Source: Candidatus Nomurabacteria bacterium
GTDB taxonomy: Bacteria; Patescibacteriota; Patescibacteriia; HK-STAS-PATE-3
NCBI GenBank assembly: GCA_023898465.1
Contig: CP060223.1
Coordinates: forward strand, 448,001-512,000
Reading direction: 5' to 3'
Length of the DNA stretch: 64,000 nt
Below are positions 1 through 64,000 of the stretch, piece after piece; within the stretch, counting starts at the first letter, position 1; the number at the start of each line of letters is the position of its first letter. The translations under genes were made by a program, and so were the position numbers. The notes below the pieces were generated by a model that did no database searches, had not been told where the DNA came from, and was given only the letters and a program-made list of their open reading frames with translations.

Positions 1-866
1 GCATCAGTCACTACAACTGGTTTGGCAAACTCCATAACCTCATTTACAACCAAGCCCCAGGGCTCAGCAATTGGTTGTGCTGTTGAAGCAAGAATAAAAA
101 TATCACAATTTGCATACGCTTGCACTTTTGCGCTGACATCCCCATCATCGCGAATAAAATGAACTCGACTGGCAATGTCTAATGCGTAACAAAGCTGCTC
201 CAGCTTCTGTCGATATCCAGGCGCCTGACTATCATCTGCACCAAATAGAATCAACTCAGCTGGCACGTGCATACTAGCAAAGGATTTACAGAGAACATCT
301 AGGCCCTTACGTGGCAAAAATCTTGCTACGCTGAGTATTTGAGGTAAGGTACTTTCCTTAAAGCTTGCCTCTCGTACCTCTACTCGGCTGGCATTTGGCG
401 CCCAAAAAATCTTTTTTGCCCGTACACCCATTTGTAAAAAGTGCTGCTCACTCCTGACCCCAGGCACAATGACTGCCGAAGCATTTTGAACTAAGGTCGA
501 AATAATTGGCTGCACAAGTTTGCGACGCCATGTCATTGGCCAGGCCCACTCTTCTGACCACACCAGGTAAGGGACGTTTTGTTTGCGGCAATACTTAGCC
601 ACACTATAAAATCCCCATAACTGCTGAGGTGTGTCCCAATTTCCGGTAACCACAGCTGCATACTTCTTTTCTTTAAGCTGTTGTAAAGCACCTTTTCTCC
701 CCTGCCCCGACAAAGGAGAAATCTGTACTCCTGGGACGCCTTTTAGACTCTCTGAGGCCGTCTCGCTGATGTAGAGGTCTATTTGAAACCAGGAACCAAG
801 TAATGCAAAAAGCTCACGTCGATAACTTGGCAAGGTATTATGAATAATGAGGATAGATTGGGGCAT
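1..866 (-). CDS. Glycosyltransferase family 4 (GT-B fold), partial; C-terminus runs off the window start
   Basis: Reverse-strand translation from ATG (rc of cat at 864-866) reads MPQSILIIHNTLPSYRRELFALLG...ILSVARFLPRKGLDVL...EPWGLVVNEVMEFAKPVVVTD, a typical GT4 donor-binding C-terminal half. It is absent from the ORF track only because no stop codon lies inside the window. Confidence 0.65.
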   Translation of the reverse strand, partial: MPQSILIIHNTLPSYRRELFALLGSWFQIDLYISETASESLKGVPGVQISPLSGQGRKGALQQLKEKKYAAVVTGNWDTPQQLWGFYSVAKYCRKQNVPYLVWSEEWAWPMTWRRKLVQPIISTLVQNASAVIVPGVRSEQHFLQMGVRAKKIFWAPNASRVEVREASFKESTLPQILSVARFLPRKGLDVLCKSFASMHVPAELILFGADDSQAPGYRQKLEQLCYALDIASRVHFIRDDGDVSAKVQAYANCDIFILASTAQPIAEPWGLVVNEVMEFAKPVVVTD

Positions 867-868
867 TA

Positions 869-2458
869 TTGTCTGAGGCAAATTCTCGTGCTAGCCTACA
901 GCTTAGCATGAACAGCCCACTTCAGCACGAATCTTTATTGGAAAAAGTTGGCCTTATCGCCTTAGCGCTCTTTTTTAGCGCATGCACACTGCTTATCGTA
1001 CTCAGGGCTCCGTACCAGGCAGGTGGCGATCTTTTTTTTCATACTTGGTTTACGCAACAGATAATTGACTCAGGTCAGATTCCTCAAAGCGCGCCAACCT
1101 ACGCAGCGGCAACGCACTATAGCTTAGCACCACTTTTCCACTTTATTATCGCGAGTATTCAAAGTGTTGTTCATATTCCTCTCACGACACTTCTTCCACT
1201 CCTTAACATAGGGGCGGCGGCACTCTGGATAAGCTTACTTTTTCTCGTTATTAAGCAAAGCACTAGGAGAGTGGACGCAGCACTCTTTGGCGCGCTACTA
1301 AGCATCTTCTTCACCGAGGATAGCAGTTTTTTCTATCTACTCCCGCGCACGGTAAGTATGTGTGTAGTCCTTGCAGCAATGTATGTACTCAACAGCACGC
1401 TAACTCGATTCCCTCGCCTCATCATGCTTAGTTTATTTAGTTTAAGCATACTCCTCCTGCACCTCCCCTCAGCTCCTTTTTGGTTAAGTATTCTTGCAAC
1501 GTTATCTATAGTACGGGCTTGGCGTGATTACAGAAAAATCCTTCATGATATTTTTGCGTTCGGACTTGGCGCAGCGCTCTTCATCATTTTATTACTCCCT
1601 GAAATTTTGAAAAATGGGATACCAATAAATCCAAGTGACTCTAGCTTCCAGTCACAGAGCGACGCCCCCTTAGCCATTGCCCAATTGCTTCATGTAGTAC
1701 AAAATCCATTTGTTGCTATTTCGATCATACTAGGACTCGCCGGACTTCTCACTTACACGTATCGATCAAAAAATAAAACGTCACTTTGGATGTTATGGGC
1801 TTTTCTGATTGCGAGCACACTGGTTGCAATGCAAGAATTTGGTCAATATGCTTTCCTGCCCGAGAGAGCAATTAGTTATCTCTTCATACCTTTTTCACTA
1901 CTAGCGGGATATGCCTACTTGGCAATCAATAGCATAATCCCAAACTCCTATCGCGTCATTATTTTTACTCTATTGCTGCTAACCATCATTCCACTAGGCG
2001 CGTTACAATTACTTAATAGCAATGAAGCACCGCTCAAAGACGCAGTCAGCCATGATGAGTTACAAGGTCTCAATGATCTACGTGAAGCTCTGCCTGAAGG
2101 TGCTTTTGCTAGCGACCCACTAACCATGGTAAAAATTGCCAGTATTACAAATCTTCAACCGGCCATTTCATTTGAGGCAACTAATTTACGTGCCGCGAGC
2201 GTGAGAAATTGGCCTATTGTTATTGGACTATTTGGCCCAGAAGAAAACCTTATTCCCTACCTTACTCAAAATAACATCAAATATATTATTCTTTCCACTG
2301 ATACCTATCAAAGATTCCTTCATTTAGATGAGCGCTTTGCAAGTCAAGCAGTTTTTGAAAATATTTTTACCTCAAAACAAACAATAACTCTTGAGGGATT
2401 TAGCGATCCAATTCCCTATTACGCCGTGTATCGCTACCTAGGAGCCAACGAAGAATAA
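869..2458 (+). CDS. Polytopic integral membrane protein with C-terminal soluble domain (possible GT-C-type glycosyltransferase or polymerase/ligase-like)
   Basis: 529-aa ORF with more than 10 hydrophobic segments in the first ~340 residues, then a ~180-aa hydrophilic tail. It sits adjacent to GT4 genes. TTG start at 869; first ATG at 908. Confidence 0.5.
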   Translation: MSEANSRASLQLSMNSPLQHESLLEKVGLIALALFFSACTLLIVLRAPYQAGGDLFFHTWFTQQIIDSGQIPQSAPTYAAATHYSLAPLFHFIIASIQSVVHIPLTTLLPLLNIGAAALWISLLFLVIKQSTRRVDAALFGALLSIFFTEDSSFFYLLPRTVSMCVVLAAMYVLNSTLTRFPRLIMLSLFSLSILLLHLPSAPFWLSILATLSIVRAWRDYRKILHDIFAFGLGAALFIILLLPEILKNGIPINPSDSSFQSQSDAPLAIAQLLHVVQNPFVAISIILGLAGLLTYTYRSKNKTSLWMLWAFLIASTLVAMQEFGQYAFLPERAISYLFIPFSLLAGYAYLAINSIIPNSYRVIIFTLLLLTIIPLGALQLLNSNEAPLKDAVSHDELQGLNDLREALPEGAFASDPLTMVKIASITNLQPAISFEATNLRAASVRNWPIVIGLFGPEENLIPYLTQNNIKYIILSTDTYQRFLHLDERFASQAVFENIFTSKQTITLEGFSDPIPYYAVYRYLGANEE

Positions 2459-2594
2459 ACAGTAAGGCCACCGAAGTAATAATAATTCCAACGCTTAATC
2501 CTAATAAAGGCGCTTGGTTTTCGATACTGGCTGGCAAAAGCAAGCGAAATAGCCAAGTAAAAAAATGTGCTGGAGCATATACTATGTCACTCAT
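2400..2594 (-). CDS. Small hypothetical transmembrane protein (64 aa)
   Basis: Its start overlaps the stop of the upstream GT4 in an ATGA-type overlap at 2591-2594, suggesting translational coupling, and it has one or two hydrophobic helices. It overlaps the 3' end of the convergent gene by 59 nt, so it may be spurious. Confidence 0.25.
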   Translation of the reverse strand: MSDIVYAPAHFFTWLFRLLLPASIENQAPLLGLSVGIIITSVALLFILRWLLGSDTRRNRELDR

Positions 2595-3667
2595 ACACCA
2601 AGAGTAAAGTGGTAAATTTTTCTTCGTAGGTCTGCCCAGCTCGGCATAGTTTGCGCGTACTTACGAGCTGCATCACTCATACCCGAAACAACCTCGTCAT
2701 GGCGAAGCATTTGATACATTGCTTGCTCAAGCGCCTGTGCATCATTTGTTGGAATAAGTACGCCTCGCTCATTGTCTCCAATTAATTTCGGCACACTTCC
2801 CACCCGAGTGGCAATTACGGGCGTTCCCAGGGAAAACGCTTCAATAATAACACGTGGGACCGCTTCACTTAATGAGGGTAAAATAAGCGCCTGACTTCGT
2901 GCCATTTCACGCAGGACTTCATCATGAGACAGCTCTCCCAATATCTTAATGTGAGAAGCAAGCCATAAGTCTGTGCGAATCTCTTTTTGCAACCATTTGA
3001 GATCTTTTCCTGTTCCGATAATTTTTAGTTGGCAGGCTGTGTTTGTCTTACCAATTGCCCGCATAGCCTCAATTAATACATCTAAACCTTTTGCTTTTTT
3101 AAGTAAGCTGCCCACAAAGATAAATTGATTTGACTCTCGTCTTGGAAGATCCTTTGGTAAGGTGCTAGGAACGAGAGAAGAAATTTCTAAAATGCGTGCT
3201 TCGGCAATTCCCATATCACGGATTCTCTGCGTTACCGCCTCACCAACGGTCAGGTATTTTGGCTTACGTCCGAAACGCAGCAGCCAGAGTGGCGCTTGCA
3301 TATCTTGCACGTCGTAAACTATTGGTATTCCTAATGTTATACTCGCAAAAACTACCCCTAAGGTTATTGCCGTACTAGAATGCACTTGCACGACGTCAAT
3401 CTTTTTTCTAAGGCGAAAAAAAAGTATCCAAAAAAAAGTCCACAGTGGTAAAAGGAGTATGCGGATGAGAAAAAAAGAGCGCACCACACTCGGCAGAGCA
3501 GGGTGAAAATGTATGGATGATCCTGTGATTTCCTTTCCAGTCCAGGTAGTCAATAGATGCACCTCAAGATGCTCGGGGACTTCTGCCACGAGTTCTGCAT
3601 AATATTGGGCTGCCCCGCTTCCTTCGGGTGGAAAGGAAGGTGTGACAATAAGGAGTCGCTTACTCAT
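2591..3667 (-). CDS. Glycosyltransferase family 4
   Basis: Starts MSKRLLIVTPSFPPEGSGAAQYYAELV. C-terminal half reads FIFVGSLLKKAKGLDVLIEAM...LPSLSEAVPRVIIEAFSLGTPVIATRVGSVPKLI, the GT4 EX7E-type region. The likely start is at 3667 (internal Met of the 375-aa track ORF), 4 nt from the upstream stop. Confidence 0.8.
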   Translation of the reverse strand: MSKRLLIVTPSFPPEGSGAAQYYAELVAEVPEHLEVHLLTTWTGKEITGSSIHFHPALPSVVRSFFLIRILLLPLWTFFWILFFRLRKKIDVVQVHSSTAITLGVVFASITLGIPIVYDVQDMQAPLWLLRFGRKPKYLTVGEAVTQRIRDMGIAEARILEISSLVPSTLPKDLPRRESNQFIFVGSLLKKAKGLDVLIEAMRAIGKTNTACQLKIIGTGKDLKWLQKEIRTDLWLASHIKILGELSHDEVLREMARSQALILPSLSEAVPRVIIEAFSLGTPVIATRVGSVPKLIGDNERGVLIPTNDAQALEQAMYQMLRHDEVVSGMSDAARKYAQTMPSWADLRRKIYHFTLGV

Positions 3668-4688
3668 GTCGCTCTTCCTTGAGCCAACGTACGATCGCGT
3701 CAGCCATAGCATCAACATCCCCTGGAGGCACTAATTTTCCTTTACCACGAAAAACCTCTGCATGCGGTCCCACACTAAAAGCAATAACAGGCTTAGCAAA
3801 CTCTTGCGCCTCGGCAAAAGGCAGGTTAAAGCCCTCCCATTGTGTCGCAGTGACATAGAGATCGCAGGCTGCGTAAAACTTTGGCAAATCTTCGTCTGAC
3901 ACAAAACCGATAAAATGCGTATGTGGTCCAGCTGCCCGTTTCAGTTGCGCAAGATATTTCTCAAAAGTTGCTTTTCCTACAATTAACAAATGCGCATCCG
4001 GAATTTGCTCACGCACTTTACTAAATGCACTTAAGAGCATGTGAAAACCTTTATGCGGAGATAAGCGCCCAACAGTAAGTAGGACTGGCGCATCACCCAG
4101 CTCCAGATGCGCGCGAATTTCGTCACCCGAAACCGCTTCACGAAATCGCTCCTTATCAACCGTGTCATGTACGACACGCGAGACGCGACCTGTTTCTTCT
4201 TTACATACTTCTGCTAAAAAGCGACTAATAGAAATAATCTCATCCGGATCTCGTAAGGAGCGATTCGTTAGCCAGCGAAAAATCGTGATGTATATTTTTT
4301 CAGTCCAAGTAGAAAAAGTATTAGCTGGTGGAATGCCGTGATTGTAGTAGACATAGCGAGTTCCCCACTCTCGCTGCATTTCATGTGCTAAAGCGTTGAG
4401 AGGATACTGATGACTATACACCGTATCCTGCTTTCCTAAGCTTTTCATAGCTGAACGAATTTTTGCTCGATCTAGAGCAAAAAACCCTAAGCGATACACT
4501 CGCTGCCAAAAAAGCGACTTCGGCATACCCAACACAAATACCTTGTAATGCTCACTCTTCATGTCACCCTCTAGACACACGACCGTCACTGTATGACCCT
4601 CCGCACTGAGCGACTCAGCTTGTTGTGCCACAACTCGATCAATTCCAGAAAAGCGAGAAAATGTACCGGTAAGTAAGGCTATATTCAT
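3660..4688 (-). CDS. Glycosyltransferase family 4
   Basis: MNIALLTGTFSRFSGIDRVV...LLTVGRLSPHKGFHMLLSAF...TATQWEGFNLPFAEAQEFAKPVIAFSVGPHAEV, typical GT4 motifs. Overlaps both neighbouring genes by 4 nt. Confidence 0.8.
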   Translation of the reverse strand: MNIALLTGTFSRFSGIDRVVAQQAESLSAEGHTVTVVCLEGDMKSEHYKVFVLGMPKSLFWQRVYRLGFFALDRAKIRSAMKSLGKQDTVYSHQYPLNALAHEMQREWGTRYVYYNHGIPPANTFSTWTEKIYITIFRWLTNRSLRDPDEIISISRFLAEVCKEETGRVSRVVHDTVDKERFREAVSGDEIRAHLELGDAPVLLTVGRLSPHKGFHMLLSAFSKVREQIPDAHLLIVGKATFEKYLAQLKRAAGPHTHFIGFVSDEDLPKFYAACDLYVTATQWEGFNLPFAEAQEFAKPVIAFSVGPHAEVFRGKGKLVPPGDVDAMADAIVRWLKEERHE

Positions 4689-5819
4689 CCTAGTTGCGAA
4701 TAAACGCTACGAAGCTTCTGTCCGATTTCCTGCCAGTCATAGCGTTGACGGGCTAAGTTCTGACCAGCTTCACCTAGCTGACGCGCGTAATCATCATTGC
4801 TCAATATCGCTCGTATTGCGTCCTCAAGCGCGTGCGTATTTCCTGGAGGATATAAAATGCCACCTACCCCATTTTCAGTAACTTCGAGGGTGGGTGGCAA
4901 CTCGCTACTTACATAAGGCGTGCCAAGGGCCATTGCTTCAGCCAAGACAATCCCAAAGCCCTCAACTGAGGAAGGGAGACAGAGAATATGACTCTTTGCC
5001 ATTGTTTCTAAGACATCGACATGTTTTTCCACGAAGCCGGAAAAATGCACTCGATCCGAAACACCCAGCTGCTCAGTTAGGGCTTCTAACTTGGCTTGCT
5101 GTGGACCGCTACCGATAATTTTCACCTGCAGATTTGGCATATCATTCCGCAGCTCAGCTACTACTTCCAATAAATCAGGTATACGTTTGTAATTCACTAG
5201 GCGGCCAACAAAACAAATAGTTGGGTCATCATAGCGTTCAAGGTTTTTAGGCAGACGAGTGAAGTCAACTCCGTTTGGTATTACGGCAATACGCTTTGGA
5301 TCCATACCATGCCGCAATAGCTTCGCACGAGTAGCGGTACTCACTGCGATAACTTTATCCCAAAGGAATTTTAAAAAGCGGCGTTCTACAAATTCACCGA
5401 AGAGACTAGAAGAAAACCAAGGTTAGCCCGCCACTCACCTATCCACACATCATGATAGGTTGCTACCGCGCGAATTTTCTTTTTCTTGGCAATAGTGATA
5501 GCTGCTTGATAAAGCAGGAAATTTGTCCCCTCAACTACGTCAATATCTTTTTTAAGCGCAGTTGCAATCACATTACGCATAAATATGTAGCGCTTCAGTA
5601 AACCGCCTGATTGAGTGAAAGAACGCGAGGACCGCAACGAATAACCTCAATACCAGGTAGTGGTTCCTGAGTCAGGTGTCCTTCTTGTGCGGCAATGACA
5701 GTTACTTTATGCTCTTTTGCTAACTCTAGTGCCGAGTAATATGTGCGTGCTTCTACACCGCCCCGAAAATCAAGATCTGCTGTGTATGGGAAAAATTCTG
5801 CAAGAATGAGGATCTTCAT
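4685..5819 (-). pseudogene. Glycosyltransferase family 4, disrupted by at least two frameshifts
   Basis: Three consecutive minus-strand ORF fragments tile one GT4: 5595-5819 (MKILILAEFFPYTADLDFRGGVE, N-term), 5386-5637 (middle, ...ATYHDVWIGEW) and 4685-5344 (C-term, ...VIPNGVDF...CLPSSVEGFGIVLAEAMALGTPYV). Frame changes lie near 5600-5640 and 5345-5390. Confidence 0.6.
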
Positions 5820-5820
5820 A

Positions 5821-6155
5821 TTATTCTTTTTTATCCGTTTCTTTACGTAGTGCTAACTCGCGGACAATCGTGGTTATCTCCTGTTCCAAATGTTCAATCT
5901 TCATCATCACTCGGAACAGCGCATACACTAAACCAATGACCGAGATGTAGAGAATAGCATCGACGCCTCGTCCAACGCCGAGGAATTTAGCAAGATACTC
6001 AGTTAATCGAGGTAAAAGGACTATAACACTGATGCCCAGCCAAATAAGAAGCCAAAAAAGAATTCTTTGGCAGTAATATCCTTTTTGCGTAACGATATGC
6101 AGTCCGTACAACCACGAAGAAGGCAAACACAATAACGAGAATCTGTATCAGCATA
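5821..6155 (-). pseudogene. DUF2304-like small membrane protein (GtrB/DPM-synthase partner), frameshifted
   Basis: The N-terminus MLIQILVIVFAFFVVVRTAYRYAKRILLPK reads from ATG (rc of 6153-6155), 3 nt after the GT2 stop. The remainder (FWLLIWLGISVIVLLPRL...KIEHLEQEITTIVREL) is in another frame. The switch falls at an A6/T6 homopolymer near 6054-6059. Confidence 0.45.
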
Positions 6156-6158
6156 GTC

Positions 6159-6838
6159 TTATTTCAATAATCGAAGTAATAACAATCGAAAAAAAGTTCT
6201 TACACCCTCTCCAAAACTCTGTCCTTTTGACATTGAGTATTCAGTATAGATTGCAGCAATTGGCACTTCGCTTAGACGGAAAGCGTGCCGCTTCACCTCA
6301 TACATTATTTCCGTAGACACCTCCATGCGATTTGACTGCAGATGCAGGGTGCGAGCAGCCTGTCGAGTAAACTCCCGGAGGCCTGACTGACTATCACTCG
6401 TCTGTAATCCAAACATGAATAAGGTGATCCGATTTCCTATCGCGTTATACAGCCGACGACGCAAAGGCATCCTAGGCTGCGTCTTATCGCGGACAAGCAT
6501 ACGTGAGCCTACAACAACATCAGCTACACCTTTTTCAAGCGGCTCAATAATGCGTAGTATATCTTTTGCTTCATGCTGACCGTCAGCATCAAAGGTAACA
6601 ATGTATTCTGCGCCAGCTCGGATGGCAGCCTGAATGCCGGTAGCAAGCGCTCCACCAAGACCTCGATTAATGAGGTGGCGATACACCCGTGCACCTGCTG
6701 CTTGAGCTATCTGACCACTACCGTCACTAGAACCATCGTCAATAACAAAACATCCGGCGTGACTGCACGGACTGCGCGCACCACATCAGATATAGTCTTT
6801 GCTTCGTTAAATGCAGGAATAACAATTGCCACCTTCAT
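6159..6838 (-). pseudogene. GT2 polyprenyl-phosphate glycosyltransferase (DPM synthase/GtrB-like), frameshifted
   Basis: The N-terminus MKVAIVIPAFNEAKTISDVVRAVRAVTPDV from ATG (rc of 6836-6838) runs into a stop. The continuation VIDDGSSDGSGQIAQAAGARVYRHLINRG...FDADGQH...SRM is in the frame of track ORF 6159-6686. A single-base deficit sits in a T4 run near 6748-6756. Confidence 0.55.
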
Positions 6839-6987
6839 GGCACAAATTACTCTACTAAAAAGCGGTCAAAAATGCAAGGGGTCACGCTATAAAAAATCCA
6901 AACTTAGCGTGCTGATTAATAAAAACAACGTGCCTTTGTGATCACGCCTATTGTGACTTGTCACTTTAGCCACTATGATGATACCGA

Positions 6988-8267
6988 ATGCCACTCCCAA
7001 ATCCGCAACTCCAAAACTTATATACTGACGCAAAAAAGGATTTTACCTTAGCCTTTCGCACTGGGATGCTGCACCTATTAAGCAGTTCCGGTATTGTCCA
7101 AATCTCTGGCTTTGTGGTTACACTTGTGCTTGTCCGCGTGCTCAGCACGGAATCGGTCGGGCATATTCGCCTCATTCATTCCGTACTGGACTTTCTCATC
7201 CTCTTAGGTGATTTTGGCTTAGCCATGGCGATGTTGAAATATATTGCCGAGCCAAATGACGAGGAGGAGAAAAAATCACTGCTTAGTCATGCCAGTTACG
7301 GAATTCTTTTCACTTCTTTGCTCACAGCCCTTCTGGCTTTTGGACTAAGCTTTATACCAAACTTAATTGGCGATGCGACAGCGCAAGCAGCGTTACGTTG
7401 GATGGTTTGGCTGATCCCCTTGCGACGCTTTTGGCATAGTTGTGCACTGGGAACATGGCCGAAAAAGAATCAAGCAAAAAGCATGGTATGAATTAGCCCA
7501 GCGGCTTGTACTTGTTGTCCTTACCTTAGGTGGACTTCTTTACGCTGGATATTCAGGATACCTCTACGGATTCGCTATTGGTATGGCACTTGTGACGCTT
7601 ATTTTACTGAGCCGACTACCCCAAGGCTGGTGGAGCCATCGTATGTAAAAGAAAAAATGCGCAAGCTTTTTGCTTTTGGCTGGTACGCCATGCTGGCCAA
7701 TCAATTCCAAGTTGTTGTAGTAACTGCTGATGTCGTCATGATTAGTTTACTCACTCGCGATGCGGTTGATGTGGGAATCTACAGTGTGATGGCGCTTTCA
7801 TCCGAGGACTTTGGATACTTCCAAATGCCATCATGCAAACTGCGCTTCCATATCTCTCGGAACAATCTGCTGATACGAATCAATTACAACAGAGCATCAA
7901 ACGGATCAGCACAAAATGGCCATGCTGATGCTGCCACTCTGCGCCTTACTTTTCTCCTGGCTCCCACGCTTATCCCTTACTCTTTGGAAGAGACTACGAG
8001 AGTGGAATAAAGGTCTTTCAGGTTCTGATCCTCTCACTCTTTTTCAGCTCATTGGCCATGGTCAACTATACCGCGCTTTTAAGTTTAGGTAAGGTAAAAT
8101 TTAACTTTTATACAGTACTTATTGAAGCCCTAGTCAACATTGTCTTGAATTACTGGCTGATTTCGCAACTTGGGATGATCGGTGCTGCCTGGGCAACAGT
8201 GGTCACCTTTGCACTACGGTATGGGATAAACTCATTTTTCCTCCGACGACAGCTTAAAACTGCTTGA
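6988..8267 (+). pseudogene. Wzx-type polysaccharide flippase (MOP superfamily), multiple frameshifts
   Basis: Track ORFs 6988-7491, 7442-7648, 7630-8010 and 8052-8267, plus an unlisted frame reading LPNAIMQTALPYLSEQSAD, each carry consecutive Wzx-like segments (VRVLSTESVGHIRLIHSVLDF...; ...DAVDVGIYSVMALS...; ...GMIGAAWATVVTFALRYGINSF). That implies at least 4-5 frame changes over 1.3 kb. Confidence 0.6.
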
Positions 8268-8368
8268 CAAAATAGAGGGATTTGCTAATTTCTGCGTGAC
8301 GGTGGCGACCTGACAAAGGGGCCGCTGTATTCATGTTGAGTAAAGTACTCACATGAGGCACGCACGTT

Positions 8369-8398
8369 GACAATCTAAACTAACGAAGCGTAAGTTGC
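8369..8398 (+). promoter_or_regulatory. Sigma70-like promoter candidate for the GC-rich cassette
   Basis: Perfect TTGACA at 8369-8374, a 17-18-nt spacer, and a weak -10 (TAAGTT) at 8393-8398. A GGAGG Shine-Dalgarno at 8406-8410 lies 5 nt before ATG 8415. Confidence 0.3.
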
Positions 8399-8414
8399 GC
8401 GTTTGGGAGGATGC

Positions 8415-8960
8415 ATGAAAACGCTCAGTTTTTTGCTGATGTTGCTTAGCTTTGGCTTGGCAACACCGAGCTTGGCACAGCTCACGCTGCGCCATGGGAC
8501 ACTCATGCCAGGTAATGGTATGAGTGAATCAGCGCAATACCGTCTGGTGAGCGTCATCGGATGGGCTGACCTTAGCCAACATGCCGATACTACTTGGGTA
8601 CTGATCGAAGGGCCGTGGATTCCTCGGAACCATGACACCTCGGCAGTGGGAGGACCTGAAACTCAGGCACACCGCCTAAGCCTCTCGAACATTCAACCCA
8701 ATCCGATTGGTCAATCCGGTCTGATTCACTTCAATGTCCCTGGGATCAATGGAGAGAAATCGCCCCTTACCATGGCAATCTATGACGTCACCGGGCGTCG
8801 AGTACGCACACTGGTCTCAGGCGAGATGCAATCCGGTCCACAGGTTGCTATCTGGGATGGACGAGACGACAGTGGAAAGGCGCTGGCGAATGGCATCTAT
8901 TGGTGCCAAATTCAGTGCAAAAACAACAGGGCAACCAAAAAGCTGGCGGTTATCCGCTAA
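8415..8960 (+). CDS. Small secreted protein with T9SS/Por-type C-terminal sorting domain (TIGR04183-like CTD)
   Basis: Signal peptide MKTLSFLLMLLSFGLATPSLAQ. The C-terminal ~75 aa (LSNIQPNPIGQSGLIHFNVPG...MAIYDVTGRRVRTLVSGEMQSGPQVAIWDGRDDSGKALANGIYWCQIQCKNNRATKKLAVIR) fit the type-A CTD pattern. The ATG is preceded by a GGAGG SD. Confidence 0.6.
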   Translation: MKTLSFLLMLLSFGLATPSLAQLTLRHGTLMPGNGMSESAQYRLVSVIGWADLSQHADTTWVLIEGPWIPRNHDTSAVGGPETQAHRLSLSNIQPNPIGQSGLIHFNVPGINGEKSPLTMAIYDVTGRRVRTLVSGEMQSGPQVAIWDGRDDSGKALANGIYWCQIQCKNNRATKKLAVIR

Positions 8961-8978
8961 GTAGAAGGAGATGAGATC

Positions 8979-10502
8979 ATGTTGAAGTTCCAGAGTCTCT
9001 GTATTTTGGTGGCGCTTTGTTGTGCCACGCTCGTCTTTGCTTCTGTGCCAAACCTGCTCACCTACCAGGGCTACTTGGAAGATGGTGGACAGGCAGCCAA
9101 CGGCAGCTACAACGTCACCTTCCTGCTCTACGATCAGGCAAGTGGCGGTACCAGCCTCTGGGAAGAAGTACAAACCGGTCTCGCGGTCCAGGACGGACTC
9201 ATGCAGTCATACCTCGGCCGGATCACGCCGCTTCCCAGCAACCTCGATGAGATCGAAACCCTCTATCTCAGCGTCGTTGTGCAGGGTGACACTCTGCAAT
9301 CACGCACCGAGCTCGCTTCTGTCCCCTACGCCTTCCGCGCCAAGCTATCTGAACACGCAGTCTATGCTGATTCGGCCGGAAATGGCGGAGATAGTGGTAG
9401 TGGATTCTGGGCAGCGAACGGCAACGATATCCATAACACCAATTCTGGGTTTGTGGGGATCGGGACGGAGAATCCAAACGAGCCCCTACATGTTGAAGGA
9501 CAAGGCATAGATTGGGCTGCCAGATTCACAAACAGTGATGGAAGCAGCAGCTCAGACGTGCGCTTGGCCTACAGAACTGGCGCTGGCATCTACATGAACA
9601 CCACTGGAACTACTAGTGGGTACTTCATGAACTTGAAGCATGAAGATCTCACAAAGGTCTATCTCACGAAGTCAGGCTACCTTGGGCTTGGTACGGATGG
9701 TCCAATTTCACAGCTCCACGTGGTGAACCCGGTCAACGCGGGGGCTGGAAACATCTTCAACATCGACCGAACGAACGACGTCACAAAGCAAACCTACATG
9801 GGCTTCCGTACGCACACGCTGCAGGACGCCTTCATAGGTGTGCCGGCAAACACGACCAACACGCTCACCTTTGGGTATGCCGGAAGCGCCGAGCTTATGC
9901 GTTACAACGCAAACGGGCTCGGTATTCGCACCACCAATCCGCAATTCACACTCGATGTGAACGGGAATACCAATTCAAGTCAGTACTACCTGGCCGGGCA
10001 CCAGATCGCCTACACTACTGGCGGCGGATCTCTCTTTCGTCTCAAGGACCCAAGCGGTGCAGACCGTGTTGAGTTCCAGGGGAACGGAGGCGATCTGCTC
10101 TTGGTGGGACCTGTCCGTATCAACGGCGACCTCTGCGTCACTGGTCAGAAAAACCGTATTGTGGAAACACCTTACGGCACTCTGGCTTTGAATGCTGAGG
10201 AATCGGCCGAAGCTTGGTTCTCTGCCAGCGGCGAAAGTCAGCTGGAAAACGGCCGAGCCCAAGTCGAGCTGTCTGAACGCTTCCTCGCGACCGTGGTCGT
10301 TTCTGATGAGCATCCTATGCAAGTCAACGCGACCTTCTATGGAGCGCACGGCGGCGGATGGTACGTGGAGCGTGGGCTGAACAGCTTCACTCTCGTCGAC
10401 CCCAGCGGGAGTAATGCACCGTTCACTTGGACGGTCAAAGCTCGCCAAAAAGGTTACGAAGACGTGAATCTCCGCGTTGTCGCGCCAACAGATGGGAGGT
10501 GA
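8979..10502 (+). CDS. Secreted tail-fiber-domain-like repeat protein
   Basis: Signal peptide, then the hallmark N-terminal motif LTYQGYLEDGGQAANGSYNVTFLLYDQASGGTSLWEE, then repeated VGIGTENPNEPLHVEG, LGLGTDGPISQLHVVN and LGIRTTNPQFTLDVNG units as in phage tail-fibre/collar-domain proteins. AGGAG SD sits 8 nt upstream of the ATG. Confidence 0.6.
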   Translation: MLKFQSLCILVALCCATLVFASVPNLLTYQGYLEDGGQAANGSYNVTFLLYDQASGGTSLWEEVQTGLAVQDGLMQSYLGRITPLPSNLDEIETLYLSVVVQGDTLQSRTELASVPYAFRAKLSEHAVYADSAGNGGDSGSGFWAANGNDIHNTNSGFVGIGTENPNEPLHVEGQGIDWAARFTNSDGSSSSDVRLAYRTGAGIYMNTTGTTSGYFMNLKHEDLTKVYLTKSGYLGLGTDGPISQLHVVNPVNAGAGNIFNIDRTNDVTKQTYMGFRTHTLQDAFIGVPANTTNTLTFGYAGSAELMRYNANGLGIRTTNPQFTLDVNGNTNSSQYYLAGHQIAYTTGGGSLFRLKDPSGADRVEFQGNGGDLLLVGPVRINGDLCVTGQKNRIVETPYGTLALNAEESAEAWFSASGESQLENGRAQVELSERFLATVVVSDEHPMQVNATFYGAHGGGWYVERGLNSFTLVDPSGSNAPFTWTVKARQKGYEDVNLRVVAPTDGR

Positions 10503-10505
10503 GGG

Positions 10506-12284
10506 ATGAGATGGATTCTCTCGGTCCTACTCCTGGCTCTTGCGAGTAGTGCCTTTGCCGTACAACCAAATCTTCAGCTTCCCTTTGCTGAAGGGACCGT
10601 TCACAAATGTACGCAAGGTGCCAATGGCGAGTACTCACATCAGTACACTTCAACACGTTACGACATCGATCTAGACACGATCAACAATGGCGATGAAACG
10701 TTGTACGCCCCAGTATCCGGAACCGTCTATCTGCATGATGAAGGTGAATCCGGATTCGGAAAACACGTAAACATCGACGTTGGAGACAACACTTTTGTTC
10801 TCCTTGGGCATTGCAAGAGCTTTCTTGTTTCTGATGGACAGCAGATAACAACAGGGATGCCTGTTGCGCTTGAAGGCTGTACAGGAAATTGTTACGGTGA
10901 TCATGTACACTTTGGTCTGCACACTGGAAACCCTCAGATAGGCGCTTCAAGTAGCACATCAATTGTTGCCGAACACATCTGGGCTAGGGATGTGACCGCG
11001 GGTGGAGAATTTCGATTCTTCCGAAGCGATGAATTCATAGGCGATTTGACTAGTGGCCACAACTACGAGACTGGCTATTTAGGCACACCCTACCTCTGTT
11101 CTCCTGCTGGTCAAGATCCACCCGCTGCCCCGCCATTCTGGACCAAGCCTGGCGACATCAAATCATACTTGGCGAGATTCAGAAATACGGGAACGGCAAC
11201 GTGGATTGATAGCGGAGGCGTTGGTACGAATAACTACGTTGAACTACGATCGGTGTTTCAGAACGGCACACCCAAAAACTGTTGGCTTGAGCCAGTAGAT
11301 TGGATTGGGTGCCCTGCATCCTGCAACACTCAACGAGTAACCTCGTTTGACGAAGGGACAGTCGCTCCTGGTCAAACTGCAACATTCACCTTCCAGGCAC
11401 GAACACCAAATGTTCCAACTGACCTTGACGGTGAAGTAGTGTACTTCCGCCCCTTCCACGGAGCAGACATCGGAATCGACGGATGGGGGGAGATGAACTT
11501 CCTTATCTATGTCGACGCCGACGCGCCGCAGGTCCCGCCGAACTTGAGCGTGAACCCGTCAGACTGCACGAGCACCAACTCGTTCTTCTTTGACTGGGAT
11601 GCTTCGAGCGACGTGGGTAGTGGACTGGATCTCTACGAGTGGCAAATCAACGGATCTACACCGAACTCCACGACTAGTACTTCGGTACAAGTGAATGGGA
11701 GTCAAAGCGTTCACCCGGGCACCAACGTCTTCTACGTCAGAGCCTTGGATAAGGTCGGAAACGTGAGTGGAATGGCCACGGTGGAATTCTGCTTCGAAAC
11801 CGACTGCAACCTCAGCTTCAACCGAGACGACGACGGCAATAGTGTGCCTGACGGATGGACGGCTGACCCTCATGGAGGTTCAAGCTATAGCTGGCCGCCT
11901 GGAGGCATTGGAAGCAACTCACACTACGTACGTATTGTGAACGCTGATGGAGATGATTGGATGATCTATACTCGCACCAACTGCGATCAGATCACGCCAG
12001 GACAACTCTACCGAATCGGCTTCTGGTACAACACCACCTCCACGGCTCCGTTCGAGTGGGCACTGTTCAAGAGTAGTGTTTCAACTGGTCAACGAAGTCT
12101 GAACGCCCTCGTGAGCAACCCAACCGCAGACGGGCAGTGGCATCAATTCCAAAGTGAACCCTTCACAATCAACTCCGGCGACCTCAGCACCTACCCGAAA
12201 TTCGGGGTAAAGGTACCGCCGGGATCTGTCGGAACCTTCAACTTCGACGAGGTCTTCTTCGTTGAAACTGAGCTGTGTCAATAG
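10506..12284 (+). CDS. Secreted M23 family metallopeptidase with C-terminal Fn3-like and carbohydrate-binding-like domains
   Basis: Signal peptide MRWILSVLLLALASSAFA. The M23 motifs are HVNIDVGD (HxxxD) and GDHVHFGLH (HxH). The downstream SDVGSGLDLYEWQING segment is Fn3/PKD-like, and a ~190-aa beta-rich C-terminal domain follows. Confidence 0.65.
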   Translation: MRWILSVLLLALASSAFAVQPNLQLPFAEGTVHKCTQGANGEYSHQYTSTRYDIDLDTINNGDETLYAPVSGTVYLHDEGESGFGKHVNIDVGDNTFVLLGHCKSFLVSDGQQITTGMPVALEGCTGNCYGDHVHFGLHTGNPQIGASSSTSIVAEHIWARDVTAGGEFRFFRSDEFIGDLTSGHNYETGYLGTPYLCSPAGQDPPAAPPFWTKPGDIKSYLARFRNTGTATWIDSGGVGTNNYVELRSVFQNGTPKNCWLEPVDWIGCPASCNTQRVTSFDEGTVAPGQTATFTFQARTPNVPTDLDGEVVYFRPFHGADIGIDGWGEMNFLIYVDADAPQVPPNLSVNPSDCTSTNSFFFDWDASSDVGSGLDLYEWQINGSTPNSTTSTSVQVNGSQSVHPGTNVFYVRALDKVGNVSGMATVEFCFETDCNLSFNRDDDGNSVPDGWTADPHGGSSYSWPPGGIGSNSHYVRIVNADGDDWMIYTRTNCDQITPGQLYRIGFWYNTTSTAPFEWALFKSSVSTGQRSLNALVSNPTADGQWHQFQSEPFTINSGDLSTYPKFGVKVPPGSVGTFNFDEVFFVETELCQ

Positions 12285-12320
12285 CTTGGAGGGGCTATTC
12301 CAGCATACATCGCACTTTCA

Positions 12321-12358
12321 CGCGCCTTCAGGCCAGCAACTTGGAGGCGCGTTTTTCT
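12321..12358 (+). terminator. Rho-independent terminator closing the GC-rich cassette
   Basis: Stem cgcgcct (12321-12327) pairs with aggcgcg (12345-12351) around a 17-nt loop, followed by TTTTT (12352-12356). Confidence 0.45.
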
Positions 12359-12361
12359 TAC

Positions 12362-12390
12362 TTTTCAAAATGACCAATTTTTAGTATACT
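12362..12390 (+). promoter_or_regulatory. Weak sigma70-like promoter candidate upstream of 12425 gene
   Basis: TTTTCA (12362-12367), a 17-nt spacer, then TATACT (12385-12390). An AT-rich leader follows with no clear SD. Confidence 0.25.
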
Positions 12391-12424
12391 CTAGCCTGAA
12401 CTTTTATCCTTTTTTTGCCAAAAA

Positions 12425-13936
12425 ATGTCAGAAAAACAAGAGAAGGCCAGTCGCTACCTCATTTCTATAGTAATTGGCTTTTTTATTGTATTTGGATTGG
12501 GTTTGCTAAACAAAAACCTTGCGTTTTTTGGTCAAAATCTTAGTTTTTCCCTTGATTTTCCTGCAAATGATAAGGTGCTCAGAGCTCTTCCAGCCATCAA
12601 TGAAACTACAGAAATTGGCGAGAACCCTGCAAACGGGAAGCAGTACGCGATTCAACGTCATACCATAACGACGCCCGAGACCAATATTTGGCTAAAAATA
12701 CCAGAAACACTGCAGTTAAGCGAAAAAAATCATCTCAGCGTTTCAACTGAATTTGATCCCAAACACCTCGATAGTTTAGAGCTTTCACTCGTCCACCCCA
12801 GTGGAATTAGCTATGACCTAGGGCCAATATACTCCGCCCAGCTCGAAGCTCTAGAGTGGAGCTCAATCACCCAGGACGGCGTTACTCTGTGGCAACGAAA
12901 CCCAAGCTACGCATCCATACAGGATTTCTACAAAAACCCACCGAAATCTGATGCAGAAACGCCTGTAATTGCCACTTTTCATGCCGCTCTCAATCCAGTG
13001 CTCCAGAGCGAATTTCTCGCTAATCTTCCTGAAAAAAAGCAATTAGAAAGTTCCCTACCCTATCTCGAGGGACCTTATACAACCTATACCCTGCTATTGG
13101 AAAGCGGCTCTCTTCATATTCACCTAGATGTACAGGAGCTTAATTTTTACGAAGGACCAGATCCGACCGAAATAAACGTTTTTGATCAATCTGGTGAGCT
13201 AATATATGTCACCACGCTTCCAGATGATGGCGTAGTAAGCGCCTCTAAAGTTCGAACCCCACTTCGTGCTATAGATTTTACCCTCGAGGGGCTTAATCCT
13301 GGAATGTATCGAGTTGAGGTTGATAATCCAGATATTCAGTCAAAACTAAGCACAAATCAACAATATGTTGTTTTAGCAAGCTCCCCGTTGCTTGTTGATA
13401 ACGTGTATAACAGCAGCGCAAATCCTCTAACTCTATACACAAATTCTCAAAATATTGATTTTCCTGCCTGGCATATTGACGCCAGCGCACAAAATATCAG
13501 TTTAGATGGTCACCAGATAACACTCGCTTCTGACCGACAAGTTGGCAGCTCAGTGCACTACAGCTTCCCTAACCTCGCTACAGCAAAAAATCCACACAGT
13601 ATTCAATTAGGTACCAATCATGCACTTATTGAAATAGATAAAAGCGCTGTTATTGCTTTTGATGCATTTGCTTATTTTAACCCTTTTACTATCCCAACTC
13701 GTCGTCTCACTGCCGATACTACCAAAGATACTTCAATAGAATACGTCTTAGCACGTTACGAAAAACAAAATCCGGTGAATGGAAGATACTTGCTGAATCG
13801 CGATTTCTACTTTGATAAAAGCTTCCTCAACGAAGACAATGGCCTGCAAATACGCTATAGCGCTGATACTCGCCTGGGATCCCCTCAATATCGCCTGCAA
13901 AAAGTTGACGTCTCAATCACTCGCTCTACTGAATAA
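12425..13936 (+). CDS. Hypothetical membrane-anchored extracytoplasmic protein
   Basis: 503-aa ORF with an N-terminal TM helix (YLISIVIGFFIVFGLGLL) and no recognisable catalytic motif. Low-GC host-type composition. Confidence 0.5.
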   Translation: MSEKQEKASRYLISIVIGFFIVFGLGLLNKNLAFFGQNLSFSLDFPANDKVLRALPAINETTEIGENPANGKQYAIQRHTITTPETNIWLKIPETLQLSEKNHLSVSTEFDPKHLDSLELSLVHPSGISYDLGPIYSAQLEALEWSSITQDGVTLWQRNPSYASIQDFYKNPPKSDAETPVIATFHAALNPVLQSEFLANLPEKKQLESSLPYLEGPYTTYTLLLESGSLHIHLDVQELNFYEGPDPTEINVFDQSGELIYVTTLPDDGVVSASKVRTPLRAIDFTLEGLNPGMYRVEVDNPDIQSKLSTNQQYVVLASSPLLVDNVYNSSANPLTLYTNSQNIDFPAWHIDASAQNISLDGHQITLASDRQVGSSVHYSFPNLATAKNPHSIQLGTNHALIEIDKSAVIAFDAFAYFNPFTIPTRRLTADTTKDTSIEYVLARYEKQNPVNGRYLLNRDFYFDKSFLNEDNGLQIRYSADTRLGSPQYRLQKVDVSITRSTE

Positions 13937-14168
13937 GCATAAGTCCTAGTGTCGCCAAAATAAAAGGCATAAGCAACCAAATAAGCGGTATTGTATAAAT
14001 GATGAATCCAGGCAGGACAAGTTCTAGTAAAAAACCTAACGCTGATACCACCGCGCTAATGATAAAAAAGCGTTGTATAAAAAATATCCAGGATGTTTTC
14101 GCTGATTGAAAAGGATGAAATTGCATAACGTTAGTATAAATCTCCCTTGCAGTATACCCCTTTCTCAT
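13926..14168 (-). CDS. Small hypothetical two-TM membrane protein
   Basis: 80-aa ORF with two hydrophobic helices, divergent from the glycan locus. May start at an internal Met (MQFHPF). Confidence 0.3.
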   Translation of the reverse strand: MRKGYTAREIYTNVMQFHPFQSAKTSWIFFIQRFFIISAVVSALGFLLELVLPGFIIYTIPLIWLLMPFILATLGLMLIQ

Positions 14169-14230
14169 TATTTACGTAAATTTTCAGGACGCCTGCTTCT
14201 GCTCAGCACTGCGATTCCTCAGCCCCTTCC

Positions 14231-15187
14231 ATGAACTACCTTATTACCGGTTCCGCAGGATTTATTGGATCACACCTCTCCACCACCCTCTTAGCACAAG
14301 GACATCGCGTCATTGGGATTGATGATCTGAATGATTACTATTCTGTTACCCAAAAGCAAGAAAATATAACGCAGCTCAAAGAATTTTCTGAATACTCCTT
14401 TCTTCAATGCGACATTCGTAAACCAGAAGAAATAAAAACATTTCTGCAAAAATATTCACAACCAATTGACGCCATTATTCACCTTGCCGCTCGGGCGGGA
14501 GTGCGGCCTTCAATTGCGAAACCAACCCTTTATACTGATGTAAATGTAAATGGCACTGTGCAAATGCTTGAGCTTGCTCGGGTTTTTCAAATCCCTAAAT
14601 TTATTTTTGCCTCCTCCTCTTCGGTCTACGGTAATCAAGAAAAAACCCCTTTTAGTGAAACAGATGCTGTTGATACACCGATATCACCTTATGCGGCAAC
14701 AAAGCGAGCTGGTGAATTACTTAGCTACACTTATCATGCATTGCACGGCATGAGTGTGGCCTGTCTACGCTTTTTTACCGTATATGGACCAAAAGGACGG
14801 CCGGATATGGCGCCCTACCTCTTCGTTGATAAAGTGCATCGTGGCGAAGCTATTACAAAATTTGGCAACGGAGAAACGCGCCGAGATTACACCTATATTG
14901 AGGATATTATCTCTGGAATTCTCGCAAGTCTACAAGCTGATATTGGTTACGAAATTATTAATCTAGGTAACTCTCATACGATCTCATTAAATGAATTTAT
15001 CGCAACAGTAGAACGAGTAACTGGAAAAACGGCTATTGTTGACCAACAGGGTCCCCAGCCGGGTGATGTGCAACAAACTTTTGCGGATATTACGAAAGCA
15101 AAAAAACTGCTTGGTTACGATCCAAGCACCGCAATCGAAAGCGGTCTCCAACATTTTTATGAATGGTATAAACGTTATCGCGTATGA
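14231..15187 (+). CDS. NAD-dependent nucleotide-sugar epimerase/dehydratase (extended SDR)
   Basis: [10 protein letters not shown] Rossmann motif near the N-terminus, YAATK catalytic YxxxK, and FIFASSSSVYG. Confidence 0.8.
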   Translation: MNYLITGSAGFIGSHLSTTLLAQGHRVIGIDDLNDYYSVTQKQENITQLKEFSEYSFLQCDIRKPEEIKTFLQKYSQPIDAIIHLAARAGVRPSIAKPTLYTDVNVNGTVQMLELARVFQIPKFIFASSSSVYGNQEKTPFSETDAVDTPISPYAATKRAGELLSYTYHALHGMSVACLRFFTVYGPKGRPDMAPYLFVDKVHRGEAITKFGNGETRRDYTYIEDIISGILASLQADIGYEIINLGNSHTISLNEFIATVERVTGKTAIVDQQGPQPGDVQQTFADITKAKKLLGYDPSTAIESGLQHFYEWYKRYRV

Positions 15188-16146
15188 ATGAAATAACAAC
15201 CACTAAAGCATTTTTTTCAGTCGTCGTACCGGTCTATAACGAAGTCGAGGCTGTGGCTAGTCTTCATGCTGAGATTCTTCAGATCATGCAGACGATGCAA
15301 AAACCTTTTGAGATTATCTTTGTAGACGACGGAAGCAGAGACGGCACATTTGAAAAATTACAATCTCTACATCCGATTACGATTATCCGTTTGCGAAAAA
15401 ACTTTGGACAGACCGCTGCACTGGACGCTGGTTTTAAACATGCTCAAGGGGAAATTATTTTTACCCTGGACGGTGATGGACAAAATGATCCAGCAGACAT
15501 ACCTGGACTTTATGCGAAGATTGAAGAGGGGTATGATGTGGTTTCTGGGTGGAGAAAAAACCGAAAAGACACTTTTTCGAAGCGCTTTTTGTCTCGTGGA
15601 GCAAACTTCCTTCGCGGATTTCTAGTAGCAGATAAAATTAAAGACTCTGGCTGCACGCTCAAAGCATATCGAAGAGAATGCTTCGAGGACTTGGACCTCT
15701 TCGGTGAAATTCATCGTTTCATACCGGCAATTCTAGCGTGGAAAGGTTTCCGCATCGGCGAAATAGTCGTTAATCATCGCGCTCGAACCACTGGCCGAAC
15801 AAAATACAACTGGCGCCGCGTGATAAAAGGTTTTGTCGATATGGTAAGCGTCTGGTTTTGGCGAAAATACTCTAGCCGTCCTCTCCATCTTTTTGGCGGT
15901 CTTGGCATATTGGCTGGAGCCGCTGGTCTCGTCTTAGGACTTTACCTTGCCATTGCTCGACTAATGGGAATTATCTCACTCCAAAACAGCATCTGGCCAT
16001 TGATTTCTGTTTTTCTGATCCTAGCTGGCATCCAATTATTTATTTCTGGACTCCTGGGTGATATTGCTATCAAGACTTACTACAACGGCAAACGGCAAAT
16101 CTACACCATACGTTCAATTACCACATCGCGTAGAGAAAATTCATGA
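15184..16146 (+). CDS. GT2 polyprenyl-phosphate glycosyltransferase (GtrB/CsbB/DPM-synthase-like) with C-terminal TM helices
   Basis: FSVVVPVYNE...IIFVDDGSRDGT...DGDGQND GT-A motifs, then two C-terminal hydrophobic helices (LHLFGGLGILAGAAGLVLGLYL; PLISVFLILAGIQLFISGLLG). ATGA overlap with the upstream gene. Confidence 0.8.
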   Translation: MNEITTTKAFFSVVVPVYNEVEAVASLHAEILQIMQTMQKPFEIIFVDDGSRDGTFEKLQSLHPITIIRLRKNFGQTAALDAGFKHAQGEIIFTLDGDGQNDPADIPGLYAKIEEGYDVVSGWRKNRKDTFSKRFLSRGANFLRGFLVADKIKDSGCTLKAYRRECFEDLDLFGEIHRFIPAILAWKGFRIGEIVVNHRARTTGRTKYNWRRVIKGFVDMVSVWFWRKYSSRPLHLFGGLGILAGAAGLVLGLYLAIARLMGIISLQNSIWPLISVFLILAGIQLFISGLLGDIAIKTYYNGKRQIYTIRSITTSRRENS

Positions 16147-17273
16147 GTCGAATACTGTTACTTAATTACGAGTTTCCACCTCTTGGTGGTGGCGCTAGTC
16201 CACTTAGCTACGAGCTAGCTCGAGGATTTGTGCAAAATGGCCATTCAGTCACTGTTGTCACAATGGGCTATAAAACCCTCCCTCGATATGAAGAAAAAGA
16301 CGGTATGCGGATCTTTCGACTCCGTTCAGTTCGAGCAAAAAAAGAGATATGTACGCCATGGGAACAATTCACATTCATCATCTCCGCTTTTTTCTTTTTC
16401 ACAAACCATTTAAAAAAAGAAAAATATGACGTTAATCATACGCATTTTTTAATACCTAGTGGAATTATTTCATGGTGGCTCAAAAAAAAATATCAATTGC
16501 CTTATGTCGTTACCAGTCACGGTAGTGATGTTCCTGGCTTCAACGATGATAGATTTAAGCTTCTTCACAAATTTACCGGCCCAATACTCCGCTTGGTAAG
16601 CAATAATAGTGATAAAATTATTGTTCCCTCAAAATATCTAGGAACCCTCATTGAAAAGAATATTAATTCTGCATTACATAGTAAAATTTATTACATTCCT
16701 AACGGCATAGATGAAAAGAAGTTTGTGCCACAAGAAAAGAAAAAAATCATTCTTTCCACTGGACGATTATTACCAAGAAAAGGTTTTCAGTATTTGATAA
16801 ATGCAATGGCAAAAGAAAACTTGGGATATGAATTACACATTGCTGGTGATGGTCCTATGATGACAGAACTTCAAAAGCTAGCAAGTAACGCAAAAAGTAA
16901 AATAGTTTTTCATGGTTGGCTTGATAATCTTAGCCACGAATACAAAGAACTTCTTGAATCCGCTGCCATTTATAGTTTGGTTTCACCTAAGGAAAACGCA
17001 AGTGTCGCCTTACTTGAGGCGATGAGCGCGGGCTGCGCTATAATCACCAGCAGTTCGGGTGGAGCAGCAGAAACAATGGGTGAGGCCGGTATTACCATAG
17101 AAGCAAAAAACCAAACAAGTATCAATGAAGCGCTGCGTCATCTCACCACCTCCAGTGAAGAGATTCAACGCTTAGGTCAACTTGCCCGCAAACGCGTGCT
17201 TGAAAAATTTAGCTGGACAACTGTATTTCATCAATATAATCAACTATTCACACCTTACGGAGTTAAACTATGA
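16143..17273 (+). CDS. Glycosyltransferase family 4
   Basis: ILLLNYEFPPLGGGASPLSYELARGF N-terminus and LSTGRLLPRKGFQYLINAM...SPKENASVALLEAMSAGCAIITS C-terminal GT4 region. Confidence 0.8.
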   Translation: MSRILLLNYEFPPLGGGASPLSYELARGFVQNGHSVTVVTMGYKTLPRYEEKDGMRIFRLRSVRAKKEICTPWEQFTFIISAFFFFTNHLKKEKYDVNHTHFLIPSGIISWWLKKKYQLPYVVTSHGSDVPGFNDDRFKLLHKFTGPILRLVSNNSDKIIVPSKYLGTLIEKNINSALHSKIYYIPNGIDEKKFVPQEKKKIILSTGRLLPRKGFQYLINAMAKENLGYELHIAGDGPMMTELQKLASNAKSKIVFHGWLDNLSHEYKELLESAAIYSLVSPKENASVALLEAMSAGCAIITSSSGGAAETMGEAGITIEAKNQTSINEALRHLTTSSEEIQRLGQLARKRVLEKFSWTTVFHQYNQLFTPYGVKL

Positions 17274-18151
17274 AAAAGATAAAACTGCTATTCATCCTTG
17301 CCTGGCGAAATCTGCGTTGGACTTTTATTAAAGCAATTCACCTAAATGGCCAAATATCCGTACAAGTGTATGGAAAGAAAATTGTTCTCTATCTTAATCG
17401 TGTTGGATTAGACATCAAGGAGAATAATATTTTTAAACAGCTCGCTTTAGATCATAATCGCGAAGCTGAGGCCTCTAAGGTAATGCTAGACTTTATCGAG
17501 CCTGGAGACGAAATTTTTGAAGCCGGCGCAAATATTGGCTACTACGTTTTACTTGAAGCGAGTCGACTACAAGGCCAAGGTAAAATTTACGCAATTGAGC
17601 CAGATCCTAGTAACTACGAGCTACTTAAAAAAAATGTGGAGTTAAATGAACTGCAAAATTATGTTGATGTCCGTAAACTATCGGTCAGCGATAAAGTCGG
17701 TCACTCAGAATTTTTCCTAAGTAAGGATTCTAACCTGCACAGCTTCCTTCCGAGCGAAAATGATGAAGAGAGAACCTCAATTATGGTAGAGACAACTACC
17801 ATTGATGCCTTCTTAGCAGATAAACCAAAGGTTAACTTTATCCGAATGGACATAGAAGGCTATGAATGTCGAGTTATTTATGGGATGAAACAATTCCTTG
17901 CTAAGCCTGGCCCTTTAAAACTTTTTATTGAGCTGCATCCAAAGCTGGTTTCAAGGGAAGAAATGTTGAATTTGCTTACCATTTTGGAAGAAAGCGGTTT
18001 CACTATACATAAAGCAATCTCGCGAGATAACTATCTTCGGAAGCAGCTAGGACAAACCACTGTTGAGGAAATGACTATGGCTGAATTAAAGAGCGATCCG
18101 CGCTTGCTGGAAGAAAAACGCTCATTTGAAATGTTTTTCATAAAAAAATAA
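17270..18151 (+). CDS. FkbM-family SAM-dependent methyltransferase
   Basis: EAGANIGYYVL...IYAIEPDPSNYELLKKNVELNEL...SVSDKVGHSEF...FIRMDIEGYE, the FkbM-domain signature. Confidence 0.75.
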   Translation: MKKIKLLFILAWRNLRWTFIKAIHLNGQISVQVYGKKIVLYLNRVGLDIKENNIFKQLALDHNREAEASKVMLDFIEPGDEIFEAGANIGYYVLLEASRLQGQGKIYAIEPDPSNYELLKKNVELNELQNYVDVRKLSVSDKVGHSEFFLSKDSNLHSFLPSENDEERTSIMVETTTIDAFLADKPKVNFIRMDIEGYECRVIYGMKQFLAKPGPLKLFIELHPKLVSREEMLNLLTILEESGFTIHKAISRDNYLRKQLGQTTVEEMTMAELKSDPRLLEEKRSFEMFFIKK

Positions 18152-18152
18152 C

Positions 18153-19031
18153 ATGACCCAGGATGCTCAAAAACATCCCCTACTCACTGTCTGTATAGTT
18201 CACTACAGAAGGCTTGAGCAGCTCCAAAAAACAATAGATGCTCTTTTTCAAAATACCCGTACTGCATTTCTTCTCCGTGTGTATAACAACGGATACGAGG
18301 ATGATGGAATCAGGGAGTATCTAGATGGTATTAATCAGCGTAGCGATACTACGGTTATCTTTGACACAAAAAATATCGGCTGCTCCCCTGCTCGACACGA
18401 AATTGTAAAAAATATTGAGACACCCTTCATCCTCATGCTTGATGATGACATGTATGTAAATAAAGATTGGGACGTCCCCGTATTTAAAAAATTTGCAGAA
18501 AATCCTACGATTGGCGCTATTGGATTTTCAATTTATAAAATTGATGGGAGCTTCTGGTGGACAGGTGGACGCAATATTATTCTATCAAAAAAAGAAATTA
18601 AAATAGAGCGACCTCATATCGATCCAGAAAAATCAGACCTTGATTTTATAGAGCTTGATGATGTTGCCGCGGGGGCAATGATTTATCGAAAAGAACTTGA
18701 GGATATTATCGTTTGGGACAAGAATTATTTTATCGGCTTTGAGGATCTGGAGAAAGGTCTACATTTAAAACAGAGCAAATATTCCTGTCTCGTCTCAATT
18801 CAAAGTAAATTTATCCACGACAAAATATCTGAGAAACAGGAATACGCTGCTTATAACAATGCACGACGAAATTACCACGCCTACCGGAGAAGTTATCTAC
18901 ATTTTCTAAAGGAAAATAGATATCGTCTTGATTTGAAGCGCCATCTTTTCTACAAATATGTTTGTCTTCTTCCGAATAACATTCTGCAGAAGTTGGTATA
19001 TACTTGGTTAAGCATAAAAAAGAAGGGTTAG
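18153..19031 (+). CDS. GT2-like glycosyltransferase
   Basis: LLTVCIVHYRRLEQL...LMLDDDMYV (DxD-type) then GFEDLE, a GT-A-like arrangement. Confidence 0.6.
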   Translation: MTQDAQKHPLLTVCIVHYRRLEQLQKTIDALFQNTRTAFLLRVYNNGYEDDGIREYLDGINQRSDTTVIFDTKNIGCSPARHEIVKNIETPFILMLDDDMYVNKDWDVPVFKKFAENPTIGAIGFSIYKIDGSFWWTGGRNIILSKKEIKIERPHIDPEKSDLDFIELDDVAAGAMIYRKELEDIIVWDKNYFIGFEDLEKGLHLKQSKYSCLVSIQSKFIHDKISEKQEYAAYNNARRNYHAYRRSYLHFLKENRYRLDLKRHLFYKYVCLLPNNILQKLVYTWLSIKKKG

Positions 19032-19032
19032 T

Positions 19033-20823
19033 ATGAAAGAAATTCTACAGAAGCTTCAGGTGATTTTGCCACCAGGTGATAAGAAAAAAATCTTTGGCAT
19101 TTTTGTTTTAATGCTCATTGCAGCGATTTTAGAAGTTATCGGGATTAGTCTAATTCTTGCATTCATTTCAACGGTTTCTAATCCTGATACTCTTTTTCAA
19201 ATCACCTGGCTTGCCCCAATACTACAACGTGCAAATATTACGGATGCAAAAGGCTTACTTACCTACGGGTCGATTCTTCTCATTGTGCTCTTTGTTTTAA
19301 AAAATGCCTATATTATTTCGTTTCAGTATATCCAATCGCATTTCGTTTATCGCAGATTCAGCGCAATATCATCTCGGCTCTTTAATTCATACATGCGGGC
19401 GCCTTATATTTATCACCTTAATAATAATTCAGCTCGCCTTGTGCGTAATGTAACTGGAGAAACCACCTTACTCGTACACTACATCATGCTCCCCTTGCTG
19501 GTGGTGGTCATGGAATCAATCATGATCATTAGTATTAGTATCTTTCTTTTTGCGGTTGAGCCACTCAATACACTCATAGTGCTTTTCTTTGTCGGATCAA
19601 GTGGTATTTTTTTCCTTCGCTTAGTCAAAAAAAAGATTCAACACTTCGGATCTGAATCTCTGATTGAACGAGAAACTATGATTCGTCGCGTGAATGAAGG
19701 TGTTGGTGGTATAAAGGAAATACTCGTAAAGAATCGACAATCTTGGTTTATTAATGCGTTTACTCAATCGATCCATACTTACGCTAAAGCTGAAACATAC
19801 AAAAACATTTTTAAGATGAGCGCCCGGCCCGTTATTGAAACCGTTGCGGTGGCAGGCATGCTTTTAGTCGCCTTAGTACTCGTGTGGCAAGGACGTGGTG
19901 TAGAGTCGATCTTACCAGTACTAAGTCTCTTCGGCGTTGCCACATTTAAACTTATGCCCTCTTTAGATAAGGTTGTGAGTAATAGTAATGTGATTCGTTA
20001 TTACACTTATACGCTAAACTCAATCCATGATGATATTGCTGAGTTGAGTAAAATTGAAACTCCAATACACACAAACTCTGACAATAAAAAGATTTCCATC
20101 TCATCGACCTTAAGTCTTCAAAAGGTATATTTTCGCTACCCAGGCAGTGAGAAACAAGTGCTGCAAGATGTTAGTCTCACTATTCCAAAAGGTGCGGCAA
20201 TCGGATTTGTTGGCCCTTCTGGAGCTGGAAAAAGCACCATAGTGGATATTATCCTCGGACTACTGTCAATTGATTCGGGGCAAATCCTCGTTGATGGAAA
20301 AGATATAAAAAATACTATGGCAGCCTGGCAAAAAAATATCGGCTATATCCCGCAAACTATTTTCCTGGCTGATAATACTATTCGTAATAATATCGCCTTC
20401 GGACTAAACGACAATGAAATTAATGATGCACAGGTTTCTCGTGCTATTAAAATGGCACAGCTAGAAGAGTTCATTGCCTCCCTACCGCAAGGAGTGAACA
20501 CAATGGTTGGTGAACGAGGTGTTCGCTTAAGCGGTGGACAGAGACAGCGCATCGGTATTGCCCGAGCGCTTTATCATGACCCAGAGGTCTTAGTAATGGA
20601 TGAGGCGACATCCTCGCTTGATAATCAAACTGAAAAATATATTATTGATGCAATTGAAAACCTCAAACGGGATAGAACCATTATCATCGTGGCGCATCGT
20701 CTCAGTACAGTAGAGAATTGTGATAACTTGTTTTTCATCGAAAAAGGACACATAAAAGATTCTGGGACTTACTCACATATCATTCAACAAAACAGCGAGT
20801 TACTCGTAAATGAAAAAAGGTAA
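19033..20823 (+). CDS. Fused ABC exporter (TMD+NBD, MsbA/PglK-like); candidate lipid-linked glycan or polysaccharide exporter
   Basis: Six-helix N-terminal domain; Walker A GPSGAGKST, ABC signature LSGGQRQR, Walker B VLVMDEATS, and an H-loop. Confidence 0.85.
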   Translation: MKEILQKLQVILPPGDKKKIFGIFVLMLIAAILEVIGISLILAFISTVSNPDTLFQITWLAPILQRANITDAKGLLTYGSILLIVLFVLKNAYIISFQYIQSHFVYRRFSAISSRLFNSYMRAPYIYHLNNNSARLVRNVTGETTLLVHYIMLPLLVVVMESIMIISISIFLFAVEPLNTLIVLFFVGSSGIFFLRLVKKKIQHFGSESLIERETMIRRVNEGVGGIKEILVKNRQSWFINAFTQSIHTYAKAETYKNIFKMSARPVIETVAVAGMLLVALVLVWQGRGVESILPVLSLFGVATFKLMPSLDKVVSNSNVIRYYTYTLNSIHDDIAELSKIETPIHTNSDNKKISISSTLSLQKVYFRYPGSEKQVLQDVSLTIPKGAAIGFVGPSGAGKSTIVDIILGLLSIDSGQILVDGKDIKNTMAAWQKNIGYIPQTIFLADNTIRNNIAFGLNDNEINDAQVSRAIKMAQLEEFIASLPQGVNTMVGERGVRLSGGQRQRIGIARALYHDPEVLVMDEATSSLDNQTEKYIIDAIENLKRDRTIIIVAHRLSTVENCDNLFFIEKGHIKDSGTYSHIIQQNSELLVNEKR

Positions 20824-21904
20824 GAATATGAACACATTTAATGAAGAGTTAAATATATCAATAAAAAAGAATTTTCCTAATAATTATCAAGATAATGTTC
20901 TTCAAATACGGTTTAAAAAAAAGAAATTCAAAGTCTGGTTATTAGAAATATTATCGGATTTCACATACAGAATTGGATTGTTCAATCTAATTCTCAAAAG
21001 AAAAAAAATACTAATCGACAGTTTTCATTATCTTTATGATCGACTTAGCGACGACTATTCTAGAGAACTGTTAATACAAGTACTCACGTTCAGATTGTTG
21101 GGAAGTCGTAAAGTAAAGCTCCCGCTAAATGACGGTAACTACTTTAAGAGGATTGAAGACATTGAAAAAAGCGTTGCTAATAAAGACGATTTTCTCTCAC
21201 CAAACTTTTTAGACTGGAAATTATTTTTGTTTGATCTTGAGCAATATGGATATAAGGGAAAAGCATACTCGATAAGCCCAAGCATTTTTAGTAGCTTTGT
21301 ACAGCCGCAATACCAATATAATGGCACACTTATTGCAGCTAAGCCAGGCGACGTTGTTATTGATGCTGGAGCGTGTTGGGGCGAAACGGCTATGTATTTC
21401 GCTGAAAGGGTTAAAGAAAATGGAAAAGTGTACAGTTTTGAATTCCTACCTGAAAACCTCGAGGTAATGAGAAAAAACCTTTCTCTAAACCCAGAATATG
21501 CAAAACAAATTACCATGGTGGAAAAACCCGTATGGTCGAAAAGCAACGAGCCTATAACCTGCAACAACCTTGGTCCAGGAAACAAAGTTATTACTGGTGT
21601 AGATGAAGCATCAACTACTTATCATACAATCTCAATTGATGATTTTGCTGAACAAAATACACTTGAAAACGTTAACTTTATTAAAATGGATATAGAGGGA
21701 TCAGAGCTCGAGGCATTAAAAGGTGCTGAAAATGTAATAAAAAAATTTCGGCCTGTGTTGTCTATTTGCGTCTACCATAAACCAAGTGATTGCAAGCACA
21801 TTCCTGCCTATATTGAAAGCTTAAACTTGGGCTATAAGTTTTATTTTGACCACTATTCAATCTACGGTGAAGAAAGTGTACTCTTTGCGAAAGTCGAAAA
21901 CTAA
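20810..21904 (+). CDS. FkbM-family methyltransferase with N-terminal extension
   Basis: DAGACWGETAMYFAE...VYSFEFLPENLEVMRKNLSLN...FIKMDIEGSELEAL. A diverged paralog of the 17270 gene. Confidence 0.7.
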   Translation: MKKGKNMNTFNEELNISIKKNFPNNYQDNVLQIRFKKKKFKVWLLEILSDFTYRIGLFNLILKRKKILIDSFHYLYDRLSDDYSRELLIQVLTFRLLGSRKVKLPLNDGNYFKRIEDIEKSVANKDDFLSPNFLDWKLFLFDLEQYGYKGKAYSISPSIFSSFVQPQYQYNGTLIAAKPGDVVIDAGACWGETAMYFAERVKENGKVYSFEFLPENLEVMRKNLSLNPEYAKQITMVEKPVWSKSNEPITCNNLGPGNKVITGVDEASTTYHTISIDDFAEQNTLENVNFIKMDIEGSELEALKGAENVIKKFRPVLSICVYHKPSDCKHIPAYIESLNLGYKFYFDHYSIYGEESVLFAKVEN

Positions 21905-21905
21905 T

Positions 21906-23033
21906 ATGCAGAGCTCAAACCAACAACCAATTTATGTAACTAAACCAGCACTCCCGCCACTTGAAGAATTTACTGCTGAGCTAAAAACGATATGGGAGAA
22001 TCGAGTGCTAACAAATAATGGACCATTCCATCAACAATTTGAACTAGCCCTCGCTAAACATCTGGATGTTCCATTTGTATCTGTATTTAGCAATGGAACA
22101 CTTGCTTTGATGACTGCACTGCAATCACTTGATATCCAAGGTGAAGTTATTACTACCCCATTTAGCTTTGTCGCAACAACGCATGCACTTTGGTGGAACA
22201 AAATAACTCCAATATTTGCTGATATTGAATCAACTCATTTTACACTTGATCCTAATAAAACTGAGGAACTTATTACACCTCAAACAAGCGCGATCATGCC
22301 TGTGCACATTTATGGTTACCCATGCAGGACAAAGGAAATCGACATGATAGCAAAAAAGCATAATCTCAAGGTCATTTACGACGCCGCCCACGCCTTTGAT
22401 GTGAAGCAAGATGGTATTTCTGTATTAAATGCTGGCGACCTTTCTGTCCTAAGCTTTCATGCGACGAAAGTTTTTAATACAATTGAGGGTGGTGCGATCA
22501 TTTCCCATAGTGAAGAAATGAAAAATAGGATTGATCACCTAAAAAACTTTGGCTTTGAAGATGAGACAATAATAATTGGTCCCGGCATTAATGCCAAAAT
22601 GAACGAAGTGCAAGCTGCATATGGACTACTTCAACTAAAATATGTTGCTAAATATATAGAAGCCAGAAAAAGAATTGTAGAAAAATATCGTCTAGCACTA
22701 TCTGATATACCTGGCTTGCATTTCTTAGAAGACCAGGAAGGCGTACAAAATAATTACGCCTACTTCCCGATTGTTATTGATACAGAACATTGTATTCATA
22801 CGCGAGATTATATTTATGAGGAATTAAAAAAAGACAATATTTTTTCTCGTAGATATTTTTATCCACTCATAAGTAAAATTCCACTCTACGAAAATCTGGC
22901 GACAACTAAAGCAGCGCAGCTTCCGGTTGCATCTAAAATTAGCGAACAGGTTCTTTGTCTACCCTTATACCATGATTTAAGTGATAGTGATTTTACACGC
23001 ATCATTAGCAGTCTTAAAAGAATGCTTACATAG
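21906..23033 (+). CDS. DegT/DnrJ/EryC1/StrS-family PLP-dependent sugar aminotransferase
   Basis: Conserved LSFHATKVF lysine region, ...NGTLALMTALQSL..., and C-terminal ...CLPLYHDLSDSDF. Start taken at ATG 21906, immediately after the upstream stop. Confidence 0.8.
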   Translation: MQSSNQQPIYVTKPALPPLEEFTAELKTIWENRVLTNNGPFHQQFELALAKHLDVPFVSVFSNGTLALMTALQSLDIQGEVITTPFSFVATTHALWWNKITPIFADIESTHFTLDPNKTEELITPQTSAIMPVHIYGYPCRTKEIDMIAKKHNLKVIYDAAHAFDVKQDGISVLNAGDLSVLSFHATKVFNTIEGGAIISHSEEMKNRIDHLKNFGFEDETIIIGPGINAKMNEVQAAYGLLQLKYVAKYIEARKRIVEKYRLALSDIPGLHFLEDQEGVQNNYAYFPIVIDTEHCIHTRDYIYEELKKDNIFSRRYFYPLISKIPLYENLATTKAAQLPVASKISEQVLCLPLYHDLSDSDFTRIISSLKRMLT

Positions 23034-23045
23034 GAATCCATTCAG

Positions 23046-23747
23046 ATGAAAATAGCAATCATGCAGCCCTATTTTTTCCCTTATATCGGATATTTTCAGC
23101 TGATGAATGCTGTAGATGAATTTGTGGTTTACGACAACATTCAATATACCAAGAAGGGGTGGATCAATCGTAACCGTATCCTCCTCAATGGAAAAATTGA
23201 AACTATTTCTCTAGCGATAAAGAAAGATTCTGATTATCTCGATATACGCGACCGTTGCTTAGCTGATAATTGGATAAAGGAACGAAGTAGTATATTAAAC
23301 AGACTCAAATCCTCTTATCAGAAAGCCCCTTACTTCATTCCTACATATACTCTGGTTGAAAAGATACTCAAACAAGATTCGGTCAATCTTTTTGAATTTC
23401 TTTTTAACAGCCTGCAACTCATCAAAGAATATCTCCACATCCCCACCCCTCTTATCATTTCCTCTCAGGTTCCAGTCGACCATACGCTAAAATCAAGCGA
23501 GCGCGTATTGGCTATTTGCAAAGCACTCCAAGCAAATCAATATATTAATCCAATTGGTGGAACAGAATTATATACAAAAGAGCATTTCCTTAAAAATGGC
23601 GTTGCGCTCCAATTTCTCCGAACTCAAGCACATCATTACCAACAGTTTAATAAAGAACATGTACCCTATCTCTCTATTATAGATGTTATGATGTTTAATA
23701 GTCAGGAAGCGCTAAAGGACTTACTCCAAGAATACATTCTCGAATAA
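23046..23747 (+). CDS. WbqC-like family protein (O-antigen cluster-associated)
   Basis: N-terminus MKIAIMQPYFFPYIGYFQLMNAVDEFVVYDNIQYTKKGWINRNRI matches the WbqC family signature. Confidence 0.6.
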   Translation: MKIAIMQPYFFPYIGYFQLMNAVDEFVVYDNIQYTKKGWINRNRILLNGKIETISLAIKKDSDYLDIRDRCLADNWIKERSSILNRLKSSYQKAPYFIPTYTLVEKILKQDSVNLFEFLFNSLQLIKEYLHIPTPLIISSQVPVDHTLKSSERVLAICKALQANQYINPIGGTELYTKEHFLKNGVALQFLRTQAHHYQQFNKEHVPYLSIIDVMMFNSQEALKDLLQEYILE

Positions 23748-23756
23748 TAATCCCAT

Positions 23757-25061
23757 ATGCCCGCTCAAATAGATAAAAAAATTCGCGTACTCCTCTTCCC
23801 GGCTGGCTCAGAAATTGCTTTTGAAATTTATCACTCGCTTCGTCATAACCTCCACGTAGAAATATTTGGAGCTTCGGGAAAGTCTGATCACGCGAGCTAC
23901 TTATATGATTCCGAGCATTACTTCGAGGGTCCATATCAAATCTCCGACGAAAAATTTAATGACCACTTCACCGAGTTATTAAAAGAGCAAAAAATCGATA
24001 TGGTCATGCCAACACATGACTCAGTAACTGAATTTTTGGCAAAACACCGGGATAAATATCCAGCAAAAATTTTGACTTCTCCATACGAAAGCACAAGGAT
24101 AGCTCGACAGAAGATCCTCACCTACGAGCTTTTTCAAGCTTATGATTTCCTGCCAAAGCAGTATTTACCGCCATATCAGAATCTTGAGTATCCTATTTTC
24201 CTCAAGCCAAATCAGGGACAAGGCGGGAAAGGCACTTGTTTAGTTCATACATATGAAGAGCTGCAGGAACAAACCAGTAAGCAACCTGACTTAGTTGCTT
24301 ACGAATATTTACCAGGCGAGGAGCTGAGTGTTGATTGTTTTACCGATCGACATGGCCAGTTGCGTTTTATTGGACCAAGGACTAGAGCAAGAATTGATTT
24401 TGGCATTTCCTTTAGGACAGAGTCTCGTCCGGTCACTCAGGATATTCAGACAATTGCCGAAACAATAAATACAAAGGTTGCTATTCGAGGCGCGTGGTTT
24501 TTTCAAGTAAAAAAAGATAGCACAGGTAAATATAAACTCATGGAATTTGCAGTTCGCCAGGCAAGTACTATGGGTCTTTATCGTCAAATTGGAGTTAATT
24601 TTGCCTTACTCACGATATTCGACGCGCTCGACATCGATGTAAAGATTCTAAAAAATGACTATCCTATCACGCTTGATCGCAGAATGCTAAACCGATATAA
24701 AGCTGATTTCACTTACACAAAAGTATACATTGATTTCGATGATACAATTATCATCAATGAAAAAATTAACATTATCGCACTGCAGTTTCTCTATCAATGT
24801 AAATATGCTCATAAGAAAATTTGTCTTCTCACAAAACATGAGTTCGATCTCGATGAGACATTACAGAAATACTGCCTTGCAAAAAATCTATTTGACGAGA
24901 TTGTGATTTTACATCCTGGAGAGGACAAGACTGATCACATCGTTGCCGACGATGCAATTTTTATTGATAACTACTTTTTTGATAGAGAAAAAGTAAAGCA
25001 GCGTCACAATATTCCTGTATTTGATGTAGACGCCATCGAGAGTTTATTACTTAATACATAA
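23757..25061 (+). CDS. ATP-grasp enzyme fused to C-terminal HAD-like domain
   Basis: ATP-grasp core (YPIFLKPNQGQGGKGTCLV...EYLPGEELSVDCF) through ~aa 300, then a ~130-aa domain opening with IDFDDTII (HAD motif I, DxDxT). Confidence 0.6.
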   Translation: MPAQIDKKIRVLLFPAGSEIAFEIYHSLRHNLHVEIFGASGKSDHASYLYDSEHYFEGPYQISDEKFNDHFTELLKEQKIDMVMPTHDSVTEFLAKHRDKYPAKILTSPYESTRIARQKILTYELFQAYDFLPKQYLPPYQNLEYPIFLKPNQGQGGKGTCLVHTYEELQEQTSKQPDLVAYEYLPGEELSVDCFTDRHGQLRFIGPRTRARIDFGISFRTESRPVTQDIQTIAETINTKVAIRGAWFFQVKKDSTGKYKLMEFAVRQASTMGLYRQIGVNFALLTIFDALDIDVKILKNDYPITLDRRMLNRYKADFTYTKVYIDFDDTIIINEKINIIALQFLYQCKYAHKKICLLTKHEFDLDETLQKYCLAKNLFDEIVILHPGEDKTDHIVADDAIFIDNYFFDREKVKQRHNIPVFDVDAIESLLLNT

Positions 25062-25064
25062 GGC

Positions 25065-26030
25065 ATGTTCCGCTGGAAGAAACTAGGAAAAGTATTTGAC
25101 CCAACACAAAACGGAAATGATGCGTGGATGCAGACTTTTGCTCAAGCTCCTGCCACTTTAGTTTTTGATTCTTTTGTTCGAGTATATTTTTCTTGTCGGC
25201 CACTTCCGGACAAAAATGGTCAAGCGACAAGCTATGCCGGCTTTGTTGATCTTGATCGAAAAAACCTTTTTAATATTCTTAGGATCTCAAAAAAACCCGT
25301 GCTTCCGCTTGGAGAAATTGGTAGTTTTGACGAGTTTGGTATTATGCCCATCTCAGTCATTCGAGATAAGCATCGATTACTCGCTTACTATGGCGGATGG
25401 ACTCGATGCGTTTCCGTTCCATTCAATATCGCTATTGGTCTGGCTGAAAGTAAGGACAATGGGGAAACTTTTGAAAAAATTGGCCCTGGACCCGTACTCT
25501 CGTATAGCCCTGATGAGCCGTTCTTAGTTGCGGTTCCTAAAATTAGGAAATTTCAAAATCGCTGGTTTCTCTGGTATACCGCCGGGACTCATTGGAGAAA
25601 AGTAAATGGAAAGACTGAGGCGGTTTATGGCATCCGGATGGCTACATCAACTGACGGCGTTACATGGAAAAAAGAGCATCGAAAAATTATTCCAAACGTT
25701 TTAGGTGAGAACGAGGCGCAAGCAAGCGCTGACGTTTATTTTGCTAACGACATCTATCACATGTTTTTTTGCTATCGGCATACTTCTGATTTTCGTACAA
25801 ATAAAGATCGGGCTTATCGGATTGGCTATGCTTACTCTCAGGATGGATTTCATTGGCAGCGTGACGATTCACGGGTAGGCATCGACATATCGACTGAAGG
25901 ATGGGATTCAGAAATGATCTCTTTTCCTCATATTTTTTCACTGGACGGAAAAACCTACATGCTCTACTTGGGAAATAACTTTGGTCGAGAAGGGTTTGGA
26001 ATTGCTGAACTTGAAGGGAGTTTACAATAA
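25065..26030 (+). CDS. Five-bladed beta-propeller glycosidase/phosphorylase-like protein (GH43/GH32/GH130-like fold), paralog 1
   Basis: Shares WKKLGKVFDP, FRTNKDRAYRIGYAYSQDGFHWQRDD, EGWDSEMISFPHIF and GFGIAELE blocks with the next gene. Family assignment rests on my recollection of these motifs. Confidence 0.45.
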   Translation: MFRWKKLGKVFDPTQNGNDAWMQTFAQAPATLVFDSFVRVYFSCRPLPDKNGQATSYAGFVDLDRKNLFNILRISKKPVLPLGEIGSFDEFGIMPISVIRDKHRLLAYYGGWTRCVSVPFNIAIGLAESKDNGETFEKIGPGPVLSYSPDEPFLVAVPKIRKFQNRWFLWYTAGTHWRKVNGKTEAVYGIRMATSTDGVTWKKEHRKIIPNVLGENEAQASADVYFANDIYHMFFCYRHTSDFRTNKDRAYRIGYAYSQDGFHWQRDDSRVGIDISTEGWDSEMISFPHIFSLDGKTYMLYLGNNFGREGFGIAELEGSLQ

Positions 26031-26031
26031 T

Positions 26032-26985
26032 ATGCACTGGGAAAAACTCGGAAAAATTTTTGATCCGTCCCAACACAATCTTCCAAACGATTGCAAGCTT
26101 TTCGCGCAATCGCCTCAGGTGTTACTTTTGGACGACCGAATACGGATATATTTTTCTACCCGACAAGCAGATACACCCACAACCTACCTCAGTCATATTG
26201 CTTATGTCGATTTTACAAATGACTTTTCTAAAGTACTTGAAGTCTCAAAAAAAACCGTACTTCCTTTAGGGAAACTTGGCACCTTTGATGAACACGGCAT
26301 CTTTCCAATGAATGTCTTAAGGTTTCAAGATCGAGTACTAGGGTTCACAAGCGGCATTTCTCGTAGATCTTCTGTATCAGTGGAAACATCTATTGGCCTG
26401 GTGGAAAGCTTTGATAACGGAGAAAGCTTTCAGCGAAATAGTGATGGCCCTATCCTTACCTCCTCTCTTCATGAGCCATTTATGGTAGGCGATCCTTTTG
26501 TCCAAGCATACGAAGGAAAACTTCATATGTGGTACATCAACGGAGTACGATGGAAACCAAAAACAGCCCAGGAACCTGCTGCACGAGTATACAAAATTGC
26601 TCATGCAACTTCCTTAGACGCCATACATTGGCAAAATGATAATCGTCAAATTATTAGTGACGTTCTCAATGCCGATGAGTGTCAGGCGCTTCCTACTGTA
26701 ATTAAAATTAAGCAAAGGTACTACATGTACTTTTGCTATCGCGAAGCCAGTGATTTTCGAACAAACAAAAATCGTGCGTATCGAATTGGATGCGCCTATT
26801 CGGATGACCTTACCCATTGGACTCGAGATGATGCCCAAGCTGGTATCACTGTTTCAGACCAGGGCTGGGATTCAGAAATGCAGTGCTACCCTCACGTCTT
26901 TCAAAAAGATGATGTAATATATTTACTTTATAATGGAAACGCCTTCGGCCGCGATGGTTTTGGCTTAGCTAAGCTTGTTGGATAA
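26032..26985 (+). CDS. Five-bladed beta-propeller glycosidase/phosphorylase-like protein, paralog 2
   Basis: WEKLGKIFDP, FRTNKNRAYRIGCAYSDDLTHWTRDD, QGWDSEMQCYPHVF and GFGLAKL. About 40-45% identical to paralog 1. Start at ATG 26032, 1 nt after the upstream stop. Confidence 0.45.
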   Translation: MHWEKLGKIFDPSQHNLPNDCKLFAQSPQVLLLDDRIRIYFSTRQADTPTTYLSHIAYVDFTNDFSKVLEVSKKTVLPLGKLGTFDEHGIFPMNVLRFQDRVLGFTSGISRRSSVSVETSIGLVESFDNGESFQRNSDGPILTSSLHEPFMVGDPFVQAYEGKLHMWYINGVRWKPKTAQEPAARVYKIAHATSLDAIHWQNDNRQIISDVLNADECQALPTVIKIKQRYYMYFCYREASDFRTNKNRAYRIGCAYSDDLTHWTRDDAQAGITVSDQGWDSEMQCYPHVFQKDDVIYLLYNGNAFGRDGFGLAKLVG

Positions 26986-26990
26986 TACCT

Positions 26991-27938
26991 ATGAATTCTG
27001 ATTCTCCTCTCGTCAGTGTAGTATGCGTCACATACAATCATGGTCCATATATTGCAGAAGCAATAGAAAGTTTTTTACAGCAAGAAACTGACTTCCCTTT
27101 TGAAATTATCATTGGAGAAGACTTCAGTACAGACGAAACCAGGGAAATTTGCTTGGAATATGCAAAAAAGTACCCTGATAAAATCCACCTAGCGATTTCT
27201 GATGGAAATGTCGGGGCACGTAATAATTATTTTCGCGCTTTGTCAGCCGCACGAGGAAAATATATTGCATTTTGTGAAGGAGATGATTACTGGTCGGATC
27301 CAAAAAAGTTGGCAATCCAAATTGGCTACATGGAAAAACATCCAGAGTGCAGTCTCACCTTCCACTCGGTTCGAATTATCAACGGAGATAAAGCAACCAA
27401 TAAGACGATTCGTCCCTTTAACAAAAAAACAATTATTCCAAAAAATACCTTTTTTGGCTACGGCACGATGGCACCATCCCCCACTCTTGTGTATCCCAGA
27501 AAATATATTATAGACCCACCTGATTGGCTTCGTCACTCGCCTGTTGGGGATATACCCTTGAAGCTCTATCTCTCTCAACTTGGTACAGTAGTATATCTGG
27601 ATAAAATCATGGCCATGCGAAGAATTGGCGTCGAGGGTTCGTGGAGTAAACGCATGCAAACTTTTTCATACCGACAAAAACTCTTTCCAGGTATGATTGT
27701 AATGCTTGAAGGTTTTAACGAATTTAGTAAATATATATATGCCTATCAAGTACTAAAAAAACAGCTAAGCTACGAAATTAAAAGTGTGAAAAATCCAATA
27801 ACAAAAGTAAGACAAATGCTAAAACTCATCCGAACAAAATATTCAAAATCGTACTCTTCTCTTTCGCTTACAAAAAAAATGTTTGCAATTGGTAATCTAT
27901 TTATCACAAGCATAGTTGAACAGGTAGCACGTCGTTAG
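26991..27938 (+). CDS. GT2 glycosyltransferase
   Basis: VSVVCVTYNHGPYIAEAIESFLQQ...EIIIGEDFSTDETREI...GDDYW, GT-A with a DxD-type motif. Confidence 0.75.
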   Translation: MNSDSPLVSVVCVTYNHGPYIAEAIESFLQQETDFPFEIIIGEDFSTDETREICLEYAKKYPDKIHLAISDGNVGARNNYFRALSAARGKYIAFCEGDDYWSDPKKLAIQIGYMEKHPECSLTFHSVRIINGDKATNKTIRPFNKKTIIPKNTFFGYGTMAPSPTLVYPRKYIIDPPDWLRHSPVGDIPLKLYLSQLGTVVYLDKIMAMRRIGVEGSWSKRMQTFSYRQKLFPGMIVMLEGFNEFSKYIYAYQVLKKQLSYEIKSVKNPITKVRQMLKLIRTKYSKSYSSLSLTKKMFAIGNLFITSIVEQVARR

Positions 27939-27940
27939 CC

Positions 27941-28831
27941 ATGGAACCCACTACATATCCAAACAGCCCGGTGTTCTTAATAGGCTCCCCGCGCAGTGGA
28001 AAAACAATACTGCACACCTTACTTGCGCAAGGTAATGACTTCGCCTGGTTTTCCCAATACTCAAGCAAATTTTATACTCATACTTGGCCGGCTTATTTAC
28101 CACGTATATATCAAATTCCATGGCTGGGAAGATATTTACAAAAACATGCTCGTTTACGCATACTCCCCCACCCTGAAGAAATTTCTCACAAGTTTATTCC
28201 AATAATGACTCAGTACGGTTCACTTGAGCAAACTCATGTGAATGAAGCAAATCAAAAAAAACTGCAGCACTGGGTGAGAAAACAAATGCAAGCGCAGAAA
28301 AAAAATCGTATGCTCATTGACTGCGGCCGACCTGCTCGCATATCTTTTTATCACAAAGTCTTTCCTGAGGCAAAATTTATTCACCTTATCAGAGATGGGC
28401 GCGCAGTAGCAGTTGAAATGCTCCGTAGTTACCCTTATATGTTTACTGAAAAAAGTAGTATTGATAGTTATTTTATCCAGACGCCCGAGGAATTTAAAAA
28501 CTACTTACCTAAAAAAAGCGATGATCCATCTCGACCTCTCATTTTAGCCGCCCTGTACTGGAAAATGTCTGTTCGTGAAATTGAGCGGCAAGCCAACCCA
28601 CTTGGAGAGGATGTTTTATCCATCCGATTTGAGGATATTCTCCAAAATCCTACTTCGGAGCTAGAAAAAATCTGTCGCTTTGTGGAATCGGCAAACTCTG
28701 CTAAAATCATCAAGTCTGCTAAGGTTCAGCGATTTCAGTATAAGGATGCCTCCCAGCTCATGGACAAGCAAGGCTACGAGAAATTGACCCATATACTGCA
28801 TGACGAGCTAAAAAACTATGGCTACATTTAA
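27941..28831 (+). CDS. Sulfotransferase family protein
   Basis: 5'-PSB motif FLIGSPRSGKTILH and 3'-PB-like IRDGRAVAVEM (RDGR), with a FIHLIRDGR context. Confidence 0.65.
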   Translation: MEPTTYPNSPVFLIGSPRSGKTILHTLLAQGNDFAWFSQYSSKFYTHTWPAYLPRIYQIPWLGRYLQKHARLRILPHPEEISHKFIPIMTQYGSLEQTHVNEANQKKLQHWVRKQMQAQKKNRMLIDCGRPARISFYHKVFPEAKFIHLIRDGRAVAVEMLRSYPYMFTEKSSIDSYFIQTPEEFKNYLPKKSDDPSRPLILAALYWKMSVREIERQANPLGEDVLSIRFEDILQNPTSELEKICRFVESANSAKIIKSAKVQRFQYKDASQLMDKQGYEKLTHILHDELKNYGYI

Positions 28832-28858
28832 CCATTTAGTATTCAGAAAAGTAAGCAT

Positions 28859-29575
28859 ATGATGGATCTCGATATACTTAAGAAACGTGCTGATGATCGC
28901 TGGTTTGTAGTGGATCGATCAAAAGGCAAAAGGGTCTTAGAAATCGGTTGCGTAAACCATACTATTGAAGGAATTGAGGAGCAGCGCAGGATTGGCACTT
29001 GGCTTTTTGATTATCTCCACGTGTATGGAACTCATGCTACTGGTATTGATATTGACCAACCAGCAATTGACCATTTAGCCAAACAGGGCTACGACATCCG
29101 GTATGGAGATGGGCAAGATTTTAATCTGAACGAAGAGTTTGAAGTTATTATTGCATCAAAAGTAATTGATCATCTTACCAATATTGATGGTTTCCTAAAA
29201 AGCTGTAAAAAGCATCTCTCTCCCGACGGTAAACTCATTATCACTGATGACAACATTCTCTGCGTTCCTCAGCTCCTGACATGGTATGCAAAGAAAAATG
29301 TTGGACATCCTGACGATGATATAACTGTAAAAATTATTCCGGAGTACTTCCGCCTCTTTGTGAGGCGCTATGGCTTTGAGGTCGAAGAAATACATTATGT
29401 AGTTGGCACAGGAAATTCTTTTCTCTTCAAGCTGTTCCGTTTCATAAAAAAAATAATGCCAAAGCGCCTAGTACATGAACCGCTTTTTTATCCAAACTAC
29501 ATCATTCAATTACGTCATCGTACGAATGAAGAGAGCGAGAAGGGTGCTACTGCACATCACTCGCATCAGCACTAG
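28859..29575 (+). CDS. Class I SAM-dependent methyltransferase
   Basis: VLEIGCVNH (motif I-like), ...IIASKVIDHL..., LSPDGKLIITD (motif III-like). Confidence 0.55.
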   Translation: MMDLDILKKRADDRWFVVDRSKGKRVLEIGCVNHTIEGIEEQRRIGTWLFDYLHVYGTHATGIDIDQPAIDHLAKQGYDIRYGDGQDFNLNEEFEVIIASKVIDHLTNIDGFLKSCKKHLSPDGKLIITDDNILCVPQLLTWYAKKNVGHPDDDITVKIIPEYFRLFVRRYGFEVEEIHYVVGTGNSFLFKLFRFIKKIMPKRLVHEPLFYPNYIIQLRHRTNEESEKGATAHHSHQH

Positions 29576-32057
29576 GCGGATCAATGATCTCGTAAACACT
29601 TACACCCTGTACCGATCCAATTGCTTGAAAGTATTTTGATGGATCAATTTTGGTGTTGAGATTCTCTTCATTTTCATCATAGTACTCCACATCTTCGTAA
29701 AGCTTAGAGAGGATCAAATCGGAACGATCTGTAGCTATTTTGTCGGTGGAATCAGTGAAGAGATAGAGTAAAGAGATAAAGTTATTTTGACCTTTGGTGT
29801 CTATAAAAGTACTTAGGTGGTATTTTTCCATTGCTCCAGGAAAACCTAAATCGCTAATATCCTTCCTGAGACTTTCCAATTCTGCTTGATTCGAAATCGC
29901 ACTTAGCTGCACAAATGGCTGGTGTGTATATAAATAAAGCACACGGTATTCTGAAGAATATGTCATGGCCTTACTGTTAGCGTCGCTATTCTTCAATATT
30001 ACGTCTCGTATGGCCTGCACTTCGAGTTGAGATAACTTACTTTGAAGAAAGTACTCTGGTGTAGGATTTAAAGTAAGCCCCATAGTTAATAATATGAGTG
30101 TAAATGTTGCTATAGTGCTCTTCTTTGATAAGACGAGGTTCTTCTCAATTTGATACAAAACACCGCCCACAAAAAGAACCATGGTCAAAACAAAAATATG
30201 ATTATAATACCATGCAAAGCGAATTGACTTTGAAGCCAGGATTAAAAAAATAAATGAAGTAAAGAAGAAAGTGAGGAGTATATAAAATTTCTTGCGGGGT
30301 AGAAACCAAAATGTACCTAAAGAGATAAAAAATACAAAGCTGATAAAGGGTGTACTCATATACCGAACTCTATCAAACAATTGTAGATAGAAATCCACGT
30401 TTAAGAGCAACGATGTATCTGTTAGGAATTCACCACCAAGAGCTTGTAGGGACTTTCGCAAAAAGAAAAGAGAGAGTAGTAGAAAAAATGCCCCAGTAGA
30501 AATAAGGCTTGTCCGCCAAACTTTTTTGTTTCTTTGCAGCAAACGAAGTGCCTTAGTAAATGGATATTTAAGAACCAGATAAATACCTAAAACTAGTAAT
30601 AGGAATACCACAAGCATAGTAATATTTCTCCCCCACTCATCAGCATGTGCCGGCAAGCTGCGGAGAAAAAGGGTAAAGAAAATATACGGAGAAAAGCTTG
30701 CTAATGCCAACTTAATTAAATGCAACATCTTTTCCTTTTCGAGGAAGAGTACGAGTAAAGCAAGAAGTGGACCGCCTATTACGACAAACGATAACTTACA
30801 TAAGAAGGCAAAACCAAGGATGATGAAAGAGGCGTCTCTTTTCCCGTAAAGGTATAAATTAACTGAGCAAAGCAAAAAACATAGTGCTGTTGCATCAAGT
30901 GTTGTGGTCCAAGTCAATAAATTAAAAACTGGAGTAAGTGAAAAAATGTACGTAAGTGCAATTGCTACAAGAGGTGAAAAAAGTCGTCTGGTTAATAAAA
31001 ATATGCTTCCTAAAATAAAGGAGCCAACAATAGTAAGATATATACGAACAATTGACTCATCGCTAAAATATGACCTCAAACTAAAGAATGGAGCAAGGGT
31101 CCACTCAAGTACCGGCATACGCCAAAATGTACCGTACTCCTGATCTTCAGCACTTCCAAAAATTCCTGCGTAAGCGGGGTTTCTGAATACAAATGGATTT
31201 TTTGCTTCATACATTTCTTGAGCAACTGGCACATAGCTCACATATTTTCCAGGGTGAAGTTTAATAAAAAACGAGTCATGGAAATATGGGACTCGAATTG
31301 CAAAATAATTCAACAGAATTAATGCCAACAAAAAAATGGATAAAACGTTCTTTTTACGAAAAAGTATGAACAATGTAGGAAGCAAAGGGATGCGACTAAA
31401 ACGGGAATGGCTAAAACGAATTTTTCTATACAGCTTTTCACTACTGTCTTCATCGTGGGCTGCCACATCTTCGATTTTGCGTTCACGATATATCACTTTA
31501 TTATTTAATATAAGCCAAATGAAGAATAATAGAGCCGTACTGTACAAGACTGCACTTACGGGCGTATTTAATATAGTCACAAAAATTCCACGCTGCTGTG
31601 TAAAGGTTGCCACAAGCGATATAATCAAAACAGCCAACAAAACAATCCCGTAATGAAGTGATGGGATTTGCATTTTTTCAAGACTTTTTTCTCTACGAAG
31701 TCTATTTGTGAAAGTAAAAAGCAAGGCGAGCGTCAACACAAGCACAAAGAAGCTTAAATAAGCGCTCACATCGGTACTTTGTATCAAGACCCTCTCTATG
31801 TGGACAGCGCTCCATACGTTTACCCAAATTGCGAGTGCTATTAACAAAGTAAATGATATCTTTCTTCTTAAAGTGTCCCGTATTCCTTGATAGGCAAAAA
31901 GAATCAAGATACTAAGGAAAATATTAATTTGTAAAAAACGCAAAGATAATTCGATCATCTCAATAGCCAGATCTCGATTCCAAAAGAAAACTAAACAAAT
32001 AGCGCCGAGAAAAATTGGTGGCAAGTATTTGAATGTCTTATGAAAAAAATGTGACAT
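29547..32057 (-). CDS. Large polytopic membrane protein, GT-C-like (ArnT/PMT/YfhO-type) glycosyltransferase candidate, paralog A (836 aa)
   Basis: More than 15 hydrophobic segments. The block NPFVFRNPAYAGIFGSAEDQEYGTFWRMPVLEWTLAPFFSL is shared with the next gene (NPFWHQRKY...FNDFSHIPVLEWSLAGTYTLLP). Has a C-terminal ~200-aa soluble domain. No WWDYG motif. Confidence 0.5.
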   Translation of the reverse strand: MSHFFHKTFKYLPPIFLGAICLVFFWNRDLAIEMIELSLRFLQINIFLSILILFAYQGIRDTLRRKISFTLLIALAIWVNVWSAVHIERVLIQSTDVSAYLSFFVLVLTLALLFTFTNRLRREKSLEKMQIPSLHYGIVLLAVLIISLVATFTQQRGIFVTILNTPVSAVLYSTALLFFIWLILNNKVIYRERKIEDVAAHDEDSSEKLYRKIRFSHSRFSRIPLLPTLFILFRKKNVLSIFLLALILLNYFAIRVPYFHDSFFIKLHPGKYVSYVPVAQEMYEAKNPFVFRNPAYAGIFGSAEDQEYGTFWRMPVLEWTLAPFFSLRSYFSDESIVRIYLTIVGSFILGSIFLLTRRLFSPLVAIALTYIFSLTPVFNLLTWTTTLDATALCFLLCSVNLYLYGKRDASFIILGFAFLCKLSFVVIGGPLLALLVLFLEKEKMLHLIKLALASFSPYIFFTLFLRSLPAHADEWGRNITMLVVFLLLVLGIYLVLKYPFTKALRLLQRNKKVWRTSLISTGAFFLLLSLFFLRKSLQALGGEFLTDTSLLLNVDFYLQLFDRVRYMSTPFISFVFFISLGTFWFLPRKKFYILLTFFFTSFIFLILASKSIRFAWYYNHIFVLTMVLFVGGVLYQIEKNLVLSKKSTIATFTLILLTMGLTLNPTPEYFLQSKLSQLEVQAIRDVILKNSDANSKAMTYSSEYRVLYLYTHQPFVQLSAISNQAELESLRKDISDLGFPGAMEKYHLSTFIDTKGQNNFISLLYLFTDSTDKIATDRSDLILSKLYEDVEYYDENEENLNTKIDPSKYFQAIGSVQGVSVYEIIDPPSADASDVQ

Positions 32058-32059
32058 TA

Positions 32060-34012
32060 CTACTCTACAAAAGTGAAAAAATTATAGTATCCCGTAGAAT
32101 ATTCTAATCGAAATTTATCTTTTAATCGAGACTCTTCGACAATCTTCATCCTCAAATCTTGATCTTGAAAAAAATGATAAGAAGGGTCAAGTTGAGATTT
32201 AATAATATCGGATCGACGATAATAGCTCGACTGCATATCCTCTTTTGTAAAAAGTGGGGCTAAACGCTGATAGTCAGGCTCTGCATTTGCGGTAATAAGA
32301 TAGCGGACATGATACGCTTGCATTGTTTTTGCTAAACCACGAATAGCTATCGAATCTTCAAGTTTAGTTTCATCTAGAATATCAACATTTGCAAAACTGG
32401 GACGCCCTGATCCTATCGTAAGTGTCATTACAAAACTCTCATCAATATATATATCATCTAAGTCCGTATGCTGACGTAAATATGTTAGTGCATCTAAGTA
32501 TTCGGGACGTTGTTTTTCTAAGCGAACTTGAATTGCGTGCAGGTTTACTGGAAAGAGCCAGATGAAAGCATTAGCCAGAAAAAGAAGCATAAAAATCCTT
32601 TTATTGAGAAGCTTGGCAATACCATACAAGGTCAAGGCTGCCGAAAAACACAAAAAAACTAGAATTATCAAGGTGTAATAATTATGAAAAAAGATTACCT
32701 TGGAAGCGAGAATGAGATAAAAAACTGACGAAAATCCCAAAGTAATACCCATGTGCAAAATTCGCTTATTTGATTCTGTTTTTTGAAAAAAAATCAGAGG
32801 ACTGCAAATTATCCCTGCTATTGCCAACCACGCTATTGGAGTTGTAACATACTCGCGCAATTGAGAAAGCAATTCTTTATACATCGGCCAATAGAGAATC
32901 AATTGCCCGTCGGTCAAAAATTCTTTTACTGTATTTGAGTCTTTATTTTCCAACCAATAAAGAGTTATTCCTATAAAAACTAATCCGATACAAGCATACT
33001 TCCAAATTTGAAATTTTTGCACAAAAGCAACTATAGTTGCTATATATCTGGAAAAACGATGTCGGTAATGGATAAGGAGAAGTAAGGCGAGTAGCCAAAA
33101 AACAATAATAAAAGCGTCGCGTATGGGATAGCGCGGGAGACTAGATACAGCAGTCACAAGCATCCCGTATGGAATTGCCGCGATGAAAAAAAATGTAAGG
33201 CTTTGCTGAATAAAAAAAGAGATATTTTTTCGTTGTAACCAAAGCAACAATAGTGCAGCGGGAAGAAGCCACACACCAATAGAATCTTTCATCGTCAAAC
33301 CTAAACCAAAGCAAAGGCCAGCGGACATGATATAGACAGGATCTTTGGTTTTGAGTGACTCCGACAAAAAGGCTAAGGTTAAAAATGTACAAAGCAGCAA
33401 CAAATTATCATATACGGTAACAAAACTCGCAAAGCTAAGAATGGGATTTAACGCGAGTAAGCTTATTACTATTAACGAAGGGAATTTACTTATCCAATAT
33501 CGCAAAAAAATATATCCAGCGATTAAGGTGAGCATTCCGATCAAGTGTGTAAGTAAACGAGTATTCCATTCAAGCGAATTCTGAGGCAGCAGAGTATAAG
33601 TACCTGCTAAAGACCATTCCAAAACTGGAATGTGTGAAAAATCATTAAAAATTCCTTGGGGATTGCTTACGGGATTTGCTAAATATTTCCTTTGATGCCA
33701 AAAGGGATTTTTCATTTCAATCATGTGGAGCGCCGGCTCTACATAGGTGTTGTACTTTAATTCATGTTCACCAGTAAAATTGTATGAAAAATATGGAAGC
33801 TTAATCAGGGTCCAAGCGAATAGGATCAAGAAGAGAAACGTAAGGGCAATCCAGTTTTCACGAACGATAAAACGAAAAAACGATCCGAGGATAGGCAACT
33901 CCGCGAAACGTGGGAAGCGCGTCCTAAAGACCTCTACCCTCTTCGCGTCGTTCTGAGCCTCATTTTCACTTTCTTGCCCGATTTGTTTACCGAGCCTAGT
34001 TAGTACATTCAC
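32060..34012 (-). CDS. Large polytopic membrane protein, GT-C-like glycosyltransferase candidate, paralog B (650 aa)
   Basis: About 13 hydrophobic segments, a domain paralogous to the 836-aa neighbour, and a C-terminal soluble domain. Confidence 0.5.
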   Translation of the reverse strand: MNVLTRLGKQIGQESENEAQNDAKRVEVFRTRFPRFAELPILGSFFRFIVRENWIALTFLFLILFAWTLIKLPYFSYNFTGEHELKYNTYVEPALHMIEMKNPFWHQRKYLANPVSNPQGIFNDFSHIPVLEWSLAGTYTLLPQNSLEWNTRLLTHLIGMLTLIAGYIFLRYWISKFPSLIVISLLALNPILSFASFVTVYDNLLLLCTFLTLAFLSESLKTKDPVYIMSAGLCFGLGLTMKDSIGVWLLPAALLLLWLQRKNISFFIQQSLTFFFIAAIPYGMLVTAVSSLPRYPIRDAFIIVFWLLALLLLIHYRHRFSRYIATIVAFVQKFQIWKYACIGLVFIGITLYWLENKDSNTVKEFLTDGQLILYWPMYKELLSQLREYVTTPIAWLAIAGIICSPLIFFQKTESNKRILHMGITLGFSSVFYLILASKVIFFHNYYTLIILVFLCFSAALTLYGIAKLLNKRIFMLLFLANAFIWLFPVNLHAIQVRLEKQRPEYLDALTYLRQHTDLDDIYIDESFVMTLTIGSGRPSFANVDILDETKLEDSIAIRGLAKTMQAYHVRYLITANAEPDYQRLAPLFTKEDMQSSYYRRSDIIKSQLDPSYHFFQDQDLRMKIVEESRLKDKFRLEYSTGYYNFFTFVE

Positions 34013-34020
34013 AAAAACTC

Positions 34021-35367
34021 CTATCGCCCAATTCCTCGATAGTGCACGCCGGCCTTTTGCAAAGCAGACTTATCAAGCGCATTTTTACCGTCGATGAGGA
34101 CTTTTACATGATATTTCTTCCAGAGCTTGTTTGGGATATCGAGAAATGCCTGATGGTTTGTCACCAGAATCACTGCGTCTACCTTTGATAATAGAGCCTC
34201 TAGGCTCTCCACTGTGGATTTTTGTGGTACATGAGGGTCATACACCTCTACTTGCGCGCCAAGCTCTCTAAGACGCTCCTGAATGCGAAATGAGGGACTC
34301 TCGCGCACATCATCGATGTTGGCCTTATACGCTACCCCTAATATGCCTACTTTCGTACCCTTCACAGGCAGAGCAACTTGATTTAGTGCCTCTATGAGCT
34401 GCTTTACGGTATACTCTGGCATTCCATTATTAATCTCCCTCGCTAGCTTAAGGAACTTATGATCAAAGCCAATCTGCCTTGCTCGCTCAATGAGATAATA
34501 TGGATCAACGGGTATACAATGACCTCCAACGCCGCATGAAGGATAATGCGCTAAAAAGGCAAAAGGCTTTGTCTGAGCACCTTCAATAACATCTAAAATA
34601 TCAATGCCCAATTTGCTAAATGATTGTGCCATCTCATTCACAAAGGCAATATTAATATCGCGAAAAGAATTTTCCATTATCTTTGTCGCTTCCGCGGCCT
34701 TGAGAGATTCCATTGGCCGGATTGGCGCATCAATAATACTCTCATACAGCCGGATTGCCTTTGCTCTACCTTTTTTGGTATACGCGCCAATTACCCTGGG
34801 AATCGTTCGCACATTCCATTTTGCATTACCCGGATCAATTCGTTCAGGGCAATGCGCTAAGGTAAAATCTTTACCAGCATGAAGCCCAGATGTTTCTAAC
34901 ACGGGAAGGAGAACTTCTTCGCAAGTTCCAGGATTAATGGTGGACTCAATAATAATCAATTGTCCTTTGTGAAGATGCTTCGCAATTTTTTTACATGCAT
35001 CGATTACTGGACCATAATCAGGATTGTATGCGTGGTCAACTGGTGTAGGTACGCAAACAATTATAGCTTTTGCCTTTTTCACTACACTAAAATCAGTTGT
35101 AGCTAAGAAAGGATTCTTTTTTAAATTTTTACGGACTCGCACATCATCAATCGGAGATACACCAGCGCTGATCATTTCTGCTTTTTTTTGACTTCGAACG
35201 ACTCCCAGGACCTTATATCCCTTTTCAACAGCTAAGCATGCAAGTGGAAGACCAACATAACCCAATCCAACAACGGCTAAAGCCCCTTTCCTAGTTTTTT
35301 GTGAACGAATAGCACGCTTTTTACTTCGCATACTTTTGCTGCTTGAAAAACCAAGAGACTGTTTCAT
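34021..35367 (-). CDS. UDP-sugar 6-dehydrogenase family (UDP-GlcNAc/UDP-ManNAc dehydrogenase-like, WbpA/WecC type)
   Basis: LAVVGLGYVGLPLA Rossmann motif and catalytic Cys context GGHCIPVDPYY. A basic N-terminal extension suggests the true start may be the internal Met at about 35331. Confidence 0.8.
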   Translation of the reverse strand: MKQSLGFSSSKSMRSKKRAIRSQKTRKGALAVVGLGYVGLPLACLAVEKGYKVLGVVRSQKKAEMISAGVSPIDDVRVRKNLKKNPFLATTDFSVVKKAKAIIVCVPTPVDHAYNPDYGPVIDACKKIAKHLHKGQLIIIESTINPGTCEEVLLPVLETSGLHAGKDFTLAHCPERIDPGNAKWNVRTIPRVIGAYTKKGRAKAIRLYESIIDAPIRPMESLKAAEATKIMENSFRDINIAFVNEMAQSFSKLGIDILDVIEGAQTKPFAFLAHYPSCGVGGHCIPVDPYYLIERARQIGFDHKFLKLAREINNGMPEYTVKQLIEALNQVALPVKGTKVGILGVAYKANIDDVRESPSFRIQERLRELGAQVEVYDPHVPQKSTVESLEALLSKVDAVILVTNHQAFLDIPNKLWKKYHVKVLIDGKNALDKSALQKAGVHYRGIGR

Positions 35368-36256
35368 TTATACCCATAGCAACATCAATGCTCGGCCCCC
35401 AATTCAACTCCTTGGCACTTTTTTGCACATCAAGACTACTCGCCATCAATTCACCGGGAATCTCCGGACCGTGCTTTGCTTCAAGATCGCTGTGCATGGA
35501 ATCTTTTATTAAGCTCCAAAGCTGGCTGATGCTGGTTTCTTGACTCGTACCAACGTTGAATATGCCGACACGATCCGAGTCAGCCGCCGCAATAAAAGCC
35601 CGCACAACGTCGGAAACGAATACGAAGTCTCGAGTTTGCGATCCGTCACCATTAATTTGCGGTGAACGATTGTGCAATACGTGATCAATAAATATTGCCA
35701 CTACACCCGCTTCACCCTTTGGATCTTGCCGAGGGCCGTATACATTTGCTAAGCGGAGTGCTGCGCTGGGCATCTTATACACTTTCGTATAAGCCGAAAG
35801 ATAATACTCAAAGGCCCGCTTCCCTATTCCGTACGGTGAAATAGGTGCAGCTAAACCAGTTTCTGGAGTTGGTCTTGCCTCATCTGCATCATAAATCGCC
35901 CCGCCGGTTGAGGCAAAGAGAAACTTCTCTACCTGTATTTCACGAGCCGCTTCAAGTAACTTAATACTACCAATAATATTAATATTGGCATCTTCGTCTG
36001 GATGTTCAAGTGAGTAGCGTAGATTTTTTTGCGCAGCTAAGTGAAATATCTGGTTCGGCTTAAACCTTTTAATTTCCTGAGCGGTCTTATCTTTACAGAT
36101 ATCAAGTTCTAAGAAATCAACCTCCGGATGCAAATACTCTTTATTGCCGGTGGACAAATCATCTATCACCAATACTCGATTACCCTGGGAGAGCAGCGCG
36201 TCAACCAAGTGAGAACCAATAAATCCAGCTCCCCCAGTTACGACGACTTTGCTCAT
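35321..36256 (-). CDS. NAD-dependent nucleotide-sugar epimerase (GalE/WbpP-like)
   Basis: [31 protein letters not shown] (YxxxK), [12 protein letters not shown]. Confidence 0.8.
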
Positions 36257-37428
36257 AGGTATTTTTTGGCCGCCGATCGGAATTTAGCAGCTAAGGAGAG
36301 TTGCTCCCAACTAAAGCTTGCTTCTTTACGACCGAAGTGTCCATACGCTGCGGTTGGTCGATAAATAGGCCTACGTAAATTAAGGTGTTGGATAATACCA
36401 CCAGGAGTCAAATCCGCCACCTGGCGAACGATCTTTTCTAATTTACCATCGCTAATGACACCTGTGCCTTTTGTGTCGATAAGCACGCTGATAGGTTCAG
36501 CAACGCCAATGACGTAGGCGAGCTGTATTTCGCACTTCTTGGCAAGCTTTGCGCCGACAATATTTTTGGCAACATGTCTAGCCATGTATGAAGCTGATCG
36601 GTCAACCTTGGAAGGATCTTTACCAGAGAATGCTCCACCACCATGGCTACCGTGTCCTCCATAGGTATCGACAATAATTTTTCGTCCGGTCAAGCCTGCA
36701 TCAGCTGGAGGTCCACCCTTCACAAACTTTCCTGTCGCATTAATGAAGTGACGTGTTTTATTATCCATCCAGCGTCCTGCTATTGGTCGGATGACGTGCT
36801 TCATGACATCGCGCTCGACTTTTTTCTCGCTTACTTTTTCATTATGCTGCGTAGCAATAACAACAGTGTTTAAACGCTTTGCTTTACCATTTTCGTATTC
36901 GATCGCTACCTCAGTTTTACCATCCGGCCCTAAATAAGGCATTATTCCTTTCTTTCGCACGTATGCTAAGCGACGAGAAAGTTTATGAGACAGAATAATC
37001 GGCAATGGCATTAACTCAGGTGTTTCATCAGTGGCATAACCAAACATGAGTCCCTGATCACCTGCTCCTTGCTTTTTATACTTACCCTTACCCTCATCTA
37101 CACCCTGCGCAATATCAGCGCTCTGCTCATCAATTGCGACGATCACGCCGCAGTCCTGCCAATGAAATCCCATATTTGGATCAGTGTAGCCAATATCCCG
37201 AATAGTCTCTCGAGCTATTTTTGCAATATCAACATATCCCTTTGTCCTTATCTCTCCTGCAACAACAATCAAGCCGGTAGTTGCCATGGTTTCGACACCT
37301 GCGCGACTATGGGGATCCTGTCGTAATAATTCGTCAAGTATTGCGTCTGATATTTGATCGCACACCTTATCAGGGTGGCCTTCGGTTACTGACTCTGAAG
37401 TAAAGACATGATGTCGATTCGTTGACAT
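36253..37428 (-). CDS. metK: S-adenosylmethionine synthetase
   Basis: [57 protein letters not shown] and IGVAEP, near-identical in pattern to E. coli MetK throughout. Confidence 0.95.
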
Positions 37429-37447
37429 GCTCCTAGTTCCTTAATTA

Positions 37448-38473
37448 TTACTGGTCTTTTGAAATACTAGCTGAAATATCAATATTTTTTGCGCCTTTAA
37501 AGTAATCAATGGTCCGGCGTAAGCCTTCTGATAAGGCCACTACTGGAAACCAGCCTAAGCGCTCTTTTGCCAAAGCTATATTAGGCACGCCCTGTATAAC
37601 TGTTGACTTAGTGTGTTCGGTAAAACGAGATCCTGATGTACTGCCCGTAAGTTCTTGAATGTACTTTACTACATCCTCTAGGCGATGTTGATCAGGACTA
37701 CCCAGATTAACTGGCCCTAACTCGCTTGATTTCATGAGTCGCAGTAAGCCCTCCACAATATCGCTGATGTAACAAAGAGTCGTGGTATCATCTGCTTTAC
37801 CGTATACCGTAATAGTTTCGTTACGCAACGCCGCATTAATCATTTCCGGCACCATTCTACCATCGTCTACGCGCAAGCGAGGACCATAGGTGTTAAAGAG
37901 TCGGGCGATTTTTGCCTTTAATGCGTATTTTTCTCGGTAGTGCACGGTTAAGCTTTCGGCAAAGCGCTTACCCTCACTAAAGGCCGATCGCGACCCAACC
38001 GGATTCACATAGCCCCAATATTCTTCTGGGTATGGAGTCCTTTCCATGGGTTCGCCATAAATGGCATCAGAAGAAGCCAAGAGAAAACTGGCTTGATATT
38101 TTTTCGCCATTTCAAGAGCATTCCGAGTTGCTTGAGCATTTGCTACCAGTGTTTCAACTGGCATCTGTAGATAATCCTTTGGTGAAGTCGGAGAGGCGAA
38201 ATGATAAATTTCCTGCACTCCTTGGAACTCCACTTGAAAAGGTTTAAGACCTGGCTCGTGATCAAGATCTATCGGATCAGACAAATCATGCTTCACAAAC
38301 TCAAAATTTGGATTTTGGAGAAGATGATTTATGTTTTCTTCTCGACCAGTTGAAAAATTGTCTAAACAAATAACCTTGTGTTGCTTCACCAGCTCATCAC
38401 AAAGATGAGATCCAATGAATCCTGCTCCACCTGTTACTAATATGTTTTTTCTTTCAAAAATGGGTCTGCTCAT
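37448..38473 (-). CDS. UDP-glucuronate decarboxylase (UDP-xylose synthase)-like SDR
   Basis: [53 protein letters not shown] closely parallels the UXS/ArnA-C N-terminus. YxxxK is present (YSEGKR). Confidence 0.7.
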   Translation of the reverse strand: MSRPIFERKNILVTGGAGFIGSHLCDELVKQHKVICLDNFSTGREENINHLLQNPNFEFVKHDLSDPIDLDHEPGLKPFQVEFQGVQEIYHFASPTSPKDYLQMPVETLVANAQATRNALEMAKKYQASFLLASSDAIYGEPMERTPYPEEYWGYVNPVGSRSAFSEGKRFAESLTVHYREKYALKAKIARLFNTYGPRLRVDDGRMVPEMINAALRNETITVYGKADDTTTLCYISDIVEGLLRLMKSSELGPVNLGSPDQHRLEDVVKYIQELTGSTSGSRFTEHTKSTVIQGVPNIALAKERLGWFPVVALSEGLRRTIDYFKGAKNIDISASISKDQ

Positions 38474-38482
38474 ACGCAGTAC

Positions 38483-39199
38483 TTAACGATAATGACCTAA
38501 AATGTCATGGTATCGAACACTAAGAAGCTCCCAAAAAGTTTTTATATAATCTGAGGGACGCACCTTACTAGCAAAATCATTCTTCCAAGTCACAGGAATT
38601 TCCTTCATCGTGAAGTGAAATTTTTTTGCCAGGAAAAGTATTTCAAAATCAAATCCCCACCCTCGTAGCTGCTGCTTTTGAAAAAGCATACGGCAGCGCT
38701 TACTATACAGTTTAAATCCGCATTGCGTATCTTCTATGCCGGACACTGCTAACCATTGAATCAACTTATTTCCAATTCGTCCCAGCGTTACCTTCACCGA
38801 AGATTGACGAACGGTAATATCAGCTTCGGGTAATGCTCGCGAGCCAATCAACACATCATACTGCTTACGCTCCGGCCAAAACTTAGCGAAATCTTGAATC
38901 GGAGTGGAGAGATCAGTATCGGTCAGCAACACCCAGACACCTCTTGCTTCTAGCATTCCAGCCTTAACGGCAGCACCTTTACCGCCATGTGGCACAGAAT
39001 GCACCCGGACCGGCTTCCCATAACCAGCTGCTAATCGAGCAGTACCATCCGTGCTACCATCATCCACCACCACTACCTCGTAGCTAAGATCGGGGTAGTG
39101 CTTGGGGAAATATTCAAGGATAGTTTCCAAGCTGGGAGGCAGGCGCTTCGCTTCATTATACGCCGGCAAAACAATGGAAAGCTCAACAGGATTTGACAT
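38483..39199 (-). CDS. GT2 polyprenyl-phosphate glycosyltransferase (DPM/DPG synthase-like, soluble)
   Basis: LSIVLPAYNEAKRLPPSLE...VVVVDDGSTDGT...LTDTDLS. No C-terminal TM helices. Confidence 0.75.
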   Translation of the reverse strand: MSNPVELSIVLPAYNEAKRLPPSLETILEYFPKHYPDLSYEVVVVDDGSTDGTARLAAGYGKPVRVHSVPHGGKGAAVKAGMLEARGVWVLLTDTDLSTPIQDFAKFWPERKQYDVLIGSRALPEADITVRQSSVKVTLGRIGNKLIQWLAVSGIEDTQCGFKLYSKRCRMLFQKQQLRGWGFDFEILFLAKKFHFTMKEIPVTWKNDFASKVRPSDYIKTFWELLSVRYHDILGHYR

Positions 39200-39299
39200 G
39201 ACTATTTCTTAATGTACGGCTCAATACTGAATAAAATGTGTACCGAGCTCGGCCGCTAGTATACCAATTTTTAAGCCTTTGGACAAGCAGGTCATATAC

Positions 39300-39731
39300 T
39301 TAATGCTGACGAAAGGTCCAAAATTTATTGGCAAAAAAATTCCAAAATAGCACAATGAGCACTGACACTATCTTTGCATAAATATCGTGCAATCCTACTA
39401 CGACAACAAAAAACCAAAGTCCTAATTCGGTTAGTACTGCGCCTACCGCACTCACAGCGACAAAGCGAGTGTATTGCCGACGAAAGGCTCTTTGACGATC
39501 ACGAAAAGTCCAGCGCTTATTTAAGGTAAAGCTTAAACTTACTGCGCTTAAAAATGCAACCGCGTTTGCTGCTAAAAAGGGAACGTGAAAAAAACGAGTG
39601 AGCGAAAAATAAATACTAAAGTCTAGGCAGGTATTCCCAAACCCAACAACACCAAACTTAATAAATTGCGCCAGGCCAGGCCGGCGCTCAATGAATGGGT
39701 GTTGGCGAATGTAGTTAACAAGCTGCTGCAT
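39300..39731 (-). CDS. GtrA-family membrane protein
   Basis: 143 aa with 4 TM helices and FIKFGVVGFGNTCLDFSIYF...RWTF, the GtrA signature. Confidence 0.7.
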   Translation of the reverse strand: MQQLVNYIRQHPFIERRPGLAQFIKFGVVGFGNTCLDFSIYFSLTRFFHVPFLAANAVAFLSAVSLSFTLNKRWTFRDRQRAFRRQYTRFVAVSAVGAVLTELGLWFFVVVVGLHDIYAKIVSVLIVLFWNFFANKFWTFRQH

Positions 39732-42526
39732 TATCTTGGCTCAAAGTTTGCTCCAACGCTGATGCCACCGCGGAAAGCTGGATCAAAAGTAAACATTTGT
39801 TCAATGACACTTCCGTTACCATCAAAAACTCTCAGGTGTGGCCCTCCGCCAATCCCTGCACCCACAATGATATCGTCAGCCCCATCAGCATTCACATCCG
39901 CGCTCGCAATGCGTACTCCTCCGCGAAAATTCTCGGCAAAAGCGAAAAATTGAGACTGCACTTCCCCACTCGCATTAAATACTCGAACATGCGGTCCACC
40001 ATTACTTAAAGGAGCAACGACTATTTCTGATACGCCATTACCATCCACATCACCAACTGCCAGGTCTAAACCGATTCTAAAGTAGCTTGGGTAAGCGAAA
40101 AATTGAGAGACCAGTCCTCCACTCCCATTAAAAACACGCACATGTGGCCCACCGTTACTAATTGGCGCTACAACAATTTCAGGAATAGCATCCCCAGTCA
40201 CATCACCACATGCAACAGAGAGACCTATGCGAAAATATGATGGGTAGGCATAAAATTGACCGTATAAGCCTCCGCCGCTAAAAATGCGCACTTGGGGCGC
40301 TTTTCCTGCACCAGTACCCACAATAATTTCATCACGTCCATCACCATCCAAGTCGCAGGTTGCAATGCTTACTCCACCTCGATAACTTGGCGCATAGGCC
40401 ATAAACTGGTATTCCAAAGCCCCACGCGAGGAAAAGACGCGAATGTGTGGACCACCACTTGAAGCTGGCGCGCTTACAAATTCCATTAATCCATCTCGAT
40501 CAATATCACCTGAAGTAATATTCACTCCTCCAGTAAAGTTTGGAGCATAGGCCATTGTCTCCCATAGGAGACTCCCATCCTGACGCAAGGTTCGCACGGT
40601 TGGACTATGGTTGCTTAAAGGCGCGCTGAGTAGATTAACCCAAACGTCGTAGTTCATCGTATCAGTCGCTGTGCTCACTAACCCTGCCTGATCAGTGGCC
40701 TTCACTGTCACGGTGTTCAATCCCGGCCCTAAAGTAAGCACGCCGGAGTAGGTATTGCCATCACGAAAAGCAAGACGCCCATTCACGGTCACTTCAGCAA
40801 TTCCTGAATCATCGTCACGTGATACGCCAACGATATAATGACGTCGATTCCCGGTTGAGCTACCTGCAAAAGGATACGTTATGGTAACCGTTGGAGCCAG
40901 GGTGTCGATTTTTACTTCAAAGCTATGGGCACTTTCAATGTTGTCAGCAAGATCTTCGGCATAATATTCCACAGTTATATTACCTTTAGGCAAAGTCACT
41001 GCACTGGAGTATGTCTGCCAACTACCGCTATTAATGCGATAAAAAATTGCACTCACCCCAGCGGCATCATCGCTAGCGGACAATGTCATCTGCGGGGCTG
41101 TGCTATAAAAACCATTTTGGCCGTTTGGACTACTGGGACTGAGACTAGCTGAGGATACTGGCGGCGTAACATCAGTAGTGATAACAGACAAGCCGGCATC
41201 AATATCTAAAAGCCCGTATCCATACTCGAGATCATAGCCACTACTACCGAGGTCCTTAGCTGTTTCAGTAAGCACGCCTTTAGCATCAGCAGGATCAGCG
41301 CCGGCTGCTAAAAAGAGTGCTAAGGCAGCACTCACATGTGGAGTGGCCATCGACGTGCCCTGATAGCCCACATAACCAAAAGTGGTAAAATCAGCTGGTA
41401 GGCTATCCCCATCGAGGTTTGTGAATCCTTGCTGGATAATTGATGAGGAGCCATCCCCGCCTGGTGCAACCAAGGCGATATTTTGTCCATAATTAGAGTA
41501 CGAGGCGCGAGTATTTTGTGTGGTATTTCCGGTAGCTCCCACGGCAATAACTCCTGAGGTGCGAGCTGGGTATAGCAAGGTTGAGCTATTTGCATTTCCG
41601 GTAGCAGCGACCACTAGAATTCCCTGAGCAATAGCATCATTTACTGCGTCAGTCAGAGCCTGACTGTAGCTACTTGTTCCCAAGCTCATGGATATAATAT
41701 CAGCGCCGTGTGTTCGCGCATAATCAATCCCCTGCGCAATATCAGCAGTAGTACCATATCCATCTCTGGCTAAAACTTTAACCGGCATGATTGTGCTGTG
41801 ATATGCCAAACCCGCAGCGCCGAGGCTGTTATGTGTTGTCTCTGCTATGGTGCTACTTACATGTGTACCATGTCCATTATCATCATTCGGATGAGTATCT
41901 TCGTTTACAAAGTCATATCCAGTTGTGAAATTTGTGGCACTAAAATCTGGCGCTTTTGCATACTCTGCACCAGCTGATAAGCAATTACCCGGATTTTCTA
42001 CTAAACACTTCGCTGGGTTAGGGTCTGTATATGCTTGATAGGCAACGCCAGTATCTAAGACTGCGACGATAACACTCGGATCACCACCATGGGTTGGACT
42101 GCTCGTGTCATAATCCCAGGCCTGAGACGCTTTTACCTTTGTAAAATTCCATTGCTGGTTATACAAAGGATCATTAGGAGTGAAGGTTGCTCCTACTAAA
42201 TAATTTGGCTCTATATACCGAGTCTCAGGCAATGAGGCAAGTCTATCCTGCAAATCATTTGCCTCAGTTTCATTTGGTAATGAAAAAAGAAAACTCTGCG
42301 CACTTAATTGCTGCACAGTTAAGGAGGGAAAGGTCGAAAGTATAGTGGCGAGATGATCATTATCGGTAATAATGTCACCTTCCTCATTTGCACTTATACC
42401 AGTTGTGGTAAATCCCACAACCCGCTGACCAGGATATACAAACTGACTTTGCGCTTCTACTTGCGGACTAAAAAAACTGAAAATCCAAACTAGAACTATT
42501 CCGCCTATGAAGCGCCCCCATCTCAT
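39731..42526 (-). CDS. Secreted subtilisin-like serine protease (S8) with Ig-like domains and C-terminal FG-GAP beta-propeller
   Basis: Signal peptide MRWGRFIGGIVLVWIFSFFSPQVEA. Catalytic triad motifs AVLDTGVAY (Asp), HGTHVSST (His), GTSMATPHVSAA (Ser). About 7 C-terminal repeats of the form FRGGVSIATCDLDGDGRDEIIVGTG...PQVRIF, an FG-GAP/integrin-alpha-like propeller. Confidence 0.85.
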   Translation of the reverse strand: MRWGRFIGGIVLVWIFSFFSPQVEAQSQFVYPGQRVVGFTTTGISANEEGDIITDNDHLATILSTFPSLTVQQLSAQSFLFSLPNETEANDLQDRLASLPETRYIEPNYLVGATFTPNDPLYNQQWNFTKVKASQAWDYDTSSPTHGGDPSVIVAVLDTGVAYQAYTDPNPAKCLVENPGNCLSAGAEYAKAPDFSATNFTTGYDFVNEDTHPNDDNGHGTHVSSTIAETTHNSLGAAGLAYHSTIMPVKVLARDGYGTTADIAQGIDYARTHGADIISMSLGTSSYSQALTDAVNDAIAQGILVVAATGNANSSTLLYPARTSGVIAVGATGNTTQNTRASYSNYGQNIALVAPGGDGSSSIIQQGFTNLDGDSLPADFTTFGYVGYQGTSMATPHVSAALALFLAAGADPADAKGVLTETAKDLGSSGYDLEYGYGLLDIDAGLSVITTDVTPPVSSASLSPSSPNGQNGFYSTAPQMTLSASDDAAGVSAIFYRINSGSWQTYSSAVTLPKGNITVEYYAEDLADNIESAHSFEVKIDTLAPTVTITYPFAGSSTGNRRHYIVGVSRDDDSGIAEVTVNGRLAFRDGNTYSGVLTLGPGLNTVTVKATDQAGLVSTATDTMNYDVWVNLLSAPLSNHSPTVRTLRQDGSLLWETMAYAPNFTGGVNITSGDIDRDGLMEFVSAPASSGGPHIRVFSSRGALEYQFMAYAPSYRGGVSIATCDLDGDGRDEIIVGTGAGKAPQVRIFSGGGLYGQFYAYPSYFRIGLSVACGDVTGDAIPEIVVAPISNGGPHVRVFNGSGGLVSQFFAYPSYFRIGLDLAVGDVDGNGVSEIVVAPLSNGGPHVRVFNASGEVQSQFFAFAENFRGGVRIASADVNADGADDIIVGAGIGGGPHLRVFDGNGSVIEQMFTFDPAFRGGISVGANFEPR

Positions 42527-43743
42527 GTCGACAGTGAACTTAAGATAACTTTACTGTTTTGCGTTACACCGTCCCGTAAGTAATTTATATCCACTTCAGC
42601 GCCTATAGTCACGGACTGGAGTAATTGCTGCAAGCTGTGGGACTGGTCAATATTTTGACCATTCACGGAGATAATGATGTCGCCGTCTTGTAGACCCGCC
42701 TCGCTGGCCGGCCCACCCTCAACAACTGCTGGGTCAGCCGCGGTCCCTGCCAACAAAAACCCATCATTTCGCTGATTCGTTTGGCTCTCACTTAATCCTA
42801 CTGAGTTATGCAAATCATAACCATGCACACCTAATCGAGTCCGTGTGATAAGTCCTGAACTGGTATAGGCCTGAAGAGCTGTTCGTATATATACAACAGG
42901 GAAAATACGATTTGGATTTTCTTGTTGCAAATATATACCTTGCAGAGAACCGTTTTGATCAACCACAATTGACCCCGGGCTCACCGCCGCTTCTCCACTC
43001 AGCAAAATATCGTGGGATAAGACCTCGCTTGATTCAAGCGAAAGCGGATCACTGTTTATTGATGCATTTGCGCTGACTAACTGCGTACTACGAATTTGCG
43101 GCACTCCAAGTGATCGATTCGCACTTAAAATATATAGCCCTTGCCCGGCGTGCAAATCCGCAGCTACACCAAAGCTCAATACTTGGTATTGCTCTCCGCT
43201 CACTTGACCAAGGCTTAGATCGCTAATTGGATCATAGGCAAGAATACTTACGTCCAACTTTTTTCCTGCATTAGTATATGCGACAACCTGACCACTAATG
43301 GTACTTGCATTAACTTTTCCATCAAAAACAAAGATACCATCAGTGGTAACAAAAGCTCCTGTACCAAGGTACGTGTACTGAGTATCCTCAACTTGATATA
43401 CACTAAGGAGTGATTGAGTCACTCGGTCATAAAGCGCCTGCCTGTCTTGGTCAATCCGATCGGTGCTCCCTGTCTCCCGAATAATAACCTCTCGAGCCTC
43501 ATTTGAGGTTTCTGCGAGACGAATATCTCGCCAAAAAGGCCATTGAGGGTTCTGTTGATATAGACTATTGAGAAGTACCATCCCTACTGCCCCAGATAAC
43601 AAACCAAATAGAACCGTGAAAAGAAGAATAGAAATCCAAGAAACTCGTTTACTTGGTTGCTCAATTGTACTTTGGTTATAAAGCTTCTCAACTGAGGCTT
43701 CTTGGGAATATTTTGGGGATGTGGGAGCGATCTTTGGTTTCAT
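42523..43743 (-). CDS. Membrane-anchored trypsin-fold (HtrA/DegP-like) protein with C-terminal PDZ domain; catalytic triad uncertain
   Basis: N-terminal TM helix (ILLFTVLFGLLSGAVGMVLL). The PDZ-like GLQDGDIIISVNGQNI segment is near the C-terminus. The expected GNSGG Ser motif is replaced by AAVSPGSIVVD. ATGA overlap with the S8 gene. Confidence 0.5.
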   Translation of the reverse strand: MKPKIAPTSPKYSQEASVEKLYNQSTIEQPSKRVSWISILLFTVLFGLLSGAVGMVLLNSLYQQNPQWPFWRDIRLAETSNEAREVIIRETGSTDRIDQDRQALYDRVTQSLLSVYQVEDTQYTYLGTGAFVTTDGIFVFDGKVNASTISGQVVAYTNAGKKLDVSILAYDPISDLSLGQVSGEQYQVLSFGVAADLHAGQGLYILSANRSLGVPQIRSTQLVSANASINSDPLSLESSEVLSHDILLSGEAAVSPGSIVVDQNGSLQGIYLQQENPNRIFPVVYIRTALQAYTSSGLITRTRLGVHGYDLHNSVGLSESQTNQRNDGFLLAGTAADPAVVEGGPASEAGLQDGDIIISVNGQNIDQSHSLQQLLQSVTIGAEVDINYLRDGVTQNSKVILSSLST

Positions 43744-43753
43744 ACTTGTACAA

Positions 43754-44518
43754 CTAAACCCAGGAGGCGGTTCCTAATATAATCACGAGTAAGATAAATG
43801 ATAACACAAGAGGACGCAGTATCATGTTGCGTTCAATTTTCTCCTTTAATGCAGCCCGATGCATGGCCACCAAGGTGTAGTAAATGATTGTAATAACAGC
43901 TCCATTTACAATGAAATTTGTTGGAAAAAAGCTCATCACGATAAAGACCTCACTGAGCATGATGGAAAAAACAGCAAACCAGCGCCAACCCCGCACATCC
44001 AGGGTCTTTTTTACCCATAACATTTCATAAGAAACGCTCACGACTACTAAAACCCAAAAAGGCAAGAGCATGAACCAGTTAAATCCCAAAAAAACTATCA
44101 TTCCGTAAAGAGAGGCGCTGGCAAAGAACATAACCACTAACGCAAATCCATTTGAAAGGTTTTCTAAAGCAAAGGGTTGATATCTACCCGGCGAGTAGTG
44201 GTAATGAAAGATTTGTCGATAATAAAAACCAAGAGCAAACGGGATGATAATAGTGATGCCCCATCGAATAAATGACGAGGTGATAAACAAGACAATACTT
44301 TGACTACTGAGATATAACCAAAATGGCAGGATAAGAAGTGACCAAAAAGTTAGCGACCTCCACTGCCGTCCAGCTAGCAAATACACACTAAGGATATTCC
44401 ACACCGTGAGAATGGCGCCGATTATCCAAACTAAGCCAGGACGGAGAGTGAGGACAAACATCCCGCTAAGGAAGACTATTGTTGAAAAGGCTGGTAAAAA
44501 TCTAATAAACGCAAGCAT
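43754..44518 (-). CDS. Hypothetical polytopic membrane protein
   Basis: 254 aa with about 7 hydrophobic helices, in the same minus-strand operon. Confidence 0.4.
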   Translation of the reverse strand: MLAFIRFLPAFSTIVFLSGMFVLTLRPGLVWIIGAILTVWNILSVYLLAGRQWRSLTFWSLLILPFWLYLSSQSIVLFITSSFIRWGITIIIPFALGFYYRQIFHYHYSPGRYQPFALENLSNGFALVVMFFASASLYGMIVFLGFNWFMLLPFWVLVVVSVSYEMLWVKKTLDVRGWRWFAVFSIMLSEVFIVMSFFPTNFIVNGAVITIIYYTLVAMHRAALKEKIERNMILRPLVLSFILLVIILGTASWV

Positions 44519-44519
44519 G

Positions 44520-45137
44520 CTATATTCTTCCTAAACCATTTGGGTTATAACCGTTTTTTACCTCTTCGCCATCACTAAAACCGTCACCATCGCTATCTTC
44601 TTCAGTCGGATCAGTTTGATATACATACACCTCTAGAAGGTCGTTTAAGCCATCACCATCGGTGTCGCTTTTCTCTGGGTCAGAGCCATATTGCGCCTCT
44701 AGACGATCGAGTAGTCCATCATTATCTGTATCGGTTCGATATGACACCGAGCTATTTACATTACTCGTATTCGTATTTTGATTTACTGCCCTACTGCTTG
44801 ATGTAGCACTCGTCTGAGTTTGCTGGACTTCACTTGCATTTGTTCCTGGTTGACGTTCAGGTAAAATTCGACGGATCGAATCTTGTAATGCATTCGTGGT
44901 GGAATTTGTTGTTGCTTCAGAGTCATCTTTTTTTGGCACGAGTAAAAGAATTCCACCCCCAACTATTACAATCCCGCTGAGAGAAAGGAGTAGCATGGTA
45001 AATACCCGAGGACTCTTGGGCGATATAACTTTCTTAACATCTGGCTCACTAAATGCGACTGGTTCATCAGGCAAACCAGGACTGTTCAGGGTCCCGCGAG
45101 AGTCGTCGTGCTCAAATTCTGAGTTGGTCTCGGGCAT
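44520..45137 (-). CDS. Membrane-anchored protein with S/T/N-rich linker and C-terminal thrombospondin-type-3-like Ca-binding repeats, paralog 1
   Basis: TM helix VFTMLLLSLSGIVIVGGGILLLV, a low-complexity TTNSTTN...SATSSS stretch, then DTDNDGLLD, DTDGDGLNDLLE and DSDGDGFSDGEEVKNGYNP. Confidence 0.55.
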   Translation of the reverse strand: MPETNSEFEHDDSRGTLNSPGLPDEPVAFSEPDVKKVISPKSPRVFTMLLLSLSGIVIVGGGILLLVPKKDDSEATTNSTTNALQDSIRRILPERQPGTNASEVQQTQTSATSSSRAVNQNTNTSNVNSSVSYRTDTDNDGLLDRLEAQYGSDPEKSDTDGDGLNDLLEVYVYQTDPTEEDSDGDGFSDGEEVKNGYNPNGLGRI

Positions 45138-45143
45138 AGCTCA

Positions 45144-45863
45144 TTAACTCTCGAGTCGACCGGATCCCAGAGGGCTATATCCGTTATTTACCTCTTCACC
45201 ATCCAAATAGCCGTCGCCATCGGAATCAGGGTTCAATGGATCGGTGTTATATATGTACACTTCTTTAAAATCGCCAAGATCGTCTCCATCGCTATCACTT
45301 AGGGTTGGATCAGTACCAAGAGCAGCCTCTTGCGTATCAGTTATGCCATCTCTGTCAGTATCAACGTTGGAATTTGTGTTTTGCGCACTGCTGTTTTGAT
45401 TCGACTGATTTGTACTTGTGTTCGTGTTTGACGTATTTGTAGCCTGATTAGCATTTGAGGTGTTTGTATTTGTGGTAAATTCGGTACCAGTATTCAAATT
45501 ACTCGTATTAGTATTGCTTGTGCGATTTACCACAGTGTTACTTGCCTGATTGCTTACCGTATTGGTCGTTTCTGTATTTACATTAGTATTGGTGTCGCTG
45601 GGTAAAAAGAAGAAGTAATATGCAGCCGCTCCACCCGCTACCACCACCAGGATAACGAGGAGTACCCAAAGCCAAGCCTTAGATCCTTTTTTAGGTGGAG
45701 GCGTTTGTGCCTGCCACTGAGGCTGAGGCGGAGTATTTTGATTTTGTTGCGGAATAAAGGGATTTTGAGGTGCTGGCGGAGGTGTAGCTTGTGGAAAACT
45801 TGGAGCTGCACGCATGCCTTGATCTGGCTGCGCTGTTGGTGTTGACTCTTGGTTCTCAAACAT
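45144..45863 (-). CDS. Membrane-anchored P/Q-rich and T/N-rich protein with C-terminal TSP3-like repeats, paralog 2
   Basis: Start at ATG (rc of 45861-45863). PQ-rich N-terminus, TM helix AWLWVLLVILVVVAGGAAAYYFFFL, (NTNTSN)n region, then DTDRDGITD, DSDGDDLGDFKE and DSDGDGYLDGEEVNNGYSP. C-terminus homologous to paralog 1. Confidence 0.55.
   Translation of the reverse strand: MFENQESTPTAQPDQGMRAAPSFPQATPPPAPQNPFIPQQNQNTPPQPQWQAQTPPPKKGSKAWLWVLLVILVVVAGGAAAYYFFFLPSDTNTNVNTETTNTVSNQASNTVVNRTSNTNTSNLNTGTEFTTNTNTSNANQATNTSNTNTSTNQSNQNSSAQNTNSNVDTDRDGITDTQEAALGTDPTLSDSDGDDLGDFKEVYIYNTDPLNPDSDGDGYLDGEEVNNGYSPLGSGRLES
45390..45600. repeat. Imperfect tri/hexanucleotide low-complexity tract (gtattt/tgtgtt-like) encoding the T/N/S-rich linker
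   Basis: Visible runs such as ttgtgttcgtgtttgacgtatttgtagcctgattagcatttgaggtgtttgtatttgtgg within the coding region of paralog 2. Confidence 0.5.
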
Positions 45864-46032
45864 ACAAATCCCCTTTACATTAATTACAACGCCTTGAGTG
45901 TACCTGATTTTATAAAAAAAGACTAGAGAATAATATCGAGAGATTGTCAACTCTCTACCAAAAAGCCCCAGTTGGTACTGGAGCATGATTGGTATCGCCG
46001 GCTTACTAAGGAATTCGGCGAGAAGTTCTCAA

Positions 46033-46569
46033 CTAATGAAGATTGGTTTGCAACTGAGCCTTTTGTAGGAGCTTCATTGCCTCGCTAGTAATTACCTGCA
46101 CCTTTTCCTCCCCTTTATCAACTATTTTTTGTAGCACTTCAAAGGGGTGTAGCTTGGTAAAGTTTCCTTGCACCACTTTCTTTGTTTGCTTCTGAATTGC
46201 TCGCGGCATAACTTTTACGACATCATTCATCATATGCTGAGGGGAAAAGATATATGCTGCAGTAACCTTACCACTGTGCATAATCGTCTGCAGACTGCTC
46301 TCTAACTGACGGAGAAACTTCACTCGCAAGGAAGCCTCCACATCTTCTCGCACCGCGCCAGAAGCAAGAGTTTTTCCACCTCGGCGTTTGGCAAAATGGC
46401 CCTCCTTATCTGAGTATTCCGGCGCCTCGATTCTATATGAGAGCACGTTTTCTATTGTGCCATTCATTGCCTCATAGAGCTCGAGGGATTTTGTCCCAGT
46501 CACAATAAACAAGGCGCGCTCATTAGTAAACTGAGGCAGTGTTTGCGTAATATGTAATCTTCGTCGCAT
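46033..46569 (-). CDS. Hypothetical protein, possibly eRF1-like/host-attachment-protein-like fold
   Basis: Start chosen at MRRRLHITQ (rc of cat 46567-46569) because a perfect AGGAGG SD lies 5 nt upstream; the track ORF begins at an upstream GTG. The pattern ...EGHFAKRRGGKTLASGAVREDVEASLRVKFLRQL...AAYIFSPQHMMNDV loosely recalls the Host_attach family. Confidence 0.4.
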   Translation of the reverse strand: MRRRLHITQTLPQFTNERALFIVTGTKSLELYEAMNGTIENVLSYRIEAPEYSDKEGHFAKRRGGKTLASGAVREDVEASLRVKFLRQLESSLQTIMHSGKVTAAYIFSPQHMMNDVVKVMPRAIQKQTKKVVQGNFTKLHPFEVLQKIVDKGEEKVQVITSEAMKLLQKAQLQTNLH

Positions 46570-46913
46570 AGATCCTCCTACATAAGTTAATAGTTTGAAG
46601 CTATCTCTATATGTATTACCTGAGGGCGAAGAGCATTCTTTCACTTCCACAATGGGGATGAAAAAACCGAGGAGGCAGTTGGCGTTCACTCGGATTCCCC
46701 TGGCGCAGCTGGTGCTGTAGTTGCAGTCCTTTGCTGAATAGATTGTATGTTTAGGTTACTCGCCACAAAAGCACATGTCAATATTGACGCTAGGTAAAAA
46801 CTCTTGTGCAATAATATTTTTTAGTTCGGGGAATCGAAAATCGCCTGCGAATGTTACAGCAGCTTCTTTGCTCTATGCAATTTACCCGTCTCAAGAAATA
46901 ATCTTCGCTGCGA

Positions 46914-46987
46914 TGGCTCGGGAGCAGGGACTCGAACCCCGGTTACTAGGGCCAGAACCTAGCGTCCTACCACTAGACGACTCCCGA
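46914..46987 (-). tRNA. tRNA-Gln (anticodon CUG), CCA encoded
   Basis: The rc reads UCGGGAG-UC-GUC-UAGUGGUAG-GAC-G-CUAGG-UUCUGGC-CCUAG-UAAC-CGGGG-UUCGAGU-CCCUG-CUCCCGA-G-CCA. It has a 7-bp acceptor with U1:A72 and G73 (Gln identity elements), anticodon loop UUCUGGC, and T-loop TTCGAGT. Confidence 0.85.
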
Positions 46988-47047
46988 ATCAACGCAGCGC
47001 GATAATGTACAGATTTCCCCTTATATCGTACAGAATACTACCCTACC

Positions 47048-48673
47048 TTATGCGCTAAAAGCCTGCAAGACCTTGTCCCAAGTGCTATCACCAGTCGAAA
47101 CCTCTGAGCGACTAGGGGCCGCTTTTGCAGGGGCCACGCGATCACTCGTATCAAGACTCACATCATCCAAGCGTTGAGGAATATCATCAGCCCGCGTGTA
47201 CTCTACTCGCTCAACCACCCCTTCAATTTTTAAGTCCTCGCCAGTCAATTCACGAAGTGCTTCAAGAAGCACTGCCCTATTTTTATGCTCAAGCAGCTGG
47301 TCACGATGAAATGGATAAGCTGCTGAAATAGTAAAAACCCCCTCCTCTTTGGCTTTTGGACGACACACTTTTAATACCACGGCCAAGCTATGTGAACTTT
47401 CGCTCACCTTTAACACTAATGACTCCCAGAGCTTTTGTACCCCCACGTCAGCAGGTAAAGAGGCTTTTACGGGTTTTTCTTTTTTTGCCTTAGGAGCTGG
47501 CGCTTCGGTTTTTTCCTCTACTTGAGGGATTTCCTCGGTGGGAGCACTAGGGGTTGAAGGAGGCTCAGGTGGGCTTGGCGGATCTTCAGGTGGACGACTT
47601 ATTGTCTCCCCTCCCTGGGATTGTTCAAGTATAAAAAGCTCTATTGGAAGCTCTGGCACTTGTACATCACGAAGCATGCCTTCCAGCTCCAATAATCCAC
47701 GCAACCAACTAGACAACATGCCTGGTCGTAATTTGGTTGAGAGTTCGGCTATATCACCTTTCTTTGCCTGTTTTTCCGCTGCTGTTTGGATTAAATCTTG
47801 CACCACGCCCAACATATCGAGATAGAACTGCTCAACGCGACTACCCGCCGCTAAGGCCTCACGCAATTCATTCCGTGCTTGCAGTGGATCCGCTTCAGTG
47901 ATTGCGGTAAAAACCTTAATAGCCCGCTCGCGGTCACGTCGAGGCAAAACCATTGCCGCAACCTCTTCAGTTATTTCCTTTTCTTCGAGGGAGAGAAGCT
48001 GACTTAAAAGACTCTCTGCATCGCGAATTGAACCGTCTGCTAAGTGAGCTACCTGCTCTAAGACTGAATCAACAACTTTTACCTTTTCCTTCTTACATAA
48101 ATCCTGCAGTCGATCGAGTAAATCTTCTGCCTCTAGACGGCGAAAATCAAAACGCTGACAACGTGAAATAATAGTTTCCGGAACCCGTTCAATGTCAGTT
48201 GTTGCAAAAATAAATACCACAAACTCAGGTGGCTCTTCAATTATCTTAAGTAGTGCGTTAAATGCTGAGGTCGACAGCATATGCACCTCATCGATAATAA
48301 ACACTTTATACGGAAAAACACTCGGACGAGTGCGTGCGTTTGGAATGATGTTCTCGCGCACATTATCTACCTGGGTATGAGAGGCCGCGTCCATTTCAAT
48401 GACATCCATTGCGCGATTCTCACGAAAGGCCTGACAATTTGCACACTTGGTACACGGCTCAGCTCCTTGGCGCTGTGCACAATTGATCGCCTTTGCAAAA
48501 ATGCGAGCAGTGGTTGTTTTACCAACCCCTCTCGGACCAGTGAACATATAGGCATGGCCAATACGGTCGCTGATGATCTCCCGCTCCAAAGGCAAACGAA
48601 TATGCTTTTGGTTCACTAAATCAGCAAAAGTCTGCGGTCGGTAGGTACGTGATAATGAGGTAGTTCCAGCCAT
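47048..48673 (-). CDS. dnaX: DNA polymerase III subunit gamma/tau
   Basis: YRPQTFADLVNQKHI...HAYMFTGPRGVGKTTTARIFAKAINC...CTKCANCQ (zinc module), FIIDEVHMLS, SRCQRFDF and a proline-rich linker. Confidence 0.9.
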   Translation of the reverse strand: MAGTTSLSRTYRPQTFADLVNQKHIRLPLEREIISDRIGHAYMFTGPRGVGKTTTARIFAKAINCAQRQGAEPCTKCANCQAFRENRAMDVIEMDAASHTQVDNVRENIIPNARTRPSVFPYKVFIIDEVHMLSTSAFNALLKIIEEPPEFVVFIFATTDIERVPETIISRCQRFDFRRLEAEDLLDRLQDLCKKEKVKVVDSVLEQVAHLADGSIRDAESLLSQLLSLEEKEITEEVAAMVLPRRDRERAIKVFTAITEADPLQARNELREALAAGSRVEQFYLDMLGVVQDLIQTAAEKQAKKGDIAELSTKLRPGMLSSWLRGLLELEGMLRDVQVPELPIELFILEQSQGGETISRPPEDPPSPPEPPSTPSAPTEEIPQVEEKTEAPAPKAKKEKPVKASLPADVGVQKLWESLVLKVSESSHSLAVVLKVCRPKAKEEGVFTISAAYPFHRDQLLEHKNRAVLLEALRELTGEDLKIEGVVERVEYTRADDIPQRLDDVSLDTSDRVAPAKAAPSRSEVSTGDSTWDKVLQAFSA

Positions 48674-48742
48674 ACGATATGCAAAAGCTCACCCATTTTA
48701 GCGAAGGTGAAGTGTTTTGACAACGGAGCAGTGCTTTTGGCT

Positions 48743-49363
48743 CTAGACTGGGGAGTCTAGATCGTCTTCTGCCACTTCAGTCGGAAATTCTTCGAGTGGT
48801 GCTACTGGAGTACCGTCGGACTTTTTGATGATATTTTCCACAGCTGCCCACTGGCTATCCTTTTCTTTTGGCACCAAAATAACGATCTCATCGCCTACCT
48901 CGCCTTTAAAATACGTCACACTGGCCAAAAGCACTTTATATGCTCGATTGGCAGCCGCAACCTCGAATTCGCCACTGGTTTCATCGCGCAATAATTGACC
49001 AATGAGTCGTTGTCGCTCAGTTGGGCCAATCTGCTTATACACAAACGAACCATCGGTCATAATAGTGAGTTTAAGGCGATCGCCTTCAACTAGCTTGGAT
49101 TTTGAGGCATAGTTTGCCGGCACCGAGTACTGCTTGCCATCAGGTCCCAGCATATTTTGACCGTCAAAGAGGCCTTCAACTACTTTGGCGCCGTTTTCAA
49201 CAGTCATTTTACCGTTTTGACGAGCCTGAGCTAAGAGGTCGGTATTTGCGCCAACTGCCTCTGTGCCATCATCCTCAAGCATGGCCTTGGCTCTCGCTAG
49301 GCTCTGCTCGGCACTTTCAATCAATTGACGTATGATTTTTGCGTTATTTCCGTTACTCATTTT
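48743..49363 (-). CDS. Hypothetical protein
   Basis: 206-aa ORF from the internal ATG (MSNGNNAKIIRQ); the track ORF starts at TTG 49411. No recognisable motifs. Confidence 0.4.
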   Translation of the reverse strand, partial: KMSNGNNAKIIRQLIESAEQSLARAKAMLEDDGTEAVGANTDLLAQARQNGKMTVENGAKVVEGLFDGQNMLGPDGKQYSVPANYASKSKLVEGDRLKLTIMTDGSFVYKQIGPTERQRLIGQLLRDETSGEFEVAAANRAYKVLLASVTYFKGEVGDEIVILVPKEKDSQWAAVENIIKKSDGTPVAPLEEFPTEVAEDDLDSPV

Positions 49364-49407
49364 GGCTTTCTTTGTGGAAACAGCATAGCAGCCTTTCCCC
49401 CCTGTCG

Positions 49408-49944
49408 TCAACGTATATAGAGGTAGACTGTCCCGCTCTTTGGATCAGGTTTATCAGCCTTTTTTGGAGAAATATTGGGGAAAGGAAAAGCATAGCTTAC
49501 TAAGCGACTTCCCGGTTTTGCCTCGGCTAACCACTTCTTTTCAAGCTTAGCCATGGCTTTTGGAGTAAGAAAACAGGCAATTAGATCGGCTTGATCAAGC
49601 TTCTGATGAAAAAAATCTCGGAAATGCATTTTTGCCTGTGATCGAGCTAAACCGCGCAAACGCCATAACGAGGCAAGGTAAGGAAGAAGCGAAATCTCAA
49701 AACCCTCCGCCCGAGCCTGATATTGCTTTACCGCATGAAGCAAAAAGCGGCCGTCACCGGCTCCCAGGTCCATGACAAGCTCGCCTGGCTGGACATTGCT
49801 TAACTGAAACATCCGCTCAACATCACGTTGACGAGTAGGAAGCCAAGGCGCTGCCCGCAAGCCAGCGAAAGCAGCGCTACCAAGAAATAAAATAAGAAAG
49901 ACAAAGAAGATGAAAATTGGCGATGTGGAAGCGAGGCTTACCAT
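49408..49944 (-). CDS. Class I SAM-dependent methyltransferase with N-terminal TM helix
   Basis: PIFIFFVFLILFLGSAAFA helix, then VMDLGAGDGRFLL (motif I). Confidence 0.55.
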   Translation of the reverse strand: MVSLASTSPIFIFFVFLILFLGSAAFAGLRAAPWLPTRQRDVERMFQLSNVQPGELVMDLGAGDGRFLLHAVKQYQARAEGFEISLLPYLASLWRLRGLARSQAKMHFRDFFHQKLDQADLIACFLTPKAMAKLEKKWLAEAKPGSRLVSYAFPFPNISPKKADKPDPKSGTVYLYIR

Positions 49945-49955
49945 ATTAAGGCGAC

Positions 49956-52581
49956 CTATGCTTTACCATTAGCGAACCTTGGCCAAGGCCAAAGAGCACT
50001 ATGATACAAGTAATAAATCCCGTTGCGATAAGCGCAAAACCCACAGTAGACCCGCTCAAAATAAATACTCCATACCAAAGTGGGCTGACGAGACAATTCA
50101 CGGACCTGCTGTGCTGCTAATTCGGGGTTTGATGCGGTCGGCGGCAATGACTGCATATTAAAAGCACGAGCCGCAGTATTCTGTATCAAAAGCTTCACAT
50201 ACGCATTATAGCGCTCAATGTTAATCACATCATACTCATTAAAGACCGGTGAAAACTGTCGAGCAAAAACTTCTGCATCTTCCGCCCACCCGGAAAGCCA
50301 ACAAAGTCCCAACTGTACCCAAGACCGCGTCTCGCATGGTCGACTTACCGTCTTCAATAAGCTGACCTAGATATTGATGCGCAAGTGTTAAGCAGAGTCG
50401 ATACTTACGCGCTTCGGAAAGAATAGTTGCAATTGATGGCGTAATAAAATTTTGAAATTCATCAATGTACAGGTAAAAATCTTTGCGCTCTGTTTCAGGC
50501 AAAGCCGCCCGTGACATTGCGGCCATTTGAAGCTTGGTTACCAGGATAAGCCCAAGCAGATTAGAGTTCACTTCACCGGTCCGTCCCTTGGAGAGGTTCA
50601 CCAAGAGTATTTTTTGTTCATCCATTATTTTCCTAAAGTCAAACCCGGAGTGCGGTTGACCAATGATGTTGCGCATCATGCGGTTTTCTACAAAGCGACC
50701 GACTTTAGAAATAAGATAGCCAAGCATTTCGGACTTGTGGAAGTCTGAAGTCTGTGCCATTTCCTTTTCCCAAAAAGCCCGAACAACCGGATCTTGCACC
50801 TTACTCAACTTATATCGCTGGAAAGTCTTGTCAGTAAACATGCGTGGAATATCAACAATCGTTCCTGGTGCCTCGCGATCAGCCGCTAAAGTAAGCATAA
50901 CGTTACGCATATTATGCTCAAACATCGGGCCAATCATTTCTGGCGGGAAAAGCTTGTAGAAAATGGCAATCATTTCTTGTATAGCAAAGTCGATTTGCTC
51001 TTCTCCCTCAGCATCAAGCATATTCAAGCCAATGGGACGCTCAGTATCAGCCGGCTCAAACAATACCACATCCTTCATGCGTTCTTCTGGTATCGAGCCC
51101 AGTAAATGCTCAACTAAATCACCATGCGGATCAATCACGCAGACACCTTCACCGTTGCGAATATCCTGCTTGGCCATTTCCTGCATTTCAACCGATTTAC
51201 CTGTGCCGGTAATACCAATGATATAGGCATGACGGCGACGATCTTCTCGCGAAATACGTATGGGCGTGCGAGCGCCCCGATAGATATTTGTACCAAGTAA
51301 GAGACCTTCCTGTGGCACATTGACCGGTGGTGGCGCCTTACGAGCACCCAACCAAAGAATATTTGGAGTCTCAATCGTGGCTGAGGGCAGGTGATAAAGA
51401 CTGGCCAATTCCTCAGTATTTAACACATAGCGACGGCCCTCATTAAAACTACGATAAACAAAGTCCCGCACAAAACGAGTTTTAGAAAGGAGGGAGCGTT
51501 GTCGAAATCCATTACCTGATTCTGGTGAGGTGTATTGGGAAAAGGCATTCACCACGGCCTGATGAATCATGCGTGCTCGCGCTAGGGTTTGGGAGGCGGC
51601 AATGACACGTATATTCACATGAAAACCTGATTTAGAAGACTTTACCCCAATAGCCTCCACCTTACTCTGCTCAGCCGGCGTCATTTGATATGGAGTCATT
51701 TCCCGTTCCATCCGCTGCCGTCGATCAGCTTCACTTGTACCAGAGACGCTTGATTGCAAAGTACGGAAAGTGGCGCCCAGCACTGACATAGCACCTGAAT
51801 TACCTTGCCCAACCGGCTTACCATCCTGAATACGTCTGGCAATAGCATGTCCGCTCTTTTGCCAGCTCGTACCTGCCGGACGCAAGACCATTTGAATTGC
51901 CGCGCCTTCATTAGGGTCCAGCTTTGACATCACATTAGTTAATGCGTTCAGTGGATCAGACTCAAGTGTACGGTAGCTGCGTATTGGATAGGCGGAAGCT
52001 TTTGCGAGCGTCAAATAACTTCCCGCCACATAACCCTGCGGAGGGAAAATATTATAGTCAGGCACTTCCTCAATATGCGCCATGGGATATTGCGCTTGTA
52101 CTTGTGATTCGAGGAGCTGCTGCAAGTGTCTCGGTACGGCCATGTAAAACTTTATCAATCCCTTTTGCGCAACAATTTCAAACGCGAGATGATCGGTTCG
52201 GCCATAGAGAAAATTATACCAAGCGTTCGTAAGAATATTTGCGTGCTGTTCAGCCTTGATGCCAGCTAGGTTGGCATAGAGCGTTTCTGCCACGGAGAGG
52301 AGTTCGCGCGGATCACTTGGTTGATGTTCATCTTGCGCCGCCTCTTTAGGCACTGTTACGAGCAGTACTACATGCTCCAAAGCAACTGGCACACGATGCT
52401 TTGCTCGCACATACCAGCGAATTAACCAGAGGGCTAATACAACAACCAGCCCAAAAAGCACTATTGGCCATACTACTTGCACTATAGGTTGCTCAAAAAA
52501 ACTCTGGCTAATATCTTCAACCGAGGGGGTGGCTAAACTTCCACCTGGCCCGCCTATTTGTAATAATGCACCAAAAATCAT
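49956..52581 (-). pseudogene. FtsK/HerA-superfamily type IV secretion ATPase (VirB4/TraC- or VirD4/TraD-like) with N-terminal TM helix; C-terminal frameshift
   Basis: The 780-aa frame carries Walker A IIGITGTGKSVEM at ~aa 445, Walker B LYIDEFQNF, and ARKYRLCLTLAHQYLGQL. That frame ends in junk (RVGGRCRSFCSTVFTGL). The conserved continuation AEDAEVFARQFSPVFNEYDVINIERYNAYVKLL is in the overlapping 49956-50357 frame, with the switch at a gggtgggcgg run near 50310. Confidence 0.6.
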
Positions 52582-53099
52582 AAATCCTTTTCTGGATGAC
52601 GTAAGCGCAAAATCTTATCTGTCTTAATTTTTGCTTCTTGCTCGAGATAATATTGACTCACGCCCGGGATAAATCGTAGCCAACGTAAAATAACCTTCGT
52701 TATGGCCTGTACCTTTACTTTTACCGCACTCAGCAATTCGGTAACCTTTTGAGCGGTTTTTTCTCCTTCTTGTTTGAAGCGCTGCTGCTGCTCAGGACTC
52801 ATCCCGCGAAAAACCTCTTGCAGATTTTCCTCCAAAATAGCCTCTACCTGCTGCGCTGGCGTACCATAAGGGAGGGCCGGCTCTATTTGACTGGTCTTAG
52901 TCTGCGGTTGAGCAATTCGTCGTCGAGATTCCGTATCAGAATGTATTTTTTCCTGCTCGTGTTGCGACTCACTTTCAAGAACCCTTTCAGGCTGCGGAGC
53001 CTGTTCAATCCCAAATTCAGGAGCTATCGCCTCGGGCTTTGCACGCTCTGGCGAAAAAGCCGGTGGTGCTTCTTGATGTTCCTTTGTTTGATCAGCCAC
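52578..53099 (-). CDS. Hypothetical acidic/Gln-rich protein coupled to the T4SS-type ATPase
   Basis: 173 aa with 4-nt overlap to the downstream ATPase. No TM helix and no known motif. Confidence 0.4.
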   Translation of the reverse strand: MADQTKEHQEAPPAFSPERAKPEAIAPEFGIEQAPQPERVLESESQHEQEKIHSDTESRRRIAQPQTKTSQIEPALPYGTPAQQVEAILEENLQEVFRGMSPEQQQRFKQEGEKTAQKVTELLSAVKVKVQAITKVILRWLRFIPGVSQYYLEQEAKIKTDKILRLRHPEKDL

Positions 53100-53272
53100 G
53101 TGTGTTCCCCTATACCCCTTAAAACAAATGAAAGTATAACATTTTCATCTTGCTTTCTCAACTTGAAGAAAAAAGAAAAGCCCCGCTCCAATTTGTTCGG
53201 AAGACTCCTCGGGATGAGAAGTGCTCGGAACAAACCAGAGCGGAGCAGATAAGGCCTTACCCAATCAACGGC

Positions 53273-53458
53273 TTAGTATGCACCCATGTACACACTTGCA
53301 CCGACAGCCCATAAAAAGCTGAAAAGAATGAGTAGGGCAGAAAGTGTGACACCTTCCATAACTTCAACCAGGACATGTGGCTGTGCTTTAGCTTGGGCAG
53401 CAGCTGGCTGGTCAGTAGTTGAAGCTACCGGTGTGGTATTCATTTGTGATGGTTCCAT
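53273..53458 (-). CDS. Small hydrophobic protein (pilin/VirB2-sized)
   Basis: 61 aa with a single C-terminal TM helix (VTLSALLILFSFLWAVGASVYMGAY). Placement upstream of the T4SS-type ATPase is suggestive only. Confidence 0.3.
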   Translation of the reverse strand: MEPSQMNTTPVASTTDQPAAAQAKAQPHVLVEVMEGVTLSALLILFSFLWAVGASVYMGAY

Positions 53459-53528
53459 TTTTCTTTTTCCTTTTTGCTCCGTTGTACTGAACGGAGATAA
53501 TTTTTTTTAAACCGACTCCCTTCGACCT

Positions 53529-54530
53529 TTATACGGGAACTTGGTTTCGAGATGATGAGGTGGGAAGTGTTGGCGCAATCTTAGGAGCATGCGCTTGCAG
53601 CTCTTCTTCCAGTCGGTTGTCCTTTTCCCACTCTTGGACAACGGTCAGAATATCAGATTCGATAACTGTTGGTACTTTGCCGTCTTGATTGTTCAGTGAC
53701 TCGAGTTTTACTTTGGCAGCCGCTTCATCAATCACATCAATTGCTTTATCCGGGAAATGACGGTTGCTTAATTTTTGATTAGAAAGTTGCACCGCATAAT
53801 TTAATGCCTCGTCGGTAATACGTACACCATGGTGCTTTTCATATCGCGAACGTAATCCATACAAAATTTTTAAAGTCATGTCGGCACTTGGCTCTTCAAT
53901 GGCAACCGGCTGGAAGCGTCGCTCTAGAGTACTGTCACGTGAAATATAATTTGTATACTCTTCAGGGGTAGAAGCGCCAATGACTTGTAACTCACCGCGT
54001 GCTAGAGCCGGCTTCAGAATATCGGCTGCATCAATTGCACCAGATGCCTCACCTGCCTCGGCTAAGGTATGAATCTCGTCGATGAACAAAATGATTGTTC
54101 GGTTCGCATGAATGATTTCATCGCGTAAAGTTTTTAAGCGCTTCTCAAATTCACCGCGATATTTTGTGCCAGCAACCAAGCCAGCTAAGTCGAGAGCTAG
54201 CACGCGTTTCCCTTTCAAAGTTTCGGGAACTTTTCCGTTGGCAATTTCGCTGGCTAACTCCTCAACTATAGCCGTCTTACCAACTCCTGAGTAACCGATC
54301 AACACGGGATTATTTTTTGTACGGCGTGAGAGAATTTGAATAAGTCGATGAATCTCATGACTGCGACCAATCACTGGATCTAATTTCCCTTGGCGTGCAA
54401 GGTGGGTTAAATCATTTGCGTATAAACCTAAAGTCGAGACATGATGGCCGCCATCCCTCTGTCCCTTAACGTAATAAAAAATTACCAGCAGTCCAATCAA
54501 CCCAATTCCGAGTGGTACAAATATTTCCAT
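53529..54530 (-). CDS. Membrane-anchored AAA+ ATPase consisting only of a Clp/Hsp100 D1 module
   Basis: N-terminal TM ([21 protein letters not shown]), then [66 protein letters not shown] and [18 protein letters not shown], collinear with ClpB/ClpA D1. No N-domain, M-domain or D2. Confidence 0.7.
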
Positions 54531-54578
54531 AACCTTTTTTGTTTTTCTTTTGCTTACAGCGCTTAACGCTGTACGTTT

Positions 54579-54842
54579 TTATTCTTCTGAGGTAACAAAG
54601 ACTTGATCTACGCCGAGCACTTCGCCATTGCGATATGTTTTTGTCGCGCTAGCGGTCGGGATAGTGTCTTGCTTCCCGCCTGTCCAAGTGTAGATGGCGG
54701 AAAAAAGAACTGAGCCAAGTACGATAACACCCACTGACACAACATAGAGCAGGGCTATTTTTTGACTTGTGCTTACTTGTGTAGTGGTTTGTACTGGGAT
54801 TGTTTTTTTATTTGGCATAAGGCCTCCTGGTTTGAAAAACAA
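54579..54842 (-). CDS. Small hypothetical membrane-anchored protein
   Basis: 87 aa (or 79 aa from MPNKK) with one TM helix (IALLYVVSVGVIVLGSVLFSAIY). Confidence 0.3.
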   Translation of the reverse strand: MFFKPGGLMPNKKTIPVQTTTQVSTSQKIALLYVVSVGVIVLGSVLFSAIYTWTGGKQDTIPTASATKTYRNGEVLGVDQVFVTSEE

Positions 54843-55183
54843 AGACCATATTCAGTCTTTGTGTTTCTTTTACATTTACTATTCTAGCACACTTTTTTAC
54901 TTTTTGCAAGCATAAAATAACGCGTCAATTGTTTCGGCAATGTTCAATTTAATATATTACCAAACTCCCTGGACTACCACGTTCAGGGAGAGCGCTTCTT
55001 CCGCGAAGGTGGTACTTCGCGGAATTGTAAAGGTGACTTTATTGCCCCCCCTCCCTTCCCTATTCCATGCACCGTCCAAGATAAATTCTTGGACTACGCG
55101 GTTATTATTTTCTCCTGCGTAGCGCAGGCGAAGAATTCATCTTCGCCATTCAGCATCGCTGGAGTTTATACAAAAACTTCAGG

Positions 55184-55224
55184 CAAAAGAAAGACGCCTG
55201 CACTCAAATGAGTAACAGGCGTCA
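55184..55224 (-). terminator. Rho-independent terminator downstream of lipoprotein gene
   Basis: On the minus strand, gacgcctg (55217-55224 rc) pairs with caggcgtc around a 15-nt loop, followed by UUUCUUUUG (rc of aaaagaaag at 55186-55193). Confidence 0.5.
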
Positions 55225-55263
55225 TGGTGGTGAGTGAGTCGGGAAGATCATACTTCCTCCTCA

Positions 55264-55713
55264 CTACTGTCCGCGAACCGTGAAGTCCGGTCCGCCGTTG
55301 TTGTTGGTGCACACCGCGACGACCCAAGCGTACTTGCCCGTGAAACCGCGGACGGTTTCAACTTCGTAGATGCGCTCAGCCGTGATCGCCGGCACGTTGA
55401 TGGTGAAAGTACGAAACACACGATCACTGATCTGTGACTGATACACTTTGATAGTGTATCGCCCCTCGTTCAGGGTCATAGTCCCGTACTCATTGGGATG
55501 CACGGTCAGTCTTCGCGGCGGAGTACCGTCTTGCTCGTCCGCCGCTGCATGCCGAGTGATCTCGTACGACAAGGTGTAGTTCCAGTCGTTCGAGAAGATG
55601 CCTTCCGAACCTGCGAAATCCGGTCCCGTGAGCGTGAATGCACACCCAGAGAGGAGCGACGCTACGATGCCCAGAAGAGCAACGATAGCGAAGAAACGGT
55701 TGAACACCTGCAT
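55264..55713 (-). CDS. Lipoprotein (GC-rich islet)
   Basis: Signal peptide with lipobox LLSGC (MQVFNRFFAIVALLGIVASLLSGCAF). Local GC is clearly above the flanks. Confidence 0.55.
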   Translation of the reverse strand: MQVFNRFFAIVALLGIVASLLSGCAFTLTGPDFAGSEGIFSNDWNYTLSYEITRHAAADEQDGTPPRRLTVHPNEYGTMTLNEGRYTIKVYQSQISDRVFRTFTINVPAITAERIYEVETVRGFTGKYAWVVAVCTNNNGGPDFTVRGQ

Positions 55714-55719
55714 TGTTCA

Positions 55720-56142
55720 TTACCTCCCAATCACCACGCCAGCAGCGTAGCGATGGTTGTAGTAGCGGAAGCTCCGTCCTTGATATGGGACGAAGAACTT
55801 TCCGTCACGTGTCTTCTTCCCATCGACGTTGAAGGATGTCCAGAGATACTTGCCCTCCGGATACCACTTCACGAAAGTCGGACATGTTCCGTCCAACGTG
55901 AATTGGTCCAGAGGATTCCTGTCAGAATCGTAGACGATCACTCGTTGCGTGAAATCCCGAAGTGGACCAGTGTTGGCGAAGATGACTTCCCCGCCTCCAG
56001 TCGACTCCACCACCTCGTGTCCATGCGCGACAGGGTTGTCGCACACGAAAACTTCGTGACAGAAGCGAGCTGTCGGTCCGCAACCCGTGAGGAGGGTCAC
56101 GCCAGCAGTCAACAACATGATGACAAAGAGCGAGCGGTTCAT
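55720..56142 (-). CDS. Lipoprotein (GC-rich islet)
   Basis: Signal peptide with lipobox LLTGC (MNRSLFVIMLLTAGVTLLTGCG). GC-rich, 6 nt from the previous gene. Confidence 0.55.
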   Translation of the reverse strand: MNRSLFVIMLLTAGVTLLTGCGPTARFCHEVFVCDNPVAHGHEVVESTGGGEVIFANTGPLRDFTQRVIVYDSDRNPLDQFTLDGTCPTFVKWYPEGKYLWTSFNVDGKKTRDGKFFVPYQGRSFRYYNHRYAAGVVIGR

Positions 56143-56243
56143 TTTCCTTTCCTCCGTAGCTAGAGTGCTTCCAATTGTGAACAGAGCATGATAGCATATT
56201 TTCTCTATTTTGTCAAGAGGAGTAATAAATAACCTCCAACCGA

Positions 56244-56267
56244 AAGCTGAAGATGGCCATCTTCAGC
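56244..56267. promoter_or_regulatory. Perfect 24-bp palindrome in the divergent lipoprotein/cysS intergenic region
   Basis: agctgaagatgg (56244-56255) is immediately followed by its exact reverse complement ccatcttcagct (56256-56267), about 50 nt upstream of the cysS ATG. Confidence 0.4.
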
Positions 56268-56316
56268 TGCGAATACTATTGCCCATGCACTCCTCTACTT
56301 GCTACACTTCCCCTAC

Positions 56317-57693
56317 ATGGAACTCCAGCTATTCAACACACTGACACGACAGAAAGAAATATTTACTCAACCAGACCAGAGTCCGGTAAAAATGTATTCA
56401 TGCGGACCAACGGTGTATGGCTTCGCGCACATTGGTAATCTCCGCACCTATGTGTTTAGCGACCTCCTCCGCCGAACTCTTGAGTACAATGGTTTCAAAG
56501 TTGCCCAAGTCATGAACAGCACCGACGTTGGACATCTCACCGACGATGCTGATCAGGGAGAAGATAAAGTCGAGCAACAAGCCAAACGTGAAGCAAAAAG
56601 TGCGCTCGAGCTCACTCGTTCCTATGAGGAAGCCTTTCTTCATGATTTAGATGCCCTGCATATCGAACGCCCTACCCAATGGCTACGTGCGAGCGAACAC
56701 ATCCAAGAACAAATTGCCTTGATTCAACAACTTGAGGCAAAAGGGGTTACCTATCAGACTAGCGATGGAATTTATTATGACACCAGCACCTTCCCCCGCT
56801 ACGGCGAATTCGCCCGACTACATACGGCCGGACAACAGGAAGGCGCCCGCGTGCAAGTGAATACTGAGAAGCGTCATCCGACTGACTTTGCTCTGTGGAA
56901 GTTCAGTCCAGCTAACCAACAGCGCCAAATGGAATGGGGTTCTCCTTGGGGAGTTGGCTTCCCGGGCTGGCATCTAGAGTGTTCAGCTATGGTGATGAAA
57001 GCCTTTGGACCGACTGCTGATATTCACACCGGCGGTATTGATCATATTCCTGTCCACCATACGAATGAAATTGCCCAGAGCGAAGCAGTGACCGGCCAAG
57101 CGCTGGCCCGTTTCTGGCTGCATGGCGAATTCCTTATAATAGACGAGGGTCGTATGGGTAAATCTGAAGGAAATGCGCTTACCTTAAAAACACTGCAGGC
57201 AAAGGCCTTTGATCCTATCGCCTACCGCTTCTGGCTATTGCAAACTCATTATCGCACCAAGTTAAACTTTACCTGGGAAGCTCTCGAGGCAGCCCAGCGA
57301 GGTTGGCAAAACATGACTGCCGAAATAGAGCGTTGGGGCGCTATAGAGCCGGGACAAAGGAATGAAGATTTTGAGCAGCGCTTCCACGAAGCCATCAACA
57401 ATGATTTAGATCTGCCAAAATCTATGGCTATAACTTGGGAGTTGTTGCGCTCGGAAATACCTACCAATGATAAACTGGCCACCCTCTTAGGTTTTGATCG
57501 AGTTCTTGGACTAGGTATTGAAAGCATCCGCCCAATTACGCTGCCTGAGGAATTAAACACCTTATTACAAGAGCGCGAAACAGCCAGACAGGCAAAGGAC
57601 TGGGAAAAGGCGGATACGCTTCGTCAGCAACTTCTCGATGCTGGGTATGTAGTTGAGGATCGACCAAGCGGCGCTTTTGTCCGCCGAGCCTAA
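56317..57693 (+). CDS. cysS: Cysteine--tRNA ligase
   Basis: MELQLFNTLTRQKEIF start, HIGH motif CGPTVYGFAHIGNLRTY, zinc-site context, and KMSKS-type RMGKSEGN. Start at ATG 56317 (internal Met of the track ORF). Confidence 0.9.
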   Translation: MELQLFNTLTRQKEIFTQPDQSPVKMYSCGPTVYGFAHIGNLRTYVFSDLLRRTLEYNGFKVAQVMNSTDVGHLTDDADQGEDKVEQQAKREAKSALELTRSYEEAFLHDLDALHIERPTQWLRASEHIQEQIALIQQLEAKGVTYQTSDGIYYDTSTFPRYGEFARLHTAGQQEGARVQVNTEKRHPTDFALWKFSPANQQRQMEWGSPWGVGFPGWHLECSAMVMKAFGPTADIHTGGIDHIPVHHTNEIAQSEAVTGQALARFWLHGEFLIIDEGRMGKSEGNALTLKTLQAKAFDPIAYRFWLLQTHYRTKLNFTWEALEAAQRGWQNMTAEIERWGAIEPGQRNEDFEQRFHEAINNDLDLPKSMAITWELLRSEIPTNDKLATLLGFDRVLGLGIESIRPITLPEELNTLLQERETARQAKDWEKADTLRQQLLDAGYVVEDRPSGAFVRRA

Positions 57694-58068
57694 TTACACT
57701 GAGACAAAGCTTTTTGCATAGGTGATGGCTTCATCCATGCCGCCTTCGTATTTCACCACGTACTGATCAGCCACTTCCCTACCTGCTTGCATATCCACGC
57801 GTGAACATAGGGAGCTAAGGAGTATTAAGGGGATGTGCTTTGTACGCTGGTCAGCTTTAATGCAACGAGCAGAGGCAATTCCATTCATCACTGGCATAAC
57901 AATATCTGAAATTATCAGGTCCGGCTTTTCATTCATAACTATAGATACCGGATCAGCACTTGGGTTAGTAAAGTGTCGCACCTCAAAGCCAGCTTGGCGC
58001 AGACGCTGGCCAAACTTTTCTGCAAAAGCTGGGTCATCTTCAAAATGAAGTACTCGAGGTTTAGACAC
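57694..58068 (-). CDS. Stand-alone response-regulator receiver (CheY-like)
   Basis: VLHFEDDPAFAE, phospho-acceptor context LIISDIVMP, and a conserved K region. No output domain. Confidence 0.75.
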   Translation of the reverse strand: MSKPRVLHFEDDPAFAEKFGQRLRQAGFEVRHFTNPSADPVSIVMNEKPDLIISDIVMPVMNGIASARCIKADQRTKHIPLILLSSLCSRVDMQAGREVADQYVVKYEGGMDEAITYAKSFVSV

Positions 58069-58147
58069 AGAAGGAGTATAGCAAACTTTCTATATACTTA
58101 TGCTATAGTAAGACTGCTTAAATAATTGGATCATTTACGAGGGGAAA

Positions 58148-58834
58148 ATGAAAATACTACTCATCGAAGACAACCCAGAAATCCGTGAGTTTCTCAAGCC
58201 GGCTTTAGAAGCGGAGGCTTTTTCAGTTGATATTGCTGAGAATGGTAACATTGGTGCAAAAATGTCATGGGATCACACCTATGACTTGATTATTTTGGAC
58301 TACATGCTGCCGGATAAAAATGGCTGGGAAGTATGCCAAGAAATAAGAAATCGTGGAAATAAGGTACCTATTCTCGCACTTTCGGTGGTAAATGATACCG
58401 AAAAGAAAGTAGAATTTCTCAACTCAGGCGCTGATGACTATCTCACGAAACCTTTTTCCTTTAATGAATTATTAGCCAGAATTAGGGCACTTTTGCGTCG
58501 ACCCGATACTTTTGTGCACAATACACTGGCCGTTGGTGACCTTGAAATGGATCTCATTCAGCAAACAGTACGATGTGGGGGCCAAGAAGTATATCTAACT
58601 CGCAAAGAGTTTGAATTATTGGAGTATTTAATGCGAAACCCAGATCGTCCTTTATCCCGAGGAATGATTATTGAGCATGTCTGGGATATGGCAATTAATA
58701 CTTTTTCAAACACAATAGAAACGCATATTTTCAATTTGCGTCGGAAGCTCAATGAAAAAGCTTCGCGACAAATAATCGAAACACTCCCGGGTCGAGGTTA
58801 TAAAATAAGTTCAGTTTCCAAAATCACTTCTTAA
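58148..58834 (+). CDS. OmpR/PhoB-family response regulator
   Basis: Receiver domain (KILLIEDNPEI...LIILDYMLPDKNG...ADDYLTKPF), then a winged-helix domain (LTRKEFELLEYLMRNPDRPLSRGMI...LPGRGYKI). Confidence 0.85.
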   Translation: MKILLIEDNPEIREFLKPALEAEAFSVDIAENGNIGAKMSWDHTYDLIILDYMLPDKNGWEVCQEIRNRGNKVPILALSVVNDTEKKVEFLNSGADDYLTKPFSFNELLARIRALLRRPDTFVHNTLAVGDLEMDLIQQTVRCGGQEVYLTRKEFELLEYLMRNPDRPLSRGMIIEHVWDMAINTFSNTIETHIFNLRRKLNEKASRQIIETLPGRGYKISSVSKITS

Positions 58835-59051
58835 GATAAAGTTAAGCAATTCTTTATCTCACCTGCTCTATAGTACATGTGCGCCTTGCTGGTCGACATT
58901 GCGCAGTAGTACAAATTTAATAGGAATAAGCCACATGAGCACCTTACTGGAGCAAATGCTCAACCAAGTTGAGACGCGGGGGGAATTGCAGAGCACCGAA
59001 ATTGCTCTGCAGCAAAGTGAGTTCCAGCCCTGGTCTCCCTGATAGCGCAAA

Positions 59052-60506
59052 ATGAACGCTCCGACGCCTCAGTTTGGAAACGGCTTTTTTTCAAAACCGA
59101 ACTACCCGCGTAAGGGCGTTCATTTTTTTCGTCTGCTTTTTGCACTTAAATCCATTGATGAGGATAAGCGTCGTAAGGAATTTATTCTCCTTATTATTCT
59201 GACGACCTCCATACTTATTGTCCTAGCGCTGAATCTCAGCGTACTTATTCGATTACTGCAAAGCCCTGACTTCACCGATCTGCGAGTTGCCGTCCCTTTC
59301 ATCATACTTCTCGCCTTTGTTTTTCTCTTCTGGTTAATGAAAAAACAACACATTACGATTACATCGTACATTGTCGTTGGAGTATATTTCTTCAGTATAA
59401 GCTTTGCTGCTTATACTTGGGGTATTGATTTGCCGGCCGCACTACTGAGTTTTGGTGTCCTCCTTTTTATTTCCGGAATGCTTATTTCAGCTCGCTTTGG
59501 TATTGGCTTGGCTATTGCCACTGCGGCTATCTTGATTTATTTTGCGTATCTGGAAGAGCACGGTATACACACACCGGACCGAGCCTGGATACAACAAGGG
59601 ATACGAGTAAGCGATGCCATAAATTTTTCTATCATACTGCTCTTTTTAACTGTGATCTCATGGCTGGCTAACTCCCAAATCAATAAATCTTTGCAACGCG
59701 CTCGATATTCTGAGGAAGCCCTGAAACAAGAGAAAGACCTACTAGAAATTACGGTACAAAATCGCACAAAGGCTTTGCGAAAAATTGAGCTACAAAAAAT
59801 ATCCGAGCTGTCTCAATTTGCTGAATTTGGCCGACTAGCAGCAGGACTGTTTCATGATCTCATTAATCCACTTAATGGCCTGCTCTTAAATATCCATCGC
59901 CTCTAACAAAGTGATGAAGCAAAGCAAGGAGACACACAAGAACGTATACAGCAAGCCGTAAAAGTAGGAGCTAAATTACAAGAATTTATTCAAAGGATTA
60001 AAAAGCAAATTAGTCGGGAACAAAGCCATGAAATATTTTTCCCAGCAAATGAGATTAGCGATGTTATCGAGCTACTGCGATACCAAAGCACTGAAGCAAA
60101 GGTGCATATCGCCTGCGTGACCACTAGAGAAATTTCCATTTATGGCTCCCCTCTCCTGTTTAGACAGCTCATACTCAATCTCCTAACCAACGCGATTGAG
60201 GCGTATCAAGGAACTGAGCAAAAAGATAAAACTGTACTCATCACACTTCATGCAGATAATGCAAATAATGAACTGAGCGTCCGAGATCATGGAGTTGGTA
60301 TCCCGAAAGATAAGCTCTATAAAATATTTGAGCCATTTTATACGACCAAGCCTAGTGATACTGGGATAGGCATTGGACTATCCACCGTTAAAAGTATTGT
60401 TGAGCAAGAATTGGGAGGAAGTATTAAGGTGCAAAGCGGCGAATATACAACCTTTACCATTCGTTGGCCTCAAAACTCTTCACCGACGCGACATGGAGAA
60501 CACTAA
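59052..60506 (+). pseudogene. Sensor histidine kinase interrupted by a single in-frame TAA
   Basis: TM sensor region and H-box ...AAGLFHDLINPLNGLLLNIHRL, then TAA at 59904-59906. The same frame continues QSDEAKQGDTQERIQQAVKVGAKLQEF...VHIACV into the HATPase_c domain (N-box NLLTNAIEA, DHGVGIP, G-boxes GIGIGLS) of track ORF 60102-60506. Confidence 0.6.
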
Positions 60507-62439
60507 TGCGCAGATCATCAAACAAGGACTACGTTACCTACAAAACATACAAACAAAAGAAGGGGGCTTCCTCAGTCAATCAAGCCCACTAAGCGAAAAA
60601 AATCCCAGGGGAATTCCGCGCCTCACGAGTTTTTTTACTTCACATGTACTTTTTTGCCTTGCTCAACTTCGCGAGTACACTGAAACAGAACTCATCATTA
60701 AGAAAGCCGAGCATTTTTTACGTTCACAAATTAACGCGCAGGGTTCATTTAATTACTGGAATAGAACAAGTACAGAGGCTACACAAATCCCCTATCCGGA
60801 TGACCTCGATGATACGATATGTGGATGGAATGCGCTCCATCTACTTCACACCGACGGTCTAAGCGGCGCTGAGTTGGCCAAGCTCACTCAACTCCTTATT
60901 CATCAGGAAGAGCAACCCGGCGGACCCTACCGCACCTGGCTACTGAATTCTCACTCCCCTGATGGTGAATGGTCAGATACTGATTTGGCAGTCAATGCAC
61001 ATATCGCCCGCCTTTTACGTTACCTCGGAGTAAAAACACCGCGCCTAGATGCTTTTTTAGAAAATGCATTGCGACAGGAAGTTCTCCTCTCGCGATATTA
61101 TCCTAGCTCCTTCCCAATCCTCTATGCGCTCTCCTATCGTAGCCCTCAAAAACATTCAAGCTTTATTCTACGTCATATCAAGAAGCTCCAACTCCCTGAC
61201 GGCACCTGGGGTAATCCATTACATAACGCTTTAGCTATTGAAACGCTGAGGGAGCTTGGCATTCGAGAAAATGAATTCGATAGCACTCGTGCGCAACAGT
61301 CCTTACGGGAAGCTCAAGAAAAAGGAGCTTGGCCAGCCATTGCTTATTGTATTGATCCCTGCTTCGAGGGCGAACAAATGATTGCTCGATCGAGCGCCCT
61401 TACAACCGCATACTGCCTACTTGCACTACATCAAAAAGAGAAAAAATCTCCTGTAACTATCGCAAAGGCAAATGAAAGCGAGGCGCGCTTTCTGCATGAC
61501 GTCCATCAAATTCTTTCTTATAAAATTACTAGTCTTGCGCCAGAGTTACAAGATCAGGGTAAGCAAACAATACTGCACTTTATTGAAAAAAAAGAAAACG
61601 CACATATCGCACTCCTCTCTTTACTAAGTTACCGAGCACTTTCCTCAAATATACTTAGATCCGACTATGAGTATCTGCTACGTCTCGCAATAAATAATAT
61701 CTATGGATGGATTGCCTATGGCATTTACGATCACATTCTCGATGAAAAAGATCTCATTGAGAAGCTACCTCTCGCCAATGTTTTACTCCGCACTCTTCAA
61801 TCAGAATACACTAAGCTTTTGCAATATATCCCGGGAGGTATTACTTATCTCGAAAACACTCTTAATGCCATAGACGCGGCTAATGCATGGGAAATTGACC
61901 ATTGCCGACTACACGTTAATGAAAAAAAACTTAAGCTACCCCAACACTTGCCTGCATTTAAGGATCTTTCGCAGCTAGCACAAAAAAGCTTTGGACATGC
62001 ACTACCAGCAATAACGGTATTTGCGCTCCACGGCTATAGCTTAGAAGAAGCTCCCCTTCAACATTTGCAAAACTTTTTTAAACACTTCCTCATAGCACGT
62101 CAGTTAAACGATGATGCACATGACTGGCTTACTGACTTAACAAAAGGAAGAATCACGCCAGCCAACCTGCGGGTGATTAAAAAAATATCAACTAAAGAAA
62201 TTAACTTTCAAGAGGATCTTACAAAACTAAAAAAAATGTATTGGGAAGAATGTATCAATGATATTAGTCAAGAAATTCTTCAGCATATTGCTGAAGCAAA
62301 AAATGAGCTTGGACAAATTAATATAGCAAATCCTGAGTACCTCAGCTCACTTCTTCACTCCTCGGAAACTGCAGCTAAAGAGGCAAAAAAACAAAGTAAG
62401 CAAATACTAGGCTTTCTAAAAAACTTTCATCCAGCCTAG
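60493..62439 (+). CDS. Squalene-cyclase/prenyltransferase-repeat-like alpha/alpha-toroid protein with DxDDT motif and C-terminal domain of unknown function
   Basis: Start at ATG 60493 (MENTNAQIIKQGLRYLQNIQTKEGGF). QxxxG(F/W)-type repeats (QNIQTKEGGF, QINAQGSFNYW, QLPDGTWG) and PDDLDDTICGWNAL (DxDDT, 60799-60816). Confidence 0.5.
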   Translation: MENTNAQIIKQGLRYLQNIQTKEGGFLSQSSPLSEKNPRGIPRLTSFFTSHVLFCLAQLREYTETELIIKKAEHFLRSQINAQGSFNYWNRTSTEATQIPYPDDLDDTICGWNALHLLHTDGLSGAELAKLTQLLIHQEEQPGGPYRTWLLNSHSPDGEWSDTDLAVNAHIARLLRYLGVKTPRLDAFLENALRQEVLLSRYYPSSFPILYALSYRSPQKHSSFILRHIKKLQLPDGTWGNPLHNALAIETLRELGIRENEFDSTRAQQSLREAQEKGAWPAIAYCIDPCFEGEQMIARSSALTTAYCLLALHQKEKKSPVTIAKANESEARFLHDVHQILSYKITSLAPELQDQGKQTILHFIEKKENAHIALLSLLSYRALSSNILRSDYEYLLRLAINNIYGWIAYGIYDHILDEKDLIEKLPLANVLLRTLQSEYTKLLQYIPGGITYLENTLNAIDAANAWEIDHCRLHVNEKKLKLPQHLPAFKDLSQLAQKSFGHALPAITVFALHGYSLEEAPLQHLQNFFKHFLIARQLNDDAHDWLTDLTKGRITPANLRVIKKISTKEINFQEDLTKLKKMYWEECINDISQEILQHIAEAKNELGQINIANPEYLSSLLHSSETAAKEAKKQSKQILGFLKNFHPA

Positions 62440-62463
62440 AACTGTGAAAACTTCCTGGCGCTC

Positions 62464-63108
62464 TTAATTTTTCACGCTAATCCCGCCAAACATAGCCGTA
62501 CCCTGAATTGTCAGAGTCTTGCTCGCATTTGGATCGGGTTGTGATTTATCCTCTGAGCCACCTAAGATCGGTGTTACATTCATCACCACCCGCACATTTT
62601 TTGGCACAATAATATCAATACCAGCAAAACTGGCTGATGCGTTCAGGACTGATTGCTCAGCCAAATCTGCTTCGCGAAAATCTAACTTAATGCCACCGAA
62701 CCAGGCTGAGCTTTGTCCTTCCTTAAAATGACCAGTCACTTTGCGTTCTATACCGCTAAATACCACGCTTGCATCAGCTGACCCTTGATCCTCCTTCATC
62801 CTTCCATCCCATTGCTTTCCCATGACGATCCGGGCACCAAAGACAATGATAATGATTGGCCAGAATAAGGTCCAGGCAGATTTCGCAAAGAGATCGAGTT
62901 GATCAATAAACAATAATAAGCCAACTAAAATAATGAGGGCCGGACCAAACCACATGCGACGATTATTATTCAATGCGTAAAAACCTACTGCGATTATTGC
63001 CAAGGACCACCAAAAATTTGGTAGATTGTCTGCCCAAGCAAGATCAAGCTGCTGCAGGAGAAAACCCAAGCCTAATAAAATCAAGAAAAAACCTATAAGT
63101 TTGCGCAT
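62464..63108 (-). CDS. LiaF-like/DUF2154-type stress-response membrane protein (tentative)
   Basis: Four N-terminal TM helices, then a beta-rich C-terminal domain (VVFSGIERKV...GGIKLDF...FAGIDIIVPKNVRV...MFGGISVKN). Confidence 0.4.
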   Translation of the reverse strand: MRKLIGFFLILLGLGFLLQQLDLAWADNLPNFWWSLAIIAVGFYALNNNRRMWFGPALIILVGLLLFIDQLDLFAKSAWTLFWPIIIIVFGARIVMGKQWDGRMKEDQGSADASVVFSGIERKVTGHFKEGQSSAWFGGIKLDFREADLAEQSVLNASASFAGIDIIVPKNVRVVMNVTPILGGSEDKSQPDPNASKTLTIQGTAMFGGISVKN

Positions 63109-63162
63109 ACTACATCCATTAAGATTCTGATACTATAAGCATACACCTCTCAGTACAGCTGT

Positions 63163-63825
63163 CTATAGGGTATCAAGATGCCGGTTCTGTCGAAACCATT
63201 GCTTCTGTAGCTGGTAATTCGGCAAAATACTGGCGACCCGCTGCCAAAATTTCTTGCTGTGATTATGCTCAAGTAGATGGGCTAACTCATGTACGAGCAC
63301 ATAATCAATTGCTTCGGAGGGTAATAAGATAAGACGCCAGCTCAAAGCGATATTTCCACCCAGACTGCAGGAACCCCAGCGTGTTTTAGCGCTGCTCAAA
63401 CGAAGTTTTTTATACTTTAAGCCGGTCCGCTCGCTCCATTCCTGAATTCGTGAAAAAAGATATTCTCGCGCCTCTCTCTTGTACCATTCGTGCACTAGTT
63501 TTTTTGCCTGAAGTCTTTTTTGTGTTGGTAGAAGCAAAACATCATCTCGGAGAGTTGCTTTTTTTATTGAGGAAAAATGTAGGGTAAATATTTTACCTTT
63601 ATAGTTAAAACGCTCCCCTTCTTGATATTGTTTTACTTTTCTCGGTCCACCGTTCTTTCTTATCCGTTGGAGATGCTGCTCAATCCAGGTCGACTTCTGT
63701 CGTAGGAGTTCTTCGATTTTTTCTACCGGGAATTGAAGAGGAGCTCGGATCAGCAATTGCGCTTCGGGCGTAATCAATACTGCCACACTTCTTCGGCGTG
63801 ACCGAATAAGGCGATACGTATGCAT
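63163..63825 (-). CDS. YgjP/DUF45-family (M48-like) metal-dependent hydrolase
   Basis: C-terminal HExxH motif in YVLVHELAHLLEHNHSKKFW and the typical ~220-aa length. Confidence 0.7.
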   Translation of the reverse strand: MHTYRLIRSRRRSVAVLITPEAQLLIRAPLQFPVEKIEELLRQKSTWIEQHLQRIRKNGGPRKVKQYQEGERFNYKGKIFTLHFSSIKKATLRDDVLLLPTQKRLQAKKLVHEWYKREAREYLFSRIQEWSERTGLKYKKLRLSSAKTRWGSCSLGGNIALSWRLILLPSEAIDYVLVHELAHLLEHNHSKKFWQRVASILPNYQLQKQWFRQNRHLDTL

Positions 63826-64000
63826 TTATTTCCCGGACTTTACTTTTAACTCACGCAAACGATGAGTAAGTAGCTGACGGAGTAGACTAAGAGGAATCTT
63901 GGAATCGAAAGGAAACTGTAGTGTGGCTTTACCTGTTTGATACGGTGCGAGTTTCTTTGCCCATTTTGAATCAGAACGCATGCTCGACATAACAAAGAAG
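63826..64000 (-). CDS. Partial CDS (C-terminal fragment), DUF1801/YdhG-like tentative; N-terminus beyond window end
   Basis: rc translation ...MSSMRSDSKWAKKLAPYQTGKATLQFPFDSKIPLSLLRQLLTHRLRELKVKSGK ends at TAA (rc of 63826-63828). It is absent from the ORF track because it is open at the window edge. Confidence 0.3.
   Translation of the reverse strand, partial: FFVMSSMRSDSKWAKKLAPYQTGKATLQFPFDSKIPLSLLRQLLTHRLRELKVKSGK

Follow-up and report, generated by a model that had tools for sequence, protein, structure and literature searches.

Four fragmented glycan genes

Within the window, by which we mean the whole 64,000-nucleotide stretch of DNA analysed, the segment 4685–8267 carries genes for a GT4 glycosyltransferase, a DUF2304 protein, a GT2 glycosyltransferase and a Wzx flippase, each of which is broken across several reading frames. 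The longest open reading frame (ORF) in this segment encodes 219 aa, and the Pfam matches on the fragments are, in order, Glycos_transf_1/Glyco_transf_4, DUF2304, Glycos_transf_2 and Polysacc_synt/MurJ, in agreement with the four split genes and their order as given in a first-pass annotation of this DNA. That annotation had counted at least 7 frame disruptions; the disruption itself is borne out, but the true number of indels is 12 (GT4, 2; DUF2304, 2; GT2, 1; Wzx, 7), all of which lie between 5408 and 7973. The neighboring GT4 gene (3660–4688) is indeed intact and is identical to its counterpart in other assemblies.

The fragmented GT4 gene (4685–5819, minus strand) was recognized from Pfam matches on its fragments and is present in the window as three ORFs (4685–5344, 5386–5637 and 5595–5819). 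Comparison with other assemblies places its two deletions at ~5408 (GG to G) and ~5628 (GGG to GG), and the intact 378-aa version is present in contigs L008, L012 and L021. Among the matches listed, 120 of 120 GT4 homologues are single proteins of ~361–413 aa. The adjacent gene (5821–6154, minus strand) encodes a small DUF2304 membrane protein of the GacJ/Rv3632 family (PF10066, 3.4e-22 on a fragment). Relative to the intact 111-aa version, which is present in contigs L008, L012, L016 and L017, it has lost one base at 6053 (A7 to A6, 6054–6059) and one at 6081 (T6 to T5, 6082–6086).

Upstream of the intact DUF2304 gene, with 4 bp between them, is the gene for a GT2 polyprenyl-phosphate glycosyltransferase-like protein (PpgS/GacI-like; 6159–6838, minus strand; PF00535; 226 aa when intact), in which a single deletion at 6746 shortens A5 to A4 (6747–6750). 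This run, which reads T4 on the coding strand, and the A6 at 6054–6059 are the two homopolymers singled out in the first-pass annotation, both correctly. The GT2 gene also contains a CT/TC swap beside a C-run at 6372–6373 that changes Gly to Glu; the relatives L016 and L017 have Gly at this site, as does L012. Adjacent and divergent is the gene for a Wzx/MOP-family flippase (6988–8267, plus strand; Polysacc_synt/MurJ on fragments), whose intact 428-aa version is present in contigs L008 and L012. Its seven deletions are located at ~7415 (C5 to C4), 7428 (T5 to T4), 7637 (a single T lost), 7795 (T4 to T3), 7912 (A5 to A4), 7949 (T5 to T4) and 7973 (C4 to C3).

A further anomaly lies just outside the deletions. 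At 5282–5381 on the minus strand, the window differs from three other assemblies by 14 substitutions in 12 codons, and all 14 are synonymous. The first deletion is 27 bp away, and the tract forms the left boundary of the aberrant patch.

Elsewhere in the window, two lesions reported earlier take a different form. The histidine-kinase gene does carry a lesion, which is an in-frame TAA at 59904–59906 rather than a frameshift, and the T4SS lesion, placed at ~50.07–50.29 kb, consists of a 2-bp gap near 50284 together with the absence of ~680 bp that another assembly has. The boundary at 52578 was considered as the T4SS lesion and rejected, as the same 4-bp gene overlap is found in the Logan contig. 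The cassette described earlier as foreign and GC-rich has 53–55% GC versus a genome mean of 0.47, and is therefore only mildly atypical; the glycan locus at 16–34 kb (35–40% GC) is the stronger compositional outlier.

Intact copies and the spectrum of missing bases

Logan assemblies of two separate SRA runs, SRR12358675 and SRR12358676, yielded contigs of 27–31 kb that are base-identical to each other and match the window at 1817–30823. Outside the patch they show 1 SNP in ~26 kb, and all four genes are intact in both (378, 111, 226 and 428 aa). Given their near-identity, their consecutive accessions and the two short-read kits mentioned for the HK-STAS-PATE-3 study (PMC8518188), these runs appear to be the same sample's Illumina libraries; a full-text literature search for the two accessions found no mention of them. 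A third sample, SRR14234116, likewise has the longer runs and intact ORFs, without the deletions. Two ~10%-diverged relatives (SRR7638773 and SRR17818317) also have the longer homopolymers, are gap-free and concur with Logan at all of the sites covered. In these relatives, synonymous changes far exceed nonsynonymous ones (42:2 in DUF2304, for instance), and the cassette is evidently under strong purifying selection in both. The comparison with related loci proposed in the first-pass annotation thus finds the split layout in no relative. In the same vein, the frameshifted products USN53960.1, USN53962.1, USN54057.1 and USN53964.1 were found only on the deposited MAG contig (1,082,586 bp). More distant searches returned little: species-representative genomes scanned with the intact GT4 gave only ~30%-identity relatives, JGI metagenomes scanned with the 378-aa GT4 gave only 26–28% relatives, and megablast of 2500–12500 against plasmids gave no match. 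Exact look-ups of the 167-aa Wzx fragment, CysS and the response regulator found no recorded protein.

When the 12 bases are put back, all four ORFs become whole again, and three of the products (GT4, DUF2304 and Wzx) match the Logan proteins exactly. In independent assemblies, other homopolymer lengths restore the reading frames, an outcome that the first-pass annotation had itself named as pointing to assembly error. The local clustering it described is also pronounced, with 12 indels in the 2,566 bp of 5408–7973 (a density of ~0.47%) versus none, and 1 SNP, in a comparable flank of 26.4 kb (26,441 bp; Fisher P = 2e-13 for the indels). Each of the 12 indels removes a single base from the window (sign test P = 5e-4), and 9 of them fall in runs of at least 4 bases, versus 8.4% expected (P = 4e-8). 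Runs of at least 5 bases are contracted in 7 of 23 cases inside the patch and in 0 of 226 in the flanks. The sole substitutions between 5408 and 7973 are the adjacent CT/TC swap in GT2, giving an indel-to-substitution ratio of 12:2, which is the reverse of natural decay.

Origin of the missing bases

With respect to the cause of this pattern, we consider it very probable (about 90%) that the four genes are intact in the organism and that the 12 missing bases are an assembly artefact rather than pseudogenisation, a reading for which per-base support was inferred from the other assemblies. Errors that are exclusively deletions, biased toward homopolymers, almost free of accompanying substitutions and confined to 2.6 kb suggest a patch of long-read consensus that escaped short-read correction. 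The window belongs to HK-STAS-PATE-3, a circular Patescibacteria MAG from an activated-sludge metagenome (Liu et al. 2021, PMC8518188) that is deposited as "Candidatus Nomurabacteria bacterium" and was assembled from raw Oxford Nanopore reads with Flye (--nano-raw) and then as a Unicycler hybrid with Illumina data (PMC8518188). Some 2.6–2.7 kb of it (5282/5408–7973) would be long-read consensus that was never corrected by short reads and that retains nanopore-type single-base homopolymer under-calls, the 12 missing bases shattering four ORFs. The patch may be a long-read bridge made by Unicycler, or a segment left unpolished in some other way, and reads of a ~90%-identical co-occurring relative probably tangled or broke the short-read graph. 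The size of the affected runs fits this source: ONT deletions occur in homopolymers of 2–8 nt, with a peak at 4–5 nt, and occasionally at a non-repeated base (PMC12007338). The ONT/hybrid "pseudo-pseudogenes" of the Kastor paper (PMC12007338) are similar in being deletion-dominated, homopolymer-tied frameshifts that vanish on correction. The errors described there are genome-wide, whereas here they occupy one 2.6-kb patch in an otherwise Illumina-accurate contig, and this confinement would suggest that short-read correction failed locally, for instance over a long-read bridge. A locally low-coverage assembly patch, which the first-pass annotation had offered as its alternative, is accordingly favored by the deletion-only spectrum and the intact loci in other assemblies.

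The synonymous tract at 5282–5381 calls for a separate account, as a pattern this codon-aware does not fit read error. The assembly path may have picked up an allele from a co-occurring relative, or the tract may stem from real recombination; a relative's reads in the assembly graph would also explain why an all-synonymous 14-SNP tract lies at the edge of the patch. Three other sources were considered and rejected. Gene conversion from a paralogous GT4 gene is not supported, as no similar sequence occurs elsewhere in the window. The closest homologue among the matches listed (P0020, 81% at the amino-acid level) has amino-acid differences in residues 147–180, where the tract is purely synonymous, and DGR-type mutagenesis does not fit changes that are not adenine-specific and are all silent.

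Several observations count against an error. Short-read correction would have failed in a region that Logan assembled contiguously, the deletion at 7637 lies outside a homopolymer, and contraction has reached only 30% of the patch's long runs. In addition, the MAG and the Logan strain are not one and the same: the tract is private to the MAG, which also differs from a Logan contig by 1.7% at 51.8–56.1 kb. Together, the private tract and this difference mean that a distinct subpopulation exists in principle. Such a subpopulation could have genuinely inactivated the block by homopolymer slippage, with the MAG capturing it and the short-read assemblies capturing the intact majority. Slippage is also homopolymer-prone, the MAG-private allele directly adjoins the block, the MAG and the Logan contigs are not clonally identical, and surface-glycan loci are often strain-variable. 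We nonetheless regard pseudogenisation as very unlikely. The 12 indels in 2.6 kb come with essentially no substitutions, and the 1 SNP per 26 kb of flank implies a divergence time far too short for 12 independent neutral indels. Substitutions should outnumber indels in a decaying locus, yet all 12 events are deletions, and seven of them are packed into 560 bp of Wzx. No other dataset contains the frameshifted proteins, purifying selection on the cassette is strong in relatives, and the source assembly includes raw-nanopore-derived sequence. The decaying Wzx-dependent glycan route suggested in the first-pass annotation is not supported, in view both of this lesion spectrum and of a locus that all other assemblies of the organism and its relatives carry intact.

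A known case of genuine decay makes the distinction clearer. In the O-antigen locus of Yersinia pestis, one of the pathogens that became host-restricted recently, several adjacent glycan-biosynthesis genes are frameshifted, as they are here. Such decay typically leaves each gene with few lesions, which recur in different isolates and on different sequencing platforms and come with substitutions, whereas the lesions in the present locus are unique to one long-read-assisted assembly.

It is also conceivable, and in our estimation highly improbable, that the deletions are real in a more specific sense, a recent local burst of homopolymer contractions having destroyed a GacIJK-like module in one subpopulation that coexists with the intact strain in sludge. 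Mismatch repair is often missing in CPR bacteria, and this MAG is ultra-small (1.08 Mb). If true, the window would capture the loss of a surface glycan as it happens, under pressure from phages or a host, for instance, through an unusual and locally concentrated form of slippage.

The remaining explanations can be given almost no weight. Functional split genes, programmed frameshifting or phase-variable contingency loci might be suspected from the several breaks in mononucleotide runs, as in the phase-variable surface-glycan genes of some pathogens, but the affected runs are 1–7 nt in the intact version versus the at least 8 nt typical of contingency loci, 12 sites across four genes would need to be "off" simultaneously, neither the relatives nor the listed GT4 homologues are split, and the data are explicable without a slippery site or stimulatory structure. 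Equally, the MAG could be correct and the automatic, uncurated k-mer-based Logan contigs wrong through over-called homopolymers or chimeras; against this, two runs are base-identical over 27–31 kb with a third sample in agreement, the Logan versions and not that of the MAG give full-length ORFs matching Pfam and distant homologues, and the ~10%-diverged relatives side with Logan, so that the concordance of five read sets effectively refutes it.

A proposed donor module and its significance

Returning to the favored reading, in which the four genes are intact, homology suggests that GT2, DUF2304 and Wzx form a GacI/GacJ/GacK-like (PpgS/Rv3632-like) lipid-phosphate-sugar donor module. By the same homology, the module would make and flip a polyprenyl-phosphate-linked sugar, and membrane GT-C transferases would then decorate a surface glycan. 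The best NCBIfam match of the GT2 protein is PpgS (9.4e-57, 192 bits, below the 370-bit cut-off), followed by AglJ. The same pairing of GT2 with DUF2304 is found in the M. tuberculosis polyprenyl-phospho-GalNAc synthase pair PpgS (Rv3631)/Rv3632, and positions 2–222 of 226 are aligned; with a score far below the equivalog cut-off, the protein is PpgS-like and not a PpgS orthologue.

The GacI/GacJ/GacK/GacL system, which glycosylates the side chain of the S. pyogenes group A carbohydrate (Rush et al., 10.1101/180810), has parts with likely counterparts in the present locus: a putative polyprenyl-phosphate GT2, an adjacent DUF2304 protein and a Wzx-like flippase, with candidate GT-C-type membrane proteins and an ABC exporter within the same glycan region. 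GacJ and Rv3632 are both DUF2304 proteins, and in S. pyogenes the small DUF2304 membrane protein stimulates the GT2 enzyme (10.1101/180810). The present host differs in being a CPR bacterium, and the likeness is one of protein families. The candidate GT-C transferases, two PMT_2-domain membrane proteins at 29547–34012, are 21 kb away, and ABC export would be by a fused PglK/MsbA-like protein, in contrast to the two-component GacD/E type. Modules of the GacI/GacJ/GacK type cooperate with ABC-transporter-exported polymers and GT-C transferases (10.1101/180810). The first-pass annotation had suggested a Wzx route being lost as the ABC-transporter/GT-C locus takes over; the architecture would be of the GacI/GacJ/GacK type and not that of a rival O-antigen pathway, and the donor module probably works with the ABC/GT-C locus instead of being replaced by it.

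If the missing bases are artefactual, the public entry for this "complete" CPR genome includes at least four spurious protein fragments (USN53960.1, USN53962.1, USN54057.1 and USN53964.1), and such patches would inflate pseudogene counts drawn from it, as well as inferences that Patescibacteria have reduced their genomes or lost pathways. For hybrid MAGs in general, local clusters of deletion-only, homopolymer-biased frameshifts are best treated as unpolished long-read sequence until reads disagree. In terms of biology, the corrected locus would place a module of GT2, DUF2304 and Wzx in a CPR (ABY1) bacterium, beside a large ABC/GT-C glycan locus; in Gram-positive bacteria, modules of this type decorate ABC-exported wall polysaccharides.

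Intact counterparts of the fragmented genes

The first-pass annotation was correct in describing broken GT4, DUF2304, GT2 and Wzx genes at 4685-8267, where the longest ORF is at most 219 aa; the rest of the window is mostly filled by long clean ORFs. Specifically, domain matches on fragments place GT4 domains at 4685-5819, DUF2304 at 5821-6154 and GT2 at 6159-6838, all on the minus strand, and a Wzx/MOP flippase at 6988-8267 on the plus strand. The fragments are deposited as separate proteins on the NCBI contig (USN53960.1, USN53962.1, USN54057.1 and USN53964.1). By exact-sequence look-up, the window proteins correspond to entries named 'MAG: Candidatus Nomurabacteria bacterium' (locus tags H6760_*, proteins USN539xx), and no frameshifted product was found outside this one contig.

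An exact match to the 342-aa protein of the adjacent intact GT4 gene (3660-4688) gave access to the Logan contigs, which are assemblies of separate SRA runs. In a 27.5-kb contig from SRR12358676 each of the four supposedly decayed genes is an unbroken ORF (378, 111, 226 and 428 aa), and the same is true of a 31.5-kb contig from SRR12358675; the two are base-identical over the region and jointly cover window positions 1817-30823. The third run, SRR14234116, contributes a 1.6-kb contig whose two private SNPs mark it as representative of an independent population. It encodes a 378-aa GT4 identical to the Logan version, and shares the Logan state at 5408, at 5628 and at all 14 positions that are substituted in the window at 5282-5381. 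Orthologous loci are also covered by contigs from two unrelated runs, SRR7638773 and SRR17818317, which are ~10% diverged at the DNA level and show zero gaps relative to the intact version across the GT4-N, DUF2304 and GT2 segments. Synonymous to nonsynonymous codon changes in these two contigs number 42:2 and 41:2 for DUF2304, and 30:6 and 48:12 for GT2. This predominance of synonymous changes indicates that the cassette is conserved under purifying selection in the lineage. Moreover, all 120 listed database homologues of the GT4 are unsplit proteins, with lengths of about 361-413 aa.

Nature and origin of the sequence differences

Over positions 1817-30823 the window differs from the Logan contigs at 29 sites, 28 of which fall within 5282-7973. 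These comprise 14 substitutions (5282-5381), 12 single-base gaps that delimit a 2,566-bp patch (5408-7973) and an adjacent CT/TC swap (6372-6373); the sole difference elsewhere is a SNP at 11887. In every one of the 12 gaps the base is absent from the window: in GT4 at 5408 (GG to G) and 5628 (GGG to GG); in DUF2304 at 6053 (A7 to A6) and 6081 (T6 to T5); in GT2 at 6746 (A5 to A4); and in Wzx at 7415 (C5 to C4), 7428 (T5 to T4), 7637 (a lone T), 7795 (T4 to T3), 7912 (A5 to A4), 7949 (T5 to T4) and 7973 (C4 to C3). Nine of the gaps lie in runs of at least 4 bases, as against 8.4% of patch bases in such runs (P about 4e-8), and runs of at least 5 bases are contracted in 7 of 23 cases in the patch versus 0 of 226 in the compared flanks. 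The clustering of indels is equally marked, with 12 in 2,566 bp versus none in 26,441 bp (Fisher P = 2e-13).

Adding back only these 12 bases yields ORFs of 378, 111, 226 and 428 aa, and three of the four proteins are then exactly those of the Logan contigs. The repaired GT2 differs by a single Gly to Glu change, which is due to the swap at 6372-6373. The affected position is Gly in the two diverged relatives. The swap, which adjoins a C-run, is probably a further consensus error that would persist through a repair confined to frameshifts.

R9-era nanopore consensus is characterised by deletion-only, homopolymer-biased errors at a density of ~0.5% with substitutions nearly absent. Where the short-read graph is interrupted, Unicycler bridges the break by long-read consensus. 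The source metagenome-assembled genome, HK-STAS-PATE-3, is one circular contig of 1,082,586 bp with a GC content of 0.47, assigned to Patescibacteria; ABY1; UBA10025 (Liu et al. 2021, Microbiome 9:205, PMC8518188, supplement). It was produced by assembling raw Nanopore reads with Flye (--nano-raw) and binning, followed by recruitment of long reads at >=70% and short reads at >=80% identity and two rounds of Unicycler hybrid assembly, and its own authors note that a higher error rate persists in long-read contigs despite short-read polishing (PMC8518188). Nanopore deletions are reported to accompany homopolymers of 2-8 nt, those of 4-5 nt most frequently, and now and then to remove a non-repeated base (PMC12007338).

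The patch, with its deletions, its homopolymer bias and its density of ~0.5%, has this nanopore profile, which points to long-read consensus as its origin. Taken together with the intact ORFs of the Logan contigs, these observations support the assembly patch that the first-pass annotation had offered as its fallback, and we put the probability that the frameshifts in the four genes are artefacts at roughly 0.9. The patch would then be long-read-derived sequence left uncorrected by short reads, with a Unicycler long-read bridge as the likely specific mechanism. That the gaps instead mark a real subpopulation with a local burst of slippage mutations is highly improbable. Genuine decay of an ancestral Wzx-dependent route, the reading first favoured, is not credible: the genes are intact in other assemblies, and a 2.6-kb stretch would have had to accumulate 12 independent neutral indels with substitutions nearly absent, in a genome separated from the intact strain by one SNP across 26 kb of flank. 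The fragmentation of the block is no real biological feature.

The 14 substitutions at the left edge of the patch are of another kind. Relative to three other assemblies, all 14 are silent within 100 bp, two codons (AGA/CGG and TTG/CTA) being hit twice, and they are private to this genome; they cannot be read errors. No donor match was found elsewhere in the window, and the closest database homologue (81% aa) was ruled out as a donor. The density (14%) and silence of the tract resemble the divergence of ~90%-identical relatives in other sludge-type runs, which a 70-80% recruitment threshold would allow to be co-assembled. This resemblance leads us to infer that the assembly took a short chimeric path via a strain bubble bordering the trouble spot, with genuine recombination as the alternative. 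Either origin leaves the decay hypothesis unrescued.

Other features of the window

The T4SS coupling protein gene (TrwB/TraG-like, 49956-52581) is broken by a 2-bp gap near 50284/50285, within a 95%-identity stretch relative to the Logan contig L018. At window 50074-50084, ~680 bp of L018 (positions 307-984) are absent; in L018 they hold the coupling-protein end and the greater part of a 232-aa membrane protein. Strain variation, misassembly and true loss of sequence are all candidate causes of this absence. Intergenic positions 49366-49400, with two homopolymer-type differences from L018 (G6 versus GGGG-T and A3 versus A4), may be another poorly corrected spot, and 49.3-50.4 kb as a whole is a candidate for a further patch of this kind. 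The histidine kinase gene (59052-60506) is indeed interrupted, as the first-pass annotation held; the lesion is a nonsense codon and not a frameshift, namely an in-frame TAA at 59904-59906, shortly past the H-box (FHDLINPL), beyond which the frame runs on into the HATPase_c domain.

The segment 51799-56142 is 98.3% identical to the 4.3-kb Logan contig L013, with 71 mismatches that are clustered and often spaced in multiples of three; its 333-aa AAA protein is identical to the L013 version despite 11 SNPs. The pattern is a sign that the sample contains a second strain, or else that this mobile-element-like region is present there in a paralogous copy. The GC-rich cassette (9000-12000, 53-55% GC) is base-identical in the Logan contigs except for the SNP at 11887. 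Its products are a FlgD_ig/Por_Secre_tail protein, an M23 peptidase and two further proteins with no Pfam match. Relative to the genome mean of 0.47, it is the ABC-transporter/GT-C glycan locus (16000-34000, 35-40% GC) that deviates more strongly in composition. Secreted subtilase/FG-GAP and TSP3-repeat proteins occupy 39.7-46 kb, and a Host_attach/baeRF_family12 protein at 46033-46689 adjoins the DNA polymerase III tau gene; these proteins could bear on the episymbiotic lifestyle of CPR bacteria.

Proposed role of the intact glycan module

With respect to function, the best NCBIfam match of the intact GT2 is the polyprenyl-phospho-GalNAc synthase PpgS (E = 9.4e-57, full length, 192 bits against a 370-bit cut-off), followed by archaeal AglJ. 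Two members of the DUF2304 family have a partner enzyme that they bind and stimulate: GacI in the case of S. pyogenes GacJ, and PpgS in that of M. tuberculosis Rv3632 (10.1101/180810). In S. pyogenes, GacI/GacJ generate GlcNAc-P-undecaprenol, the Wzx protein GacK is the proposed flippase, and the GT-C enzyme GacL transfers the sugar onto polyrhamnose exported by an ABC transporter (10.1101/180810). By homology, the window holds candidates for the parts of this Gac system. Within 5.8-8.3 kb these are the GT2, DUF2304 and Wzx genes; elsewhere they are a PglK/MsbA-like ABC exporter (19033-20823) and two PMT_2-type membrane proteins (29547-34012). The first-pass annotation had suggested that the ABC/GT-C locus replaces the Wzx route; given these homology-based parallels, the module would more plausibly be a partner of that locus than its superseded rival.

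Follow-up and report, generated by a model that had tools for sequence, protein, structure and literature searches.

What use could a very small, symbiotic CPR bacterium have for a phage-like fibre, a cell-wall enzyme and a small protein with a T9SS sorting domain, all encoded side by side? This question is raised by a cassette at 8.3-12.35 kb of a 64-kb stretch of DNA (the window) from the closed, 1.08-Mb genome of Candidatus Nomurabacteria. The cassette consists of three tightly coupled genes for secreted proteins, all on the plus strand (Table 1). With slightly better than even confidence, we read it from its sequence as a horizontally acquired cell-contact operon, in which a fibre, its partner and a wall enzyme would act on other cells. 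Two points that go beyond the initial annotation of this DNA weigh most here. The N-domain of the fibre is, by homology, of the type found in MATs (mosaic adhesive trimers), and the mini-protein appears to be a dedicated neighbour of such fibres.

Composition and organization of the locus

The cassette lies between wzx and the following gene of a surface-polysaccharide locus; the flanking genes encode glycosyltransferases, Wzx and an epimerase. Polysaccharide loci are frequent landing sites of foreign DNA. In 500-nt windows the GC content was 0.51-0.58 between 8251 and 12250 and about 0.40-0.47 in the flanks. The initial annotation had rightly described a GC-richer block, with a value for the flanks (~40%) that was slightly low. 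The cassette has the highest 2-kb GC content anywhere in the 64 kb. GC3 values were 0.56 for the mini-protein gene, 0.63 for the fibre gene and 0.55 for the M23 gene; sampled typical host genes had 0.32-0.44. The tetranucleotide distance of the cassette reached z = 5.7-5.9 versus the remaining window, and the correlation of GC-normalised tetranucleotide usage dropped to 0.34 at the cassette, most of the window lying at about 0.78-0.88. Sliding GC and tetranucleotide usage are not uniform with the flanks. The deviation of all three measures (GC, GC3 and tetranucleotide usage) supports a foreign origin: as had been proposed, the cassette is a horizontally acquired islet of foreign composition, and it came from unrelated bacteria.

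The intergenic gaps measure 18 nt (mini-protein to fibre) and 3 nt (fibre to enzyme), and the end of the fibre gene and the Shine-Dalgarno (SD) site of the third gene overlap. SD sites had been claimed for all three genes and were located at each. For the mini-protein, ATG 8415, which has an SD site and is chosen by gene callers, was preferred over TTG 8403, the start of the listed open reading frame. The cassette had also been credited with its own TTGACA promoter and an intrinsic terminator. The terminator was found. Neither of the two TTGACA hexamers is paired with a -10 element that meets the scan threshold, and the second is followed, after an 18-nt spacer, by only a weak one (TAAGTT). 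Sec-type signal peptides were recognized on all three proteins by heuristic reading rather than by SignalP (SLA-QL in the mini-protein, VFA-SV in the fibre, AFA-VQ in the enzyme). A heuristic sequence scan detected no lipobox, LPXTG motif or further TM segment in any of them. These features support the prediction of a co-transcribed operon of secreted proteins.

Table 1. Positions of the cassette features in the window.
Feature	Position	Strand	Description
TTGACA hexamer	8264..8269	+	overlaps Wzx stop codon; candidate -35
Second TTGACA hexamer	8367..8372	+	42 nt upstream of mini-protein ATG; candidate -35
Mini-protein gene	8415..8960	+	181 aa; P0098, annotated 'T9SS type A sorting domain-containing protein'; SD GGGAGG 8405-8410
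Mini-protein N-module, aa 22-91	8478..8687	+	conserved, ~65-70 aa; alignment of relatives
Mini-protein C-terminal FlgD-Ig / T9SS type A CTD	8697..8957	+	PF13860, TIGR04183
Fibre gene	8979..10502	+	507 aa; USN53968.1; SD AAGGAG 8965-8970
Fibre N-domain, aa 23-135	9045..9383	+	β-rich, MAT_N-like superfamily; NF053851
Fibre shaft, aa 136-376	9384..10106	+	GIGT..P..L.V repeats; phage tail-fibre matches
Fibre C-terminal β-sandwich tip, aa 377-499	10107..10475	+	conserved in triad; siphophage Tal / PblB-like
Third gene, M23 head and constant stalk	10506..12284	+	592 aa; USN53969.1; SD GGGAGG 10494-10499
M23 metallopeptidase head, aa 34-146	10605..10943	+	PF01551; HxH and catalytic His present, canonical first-ligand His absent
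Constant module, aa 196-592	11091..12281	+	NBR1-type Ig, Fn3/OmpL47-like and CBM4_9-like β-sandwiches; BLASTP, profile search, AF2/Foldseek
Intrinsic terminator	12320..12352	+	13-bp stem, 8 GC pairs, then T-run; closes operon

The fibre carries an N-domain of the MAT superfamily

The description of the second gene as tail-fibre-like was confirmed. The shaft matches phrog_18345 tail fiber (E 1.7e-9) as well as the tail fibre of cyanophage S-PRM1, and the tip matches phrog_6616 (E 1.5e-10) and the PblB-like tail protein of phiFL3A. The tip is also 34% identical to the C-terminus of the siphophage Tal in locus L010. A search in BFVD returned 30 matches at E ≤ 1e-3. PF13884 (S74), to which the initial annotation had pointed, gave no match in the fibre, and the tip is therefore of the non-S74 type. 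Shaft length varies among relatives, whole fibres having 338-788 aa. In the AF2 model, pLDDT was 70-85 for the N-domain and 80-92 for the tip; over aa 113-393 (shaft) the monomer stayed below 30, so that this model resolves neither the shaft fold nor the trimer.

An exhaustive profile search places the N-domain in a superfamily of 86,175 clusters. Seven of the top nine representatives match NF053851, one of them above the cutoff, and several end in S74. NF053851 matches five of the eight triad fibres (best E 2e-8). The fibre of the window scores 19.4 bits (E 7e-4) against a curated cutoff of 60 bits and is therefore no member of the MAT family, which leaves the superfamily relation unaffected. 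On the evidence of these profile matches, the fibre N-domain belongs to the superfamily of the Bdellovibrio MATs.

Fibres of the MAT-like class have a trimeric shaft, are displayed on the producer surface and bind another cell. The fibre of the cassette shares with MATs a signal peptide, a conserved β-rich N-domain of ~110-130 aa, a shaft and an exchangeable C-terminal tip. It is likewise phage-tail-fibre-like and mosaic, homologous in its N-domain at the superfamily level, and fits their non-S74 class. The same layout was reported for the MATs of Bdellovibrio bacteriovorus, where the surface partner of the N-domain was left open (Caulton et al. 2024, PMC10769870). Unlike MATs, the fibre described here has 507 aa, half of the about 1,000 aa that are typical, and its tip is conserved within the triad instead of hypervariable. 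Its gene neighbours encode a modular hydrolase and the CTD mini-protein, an arrangement for which we found no description for MATs, and its host is a CPR bacterium and not a predator.

The mini-protein carries a T9SS sorting domain

The initial annotation had divided the product of the 5' gene into a signal peptide, a short module and a T9SS CTD, and this holds. TIGR04183 (T9SS type A CTD) matched the mini-protein with 26.8 bits (cutoff 23) and all five other mini-proteins tested with 27.4-37.7 bits. FlgD_ig (PF13860) reached 39.7 bits (cutoff 27) and PF18962 24.4 bits, just under its cutoff of 27. The C-terminal domain resembles the C-terminal region of PorU and FlgD structures and keeps the PNP and GxY motifs and the terminal K-hydrophobic strand. 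The N-module matched no Pfam family; according to a local HMM, 95 of the 120 top mini-protein homologues contain it. Zixibacteria, Calditrichaeota and Gemmatimonadetes, FCB-type lineages associated with T9SS, are among the named relatives.

The T9SS machinery consists of PorK/L/M/N, SprA/Sov and PorU/V and works in outer-membrane hosts. The CTD of its cargo is cleaved by PorU and the cargo is linked to anionic LPS. CPR bacteria are not known to have an outer membrane or a T9SS, and the CTD would therefore not serve as a sorting tag in this host. The genes scanned in the 64-kb window included neither a T9SS component nor another CTD protein, in agreement with the earlier statement that the window encodes no other T9SS machinery. 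Delivery of the whole cassette by a T9SS tag had been suggested as well. The tag is indeed present on the mini-protein, but only there; fibre and hydrolase have Sec signals only.

Like T9SS type A cargo, the mini-protein combines a signal peptide with a CTD above the TIGR04183 cutoff and with the typical motifs. It differs from such cargo in that its passenger has only ~65 aa and no enzymatic or adhesin domain, in that it apparently serves a neighbouring protein without a CTD, and in that the copy described here sits in a CPR genome. Small CTD-only proteins exist as well, for example P. gingivalis PorA, which the mini-protein may resemble.

The enzyme combines a constant stalk with an exchangeable head

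The M23 assignment of the third protein was upheld by Peptidase_M23 (PF01551), with 50.8 bits against a cutoff of 28.7. PDB relatives of the head are 9gy1 (E 1.8e-10) and LytM. Of the two motifs that had been read in this domain, HxH is present (H133, H135), together with the catalytic His104. The canonical HxxxD zinc-ligand motif is missing from the head in alignments with 9gy1/LytM and with the family: its position is occupied by D53-I-D-L-D57 (DxxxD) at the LytM/9gy1 spacing, or by N60 in the family alignment. The only H...D match, H87VNID, is in the wrong place. In the M23 heads of relatives the motif reads HNGRD or HTGDD. Without the canonical His the head could be inactive, like degenerate M23 proteins of the EnvC/NlpD type.

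The Fn3-like and carbohydrate-binding domains that had been proposed were below threshold in HMM searches (OmpL47-type, 30.1 bits versus a cutoff of 40; CBM_4_9, 17.6 versus 25.9), but a fold search with the AF2 model in Foldseek backed the Ig/Fn3/CBM-like β-sandwiches of the stalk. In relatives, the constant stalk carries swapped heads: M23, NAGPA, CHAP and one unassigned head. A constant Ig-Fn3-CBM-like stalk with an exchangeable catalytic head, M23 in this case, would make up a cell-wall enzyme.

With LytM and lysostaphin-type M23 bacteriolysins the protein has in common that it is secreted, that its M23 fold has HxH and the catalytic His, and that non-catalytic binding domains are fused to it. 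Unlike in these enzymes, the first zinc-ligand His is non-canonical, the stalk is a 400-aa Ig-Fn3-CBM-like module and not SH3b, the same stalk bears NAGPA or CHAP heads in relatives, and the gene is always found downstream of a fibre gene.

Distribution and conserved gene pairing

The full triad is very rare: 5.8 billion proteins yielded about eight loci, namely L002/L003 (two tandem units), L004 (two units), L005, L006 (Ca. Kerfeldbacteria), L007 and L011/L012. The pairing of a fibre with a hydrolase, pointed out initially for this cassette, is thus real and recurs elsewhere. The hosts of cassette relatives span 37% to 70% GC.

The mini-protein adjoins an N-domain fibre in 11 of 11 informative independent loci. 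Six of these were found via fibre or enzyme homology and five via the mini-protein alone, including loci from WOR-3 and Gemmatimonadetes. Divergence of the mini-protein follows that of the fibre N-domain (Spearman 0.83), as compared to -0.04 between N-domain and C-domain within one fibre; 15 pairs that are not independent of each other underlie these values, and variation in the C-domain is small. Across phyla, the mini-protein is therefore probably a dedicated partner of N-domain fibres. Other CTD cargo also occurs in the donor-type lineage: L011 encodes a 1101-aa protein of this kind and L018 an S8 peptidase.

A cell-contact operon as the preferred reading

The operon is plausibly a device with which the bacterium would take hold of other cells and open them. 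As a CPR cell has no outer membrane, all three products would merely be secreted by Sec. Outside the cell they would form a surface or extracellular adhesive fibre-hydrolase set, which could bind the envelope of another cell and cut its wall locally; the host cell of an episymbiont would be an example of such a target. This would involve physical contacts of the mini-protein with the fibre and of the fibre with the enzyme, and a catalytically active head. In outer-membrane donors of the T9SS type, the likeliest role of the mini-protein would be to attach to the fibre N-domain and so contribute the sorting and anchoring domain in trans.

A bolder version, which we put forward tentatively and consider doubtful, takes the mini-protein as a trans-acting T9SS adaptor for trimers of MAT-type fibres. 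The ~65-aa module would hold the fibre N-domain; the CTD would lead the trimer, in its folded state, through the T9SS and fix it to the surface. In two CPR lineages, the module and the hydrolase would then have been captured as a T9SS-independent attach-and-open device. If true, the adaptor would be, for T9SS-bearing phyla, the 'surface element' not named in the MAT study, and T9SS would have a first example of piggyback export.

Alternative explanations

The cassette might instead be an inert passenger, derived from a T9SS-bearing bacterium, useless in a CPR cell and merely not yet degraded. The CPR host, the lack of T9SS context within the window and the non-canonical first zinc ligand of the M23 head agree with this. 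The composition is far from that of the host, and amelioration is therefore incomplete; the rarity of the triad also suits a transient passenger. We nevertheless regard this explanation as unlikely. None of the three ORFs is disrupted, each gene has an SD site, the cassette ends in a terminator, and the CTD motifs are kept. Two assemblies differ by one substitution across the 4-kb cassette, with intact ORFs in both, versus a 14-SNP tract in the flanking glycosyltransferase between the same two assemblies. GC3 of the cassette (0.55-0.63) is already below that of the closest relatives (0.68-0.78), which suggests a period of residence without loss. Furthermore, Kerfeldbacteria, a second CPR lineage, retains an intact triad.

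That the genes form a housekeeping autolysin set, which remodels the cell's own wall or surface layer, for example in division or surface-glycan assembly, is in our judgement quite improbable. M23 proteins do frequently target the wall of their own cell, a glycan of the producing cell could be the ligand of the CBM-like stalk, and both this cassette and the L002 triad sit inside polysaccharide-biosynthesis loci. Against this stand the foreign composition, the patchy spread across phyla, the exchange of catalytic heads among M23, NAGPA and CHAP, the tandem duplication of units and the obligate tie of the enzyme to an adhesive, phage-like fibre. All these traits are typical of diversifying cell-cell interaction modules and not of core wall metabolism.

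The resemblance to phage Tal proteins, tail fibres and tail-associated lysins extends from the cyanophage-family shaft and the siphophage Tal / PblB-like tip to the pairing of an adhesive fibre with a peptidoglycan hydrolase and the swapping of modules between relatives. M23 heads are known in phage tape-measure and lysin proteins, too. Fibre and lysin could hence be the last survivors of a degraded phage tail module, a prophage or tailocin remnant. We give this very little credence. No other phage structural, integrase or lysis gene was found at the informative triad or pair loci, so that none of them has virion context, and the flanks of the cassette are the sugar-related genes and Wzx named above, without flanking repeats. 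Each of the three proteins carries a Sec signal peptide, a feature that is not usual in virion proteins. The N-terminal attachment domain of the fibre comes from a cellular, MAT-type superfamily and is not a baseplate adaptor. The viral-contig matches examined contained no mini-protein N-module, no fibre N-domain and no constant hydrolase stalk.

Integrity of the junctions

A misjoined GC-rich block of another organism, an alternative raised initially, could account for the abrupt change of composition at both cassette ends and would fit the long-read error signatures close by, but its probability is close to nil: an independent short-read contig (Logan L001, 27.5 kb) is colinear with the window and spans both junctions with 99.85% identity over 18.7 kb, no repeats that could produce a false join were found flanking the cassette or at its boundaries, and at the 3' boundary the terminator and the promoter-like site of the next gene follow each other in normal order.

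The same comparison bears on the neighbouring wzx gene, which had been described as a decayed block abutting the cassette. The window and the short-read contig differ by 12 indels, located at 5408-7973, and in every case the window lacks a single base of a homopolymer. The decay is thus rejected as a long-read homopolymer artefact; in the short-read contig, Wzx is intact with 428 aa.

An intact foreign operon for three secreted proteins

We show that the cassette at 8.3-12.35 kb is a foreign, intact and co-transcribed operon for three secreted proteins. In 500-nt windows the GC content was 0.51-0.58 across 8251-12250 compared to about 0.40-0.47 on both flanks, and the highest 2-kb GC value of the whole window fell on the cassette. 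GC3 was 0.56, 0.63 and 0.55 in the three genes versus 0.32-0.44 in the typical host genes sampled. The tetranucleotide distance between the cassette and the remaining window reached z = 5.9, and the correlation of GC-normalised tetranucleotide usage was 0.34 at the cassette versus about 0.78-0.88 over most of the window. GC, GC3 and tetranucleotide usage thus confirm the GC-rich, foreign composition noticed in the initial annotation. No integrase and no tRNA were found at the cassette boundaries, and flanking repeats there were only short and at chance level.

All three proteins carry a Sec-type signal peptide and are devoid of lipobox, LPXTG motif and further transmembrane segments. The intergenic gaps are 18 nt and 3 nt. 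As annotated initially, Shine-Dalgarno sites (GGGAGG or AAGGAG, 4-8 nt 5' of the ATG) precede all three genes and an intrinsic terminator closes the cassette. Of the proposed TTGACA promoter, the hexamer is present, even twice upstream of the cassette, but a convincing -10 element was not found. Directly 3' of the terminator lies a gene of host-like GC content (0.425) with its own promoter-like site. It encodes a 503-aa protein with an N-terminal membrane anchor, which has no Pfam, NCBIfam or PHROG family match and is not a cassette member.

Coordinates of the cassette and of other features in the window
Feature	Position	Strand	Size
Substitution tract in GT4 gene	5282-5381		100 bp
Homopolymer deletions	5408-7973
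Mini-protein gene	8415-8960	+	181 aa
Fibre gene	8979-10502	+	507 aa
Third gene (M23 head and stalk)	10506-12284	+	592 aa
GC-rich hairpin with T-run, 3' of third gene	12320-12352		13 bp
Promoter-like site of 503-aa gene	12362-12390
Gene of 503-aa protein	12425-13936		503 aa
Cluster of secreted or surface proteins	39731-46689	-
Coupling-protein-like ATPase	50239-52581		780 aa
Second compositional outlier	54500-57500
ORF without Pfam family	55498-56163		221 aa
cysS	56299-57693

The window is part of a 1,082,586-bp contig of a Candidatus Nomurabacteria bacterium MAG, in which the accessions are USN53968.1 (H6760_02250) for the fibre and USN53969.1 for the M23 protein. A Logan short-read contig (SRR12358676) matches window positions 1817-20502 with 99.845% identity. 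It is a separate assembly from a different read technology, and its sample may or may not be that of the MAG. Because this contig runs colinear through both cassette boundaries, the chimeric join considered initially, i.e. a cassette joined in by misassembly, is excluded with near certainty.

The same comparison revealed 12 indels, all of them single-base homopolymer deletions in the window, which break up four genes (GT4 glycosyltransferase, DUF2304, GT2 and wzx). The short-read contig carries intact copies of wzx (product 428 aa) and of the GT4 gene. Therefore, the "decayed Wzx block" of the initial annotation is a long-read artefact with the signature of consensus errors, and pseudogenisation of Wzx and the glycosyltransferase was rejected. 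In long-read MAG annotation, homopolymer errors can look like gene decay. Within the GT4 gene, 14 substitutions in 100 bp were observed versus only three in the remaining 18.6 kb. The tract appears to stem from strain-level recombination in this surface-glycan gene.

The fibre combines a MAT-type N-domain with phage-like modules

No Pfam domain was found in the fibre, and the anticipated tail-fibre domain PF13884 was absent in the HMM search. The N-terminus weakly matches NF053851 (Bdello_MAT_N), the NCBIfam entry for the N-domain of the mosaic adhesive trimer (MAT) fibres of Bdellovibrio bacteriovorus. Matches to phage tail-fibre PHROGs and cyanophage fibres cover residues 149-339, and those to phrog_6616 and PblB-like tail proteins cover residues 377-499. 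The AF2 model is confident solely at the N-domain (aa 25-112, pLDDT 70-85) and the C-domain (aa 391-495, pLDDT 80-92). Solved relatives of these domains were not found by sequence, and PDB matches by fold were weak (best E 2.4e-3). The proteins matched by fold were phage tailspikes, pyocin fibres and siphovirus tail proteins, in each case at distal domains. Full-length relatives of the fibre are very few, all in the same gene arrangement. The N-domain superfamily, in turn, comprises 86,175 clusters at E <= 1e-3 in a profile search. Bdello_MAT_N matched seven of its nine top representatives, several of which have an S74 C-terminus, and the layout described for MAT fibres is the same as that of the N-domain fibres (PMC10769870). 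The most fitting view of the fibre is that of a cellular chimera of MAT type with shaft and tip modules borrowed from phages.

The Tal-type tail-tip protein (704 aa, 6237-8351) of a genuine siphophage contig (L010, IMGVR_UViG_3300045988_090798) has the fibre tip as its C-terminus. Besides Tal, this contig encodes a major head protein, a major tail protein, a tape measure, Dit, fibres and an endolysin. The shared part is a C-terminal β-sandwich of ~120 aa with 34% identity to the cassette fibres, which shows that phage tail tips and cellular fibres have exchanged this domain. A prophage or tailocin remnant would fit this link to L010, but it is a very improbable source of the cassette: phage genes occur in none of the cellular loci, all three proteins carry signal peptides, the stalk of the third protein was not found in 2.9 million viral contigs, and the 13 viral matches to the mini-protein are just CTDs on large proteins.

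The mini-protein is paired with N-domain fibres

Behind its signal peptide, the mini-protein consists of an N-module of ~65-70 aa, for which no Pfam family was found, and a FlgD-Ig / T9SS type-A C-terminal sorting domain (CTD). This CTD, already suspected initially, was supported by PF13860 (39.7 bits) and by TIGR04183 (26.8 bits, cutoff 23); PF18962 scored 24.4 bits, below its cutoff of 27. A profile search with the mini-protein returned many proteins of 175-200 aa, and 95 of the best 120 relatives were also matched by an HMM of the N-module only. Named members of the family come from Zixibacteria, Calditrichaeota, Gemmatimonadetes, WOR-3, Krumholzibacteriia and Phycisphaerales.

In the triads, where mini-protein, N-domain fibre and a hydrolase with the stalk occur together, the mini-proteins are homologous along their whole length (all-against-all BLASTP). 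The fibres (338-788 aa) have conserved ends and shafts of variable length. When loci were reached via the mini-protein alone (L011/L012, L013, L015/L016, L017 from WOR-3 and L018 from Gemmatimonadetes), a neighbouring gene encoded a fibre N-domain in 5/5 independent loci (34.9-114.6 bits), in L015 as an S74-type fibre. Together with the triad loci, the mini-protein adjoins an N-domain fibre in all 11 informative independent loci, a count that leaves out a twelfth (L007), which is too short for the fibre to show. Across six triads, divergences of mini-protein and N-domain correlated (Spearman 0.83) while those of N- and C-domain of the same fibres did not (-0.04), in a small sample of non-independent pairs. 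The core is the mini-protein plus the N-domain fibre. In the high-GC lineage of L012, contig L011 encodes (1395-4700) a 1101-aa β-helix/reprolysin-like protein with a C-terminal CTD similar to that of the mini-protein; the L011/L012 host thus also carries conventional T9SS-type cargo.

Tandem units were found in L002 and L004, and two fibres each in L005 and L012. Scans of genomes and metagenomes with fibre-tip patterns returned one locus each, a Candidatus Kerfeldbacteria MAG being the sole match in 185,579 species-representative genomes; since these scans need exact patterns, the counts are lower bounds. The L002 cassette is likewise GC-richer than its polysaccharide-locus flank, and that of L005 lies in a contig of ~70% GC. 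The flanks of L002, L005 and L006 have only distant matches to the Nomurabacteria genome, so their hosts were rejected as close relatives.

A constant stalk carries exchangeable heads

The third protein had been annotated as an M23 endopeptidase with HxxxD and HxH motifs. The family assignment stood (PF01551, 50.8 bits), as did HxH and the catalytic histidine, but another residue stands in place of the canonical HxxxD histidine. Because of this zinc-ligand substitution, catalytic activity of the head is putative. The stalk (400 aa) is all-β with NBR1-type Ig (PF16158 in homologues), Fn3/OmpL47-like and CBM4_9-like parts; its AF2 model is mediocre (mean pLDDT 59). BLASTP revealed that a stalk of ~400 aa is common to the third proteins and that their heads differ. 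The window, L002 unit A and L006 have an M23 head, L004 and L002 unit B a NAGPA-like one, L005 a CHAP head and L012 a head of no assigned family. Only about six full-length carriers of the stalk profile were present among 5.8 billion proteins, one of them in the Kerfeldbacteria MAG. With its constant stalk and exchangeable M23, NAGPA or CHAP heads, the family illustrates in compact form how nature builds modular cell-wall enzymes, and it may serve the engineering of targeted lysins.

The NBR1-type Ig, which makes up the first ~100 aa of the stalk, is widespread in secreted proteins (P0032-P0096), where its fusion partners are CAP, PQQ-dehydrogenase, B-lectin and S8 domains; the examples with a name belong to Chloroflexota and CPR. 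It seems to be a common module of extracellular proteins.

Proposed function

In the donor lineages, the mini-protein may bind the fibre N-domain and confer T9SS sorting and anchoring in trans. As the fibre C-terminus is a functional tip or an S74 chaperone, the fibre could have no CTD of its own, and the mini-protein would supply it. Donor lineages carry other CTD cargo. T9SS exports folded proteins and requires a folded CTD (PMC9251779). The stalk may dock to the conserved fibre tip or bind target glycans, and would present the exchangeable wall-cleaving head. Since CPR bacteria are not known to have an outer membrane, all three products would simply be Sec-secreted here, and a contacted cell would be the target of the set, either at the cell surface or in the medium. 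That the cassette is instead an inert passenger in this host is unlikely, and a self-directed autolysin set appears more doubtful still.

Little is known about how ultra-small CPR episymbionts attach to hosts and breach their walls; a horizontally acquired adhesive fibre with a wall hydrolase is a concrete, testable candidate. The Bdellovibrio MAT work left open what holds the conserved N-domain on the cell surface. A CTD mini-protein strictly adjoining MAT-type fibres in WOR-3, Gemmatimonadetes, CPR and others offers a testable answer, and suggests that T9SS cargo can obtain its sorting domain in trans. Each part is of a known kind (T9SS CTD, MAT-like/phage-like fibre, M23 peptidase). Our literature searches found nothing on the module in CPR or T9SS contexts or on T9SS piggyback export, and no description of the operon as a whole, of the strict mini-protein-fibre pairing, of the stalk with swappable heads or of the capture by two CPR lineages.

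Other features of the window

A second compositional outlier (tetranucleotide z up to 4.6, GC about 0.51) extends over an ORF of GC 0.55 and the first part of cysS. A cluster of secreted or surface proteins comprises an S8 peptidase with FG-GAP repeats (931 aa), an HtrA-like PDZ protease, a TSP3-repeat protein and a Host_attach (PF10116) / baeRF-family protein adjoining tRNA-Gln. Finally, a TrwB/DUF853-type coupling-protein-like ATPase may indicate that this small genome encodes a system for DNA uptake or a conjugation-like one.

Follow-up and report, generated by a model that had tools for sequence, protein, structure and literature searches.

In a genome of Candidatus Nomurabacteria, we identified a gene (positions 23757–25061, plus strand, stop codon included, of the 64,000-nucleotide stretch of DNA analyzed here, "the window") that encodes a real, widely conserved two-domain enzyme, predicted to join an ATP-dependent amide-forming ligase to a small phosphatase. 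The fusion probably adds a decoration to an amino sugar of surface glycans. We put at about 0.45 the probability that it is bifunctional and, with a co-inherited DesI-like DegT aminotransferase, would make an N-acylated amino sugar that goes into a surface glycan. The gene is annotated in databases only as "ATP-grasp domain-containing protein," which hides half of its function.

The open reading frame runs from ATG to stop exactly where the original prediction had placed it and encodes 434 amino acids. A homologue search with the protein returned 2273 homologues, including an identical protein deposited from a Candidatus Nomurabacteria MAG; the best 120 of the 2273 are ~430 amino acids long, and nearly all of these span ~98% of the query. 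AlphaFold predicted the full-length protein with a pLDDT of 93.6 and a pTM of 0.90. Conservation at full length in at least 372 species-level genomes from many phyla, together with the high pTM, speaks against a gene-calling artefact or an accidental fusion, and we reject both.

The gene had been said to lie between WbqC and the aminotransferase; this is wrong, since DegT precedes WbqC and the fusion gene comes after both. The order in the window is FkbM methyltransferase (20810–21904), DegT/DesI-like PLP aminotransferase (21906–23033, plus strand; Pfam DegT, 316 bits), WbqC-family protein (23046–23747, plus strand; Pfam WbqC, 232 bits), the fusion gene, and two GH130-like beta-propellers (25065–26030 and 26032–26985, both plus strand), which do follow as predicted. 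The first propeller has weak matches to GH130 mannoside phosphorylases in Pfam, NCBIfam and the PDB, and the second is its tandem paralogue (45% identity). For WbqC, neither the single sequence nor a 28-member profile found a PDB relative. WbqC and the two propellers are cassette partners of the fusion in the closer clade only.

Domains and catalytic residues of the fusion protein

Residues 1–300 (23757–24656; this and all features of the gene given below are on the plus strand) form an ATP-grasp domain composed of an N-terminal PylC-like sub-domain, a small lid sub-domain and a C-terminal sub-domain. The assignment, made in the original prediction, was borne out by Pfam, where ATPgrasp_Ter scored 54.1 bits against a cut-off of 29.1, ATP-grasp_3 scored 23.8 bits against 23.2, and PylC-like_N also matched the N-terminal part. 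It was borne out as well by structure: the AlphaFold model has the three-sub-domain ATP-grasp fold, and a Foldseek search with the full model matched 2pn1, PylC, an L-amino-acid ligase, PurK, PurT and biotin carboxylases (E about 1e-16 to 1e-14, probability 1.00, over 305–350 columns), with the first three at E about 1e-16. The NCBIfam equivalogs of the PRK12767 "carbamoyl phosphate synthase-like protein" type did not reach their cut-offs; the best scored 97.8 bits against 390 (NF009405), and the others were also far below.

The two motifs on which the prediction had relied, FLK150PNQGQGGKG and YE183YL185PGEELSVD193, are both present and invariant in relatives. We compared 83 relatives (40–100% identity, many phyla), in which both catalytic residue sets of the protein are 97–100% conserved. 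On the ATP-grasp side, K119, K150, E183, L185, E189, D193, R208, R210, Q250, E263 and R267 are each conserved in 83/83. The ATP-binding lysine and glycine-rich lid loop (K150-PNQGQGGKG; 24204–24233) coincide with a dip in pLDDT, as expected for a mobile loop, and with G156 also at 83/83, the ATP-binding lysine, the lid and the E-x-L adenine hinge are all in place. The metal-ligand positions look unusual beside the canonical pattern, in which an acidic residue on one strand and E-x-N on the next bind Mg: E263 is invariant, but the usual acidic ligand of ATP-grasp relatives is replaced by Q250 in all 83 sequences, and position 265 is Ala or Ser, never Asn. PurK and PurT likewise carry an E-x-A/S-P-R form.

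A beta-hairpin linker (residues 301–320; 24657–24716) with strands at 304–308 and 312–316 and the conserved sequence LDRxLxNRY leads into the C-terminal domain. Its R308 is invariant among the 83 relatives, and even degenerate copies of the gene retain a remnant of it.

Residues 321–434 (24717–25058) are predicted to form a cap-less (C0) HAD-fold phosphatase domain. A Foldseek search with the full model returned ATP-grasp matches alone and none for HAD, so the C-terminal domain was modeled separately; that model has the Rossmannoid HAD core and the flap hairpin after strand 1. Motif I, D326-F-D328-D-T330 (24732–24746), stands at the end of strand beta-1 (322–325) and supplies the putative nucleophile D326 (83/83) and the Asp+2, D328 (82/83); T330 is found in 77/83. 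Motif II is T359 (24831–24833), at the end of strand beta-2 (354–359) and Thr or Ser in 83/83, and motif III is K391 (24927–24929), also 83/83, at the start of helix 391–394. Motif IV, D404-N405-x3-D409 (24966–24983), follows the strand at 400–403 and is likewise conserved (D404 in 82/83, N/D405 in 82/83, D/E409 in 81/83), reading DD-x3-E in divergent members. The HAD-like character claimed for the C-terminus therefore holds, with motifs II–IV present and conserved in a predicted HAD fold. The IDFDDTII stretch said to begin the domain is indeed found at residues 325–332, but the domain spans about 110 residues rather than ~130. Neither of the two contrary outcomes that had been named, missing motifs II–IV or an N-terminus other than ATP-grasp, was found.

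The domain scan suggested earlier gave ATP-grasp matches but no match to a curated HAD profile. Pfam and NCBIfam scans of the whole protein and of its C-terminal domain brought no HAD model above threshold, and no model of either library passed on residues 310–434; below threshold, Hydrolase_6 appeared in 5/27 family members and Hydrolase in 2/27, with E of 0.016 or worse. A profile of the C-terminal-domain family matched no HAD chain among PDB sequences. Because no sequence-profile library recognizes the domain, the HAD call rests on predicted structure and motif conservation. The HAD half of the fusion would define a subfamily absent from present profile libraries.

Occurrence of the fusion and its genomic partners

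The joining of ATP-grasp to HAD is the rule and is obligate. The HAD domain family comprises 872 clusters, at the C-terminus of ATP-grasp proteins of ~425 amino acids. The question had been raised whether homologs of the two halves occur elsewhere as separate adjacent genes. A representative search yielded four short "stand-alone" HAD proteins, none of which is a clean split: (i) a frameshifted fusion with a deletion in the lid domain (L087), (ii) a degenerate copy (L088), (iii) a remnant behind a phosphoglucomutase-like gene (L086) and (iv) a protein whose 926-bp contig has stop codons upstream of it (L005). With the apparent splits so accounted for as frameshifted, degenerate or remnant, we reject the possibility that the halves are commonly encoded separately. 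Variant architectures with a fusion to a GNAT domain or to a second ATP-grasp do exist; these fit an acyl group that bears another reactive group. We found no characterization of the family in the literature, including comparative work on flagellin glycosylation islands.

A DesI-like DegT aminotransferase is the near-universal, tightly linked partner of the fusion. Among 56 loci, each of 15 kb or more, DegT adjoins the fusion gene or lies within 10 kb of it in 53; no DegT lies that close in the Paracidovorax and Acidovorax loci. The partner DegTs are 39–62% identical across phyla. For the DegT of the window, the best PDB match is DesI (2po3; E 1.4e-59), and its PDB relatives include NtdA, another DegT-family enzyme.

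The loci themselves are of several kinds. Some are flagellin glycosylation islands, others resemble O-antigen or capsule loci, one is of the wall-teichoic-acid type, and one is the Nomurabacteria operon, whose host belongs to the candidate phyla radiation. In Firmicutes the order is fusion gene, DegT and RmlB-like dehydratase. In Bacillus pumilus it is RmlA, RmlB, TagF, fusion gene, DegT, GT2 and TagG/H; this locus has no RmlC/D and no N-acyltransferase gene that Pfam identifies. A 4,6-dehydratase is nearby in about 30% of loci only (RmlB-like gene in 16/56); RmlA is present in 14/56 and a nucleotide-sugar dehydrogenase in 5/56. Neither a kinase gene nor one that would form a sugar phosphate is conserved across the loci.

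Proposed function and rival explanations

How might the two halves work together? From the chemistry of its family, the ATP-grasp half would turn a carboxylate into an acyl-phosphate, which would then react with the amine that DegT supplies (most likely NDP-4-amino-4,6-dideoxyhexose) to give an amide. The acid would itself bear a phosphomonoester "handle." Candidates for such an acid are found among common metabolites, for instance 3-phosphoglycerate and O-phosphoserine; the acyl donor is a guess, since no gene of the minimal loci points to one. The cap-less HAD, with D326 as nucleophile, would then hydrolyze the handle phosphate, probably on the ligation product and possibly before ligation, so that the sugar would end up with a hydroxy-acyl or amino-acyl group in amide linkage, and neighboring glycosyltransferases would transfer the product. 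Macromolecular substrates are common among cap-less HADs, so the target of the HAD half could be glycan-bound. In favor of the scheme are the two folds, the conserved catalytic residues, the fusion itself, the DegT partner, the gene content of the B. pumilus and Firmicute loci and the variant architectures; against it count the unusual metal-ligand positions, the small share of loci with a 4,6-dehydratase nearby, the Paracidovorax and Acidovorax loci and the guesswork over the acyl donor. Of the function first proposed for the gene, ligation of an amino acid or other carboxylate to an amino sugar fits both the DegT found in 53/56 loci and the RmlA/RmlB/DegT flanks in B. pumilus; dephosphorylation of a sugar phosphate is not the likeliest version, as none of the genes in the loci yields a sugar phosphate that would have to be dephosphorylated.

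Both halves could also be active in two other ways. The HAD and the ligase could have separate targets: a PurT/PurK-like ligase would add a small un-phosphorylated acid (such as formate, bicarbonate or glycine) to the amino sugar, and the HAD would independently dephosphorylate a sugar phosphate or, like NtdB, an amino-sugar phosphate. The action of the HAD on a sugar phosphate is what the original prediction had suggested. PurK and PurT are indeed among the closest folds in Foldseek, the E-x-A/S-x-R motif resembles that of both enzymes, and NtdA, which acts on a sugar phosphate ahead of a HAD phosphatase, is among the PDB relatives of DegT. We nevertheless regard separate targets as unlikely: that the fusion is obligate and its linker rigid and conserved argues for coupled steps, the loci conserve no gene that would form the sugar phosphate, and a sugar set free by dephosphorylation would have to be activated again before it could be used in glycan assembly. 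Alternatively, the roles could be reversed as in Campylobacter jejuni, with the aminotransferase making a small phosphorylated amine (similar to serinol phosphate), the ATP-grasp half using it to amidate the carboxylate of a uronic acid within the glycan, and the HAD stripping the phosphate from the amide. This is about as unlikely. The C. jejuni transaminases are of class I/II (Aminotran_1_2), not DegT, whereas the fusion is paired with a DesI-like enzyme; neither Cj1438C nor Cj1435 shows detectable homology; a dehydrogenase is near the fusion in only 5/56 loci, fewer than have the RmlB-like gene or RmlA; and in B. pumilus, RmlA and RmlB occur in the locus without a dehydrogenase.

It could also be that ATP-grasp is the sole enzyme and that the HAD-like domain catalyzes nothing, being an appendage with a structural or regulatory role such as oligomerization or substrate docking. 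The domain is very small and cap-less, and no profile library recognizes it. This explanation is nonetheless very improbable, because the nucleophile Asp, the Asp+2, the Thr/Ser, the Lys and both acids of motif IV are 97–100% conserved in the 83 sequences from many phyla, as expected only of a working active site.

If both halves do act in turn on one acylated amino sugar, a broader reading suggests itself, which we hold to be doubtful. DegT and the fusion would constitute a previously unrecognized two-gene module across many phyla that adds a hydroxy-acyl or amino-acyl amide (glyceroyl, seryl) to NDP-4-amino-4,6-dideoxyhexoses, with the ATP-grasp half standing in for the cap that the HAD lacks and passing its product on directly. 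Were this true, the HAD half would be a new subfamily, and a so far unassigned step would be accounted for in many flagellin-glycan, teichoic-acid and O-antigen loci. If the function proposed for the fusion is right, hundreds of species could be predicted, from the single annotation rule "fusion plus DegT partner," to carry an N-acylated amino sugar, among them candidate-phyla-radiation bacteria, gut Firmicutes and plant-associated Proteobacteria. The flagellin glycans of such plant-associated Proteobacteria affect immune recognition.

Comparison with known systems

Among ATP-grasp enzymes, the best fold matches are 2pn1 and the branch that holds PurT, PurK, PylC and the L-amino-acid ligases. 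They share with the fusion the PylC-like N-domain, the glycine-rich lid and the ATP-binding lysine, but are only 13–18% identical to it, and none has a C-terminal HAD domain. The best sequence match is 2pn1 as well (E 2e-9), an uncharacterized "carbamoyl-phosphate-synthase-like" protein. Among HAD phosphatases, the cap-less (C0) enzymes MDP-1 (1u7o), T4 PNKP phosphatase and HisB-N have no detectable sequence similarity to the fusion HAD, and their substrates (glycated proteins, DNA 3'-phosphate and histidinol phosphate) are unrelated to glycan assembly. HAD-IB (PF12710) is a capped subfamily, and the fusion protein has no match to it.

The capsule glucuronamide pathway of C. jejuni HS:2 employs the Cj1437 transaminase, an ATP-dependent amidoligase at the C-terminus of Cj1438, and the HAD phosphatase Cj1435 (PMC11800397). 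The logic proposed for the fusion is the same: a PLP aminotransferase provides an amine, which an ATP-dependent ligase uses for an amide linkage in a surface glycan, and the phosphate that the attached unit carries is then taken off by a HAD. The components differ: C. jejuni has an ATPgrasp_TupA ligase, an Aminotran_1_2 transaminase (Cj1436 and Cj1437 both belong to that family) and a HAD-IB phosphatase, all as separate proteins, whereas the fusion has a PylC/PurK-like (ATPgrasp_Ter) ligase, a DegT partner and a cap-less, fused HAD. Cj1438 is a PF14305 protein, and the fusion protein has no match to PF14305. With hhalign, the family profile gave a probability of 0.5% against Cj1438C and 0.4% against Cj1435; at these values, below 1%, there is no homology beyond the superfamily level, and with the families also differing we reject orthology with either protein. 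Ligation followed by dephosphorylation would thus be analogous, not homologous, to the work of Cj1438C and Cj1435.

HAD phosphatase modules fused to a biosynthetic partner are known from the polysaccharide ribofuranosyltransferases (7shg) and from CrpP of Bcs3 (8a0c), where that partner is not an ATP-grasp but a PRPP-dependent glycosyltransferase. In CrpP, a helical cap is present and motif I is missing its second Asp, whereas the HAD of the fusion is predicted to be cap-less and has the complete DxD. In both precedents, Cj1438C/Cj1435 (PMC11800397) and CriT/CrpP of Bcs3, the phosphate removed is the one brought in by the building block just attached. Should the function proposed for the fusion be right, it would provide a third example of such "phosphate-handle" chemistry in the assembly of bacterial glycans and the first to join an ATP-grasp ligase to its phosphatase.

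The fusion gene within its glycan operon

The fusion gene encodes a protein of 434 aa and runs on the + strand from an ATG at 23757 to a stop codon ending at 25061. It starts 9 nt past the stop codon of a gene for a WbqC-family protein (23046-23747, +) and ends 3 nt short of the first of two β-propeller genes (25065-26030 and 26032-26985, both +). The gene for a DegT aminotransferase (21906-23033, +) lies upstream of WbqC, giving the order FkbM methyltransferase, DegT, WbqC, fusion gene, propeller, propeller. The original prediction had placed the gene between WbqC and the aminotransferase; in fact both are upstream, and the propellers lie downstream. These genes belong to a same-strand run (14231-29575, +) in which, from 15184 on, neighbors overlap or are separated by at most 27 nt. 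The run opens with genes for an SDR epimerase/dehydratase, GT2, GT4, an FkbM methyltransferase, GT2 and a fused TMD-NBD ABC exporter; after these come another FkbM methyltransferase, DegT, WbqC, the fusion protein, the two propellers, GT2, a sulfotransferase and a methyltransferase. As a decorated-glycan pathway, this is unusually elaborate for a candidate-phyla-radiation bacterium.

Convergent to the operon are genes for two large polytopic membrane proteins of 836 and 650 aa (29547-32057 and 32060-34012, −) with PMT_2 (ArnT/GT-C-like) matches, which may be periplasm- or surface-side glycan transferases. Beyond them (34021-38473, −) lie a nucleotide-sugar dehydrogenase (UDP-ManNAc/GlcNAc dehydrogenase-like), two SDR epimerase/dehydratases and MetK (SAM synthetase); beside a locus with four methyltransferases, MetK may provide a local supply of SAM. 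A 931-aa subtilisin/mycosin-like serine protease with an OmpL47-type β-barrel domain is encoded at 39731-42526 (−). The GC content rises to 52-53% at ~8000-12300 (ORFs 8979-10502 and 10506-12284, +) against 37-47% elsewhere; this is not rRNA, as Rfam found only one tRNA (46917-46987) in the whole window.

An ATP-grasp ligase fused to a HAD-like domain

The N-terminal domain (aa 1-300) matches ATPgrasp_Ter in Pfam at 54.1 bits (cut-off 29.1) and ATP-grasp_3 marginally over its cut-off, and has a sub-threshold match to PylC-like_N. NCBIfam "carbamoyl phosphate synthase-like" models also match the protein, yet with scores far under their cut-offs, and it falls outside the PRK12767 equivalogs. The closest sequence match in the PDB is the uncharacterised 2pn1 (E 2e-9). 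A full-length AlphaFold model, built on an alignment of 55 sequences, reached a pLDDT of 93.6 and a pTM of 0.90. Its top Foldseek matches were 2pn1, PylC, a Bacillus L-amino-acid ligase, PurK, PurT and biotin carboxylases (E ~1e-16 to 1e-14 over ~305-350 columns). The protein thus belongs to the PylC/PurK-like branch of the ATP-grasp superfamily.

Both motifs quoted in the original prediction, FLK150PNQGQGGKG and YE183YL185PGEELSVD193, are present and invariant among relatives. Residues K119, K150, E183, L185, E189, D193, R208, R210, Q250, E263, R267, R276 and N281 are identical in 83 of 83 relatives. Q250 (nt 24504-24506) occupies a Mg-binding position that is normally acidic. At a second such position, normally Asn, A265 (nt 24549-24551) is A or S in 80 of the 83 and never N. 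PurK and PurT also have an E-x-A/S-P-R form, and we therefore treat these non-canonical metal-ligand positions as a probable clade trait, which may be PurK/PurT-like, and not as a sign of inactivity.

A hairpin linker (aa 301-320) leads into the C-terminal domain (aa 321-434). In the model, motif I (D326-F-D328-D-T330) closes strand 1 and is followed by a short hairpin, motif II (T359) closes strand 2, motif III (K391) opens a helix, and motif IV (D404-N405...D409) comes after strand 4. Among the 83 relatives, D326 is conserved in 83, D328 in 82, T330 in 77, T/S359 in 83, K391 in 83, D404 in 82, N/D405 in 82 and D/E409 in 81. The HAD assignment, first made from motif I, is thus borne out by motifs II-IV, and the modeled fold and motifs together place the domain in the HAD superfamily, though current sequence profiles miss it. 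There is no cap insertion, and the domain is therefore a C0-type HAD, with a complete predicted phosphatase active site. A non-catalytic HAD-like domain is contradicted by this conservation.

Fusion of the two domains is the rule. The protein has 2273 homologues, of which the best 120 are ~430 aa long, with alignments that take in ~98% of the query in almost every case; an identical protein has been deposited from a Candidatus Nomurabacteria MAG. A profile search with the HAD-like domain against 1.84 billion representative proteins returned 872 clusters, and in complete proteins the domain spans approximately residues 310-425 of ~425. Uncommon architectures add an N-terminal extension, a second, PylC-like ATP-grasp with canonical E-x-N-P-R after the ATP-grasp/HAD pair (P0229, 778 aa) or a GNAT (Acetyltransf_6) domain in the same place (P0231, 733 aa); the latter two suggest extra modification of the attached acyl group.

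The original prediction had also asked whether the two halves are encoded elsewhere by separate, neighboring genes. The answer from four short, seemingly separate HAD proteins was essentially negative: (i) one, L087, is a frameshifted fusion missing the ATP-grasp lid region, (ii) L088 is degenerate, (iii) L086 sits after an unrelated phosphoglucomutase-like gene and before a transposon-associated gene, and (iv) L005 lies on a 926-bp contig with upstream stop codons and the linker still there. In L087 (215-4761), the order is WbqC, a formyltransferase (Formyl_trans_N), SDR, the damaged homologue, with its lid deletion and a frameshift ahead of the HAD, and an FkbM methyltransferase; perhaps the formyltransferase assumed N-acylation there and the ligase decayed.

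Distribution and genomic partners

When species-representative genomes were scanned, at least 372 contained a relative, and of the 80 loci retrieved, nearly all carried the gene at full length. Relatives occur in many Firmicutes (e.g., Bacillus pumilus, Clostridium tertium and Butyrivibrio), in Bacteroidota, Saccharibacteria, Parcubacteria, Elusimicrobia, Verrucomicrobia, Chloroflexi, Beta-, Gamma- and Deltaproteobacteria and Planctomycetes, and in one Methanobrevibacter MAG. We compared the window's neighboring proteins by tblastn with 56 loci, each no shorter than 15 kb. A DegT relative was present in 53 of the 56 (39-62% identity to the window's DegT), an RmlB-like dehydratase in 16, RmlA in 14 and a nucleotide-sugar dehydrogenase in 5. 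The window DegT is nearest to DesI (2po3, E 1.4e-59), ahead of perosamine synthases and QdtB. Linkage of the fusion gene to WbqC and both propellers is confined to the closer clade (roughly ≥48% identity), and the distant, mostly Firmicute clade typically shows GT2 ... fusion gene - DegT (- dehydratase).

Within the closer clade, WbqC invariably comes next after the DegT gene. The literature describes the WbqC family as functionally uncharacterised, and no PDB relative was found with either the single sequence or a 28-member profile. The propellers, which in this clade invariably come as a pair immediately after the fusion gene, are tandem paralogues (45% identical, ~320 aa each) with only a weak match to GH130 β-1,2-mannoside phosphorylases (7fip, E 5.8e-6); a phosphorylase-like role, with a sugar-1-phosphate as glycosyl donor, is speculative.

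Several loci are associated with flagellin. In Cupriavidus, the cassette adjoins a TPR/GT41 glycosyltransferase and flagellin within the flagellar cluster; in Paracidovorax, the order is flagellin, methyltransferase, fusion gene, GT2; and in Clostridium tertium it is TPR-GT2, radical SAM, fusion gene, pyruvyl transferase, DegT, flagellin. A fliA-fliC island reported from Dickeya zeae encodes WbqC and DegT along with a "glycosylase" and hypothetical proteins. The Bacillus pumilus locus reads GT1, TagF, RmlA, RmlB, TagF, fusion gene, DegT, GT2 and a TagG/H-like transporter; Pfam detected no N-acyltransferase and no RmlC/D near the fusion gene. ABC-transporter and Wzy-type loci are further contexts. 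In an Oscillospiraceae MAG (L078), a capsule-like locus contains the block GT2 - Wzx - fusion gene - DegT, directly preceded by aminoethylphosphonate biosynthesis genes (4075-7663: a PEP mutase/cytidylyltransferase fusion, phosphonopyruvate decarboxylase and a class-V aminotransferase).

A proposed reaction and its precedents

ATP-grasp enzymes of the PylC/PurK-like branch form amides via acyl-phosphates, and the sole constant partner, DegT, is a member of the NDP-keto-sugar aminotransferase family, i.e., an amine maker. Because of these two features and the Bacillus pumilus locus, where RmlA and RmlB flank the pair and Pfam detected no N-acyltransferase or RmlC/D, the simplest interpretation is that the ATP-grasp domain would N-acylate an NDP-4-amino-4,6-dideoxyhexose. 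A fused, conserved and catalytically complete phosphatase would need a phosphomonoester within the same reaction. For this reason, and given two precedents in glycan pathways, we propose that the acid substrate carries a phosphate, which the HAD domain would strip, most likely after ligation; the ubiquitous 3-phosphoglycerate and O-phosphoserine are guessed candidates. The GNAT and second-ATP-grasp fusions fit an acyl group bearing a further reactive group.

Alternatively, the two domains could act independently, with a PurT-like ligase that takes an unphosphorylated acid and an NtdB-like phosphatase acting on a sugar phosphate. This reading is less likely, as neither the obligate fusion nor the absence of conserved kinases or sugar-phosphate-forming genes is easily reconciled with it. 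The Campylobacter jejuni arrangement taken literally, with a small phosphorylated amine joined to a uronic acid of the glycan, is weakened on three counts: Cj1436 and Cj1437 are class I/II aminotransferases and not DegT, dehydrogenases are seldom linked to the fusion gene, and the fusion-gene proteins show no detectable homology to their C. jejuni counterparts. The fusion protein lies outside the C. jejuni glucuronamide system.

A literature search found no paper characterising the fusion-protein family or WbqC. The ATP-grasp/HAD architecture is widespread, fused and undescribed, and the gene gives a concrete starting point for testing a step that is unassigned in many loci for flagellin glycans, teichoic acids and O-antigens. 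The proposed logic has precedent in two experimentally established systems, in which a phosphate is brought in and then removed by a HAD enzyme. In C. jejuni, Cj1438C ligates serinol phosphate to glucuronate and the HAD protein Cj1435 then dephosphorylates the product (PMC11800397); in Hib Bcs3, PRPP donates ribose-5-phosphate, from which the fused HAD domain CrpP afterwards removes the phosphate (PMC10299916).

Follow-up and report, generated by a model that had tools for sequence, protein, structure and literature searches.

A co-inherited pair of predicted five-bladed propeller proteins in a widespread bacterial cassette for a probable amino sugar

The GH130 beta-1,2-mannoside phosphorylases (Teth514_1788/1789, PDB 9fj8 and 7fip; Uhgb_MS, 9erh), to which the GT108 mannosyltransferases are related, have in common with A and B, two proteins encoded side by side in a Candidatus Nomurabacteria genome, a five-bladed propeller fold. 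A second point of comparison is the C-terminal domain of BT_0996, a GH137 beta-L-arabinofuranosidase (PDB 5mt2, 5mui); BT_0996 belongs to the polysaccharide utilization system of a gut Bacteroides and has a degradative role. The GH130 enzymes are dimers, some of which bind and use GDP-mannose at the interface between the subunits, and one arginine decides whether they have phosphorylase or hydrolase activity (PMC12814180). A related gene order is found in the module of E. coli O121 and Shigella dysenteriae 7, RmlB-RmlA-VioA-WbqC-GNAT, for D-Qui4N(N-acetylglycyl). The O antigen of E. coli O121 carries N-acetylglycine (PMC7685785).

A and B are encoded in the window, a stretch of 64,000 nucleotides (GenBank CP060223.1, positions 448,001 to 512,000), within a run of 15 + strand genes from 14231 to 29575 that overlap or are separated by gaps of at most about 30 nt (Table 1). 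The products of these genes are glycosyltransferases, methyltransferases, an exporter, an aminotransferase and related functions, in agreement with a preliminary description of this DNA that had placed the pair in a biosynthetic operon. That description had also reported two adjoining, related proteins of ~320 aa at 25065-26985 with roughly 40-45% identity and shared motif blocks, and these features were confirmed. Two + strand ORFs were found at the positions given, BLASTP gave 45% identity across 319 residues (E 3e-103), a likeness far beyond chance, and all three quoted blocks, (R/H)W.KLGK.FDP, FRTNK.RAYRIG.AYS.D..HW.RDD and GWDSEM...PH.F, were found in both A and B. The A stop codon (26028-26030) is followed by a single base and then by the B ATG at 26032. 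A Shine-Dalgarno-like GAAGGGAG inside the 3' end of A, read directly from the DNA, ends 11 nt upstream of that ATG and suggests that B is translationally coupled to A. The length of B is counted from this ATG, where the ORF lister takes an upstream TTG at 25981. Scans for promoters and terminators across 13.8-30.2 kb returned sites no more commonly than in shuffled sequence.

Table 1. Positions of the propeller genes and neighboring features in the window
Feature	Position	Strand	Remarks
DegT-family sugar aminotransferase, VioA/DesI-like, constant partner	21906..23033	+	Pfam PF01041, 316 bits
WbqC-family protein, constant partner	23046..23747	+	Pfam PF08889, 232 bits
ATP-grasp ligase, C-terminal extension of about 120 aa	23757..25061	+	Pfam ATPgrasp_Ter, ATP-grasp_3
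Propeller A, A-type lineage	25065..26030	+	321 aa
Shine-Dalgarno-like GAAGGGAG for B	26013..26020	+	within 3' end of A; read from sequence
Propeller B, B-type lineage	26032..26985	+	317 aa counted from ATG
GT2 glycosyltransferase directly 3' of B	26991..27938	+	Pfam PF00535

The best NCBIfam match of the window DegT protein was DesI (287 bits, under the equivalog cut-off). The ATP-grasp ligase is a window-specific insertion between WbqC and A and is unrelated to the ATP-grasps of other loci. A Pfam search of its C-terminal extension gave no match, and a reading of the extension as a HAD phosphatase, based on a DFDDT motif alone, was set aside. A phosphoesterase or possible HAD-like extension was seen beside A in the window and in CPR-like relatives. 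The GT2 next to B is the probable transferase for the cassette sugar. Neither the cassette GNAT nor the conserved 2P7H-like methyltransferase (see below) is present in the window, and the link of the pair to those two steps is thus not universal.

Structure prediction produced a model with five blades, as had been proposed earlier from the repeat pattern. The closest structural and sequence relatives of A and B are glycosidases and phosphorylases, and a fold search of a viral structure library returned distant propellers only (TM <= 0.66). Sequence links to GH130 appear weak but real. Against the GH130 Pfam profile PF04041 (cut-off 26), A scored 29.4 bits and B 23.1 bits, the latter under the cut-off; there was an NCBIfam match to beta-1,2-mannobiose phosphorylase (E 3e-13), with equivalog scores of 50 and 36 bits against a cut-off of 450; and the A1 profile matched 7fip (E 1.2e-09). 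The best PF04041 stretch of A was confined to residues 248-304, against profile positions 64-118 of 320, and no full-length match above the curated cut-off was found. The score against GH43 (PF04616) was 15 bits, compared with a cut-off of 32.2. For GH32 (PF00251), A reached 23.6 bits against 22.1, yet its best stretch covered residues 192-304 only. The GH32 NDPN motif was found in neither A nor B; in blade IV, B has an 'EC' dipeptide (DECQALP) and A has EAQ. No sequence-level family match to GH137 was found, and A and B are 17-19% identical to the BT_0996 domain. The earlier interpretation of the pair was thus partly supported. We consider A and B a new family within the GH130/GH43/GH32/GH137 superfamily.

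Database names for A and B disagree, and include glycosylase, sialidase, GH32, GH43/DUF377 and hypothetical protein. The names 'glycosylase', 'exo-alpha-sialidase' and 'SacC GH32', together with the weak Pfam matches to GH32, GH43 and GH130, would be in keeping with A and B being ordinary degradative or trimming glycoside hydrolases that are in this locus by chance, an explanation we regard as highly improbable. This is because the Pfam matches extend over no more than one or two blades, where they pick up motifs resembling Asp boxes, and the pair shows strict synteny with sugar-nucleotide enzymes in all 78 genomes that could be assessed, with no transporters or catabolic genes beside it in the loci read. 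Further, no obvious N-terminal signal peptide is seen in either protein when the sequences are read by eye, and we infer that both are cytoplasmic. The NCBI name 'exo-alpha-sialidase' probably also reflects Asp-box-like motifs, e.g., ATSTDGVTW at 193-201; BNR_4 scored 17 bits against a cut-off of 27.3, and the model has five blades where a sialidase has six.

Mapping of catalytic residues by sequence alignment to GH130, GH32 and GH117 structures gave placements shifted by one or two blades and was rejected, as the alignments are driven by blade motifs of the IGYA.S.DG..W kind and are unusable for this purpose. Residue equivalences with GH130, GH43 and GH32 are by topology and motif position only. 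In 49 aligned A and B sequences, the invariant polar residues are located at the starts of strand 1 or in the strand 2-3 loops of the model, the usual active-site face of such propellers, and most of them are kept in 87 more distant representatives. In the 49 sequences, strand 1 of blade I carries an invariant Gln27 and, in contrast to GH43 and GH32, no conserved carboxylate, whereas carboxylates are present in blade III (E151) and blade IV (E217). In blade II, the invariant pair D89/E90 comes before strand 1, at the position of the GH130 'EDPR' in 7fip (an equivalence that is topological only), and invariant R39, R45, R114 and R244 are on the same face. The alignment has a single invariant histidine, H289. 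Were A and B to act on the N-linked substituent, either as amidases or deacetylases in the manner of the propeller GalNAc deacetylase or by reshaping the amino-acid moiety attached by WbqC or the ATP-grasp enzyme, the anomeric carbon would be untouched. We find this distinctly improbable, as H289 is lost in the wider family, the closest relatives are the glycosidases and phosphorylases noted above, and it is hard to see what a deacylase beside acyltransferases would do in a pathway that starts from dTDP-glucose.

The pair is ancient and always inherited together. B was directly downstream of A in each of the 78 testable genomes, which represent many phyla, with a spacer of -4 to 24 nt (median 12 nt, 78 loci). 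Identity to orthologs of the same type is 60-68%, compared with 45% to the other type, and window B is 60-66% identical to its orthologs across phyla. By these comparisons of sequence, A-type and B-type orthologs form separate lineages across phyla, and for this reason the duplication is not local. A profile search found about 1,000 cluster representatives (E < 1e-30) among 1.8 billion proteins, and cassette hosts include Proteobacteria, Bacteroidota, Firmicutes, Verrucomicrobiota, Chlamydiota, Nitrospirota, Actinobacteriota and CPR lineages. DNA queries with the pair, or with the stretch from WbqC to B, matched none of 5,426 E. coli genomes in either near or distant mode. A single-copy clade, C, shares about 37% identity with A and with B; its partners DegT, WbqC and an LbH acyltransferase are kept in all four loci, one of which also has rmlA, rmlB and rmlC adjoining. 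No natural A-B fusion (about 640 aa) was seen among the best 150 representatives, and such support for a physical complex is thus missing. One apparent relative, P0335 (1,935 aa), was rejected as a family member, as it matches only via the repeated blade motifs of a surface protein.

The genes around the pair are in the order VioA-like DegT aminotransferase, WbqC, A, B, GNAT and methyltransferase, usually with a GT2 next. DegT was within 8 kb of A in 65 of the 78 loci and WbqC within 6 kb in 72, and the window has the arrangement that defines the cassette, A followed by B with WbqC and DegT nearby. In three loci (L067, L076 and L082) an ATP-grasp-like protein takes the place of WbqC. A stand-alone cassette was observed on a Rhizobium plasmid, and pRlvE of R. 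leguminosarum carries the pair as RLV_RS02615 and RLV_RS02620. Fusions were also found: three independent B-type representatives (P0248, P0250 and P0261) have a GNAT fused at the C-terminus, and a GNAT-methyltransferase fusion was confirmed by Pfam in L002 and is likely in three more loci, as judged from a protein of about 400 aa in the methyltransferase cluster. We infer that WbqC is an N-aminoacyl or acyl ligase for the 4-amino sugar. A WbqC profile run against PDB sequences returned noise only, a single-sequence structure model had a pLDDT of 35 and was unusable, and the literature found on WbqC consisted of annotation-level mentions alone.

Across loci and many phyla, identity was 75% for the methyltransferase, 71% for A-type and 65% for B-type orthologs, 56% for WbqC, 52% for DegT, 42% for GNAT and 26% for GT2. 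A and B are therefore among the best-conserved cassette genes, behind the methyltransferase alone, and this profile is typical of precursor enzymes, not of glycosyltransferases. These values bear on the explanation that A and B serve as glycosyltransferases of the cassette itself, with a hydrolase fold (GT108-like or Uhgb_MS-like). Each would use an NDP-sugar or sugar-1-phosphate as donor and extend a lipid-linked, protein or glycan acceptor by one sugar, the two paralogs making two successive linkages. We judge that explanation rather unlikely. The true GT2s of the same loci are far less conserved, and acceptor-specific transferases are rarely so constant, especially with acceptors that here range from flagellin to O-antigen-like glycans. 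In addition, a GT2 or polyprenol-phosphate GT2 is already 3' of the cassette in most loci, and the B-GNAT fusions point to small-molecule steps.

The explanation we favor, tentatively and with a confidence somewhat short of even, is that A and B are an ancient, co-inherited cytoplasmic propeller pair, a new family that works within the precursor part of a mobile cassette and has GH130/GT108-like chemistry, probably as a heterodimer. The cassette product would be an N-acylated or N-aminoacylated 4-amino-4,6-dideoxyhexose (viosamine-type) for surface glycans and flagellin. The VioA-like aminotransferase would place the 4-amino group onto an NDP-4-keto-6-deoxyhexose, WbqC (or the ATP-grasp enzyme instead) would link this amine to an acyl group or amino acid, GNAT or an LbH acyltransferase and methyltransferases would complete the substituent, and the poorly conserved GT2 would pass the sugar on. 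A and B would act jointly, probably as a heterodimer derived from a homodimeric single-copy ancestor, on the phosphate-activated anomeric center of an intermediate (NDP-sugar or sugar-1-phosphate). Their chemistry would be non-hydrolytic, with D89/E90 supplying an acidic residue at the blade II mouth as the putative proton donor, E151, E217 and D281 as further candidate carboxylates of blades III-V, and the phosphate or diphosphate possibly held by an arginine-rich site of R39, R45, R114 and R244 with Y251. The heterodimer is suggested by co-inheritance and by dimeric relatives only, and two successive reactions by separate enzymes would leave the same genomic pattern. A point against our preferred explanation is that such NDP-sugar pathways do not normally need a C1 enzyme to be complete and that a GT2 is already 3' of the cassette, which leaves the need for a reaction at the anomeric center unclear. 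A more specific version, which we think unlikely, is that the heterodimer, as a new CAZy-type family, catalyzes an undescribed nucleotide-sugar step, e.g., a phosphate- or acceptor-dependent one at C1 of N-aminoacylated viosamine, downstream of WbqC, which itself may be an undescribed N-aminoacyl transferase for amino sugars, perhaps dependent on aminoacyl-tRNA. No biochemical data for any member of the A/B family were found.

The combination of a DegT, a GNAT and a 'glycosylase' also resembles the PseC, PseH and PseG arrangement of the pseudaminic acid pathway. The names of that pathway are given elsewhere (PMC13317340). A and B could accordingly be PseG-like nucleotide-sugar hydrolases that free a finished or half-finished amino sugar for re-use, condensation or export, or that proof-read wrong intermediates. 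Consecutive steps would suit the B-GNAT fusions, and the phosphoesterase or possible HAD-like extension beside A would fit as well. We nevertheless rate this as quite improbable. No synthase, kinase or nucleotidyltransferase that could make use of a free sugar is encoded in the cassette, the GT2 3' of it needs an activated donor, the C. sporogenes island already carries its own PseG, and the general-base position of hydrolytic GH43 and GH32 in blade I has no conserved carboxylate. The possible likeness of PseG to A and B is functional, in that PseG acts at C1 of an N-acylated 4-amino-6-deoxy nucleotide sugar and is encoded beside a DegT and a GNAT. PseG differs in having a GT-B fold (Pfam Glyco_tran_28_C), not a propeller, and the A/B cassette has no downstream synthase.

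The pair is not peculiar to one genome but part of a widespread cassette that is found also on rhizobial plasmids and in flagellin glycosylation islands of soft-rot pathogens and C. sporogenes. Once worked out, the A/B reaction would name thousands of genes, would probably add a family to the few hydrolase-fold enzymes that work in synthesis, and would help predict flagellin and surface glycan structures that affect plant immune recognition. If the heterodimer acts together with WbqC as outlined, the route to amino-acid-decorated sugars of flagella and cell surfaces would be a widespread one, reaching from CPR bacteria as far as Clostridium and plant pathogens.

Comparison with known systems places these findings in context. 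The flagellin islands carry the same cassette: a methyltransferase, glycosylase, WbqC, DegT and two hypothetical proteins have been reported from the fliA-fliC island of Dickeya zeae WH1, a seven-gene island has been reported at the same place in Pectobacterium atrosepticum SCRI1043, and in C. sporogenes the flagellar island contains DegT-WbqC-A-B-GNAT-MT in full. The methyltransferase of the cassette matches PDB 2P7H/2P7I (380 bits), and 2P7H is, we assume, ECA1738 of P. atrosepticum. No published structure was found for the glycans of the Pectobacteriaceae or C. sporogenes islands. The window differs from these islands in that its cassette is inside a long glycan operon with a PglK-like exporter and no flagellar locus. 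Relative to GH130 and GT108, A and B are only 16-19% identical, match in sequence over one or two blades and out of register, occur as an obligate pair, and have a genomic context of making amino-sugar precursors, as opposed to breaking down mannosides or building mannan. The E. coli O121 cluster (rfbB-rfbA-DegT-WbqC-GNAT) shares the order of aminotransferase, WbqC and GNAT with the cassette, and its proteins are 50% (DegT) and 37% (WbqC) identical to those of the window and 29% identical (GNAT) to the cassette GNAT of L003. It has no propeller and no conserved methyltransferase, whereas in the cassette A and B are inserted between WbqC and GNAT. The N-acetylglycine of its O antigen presumably sits on D-Qui4N. 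As a module without propellers and with a known sugar, E. coli O121 offers a clean experimental baseline for the cassette.

Two adjacent and related proteins of about 320 aa, which we call A and B, had been placed in a biosynthetic operon by the preliminary description of this sequence, and the ORFs lie exactly there. Their products are 45% identical across 319 residues (BLASTP, E 3e-103), and all three motif blocks quoted in that description are found in both. Both proteins are 100% identical to ones from a Candidatus Nomurabacteria MAG. The A stop codon (26028-26030) is followed, after a single base, by the ATG of B, and the placement of GAAGGGAG inside the end of A, ahead of that ATG, suggests that translation of the two genes may be coupled. 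The surrounding operon was also confirmed, as a closely packed run of 15 glycan genes encoding an SDR epimerase/dehydratase, GT2, GT4 and second GT2 glycosyltransferases, two FkbM methyltransferases, a PglK/MsbA-like ABC exporter, a DegT aminotransferase, WbqC and an ATP-grasp ligase, then A and B, the rest being a third GT2, a sulfotransferase and a methyltransferase. GC content is 0.36-0.40 over the 16-34 kb glycan locus and 0.44-0.53 in its flanks, and homologs of A and B from CPR bacteria are not closer than those from proteobacteria; both features would fit acquisition of the locus by horizontal transfer.

The convergent minus-strand operon looks like an Arn-type module for lipid-carrier glycosylation, and one of its SDRs has weak ArnA/UXS-like matches; its last gene shares 29 nt (29547-29575) with the last gene of the plus-strand operon. 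Outside the glycan locus, a GC-rich stretch (0.52-0.53) has genes for an M23 peptidase and for a 507 aa protein without Pfam matches.

Features of the window, with coordinates and strand
Feature	Coordinates	Strand	Remarks
Plus-strand operon	14231-29575	+	15 genes
WbqC	23046-23747	+	
ATP-grasp ligase (ATPgrasp_Ter type)	23757-25061	+	additional to WbqC
Propeller A	25065-26030	+	321 aa ORF
GAAGGGAG	26013-26020	+	within 3' end of A; 11 nt upstream of B ATG
Propeller B	26032-26985	+	317 aa counted from ATG; ORF listing starts at upstream TTG 25981
Sulfotransferase (PF13469/PF00685)	27941-28831	+	second gene after B
Convergent operon	29547-39199	-	two PMT_2-type (GT-C) membrane glycosyltransferases (836 and 650 aa), UDP-glucose dehydrogenase, two SDRs, MetK (SAM synthetase), small GT2
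Genes outside the glycan locus	39731-46000 (- strand); 8979-12284		S8 subtilase with FG-GAP repeats (931 aa), PDZ/trypsin-like protease, two bacterial TSP3 repeat proteins
tRNA-Gln (single)	46914-46987		

Sequence profiles by themselves gave weak, partial evidence for the family of A and B. Against the Pfam GH130 profile (cut-off 26 bits), A scored 29.4 bits, with a best stretch of only 57 residues, and B 23.1 bits; A reached 23.6 bits with GH32N (cut-off 22.1), also over a partial stretch, and 15 bits with GH43, under the cut-off of 32.2. The NCBIfam beta-1,2-mannobiose phosphorylase model matched A at E 3e-13 and 50 bits, far under its equivalog cut-off of 450. No curated family can claim A or B. 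Their NCBI name, exo-alpha-sialidase, probably derives from Asp-box-like blade motifs such as ATSTDGVTW. The predicted five-bladed propeller proved right. An AlphaFold2 model of A (input alignment of 49 A-type and B-type sequences; pLDDT 94.8, pTM 0.93) was all-beta, with five four-stranded blades, the fifth closed by the N-terminal strand. Its structural matches, all at 6-19% identity, were the GH137 enzyme BT_0996 (5mt2, score 29.3), a GH130 beta-1,2-oligomannan phosphorylase (9fj8, 28.4), GH159 (7zei, 27.4), several GH43 enzymes (25-27), Uhgb_MS (9erh, 26.2), several GH117 and GH32 enzymes (24-26), a propeller GalNAc deacetylase (6n1b, 24.3) and a Leishmania protein (2b4w, 19.4). Foldseek agreed (TM 0.75 to BT_0996, 0.70 to 7fip).

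Searches with A bring up over 7,000 relatives, and the top 120 share 59-68% identity with it; B has a separate set at 59-66%; between the two types, identity in the joint alignment is about 45-52%. With each species represented by one genome, a scan found 80 loci, distributed over Beta-, Gamma-, Delta- and Alphaproteobacteria, Campylobacterota, Bacteroidota, Verrucomicrobiota, Chlamydiota, Myxococcota, Nitrospirota, Acidobacteriota, Actinobacteriota, Chloroflexota, Omnitrophota, Firmicutes and CPR groups. Wherever there was room downstream (78 of 78 loci), B followed A on the same strand, with a spacer of -4 to 24 nt (median 12). The duplication is ancient and the pair obligate. When 1.84 billion cluster representatives were searched with a profile, 998 proteins matched with E < 1e-30, and the full-length representatives comprised 14 A-type, 24 B-type and 87 that were neither. 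In the largest third clade, clade C (medoid P0304, ~37% identical to A and to B), the propeller is single-copy at each of the four loci read. Most simply, a single-copy and probably homodimeric ancestor would have been duplicated once to give A and B; GH130 relatives are dimers (PMC12814180). Two very long representatives also matched the A/B profile: P0241 (5,844 aa) in 31 stretches, at 745 bits, and P0335, an apparently membrane-anchored surface protein of 1,935 aa, in nine. P0335 was rejected as a true family member, being a long run of blade-like IGYA.S.DGINW repeats.

Unbiased clustering of neighboring ORFs in 61 loci revealed a dominant order of DegT aminotransferase, WbqC, A, B, GNAT (150 aa), a class I SAM methyltransferase (248 aa) and usually a GT2. 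The methyltransferase (e.g., 4384-5130 in locus L061) scores above the NodS Pfam cut-off and has a 380-bit match to PDB 2P7H/2P7I, an entry deposited under the name "hypothetical protein". This order was seen in Epsilonproteobacteria (Campylobacterota) metagenome contigs, a soil MAG, Mariprofundus aestuarium, plasmid pRlvE of Rhizobium leguminosarum (stand-alone, seven genes, with an IS3 element splitting the WbqC region) and the island for flagellar glycosylation in Clostridium sporogenes. Two more cases come from the literature. Dickeya zeae WH1 is reported to carry genes for a methyltransferase, a glycosylase, WbqC, DegT and two hypothetical proteins between fliA and fliC, and for Pectobacterium atrosepticum SCRI1043 an island of seven genes has been reported at that position (PMC12310338). 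The window has neither the GNAT nor the 2P7H-like methyltransferase, so the constant core is DegT, WbqC or another ligase, and the propellers. Such synteny speaks against ordinary degradative or trimming hydrolases, which we regard as a very improbable role for A and B. The DegT/GNAT neighborhood would suit NDP-sugar hydrolases resembling PseG; this too is unlikely, as the cassette has no consumer of free sugar, and in C. sporogenes it lies beside a complete pseudaminic acid gene set with its own PseG.

Frequent outer neighbors are polyprenol-phosphate-type GT2 enzymes with GtrA-like or small membrane proteins and large GT-C-like membrane proteins, Wzm/Wzt ABC transporters, GT41/TPR protein glycosyltransferases and, in some loci, rmlA, rmlB and rmlC. 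In five loci (L031, L034, L038, L061 and L088, the last from Mariprofundus), a 3-hydroxyacyl-CoA dehydrogenase and a second NodS-like methyltransferase lie between WbqC and A, and a 186 aa Acetyltransf_3 enzyme replaces the GNAT, which suggests that a 3-hydroxybutyryl-type N-acyl group may be made in those organisms. Two clade C loci with single-copy propellers, from Paraburkholderia and a proteobacterial MAG (L090 and L097), have two PhyH-family dioxygenases and TylF-type and NodS-type methyltransferases, with a GT61 glycosyltransferase in L090 and a GT41/TPR one in L097; such genes would indicate a sugar with heavier tailoring that probably serves in protein glycosylation. The Mariprofundus locus has several sulfotransferases, as the window has one, a hint that certain versions of the system may make sulfated glycans.

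The window DegT scored best against DesI/VioA-type 4-aminotransferases. For comparison, the O121 O-antigen cluster, found in E. coli strain RM8352 (locus L095), runs tviB-like, epimerase, rfbB, rfbA, DegT, WbqC, GNAT, wzx, GT2, acetyltransferase, wzy, asnB, two GT4 genes and gnd, and contains no propeller gene. Identity to the O121 proteins is 50% for the window DegT, 37% for its WbqC (against the O121 WbqC at 5812-6528 in L095) and 29% for the cassette GNAT. From the published O121 structure, we take D-Qui4N to be the residue that carries the antigen's N-acetylglycine. This N-acetylglycine is amide-linked (PMC7685785), and WbqC and GNAT are the only candidates in O121 for glycine addition and its acetylation. 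WbqC (PF08889) is termed uncharacterized throughout the literature found. Its O121 position between VioA and GNAT, the antigen's N-acetylglycine, a 399 aa ATP-grasp-like protein (assigned by reading its sequence) in its place in three loci, the extra ATP-grasp in the window and a Streptomyces operon that combines WbqC, a ProRS paralog and a dedicated tRNA (PMC10404621) together suggest that WbqC is ligase-like and may N-aminoacylate or acylate 4-amino sugars, possibly with aminoacyl-tRNA as donor. A and B might act on the N-linked substituent, in keeping with their strict link to WbqC and with O121; their closest relatives do not match such a role, and we consider it quite unlikely. The window ATP-grasp has a C-terminal extension of ~120 aa, with no domain by Pfam, in which a DFDDT motif resembles HAD motif I; CPR loci L066 and L069 instead have a separate ATP-grasp and a metallophosphoesterase ahead of A.

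Several observations indicate that A and B work on precursors, not on the polymer. Mean pairwise identity among loci is highest for the methyltransferase (75%), followed by A (71%), B (65%), WbqC (56%), DegT (52%) and GNAT (42%), and only 26% for the GT2 after the cassette. Such constancy over phyla and acceptors (flagellin, O-antigen-like glycans and CPR surface glycans) is typical of enzymes that act on a common small molecule. A B-type propeller is fused to a C-terminal GNAT in three independent representatives, the gene after B in locus L002 holds both GNAT and methyltransferase domains, and proteins of ~400 aa in the methyltransferase cluster after B in three more loci are read as the same fusion. 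WbqC accompanies the propellers in 72 of 78 loci, with the ATP-grasp-like stand-in in three of the other six, and all four clade C loci keep DegT, WbqC and an LbH acyltransferase. No obvious signal peptide or hydrophobic segment was seen by eye at the N-terminus of A or B.

The polar residues Q27, R39, R45, D89, E90, R114, S117 and E151 are invariant in all 49 A and B sequences, as are E217, Q219, R244, Y251, W280, D281 and H289; R39, R45, D89, E217, R244, Y251, W280, D281 and N304 are retained across the 87 distant representatives. By the DSSP string of the model, D89/E90, E151, E217 and D281 lie at or just before the innermost strand of blades II-V, and R45, R114 and R244 are in the turn that leads to strand 3, where strand 2 ends or just beyond. 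Both positions are on the active-site side in propellers of this superfamily. The first strand of blade I, which bears the base or nucleophile in GH43 and GH32, has Gln27 and lacks a conserved carboxylate. D89/E90 coincide, in motif position only, with the blade II "EDPR" motif of GH130 in 7fip. In GH130, a conserved phosphate-binding arginine distinguishes phosphorylases from hydrolases, and some members bind GDP-mannose across the dimer interface (PMC12814180). From the residue pattern and this comparison, we tentatively hypothesize that an A/B heteromer would catalyze a GH130/GT108-like, non-hydrolytic reaction at a phosphate-activated anomeric center. Against this, a viosamine-type pathway does not obviously require this reaction, and the cassette already has a GT2 after it. 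That A and B are instead dedicated hydrolase-fold glycosyltransferases has precedent, yet fits the conservation pattern poorly and seems rather doubtful. All functions given here for A, B and their partners are ones that we infer.

A literature search that covered subscription papers in part found no description of the A/B family, its obligate pairing, the constant company of WbqC and a VioA-like aminotransferase, or its place in a cassette that is found across many phyla and in flagellin islands of plant pathogens. The fold and superfamily are already known, and there is precedent for biosynthetic enzymes of hydrolase fold in GT108 and Uhgb_MS.
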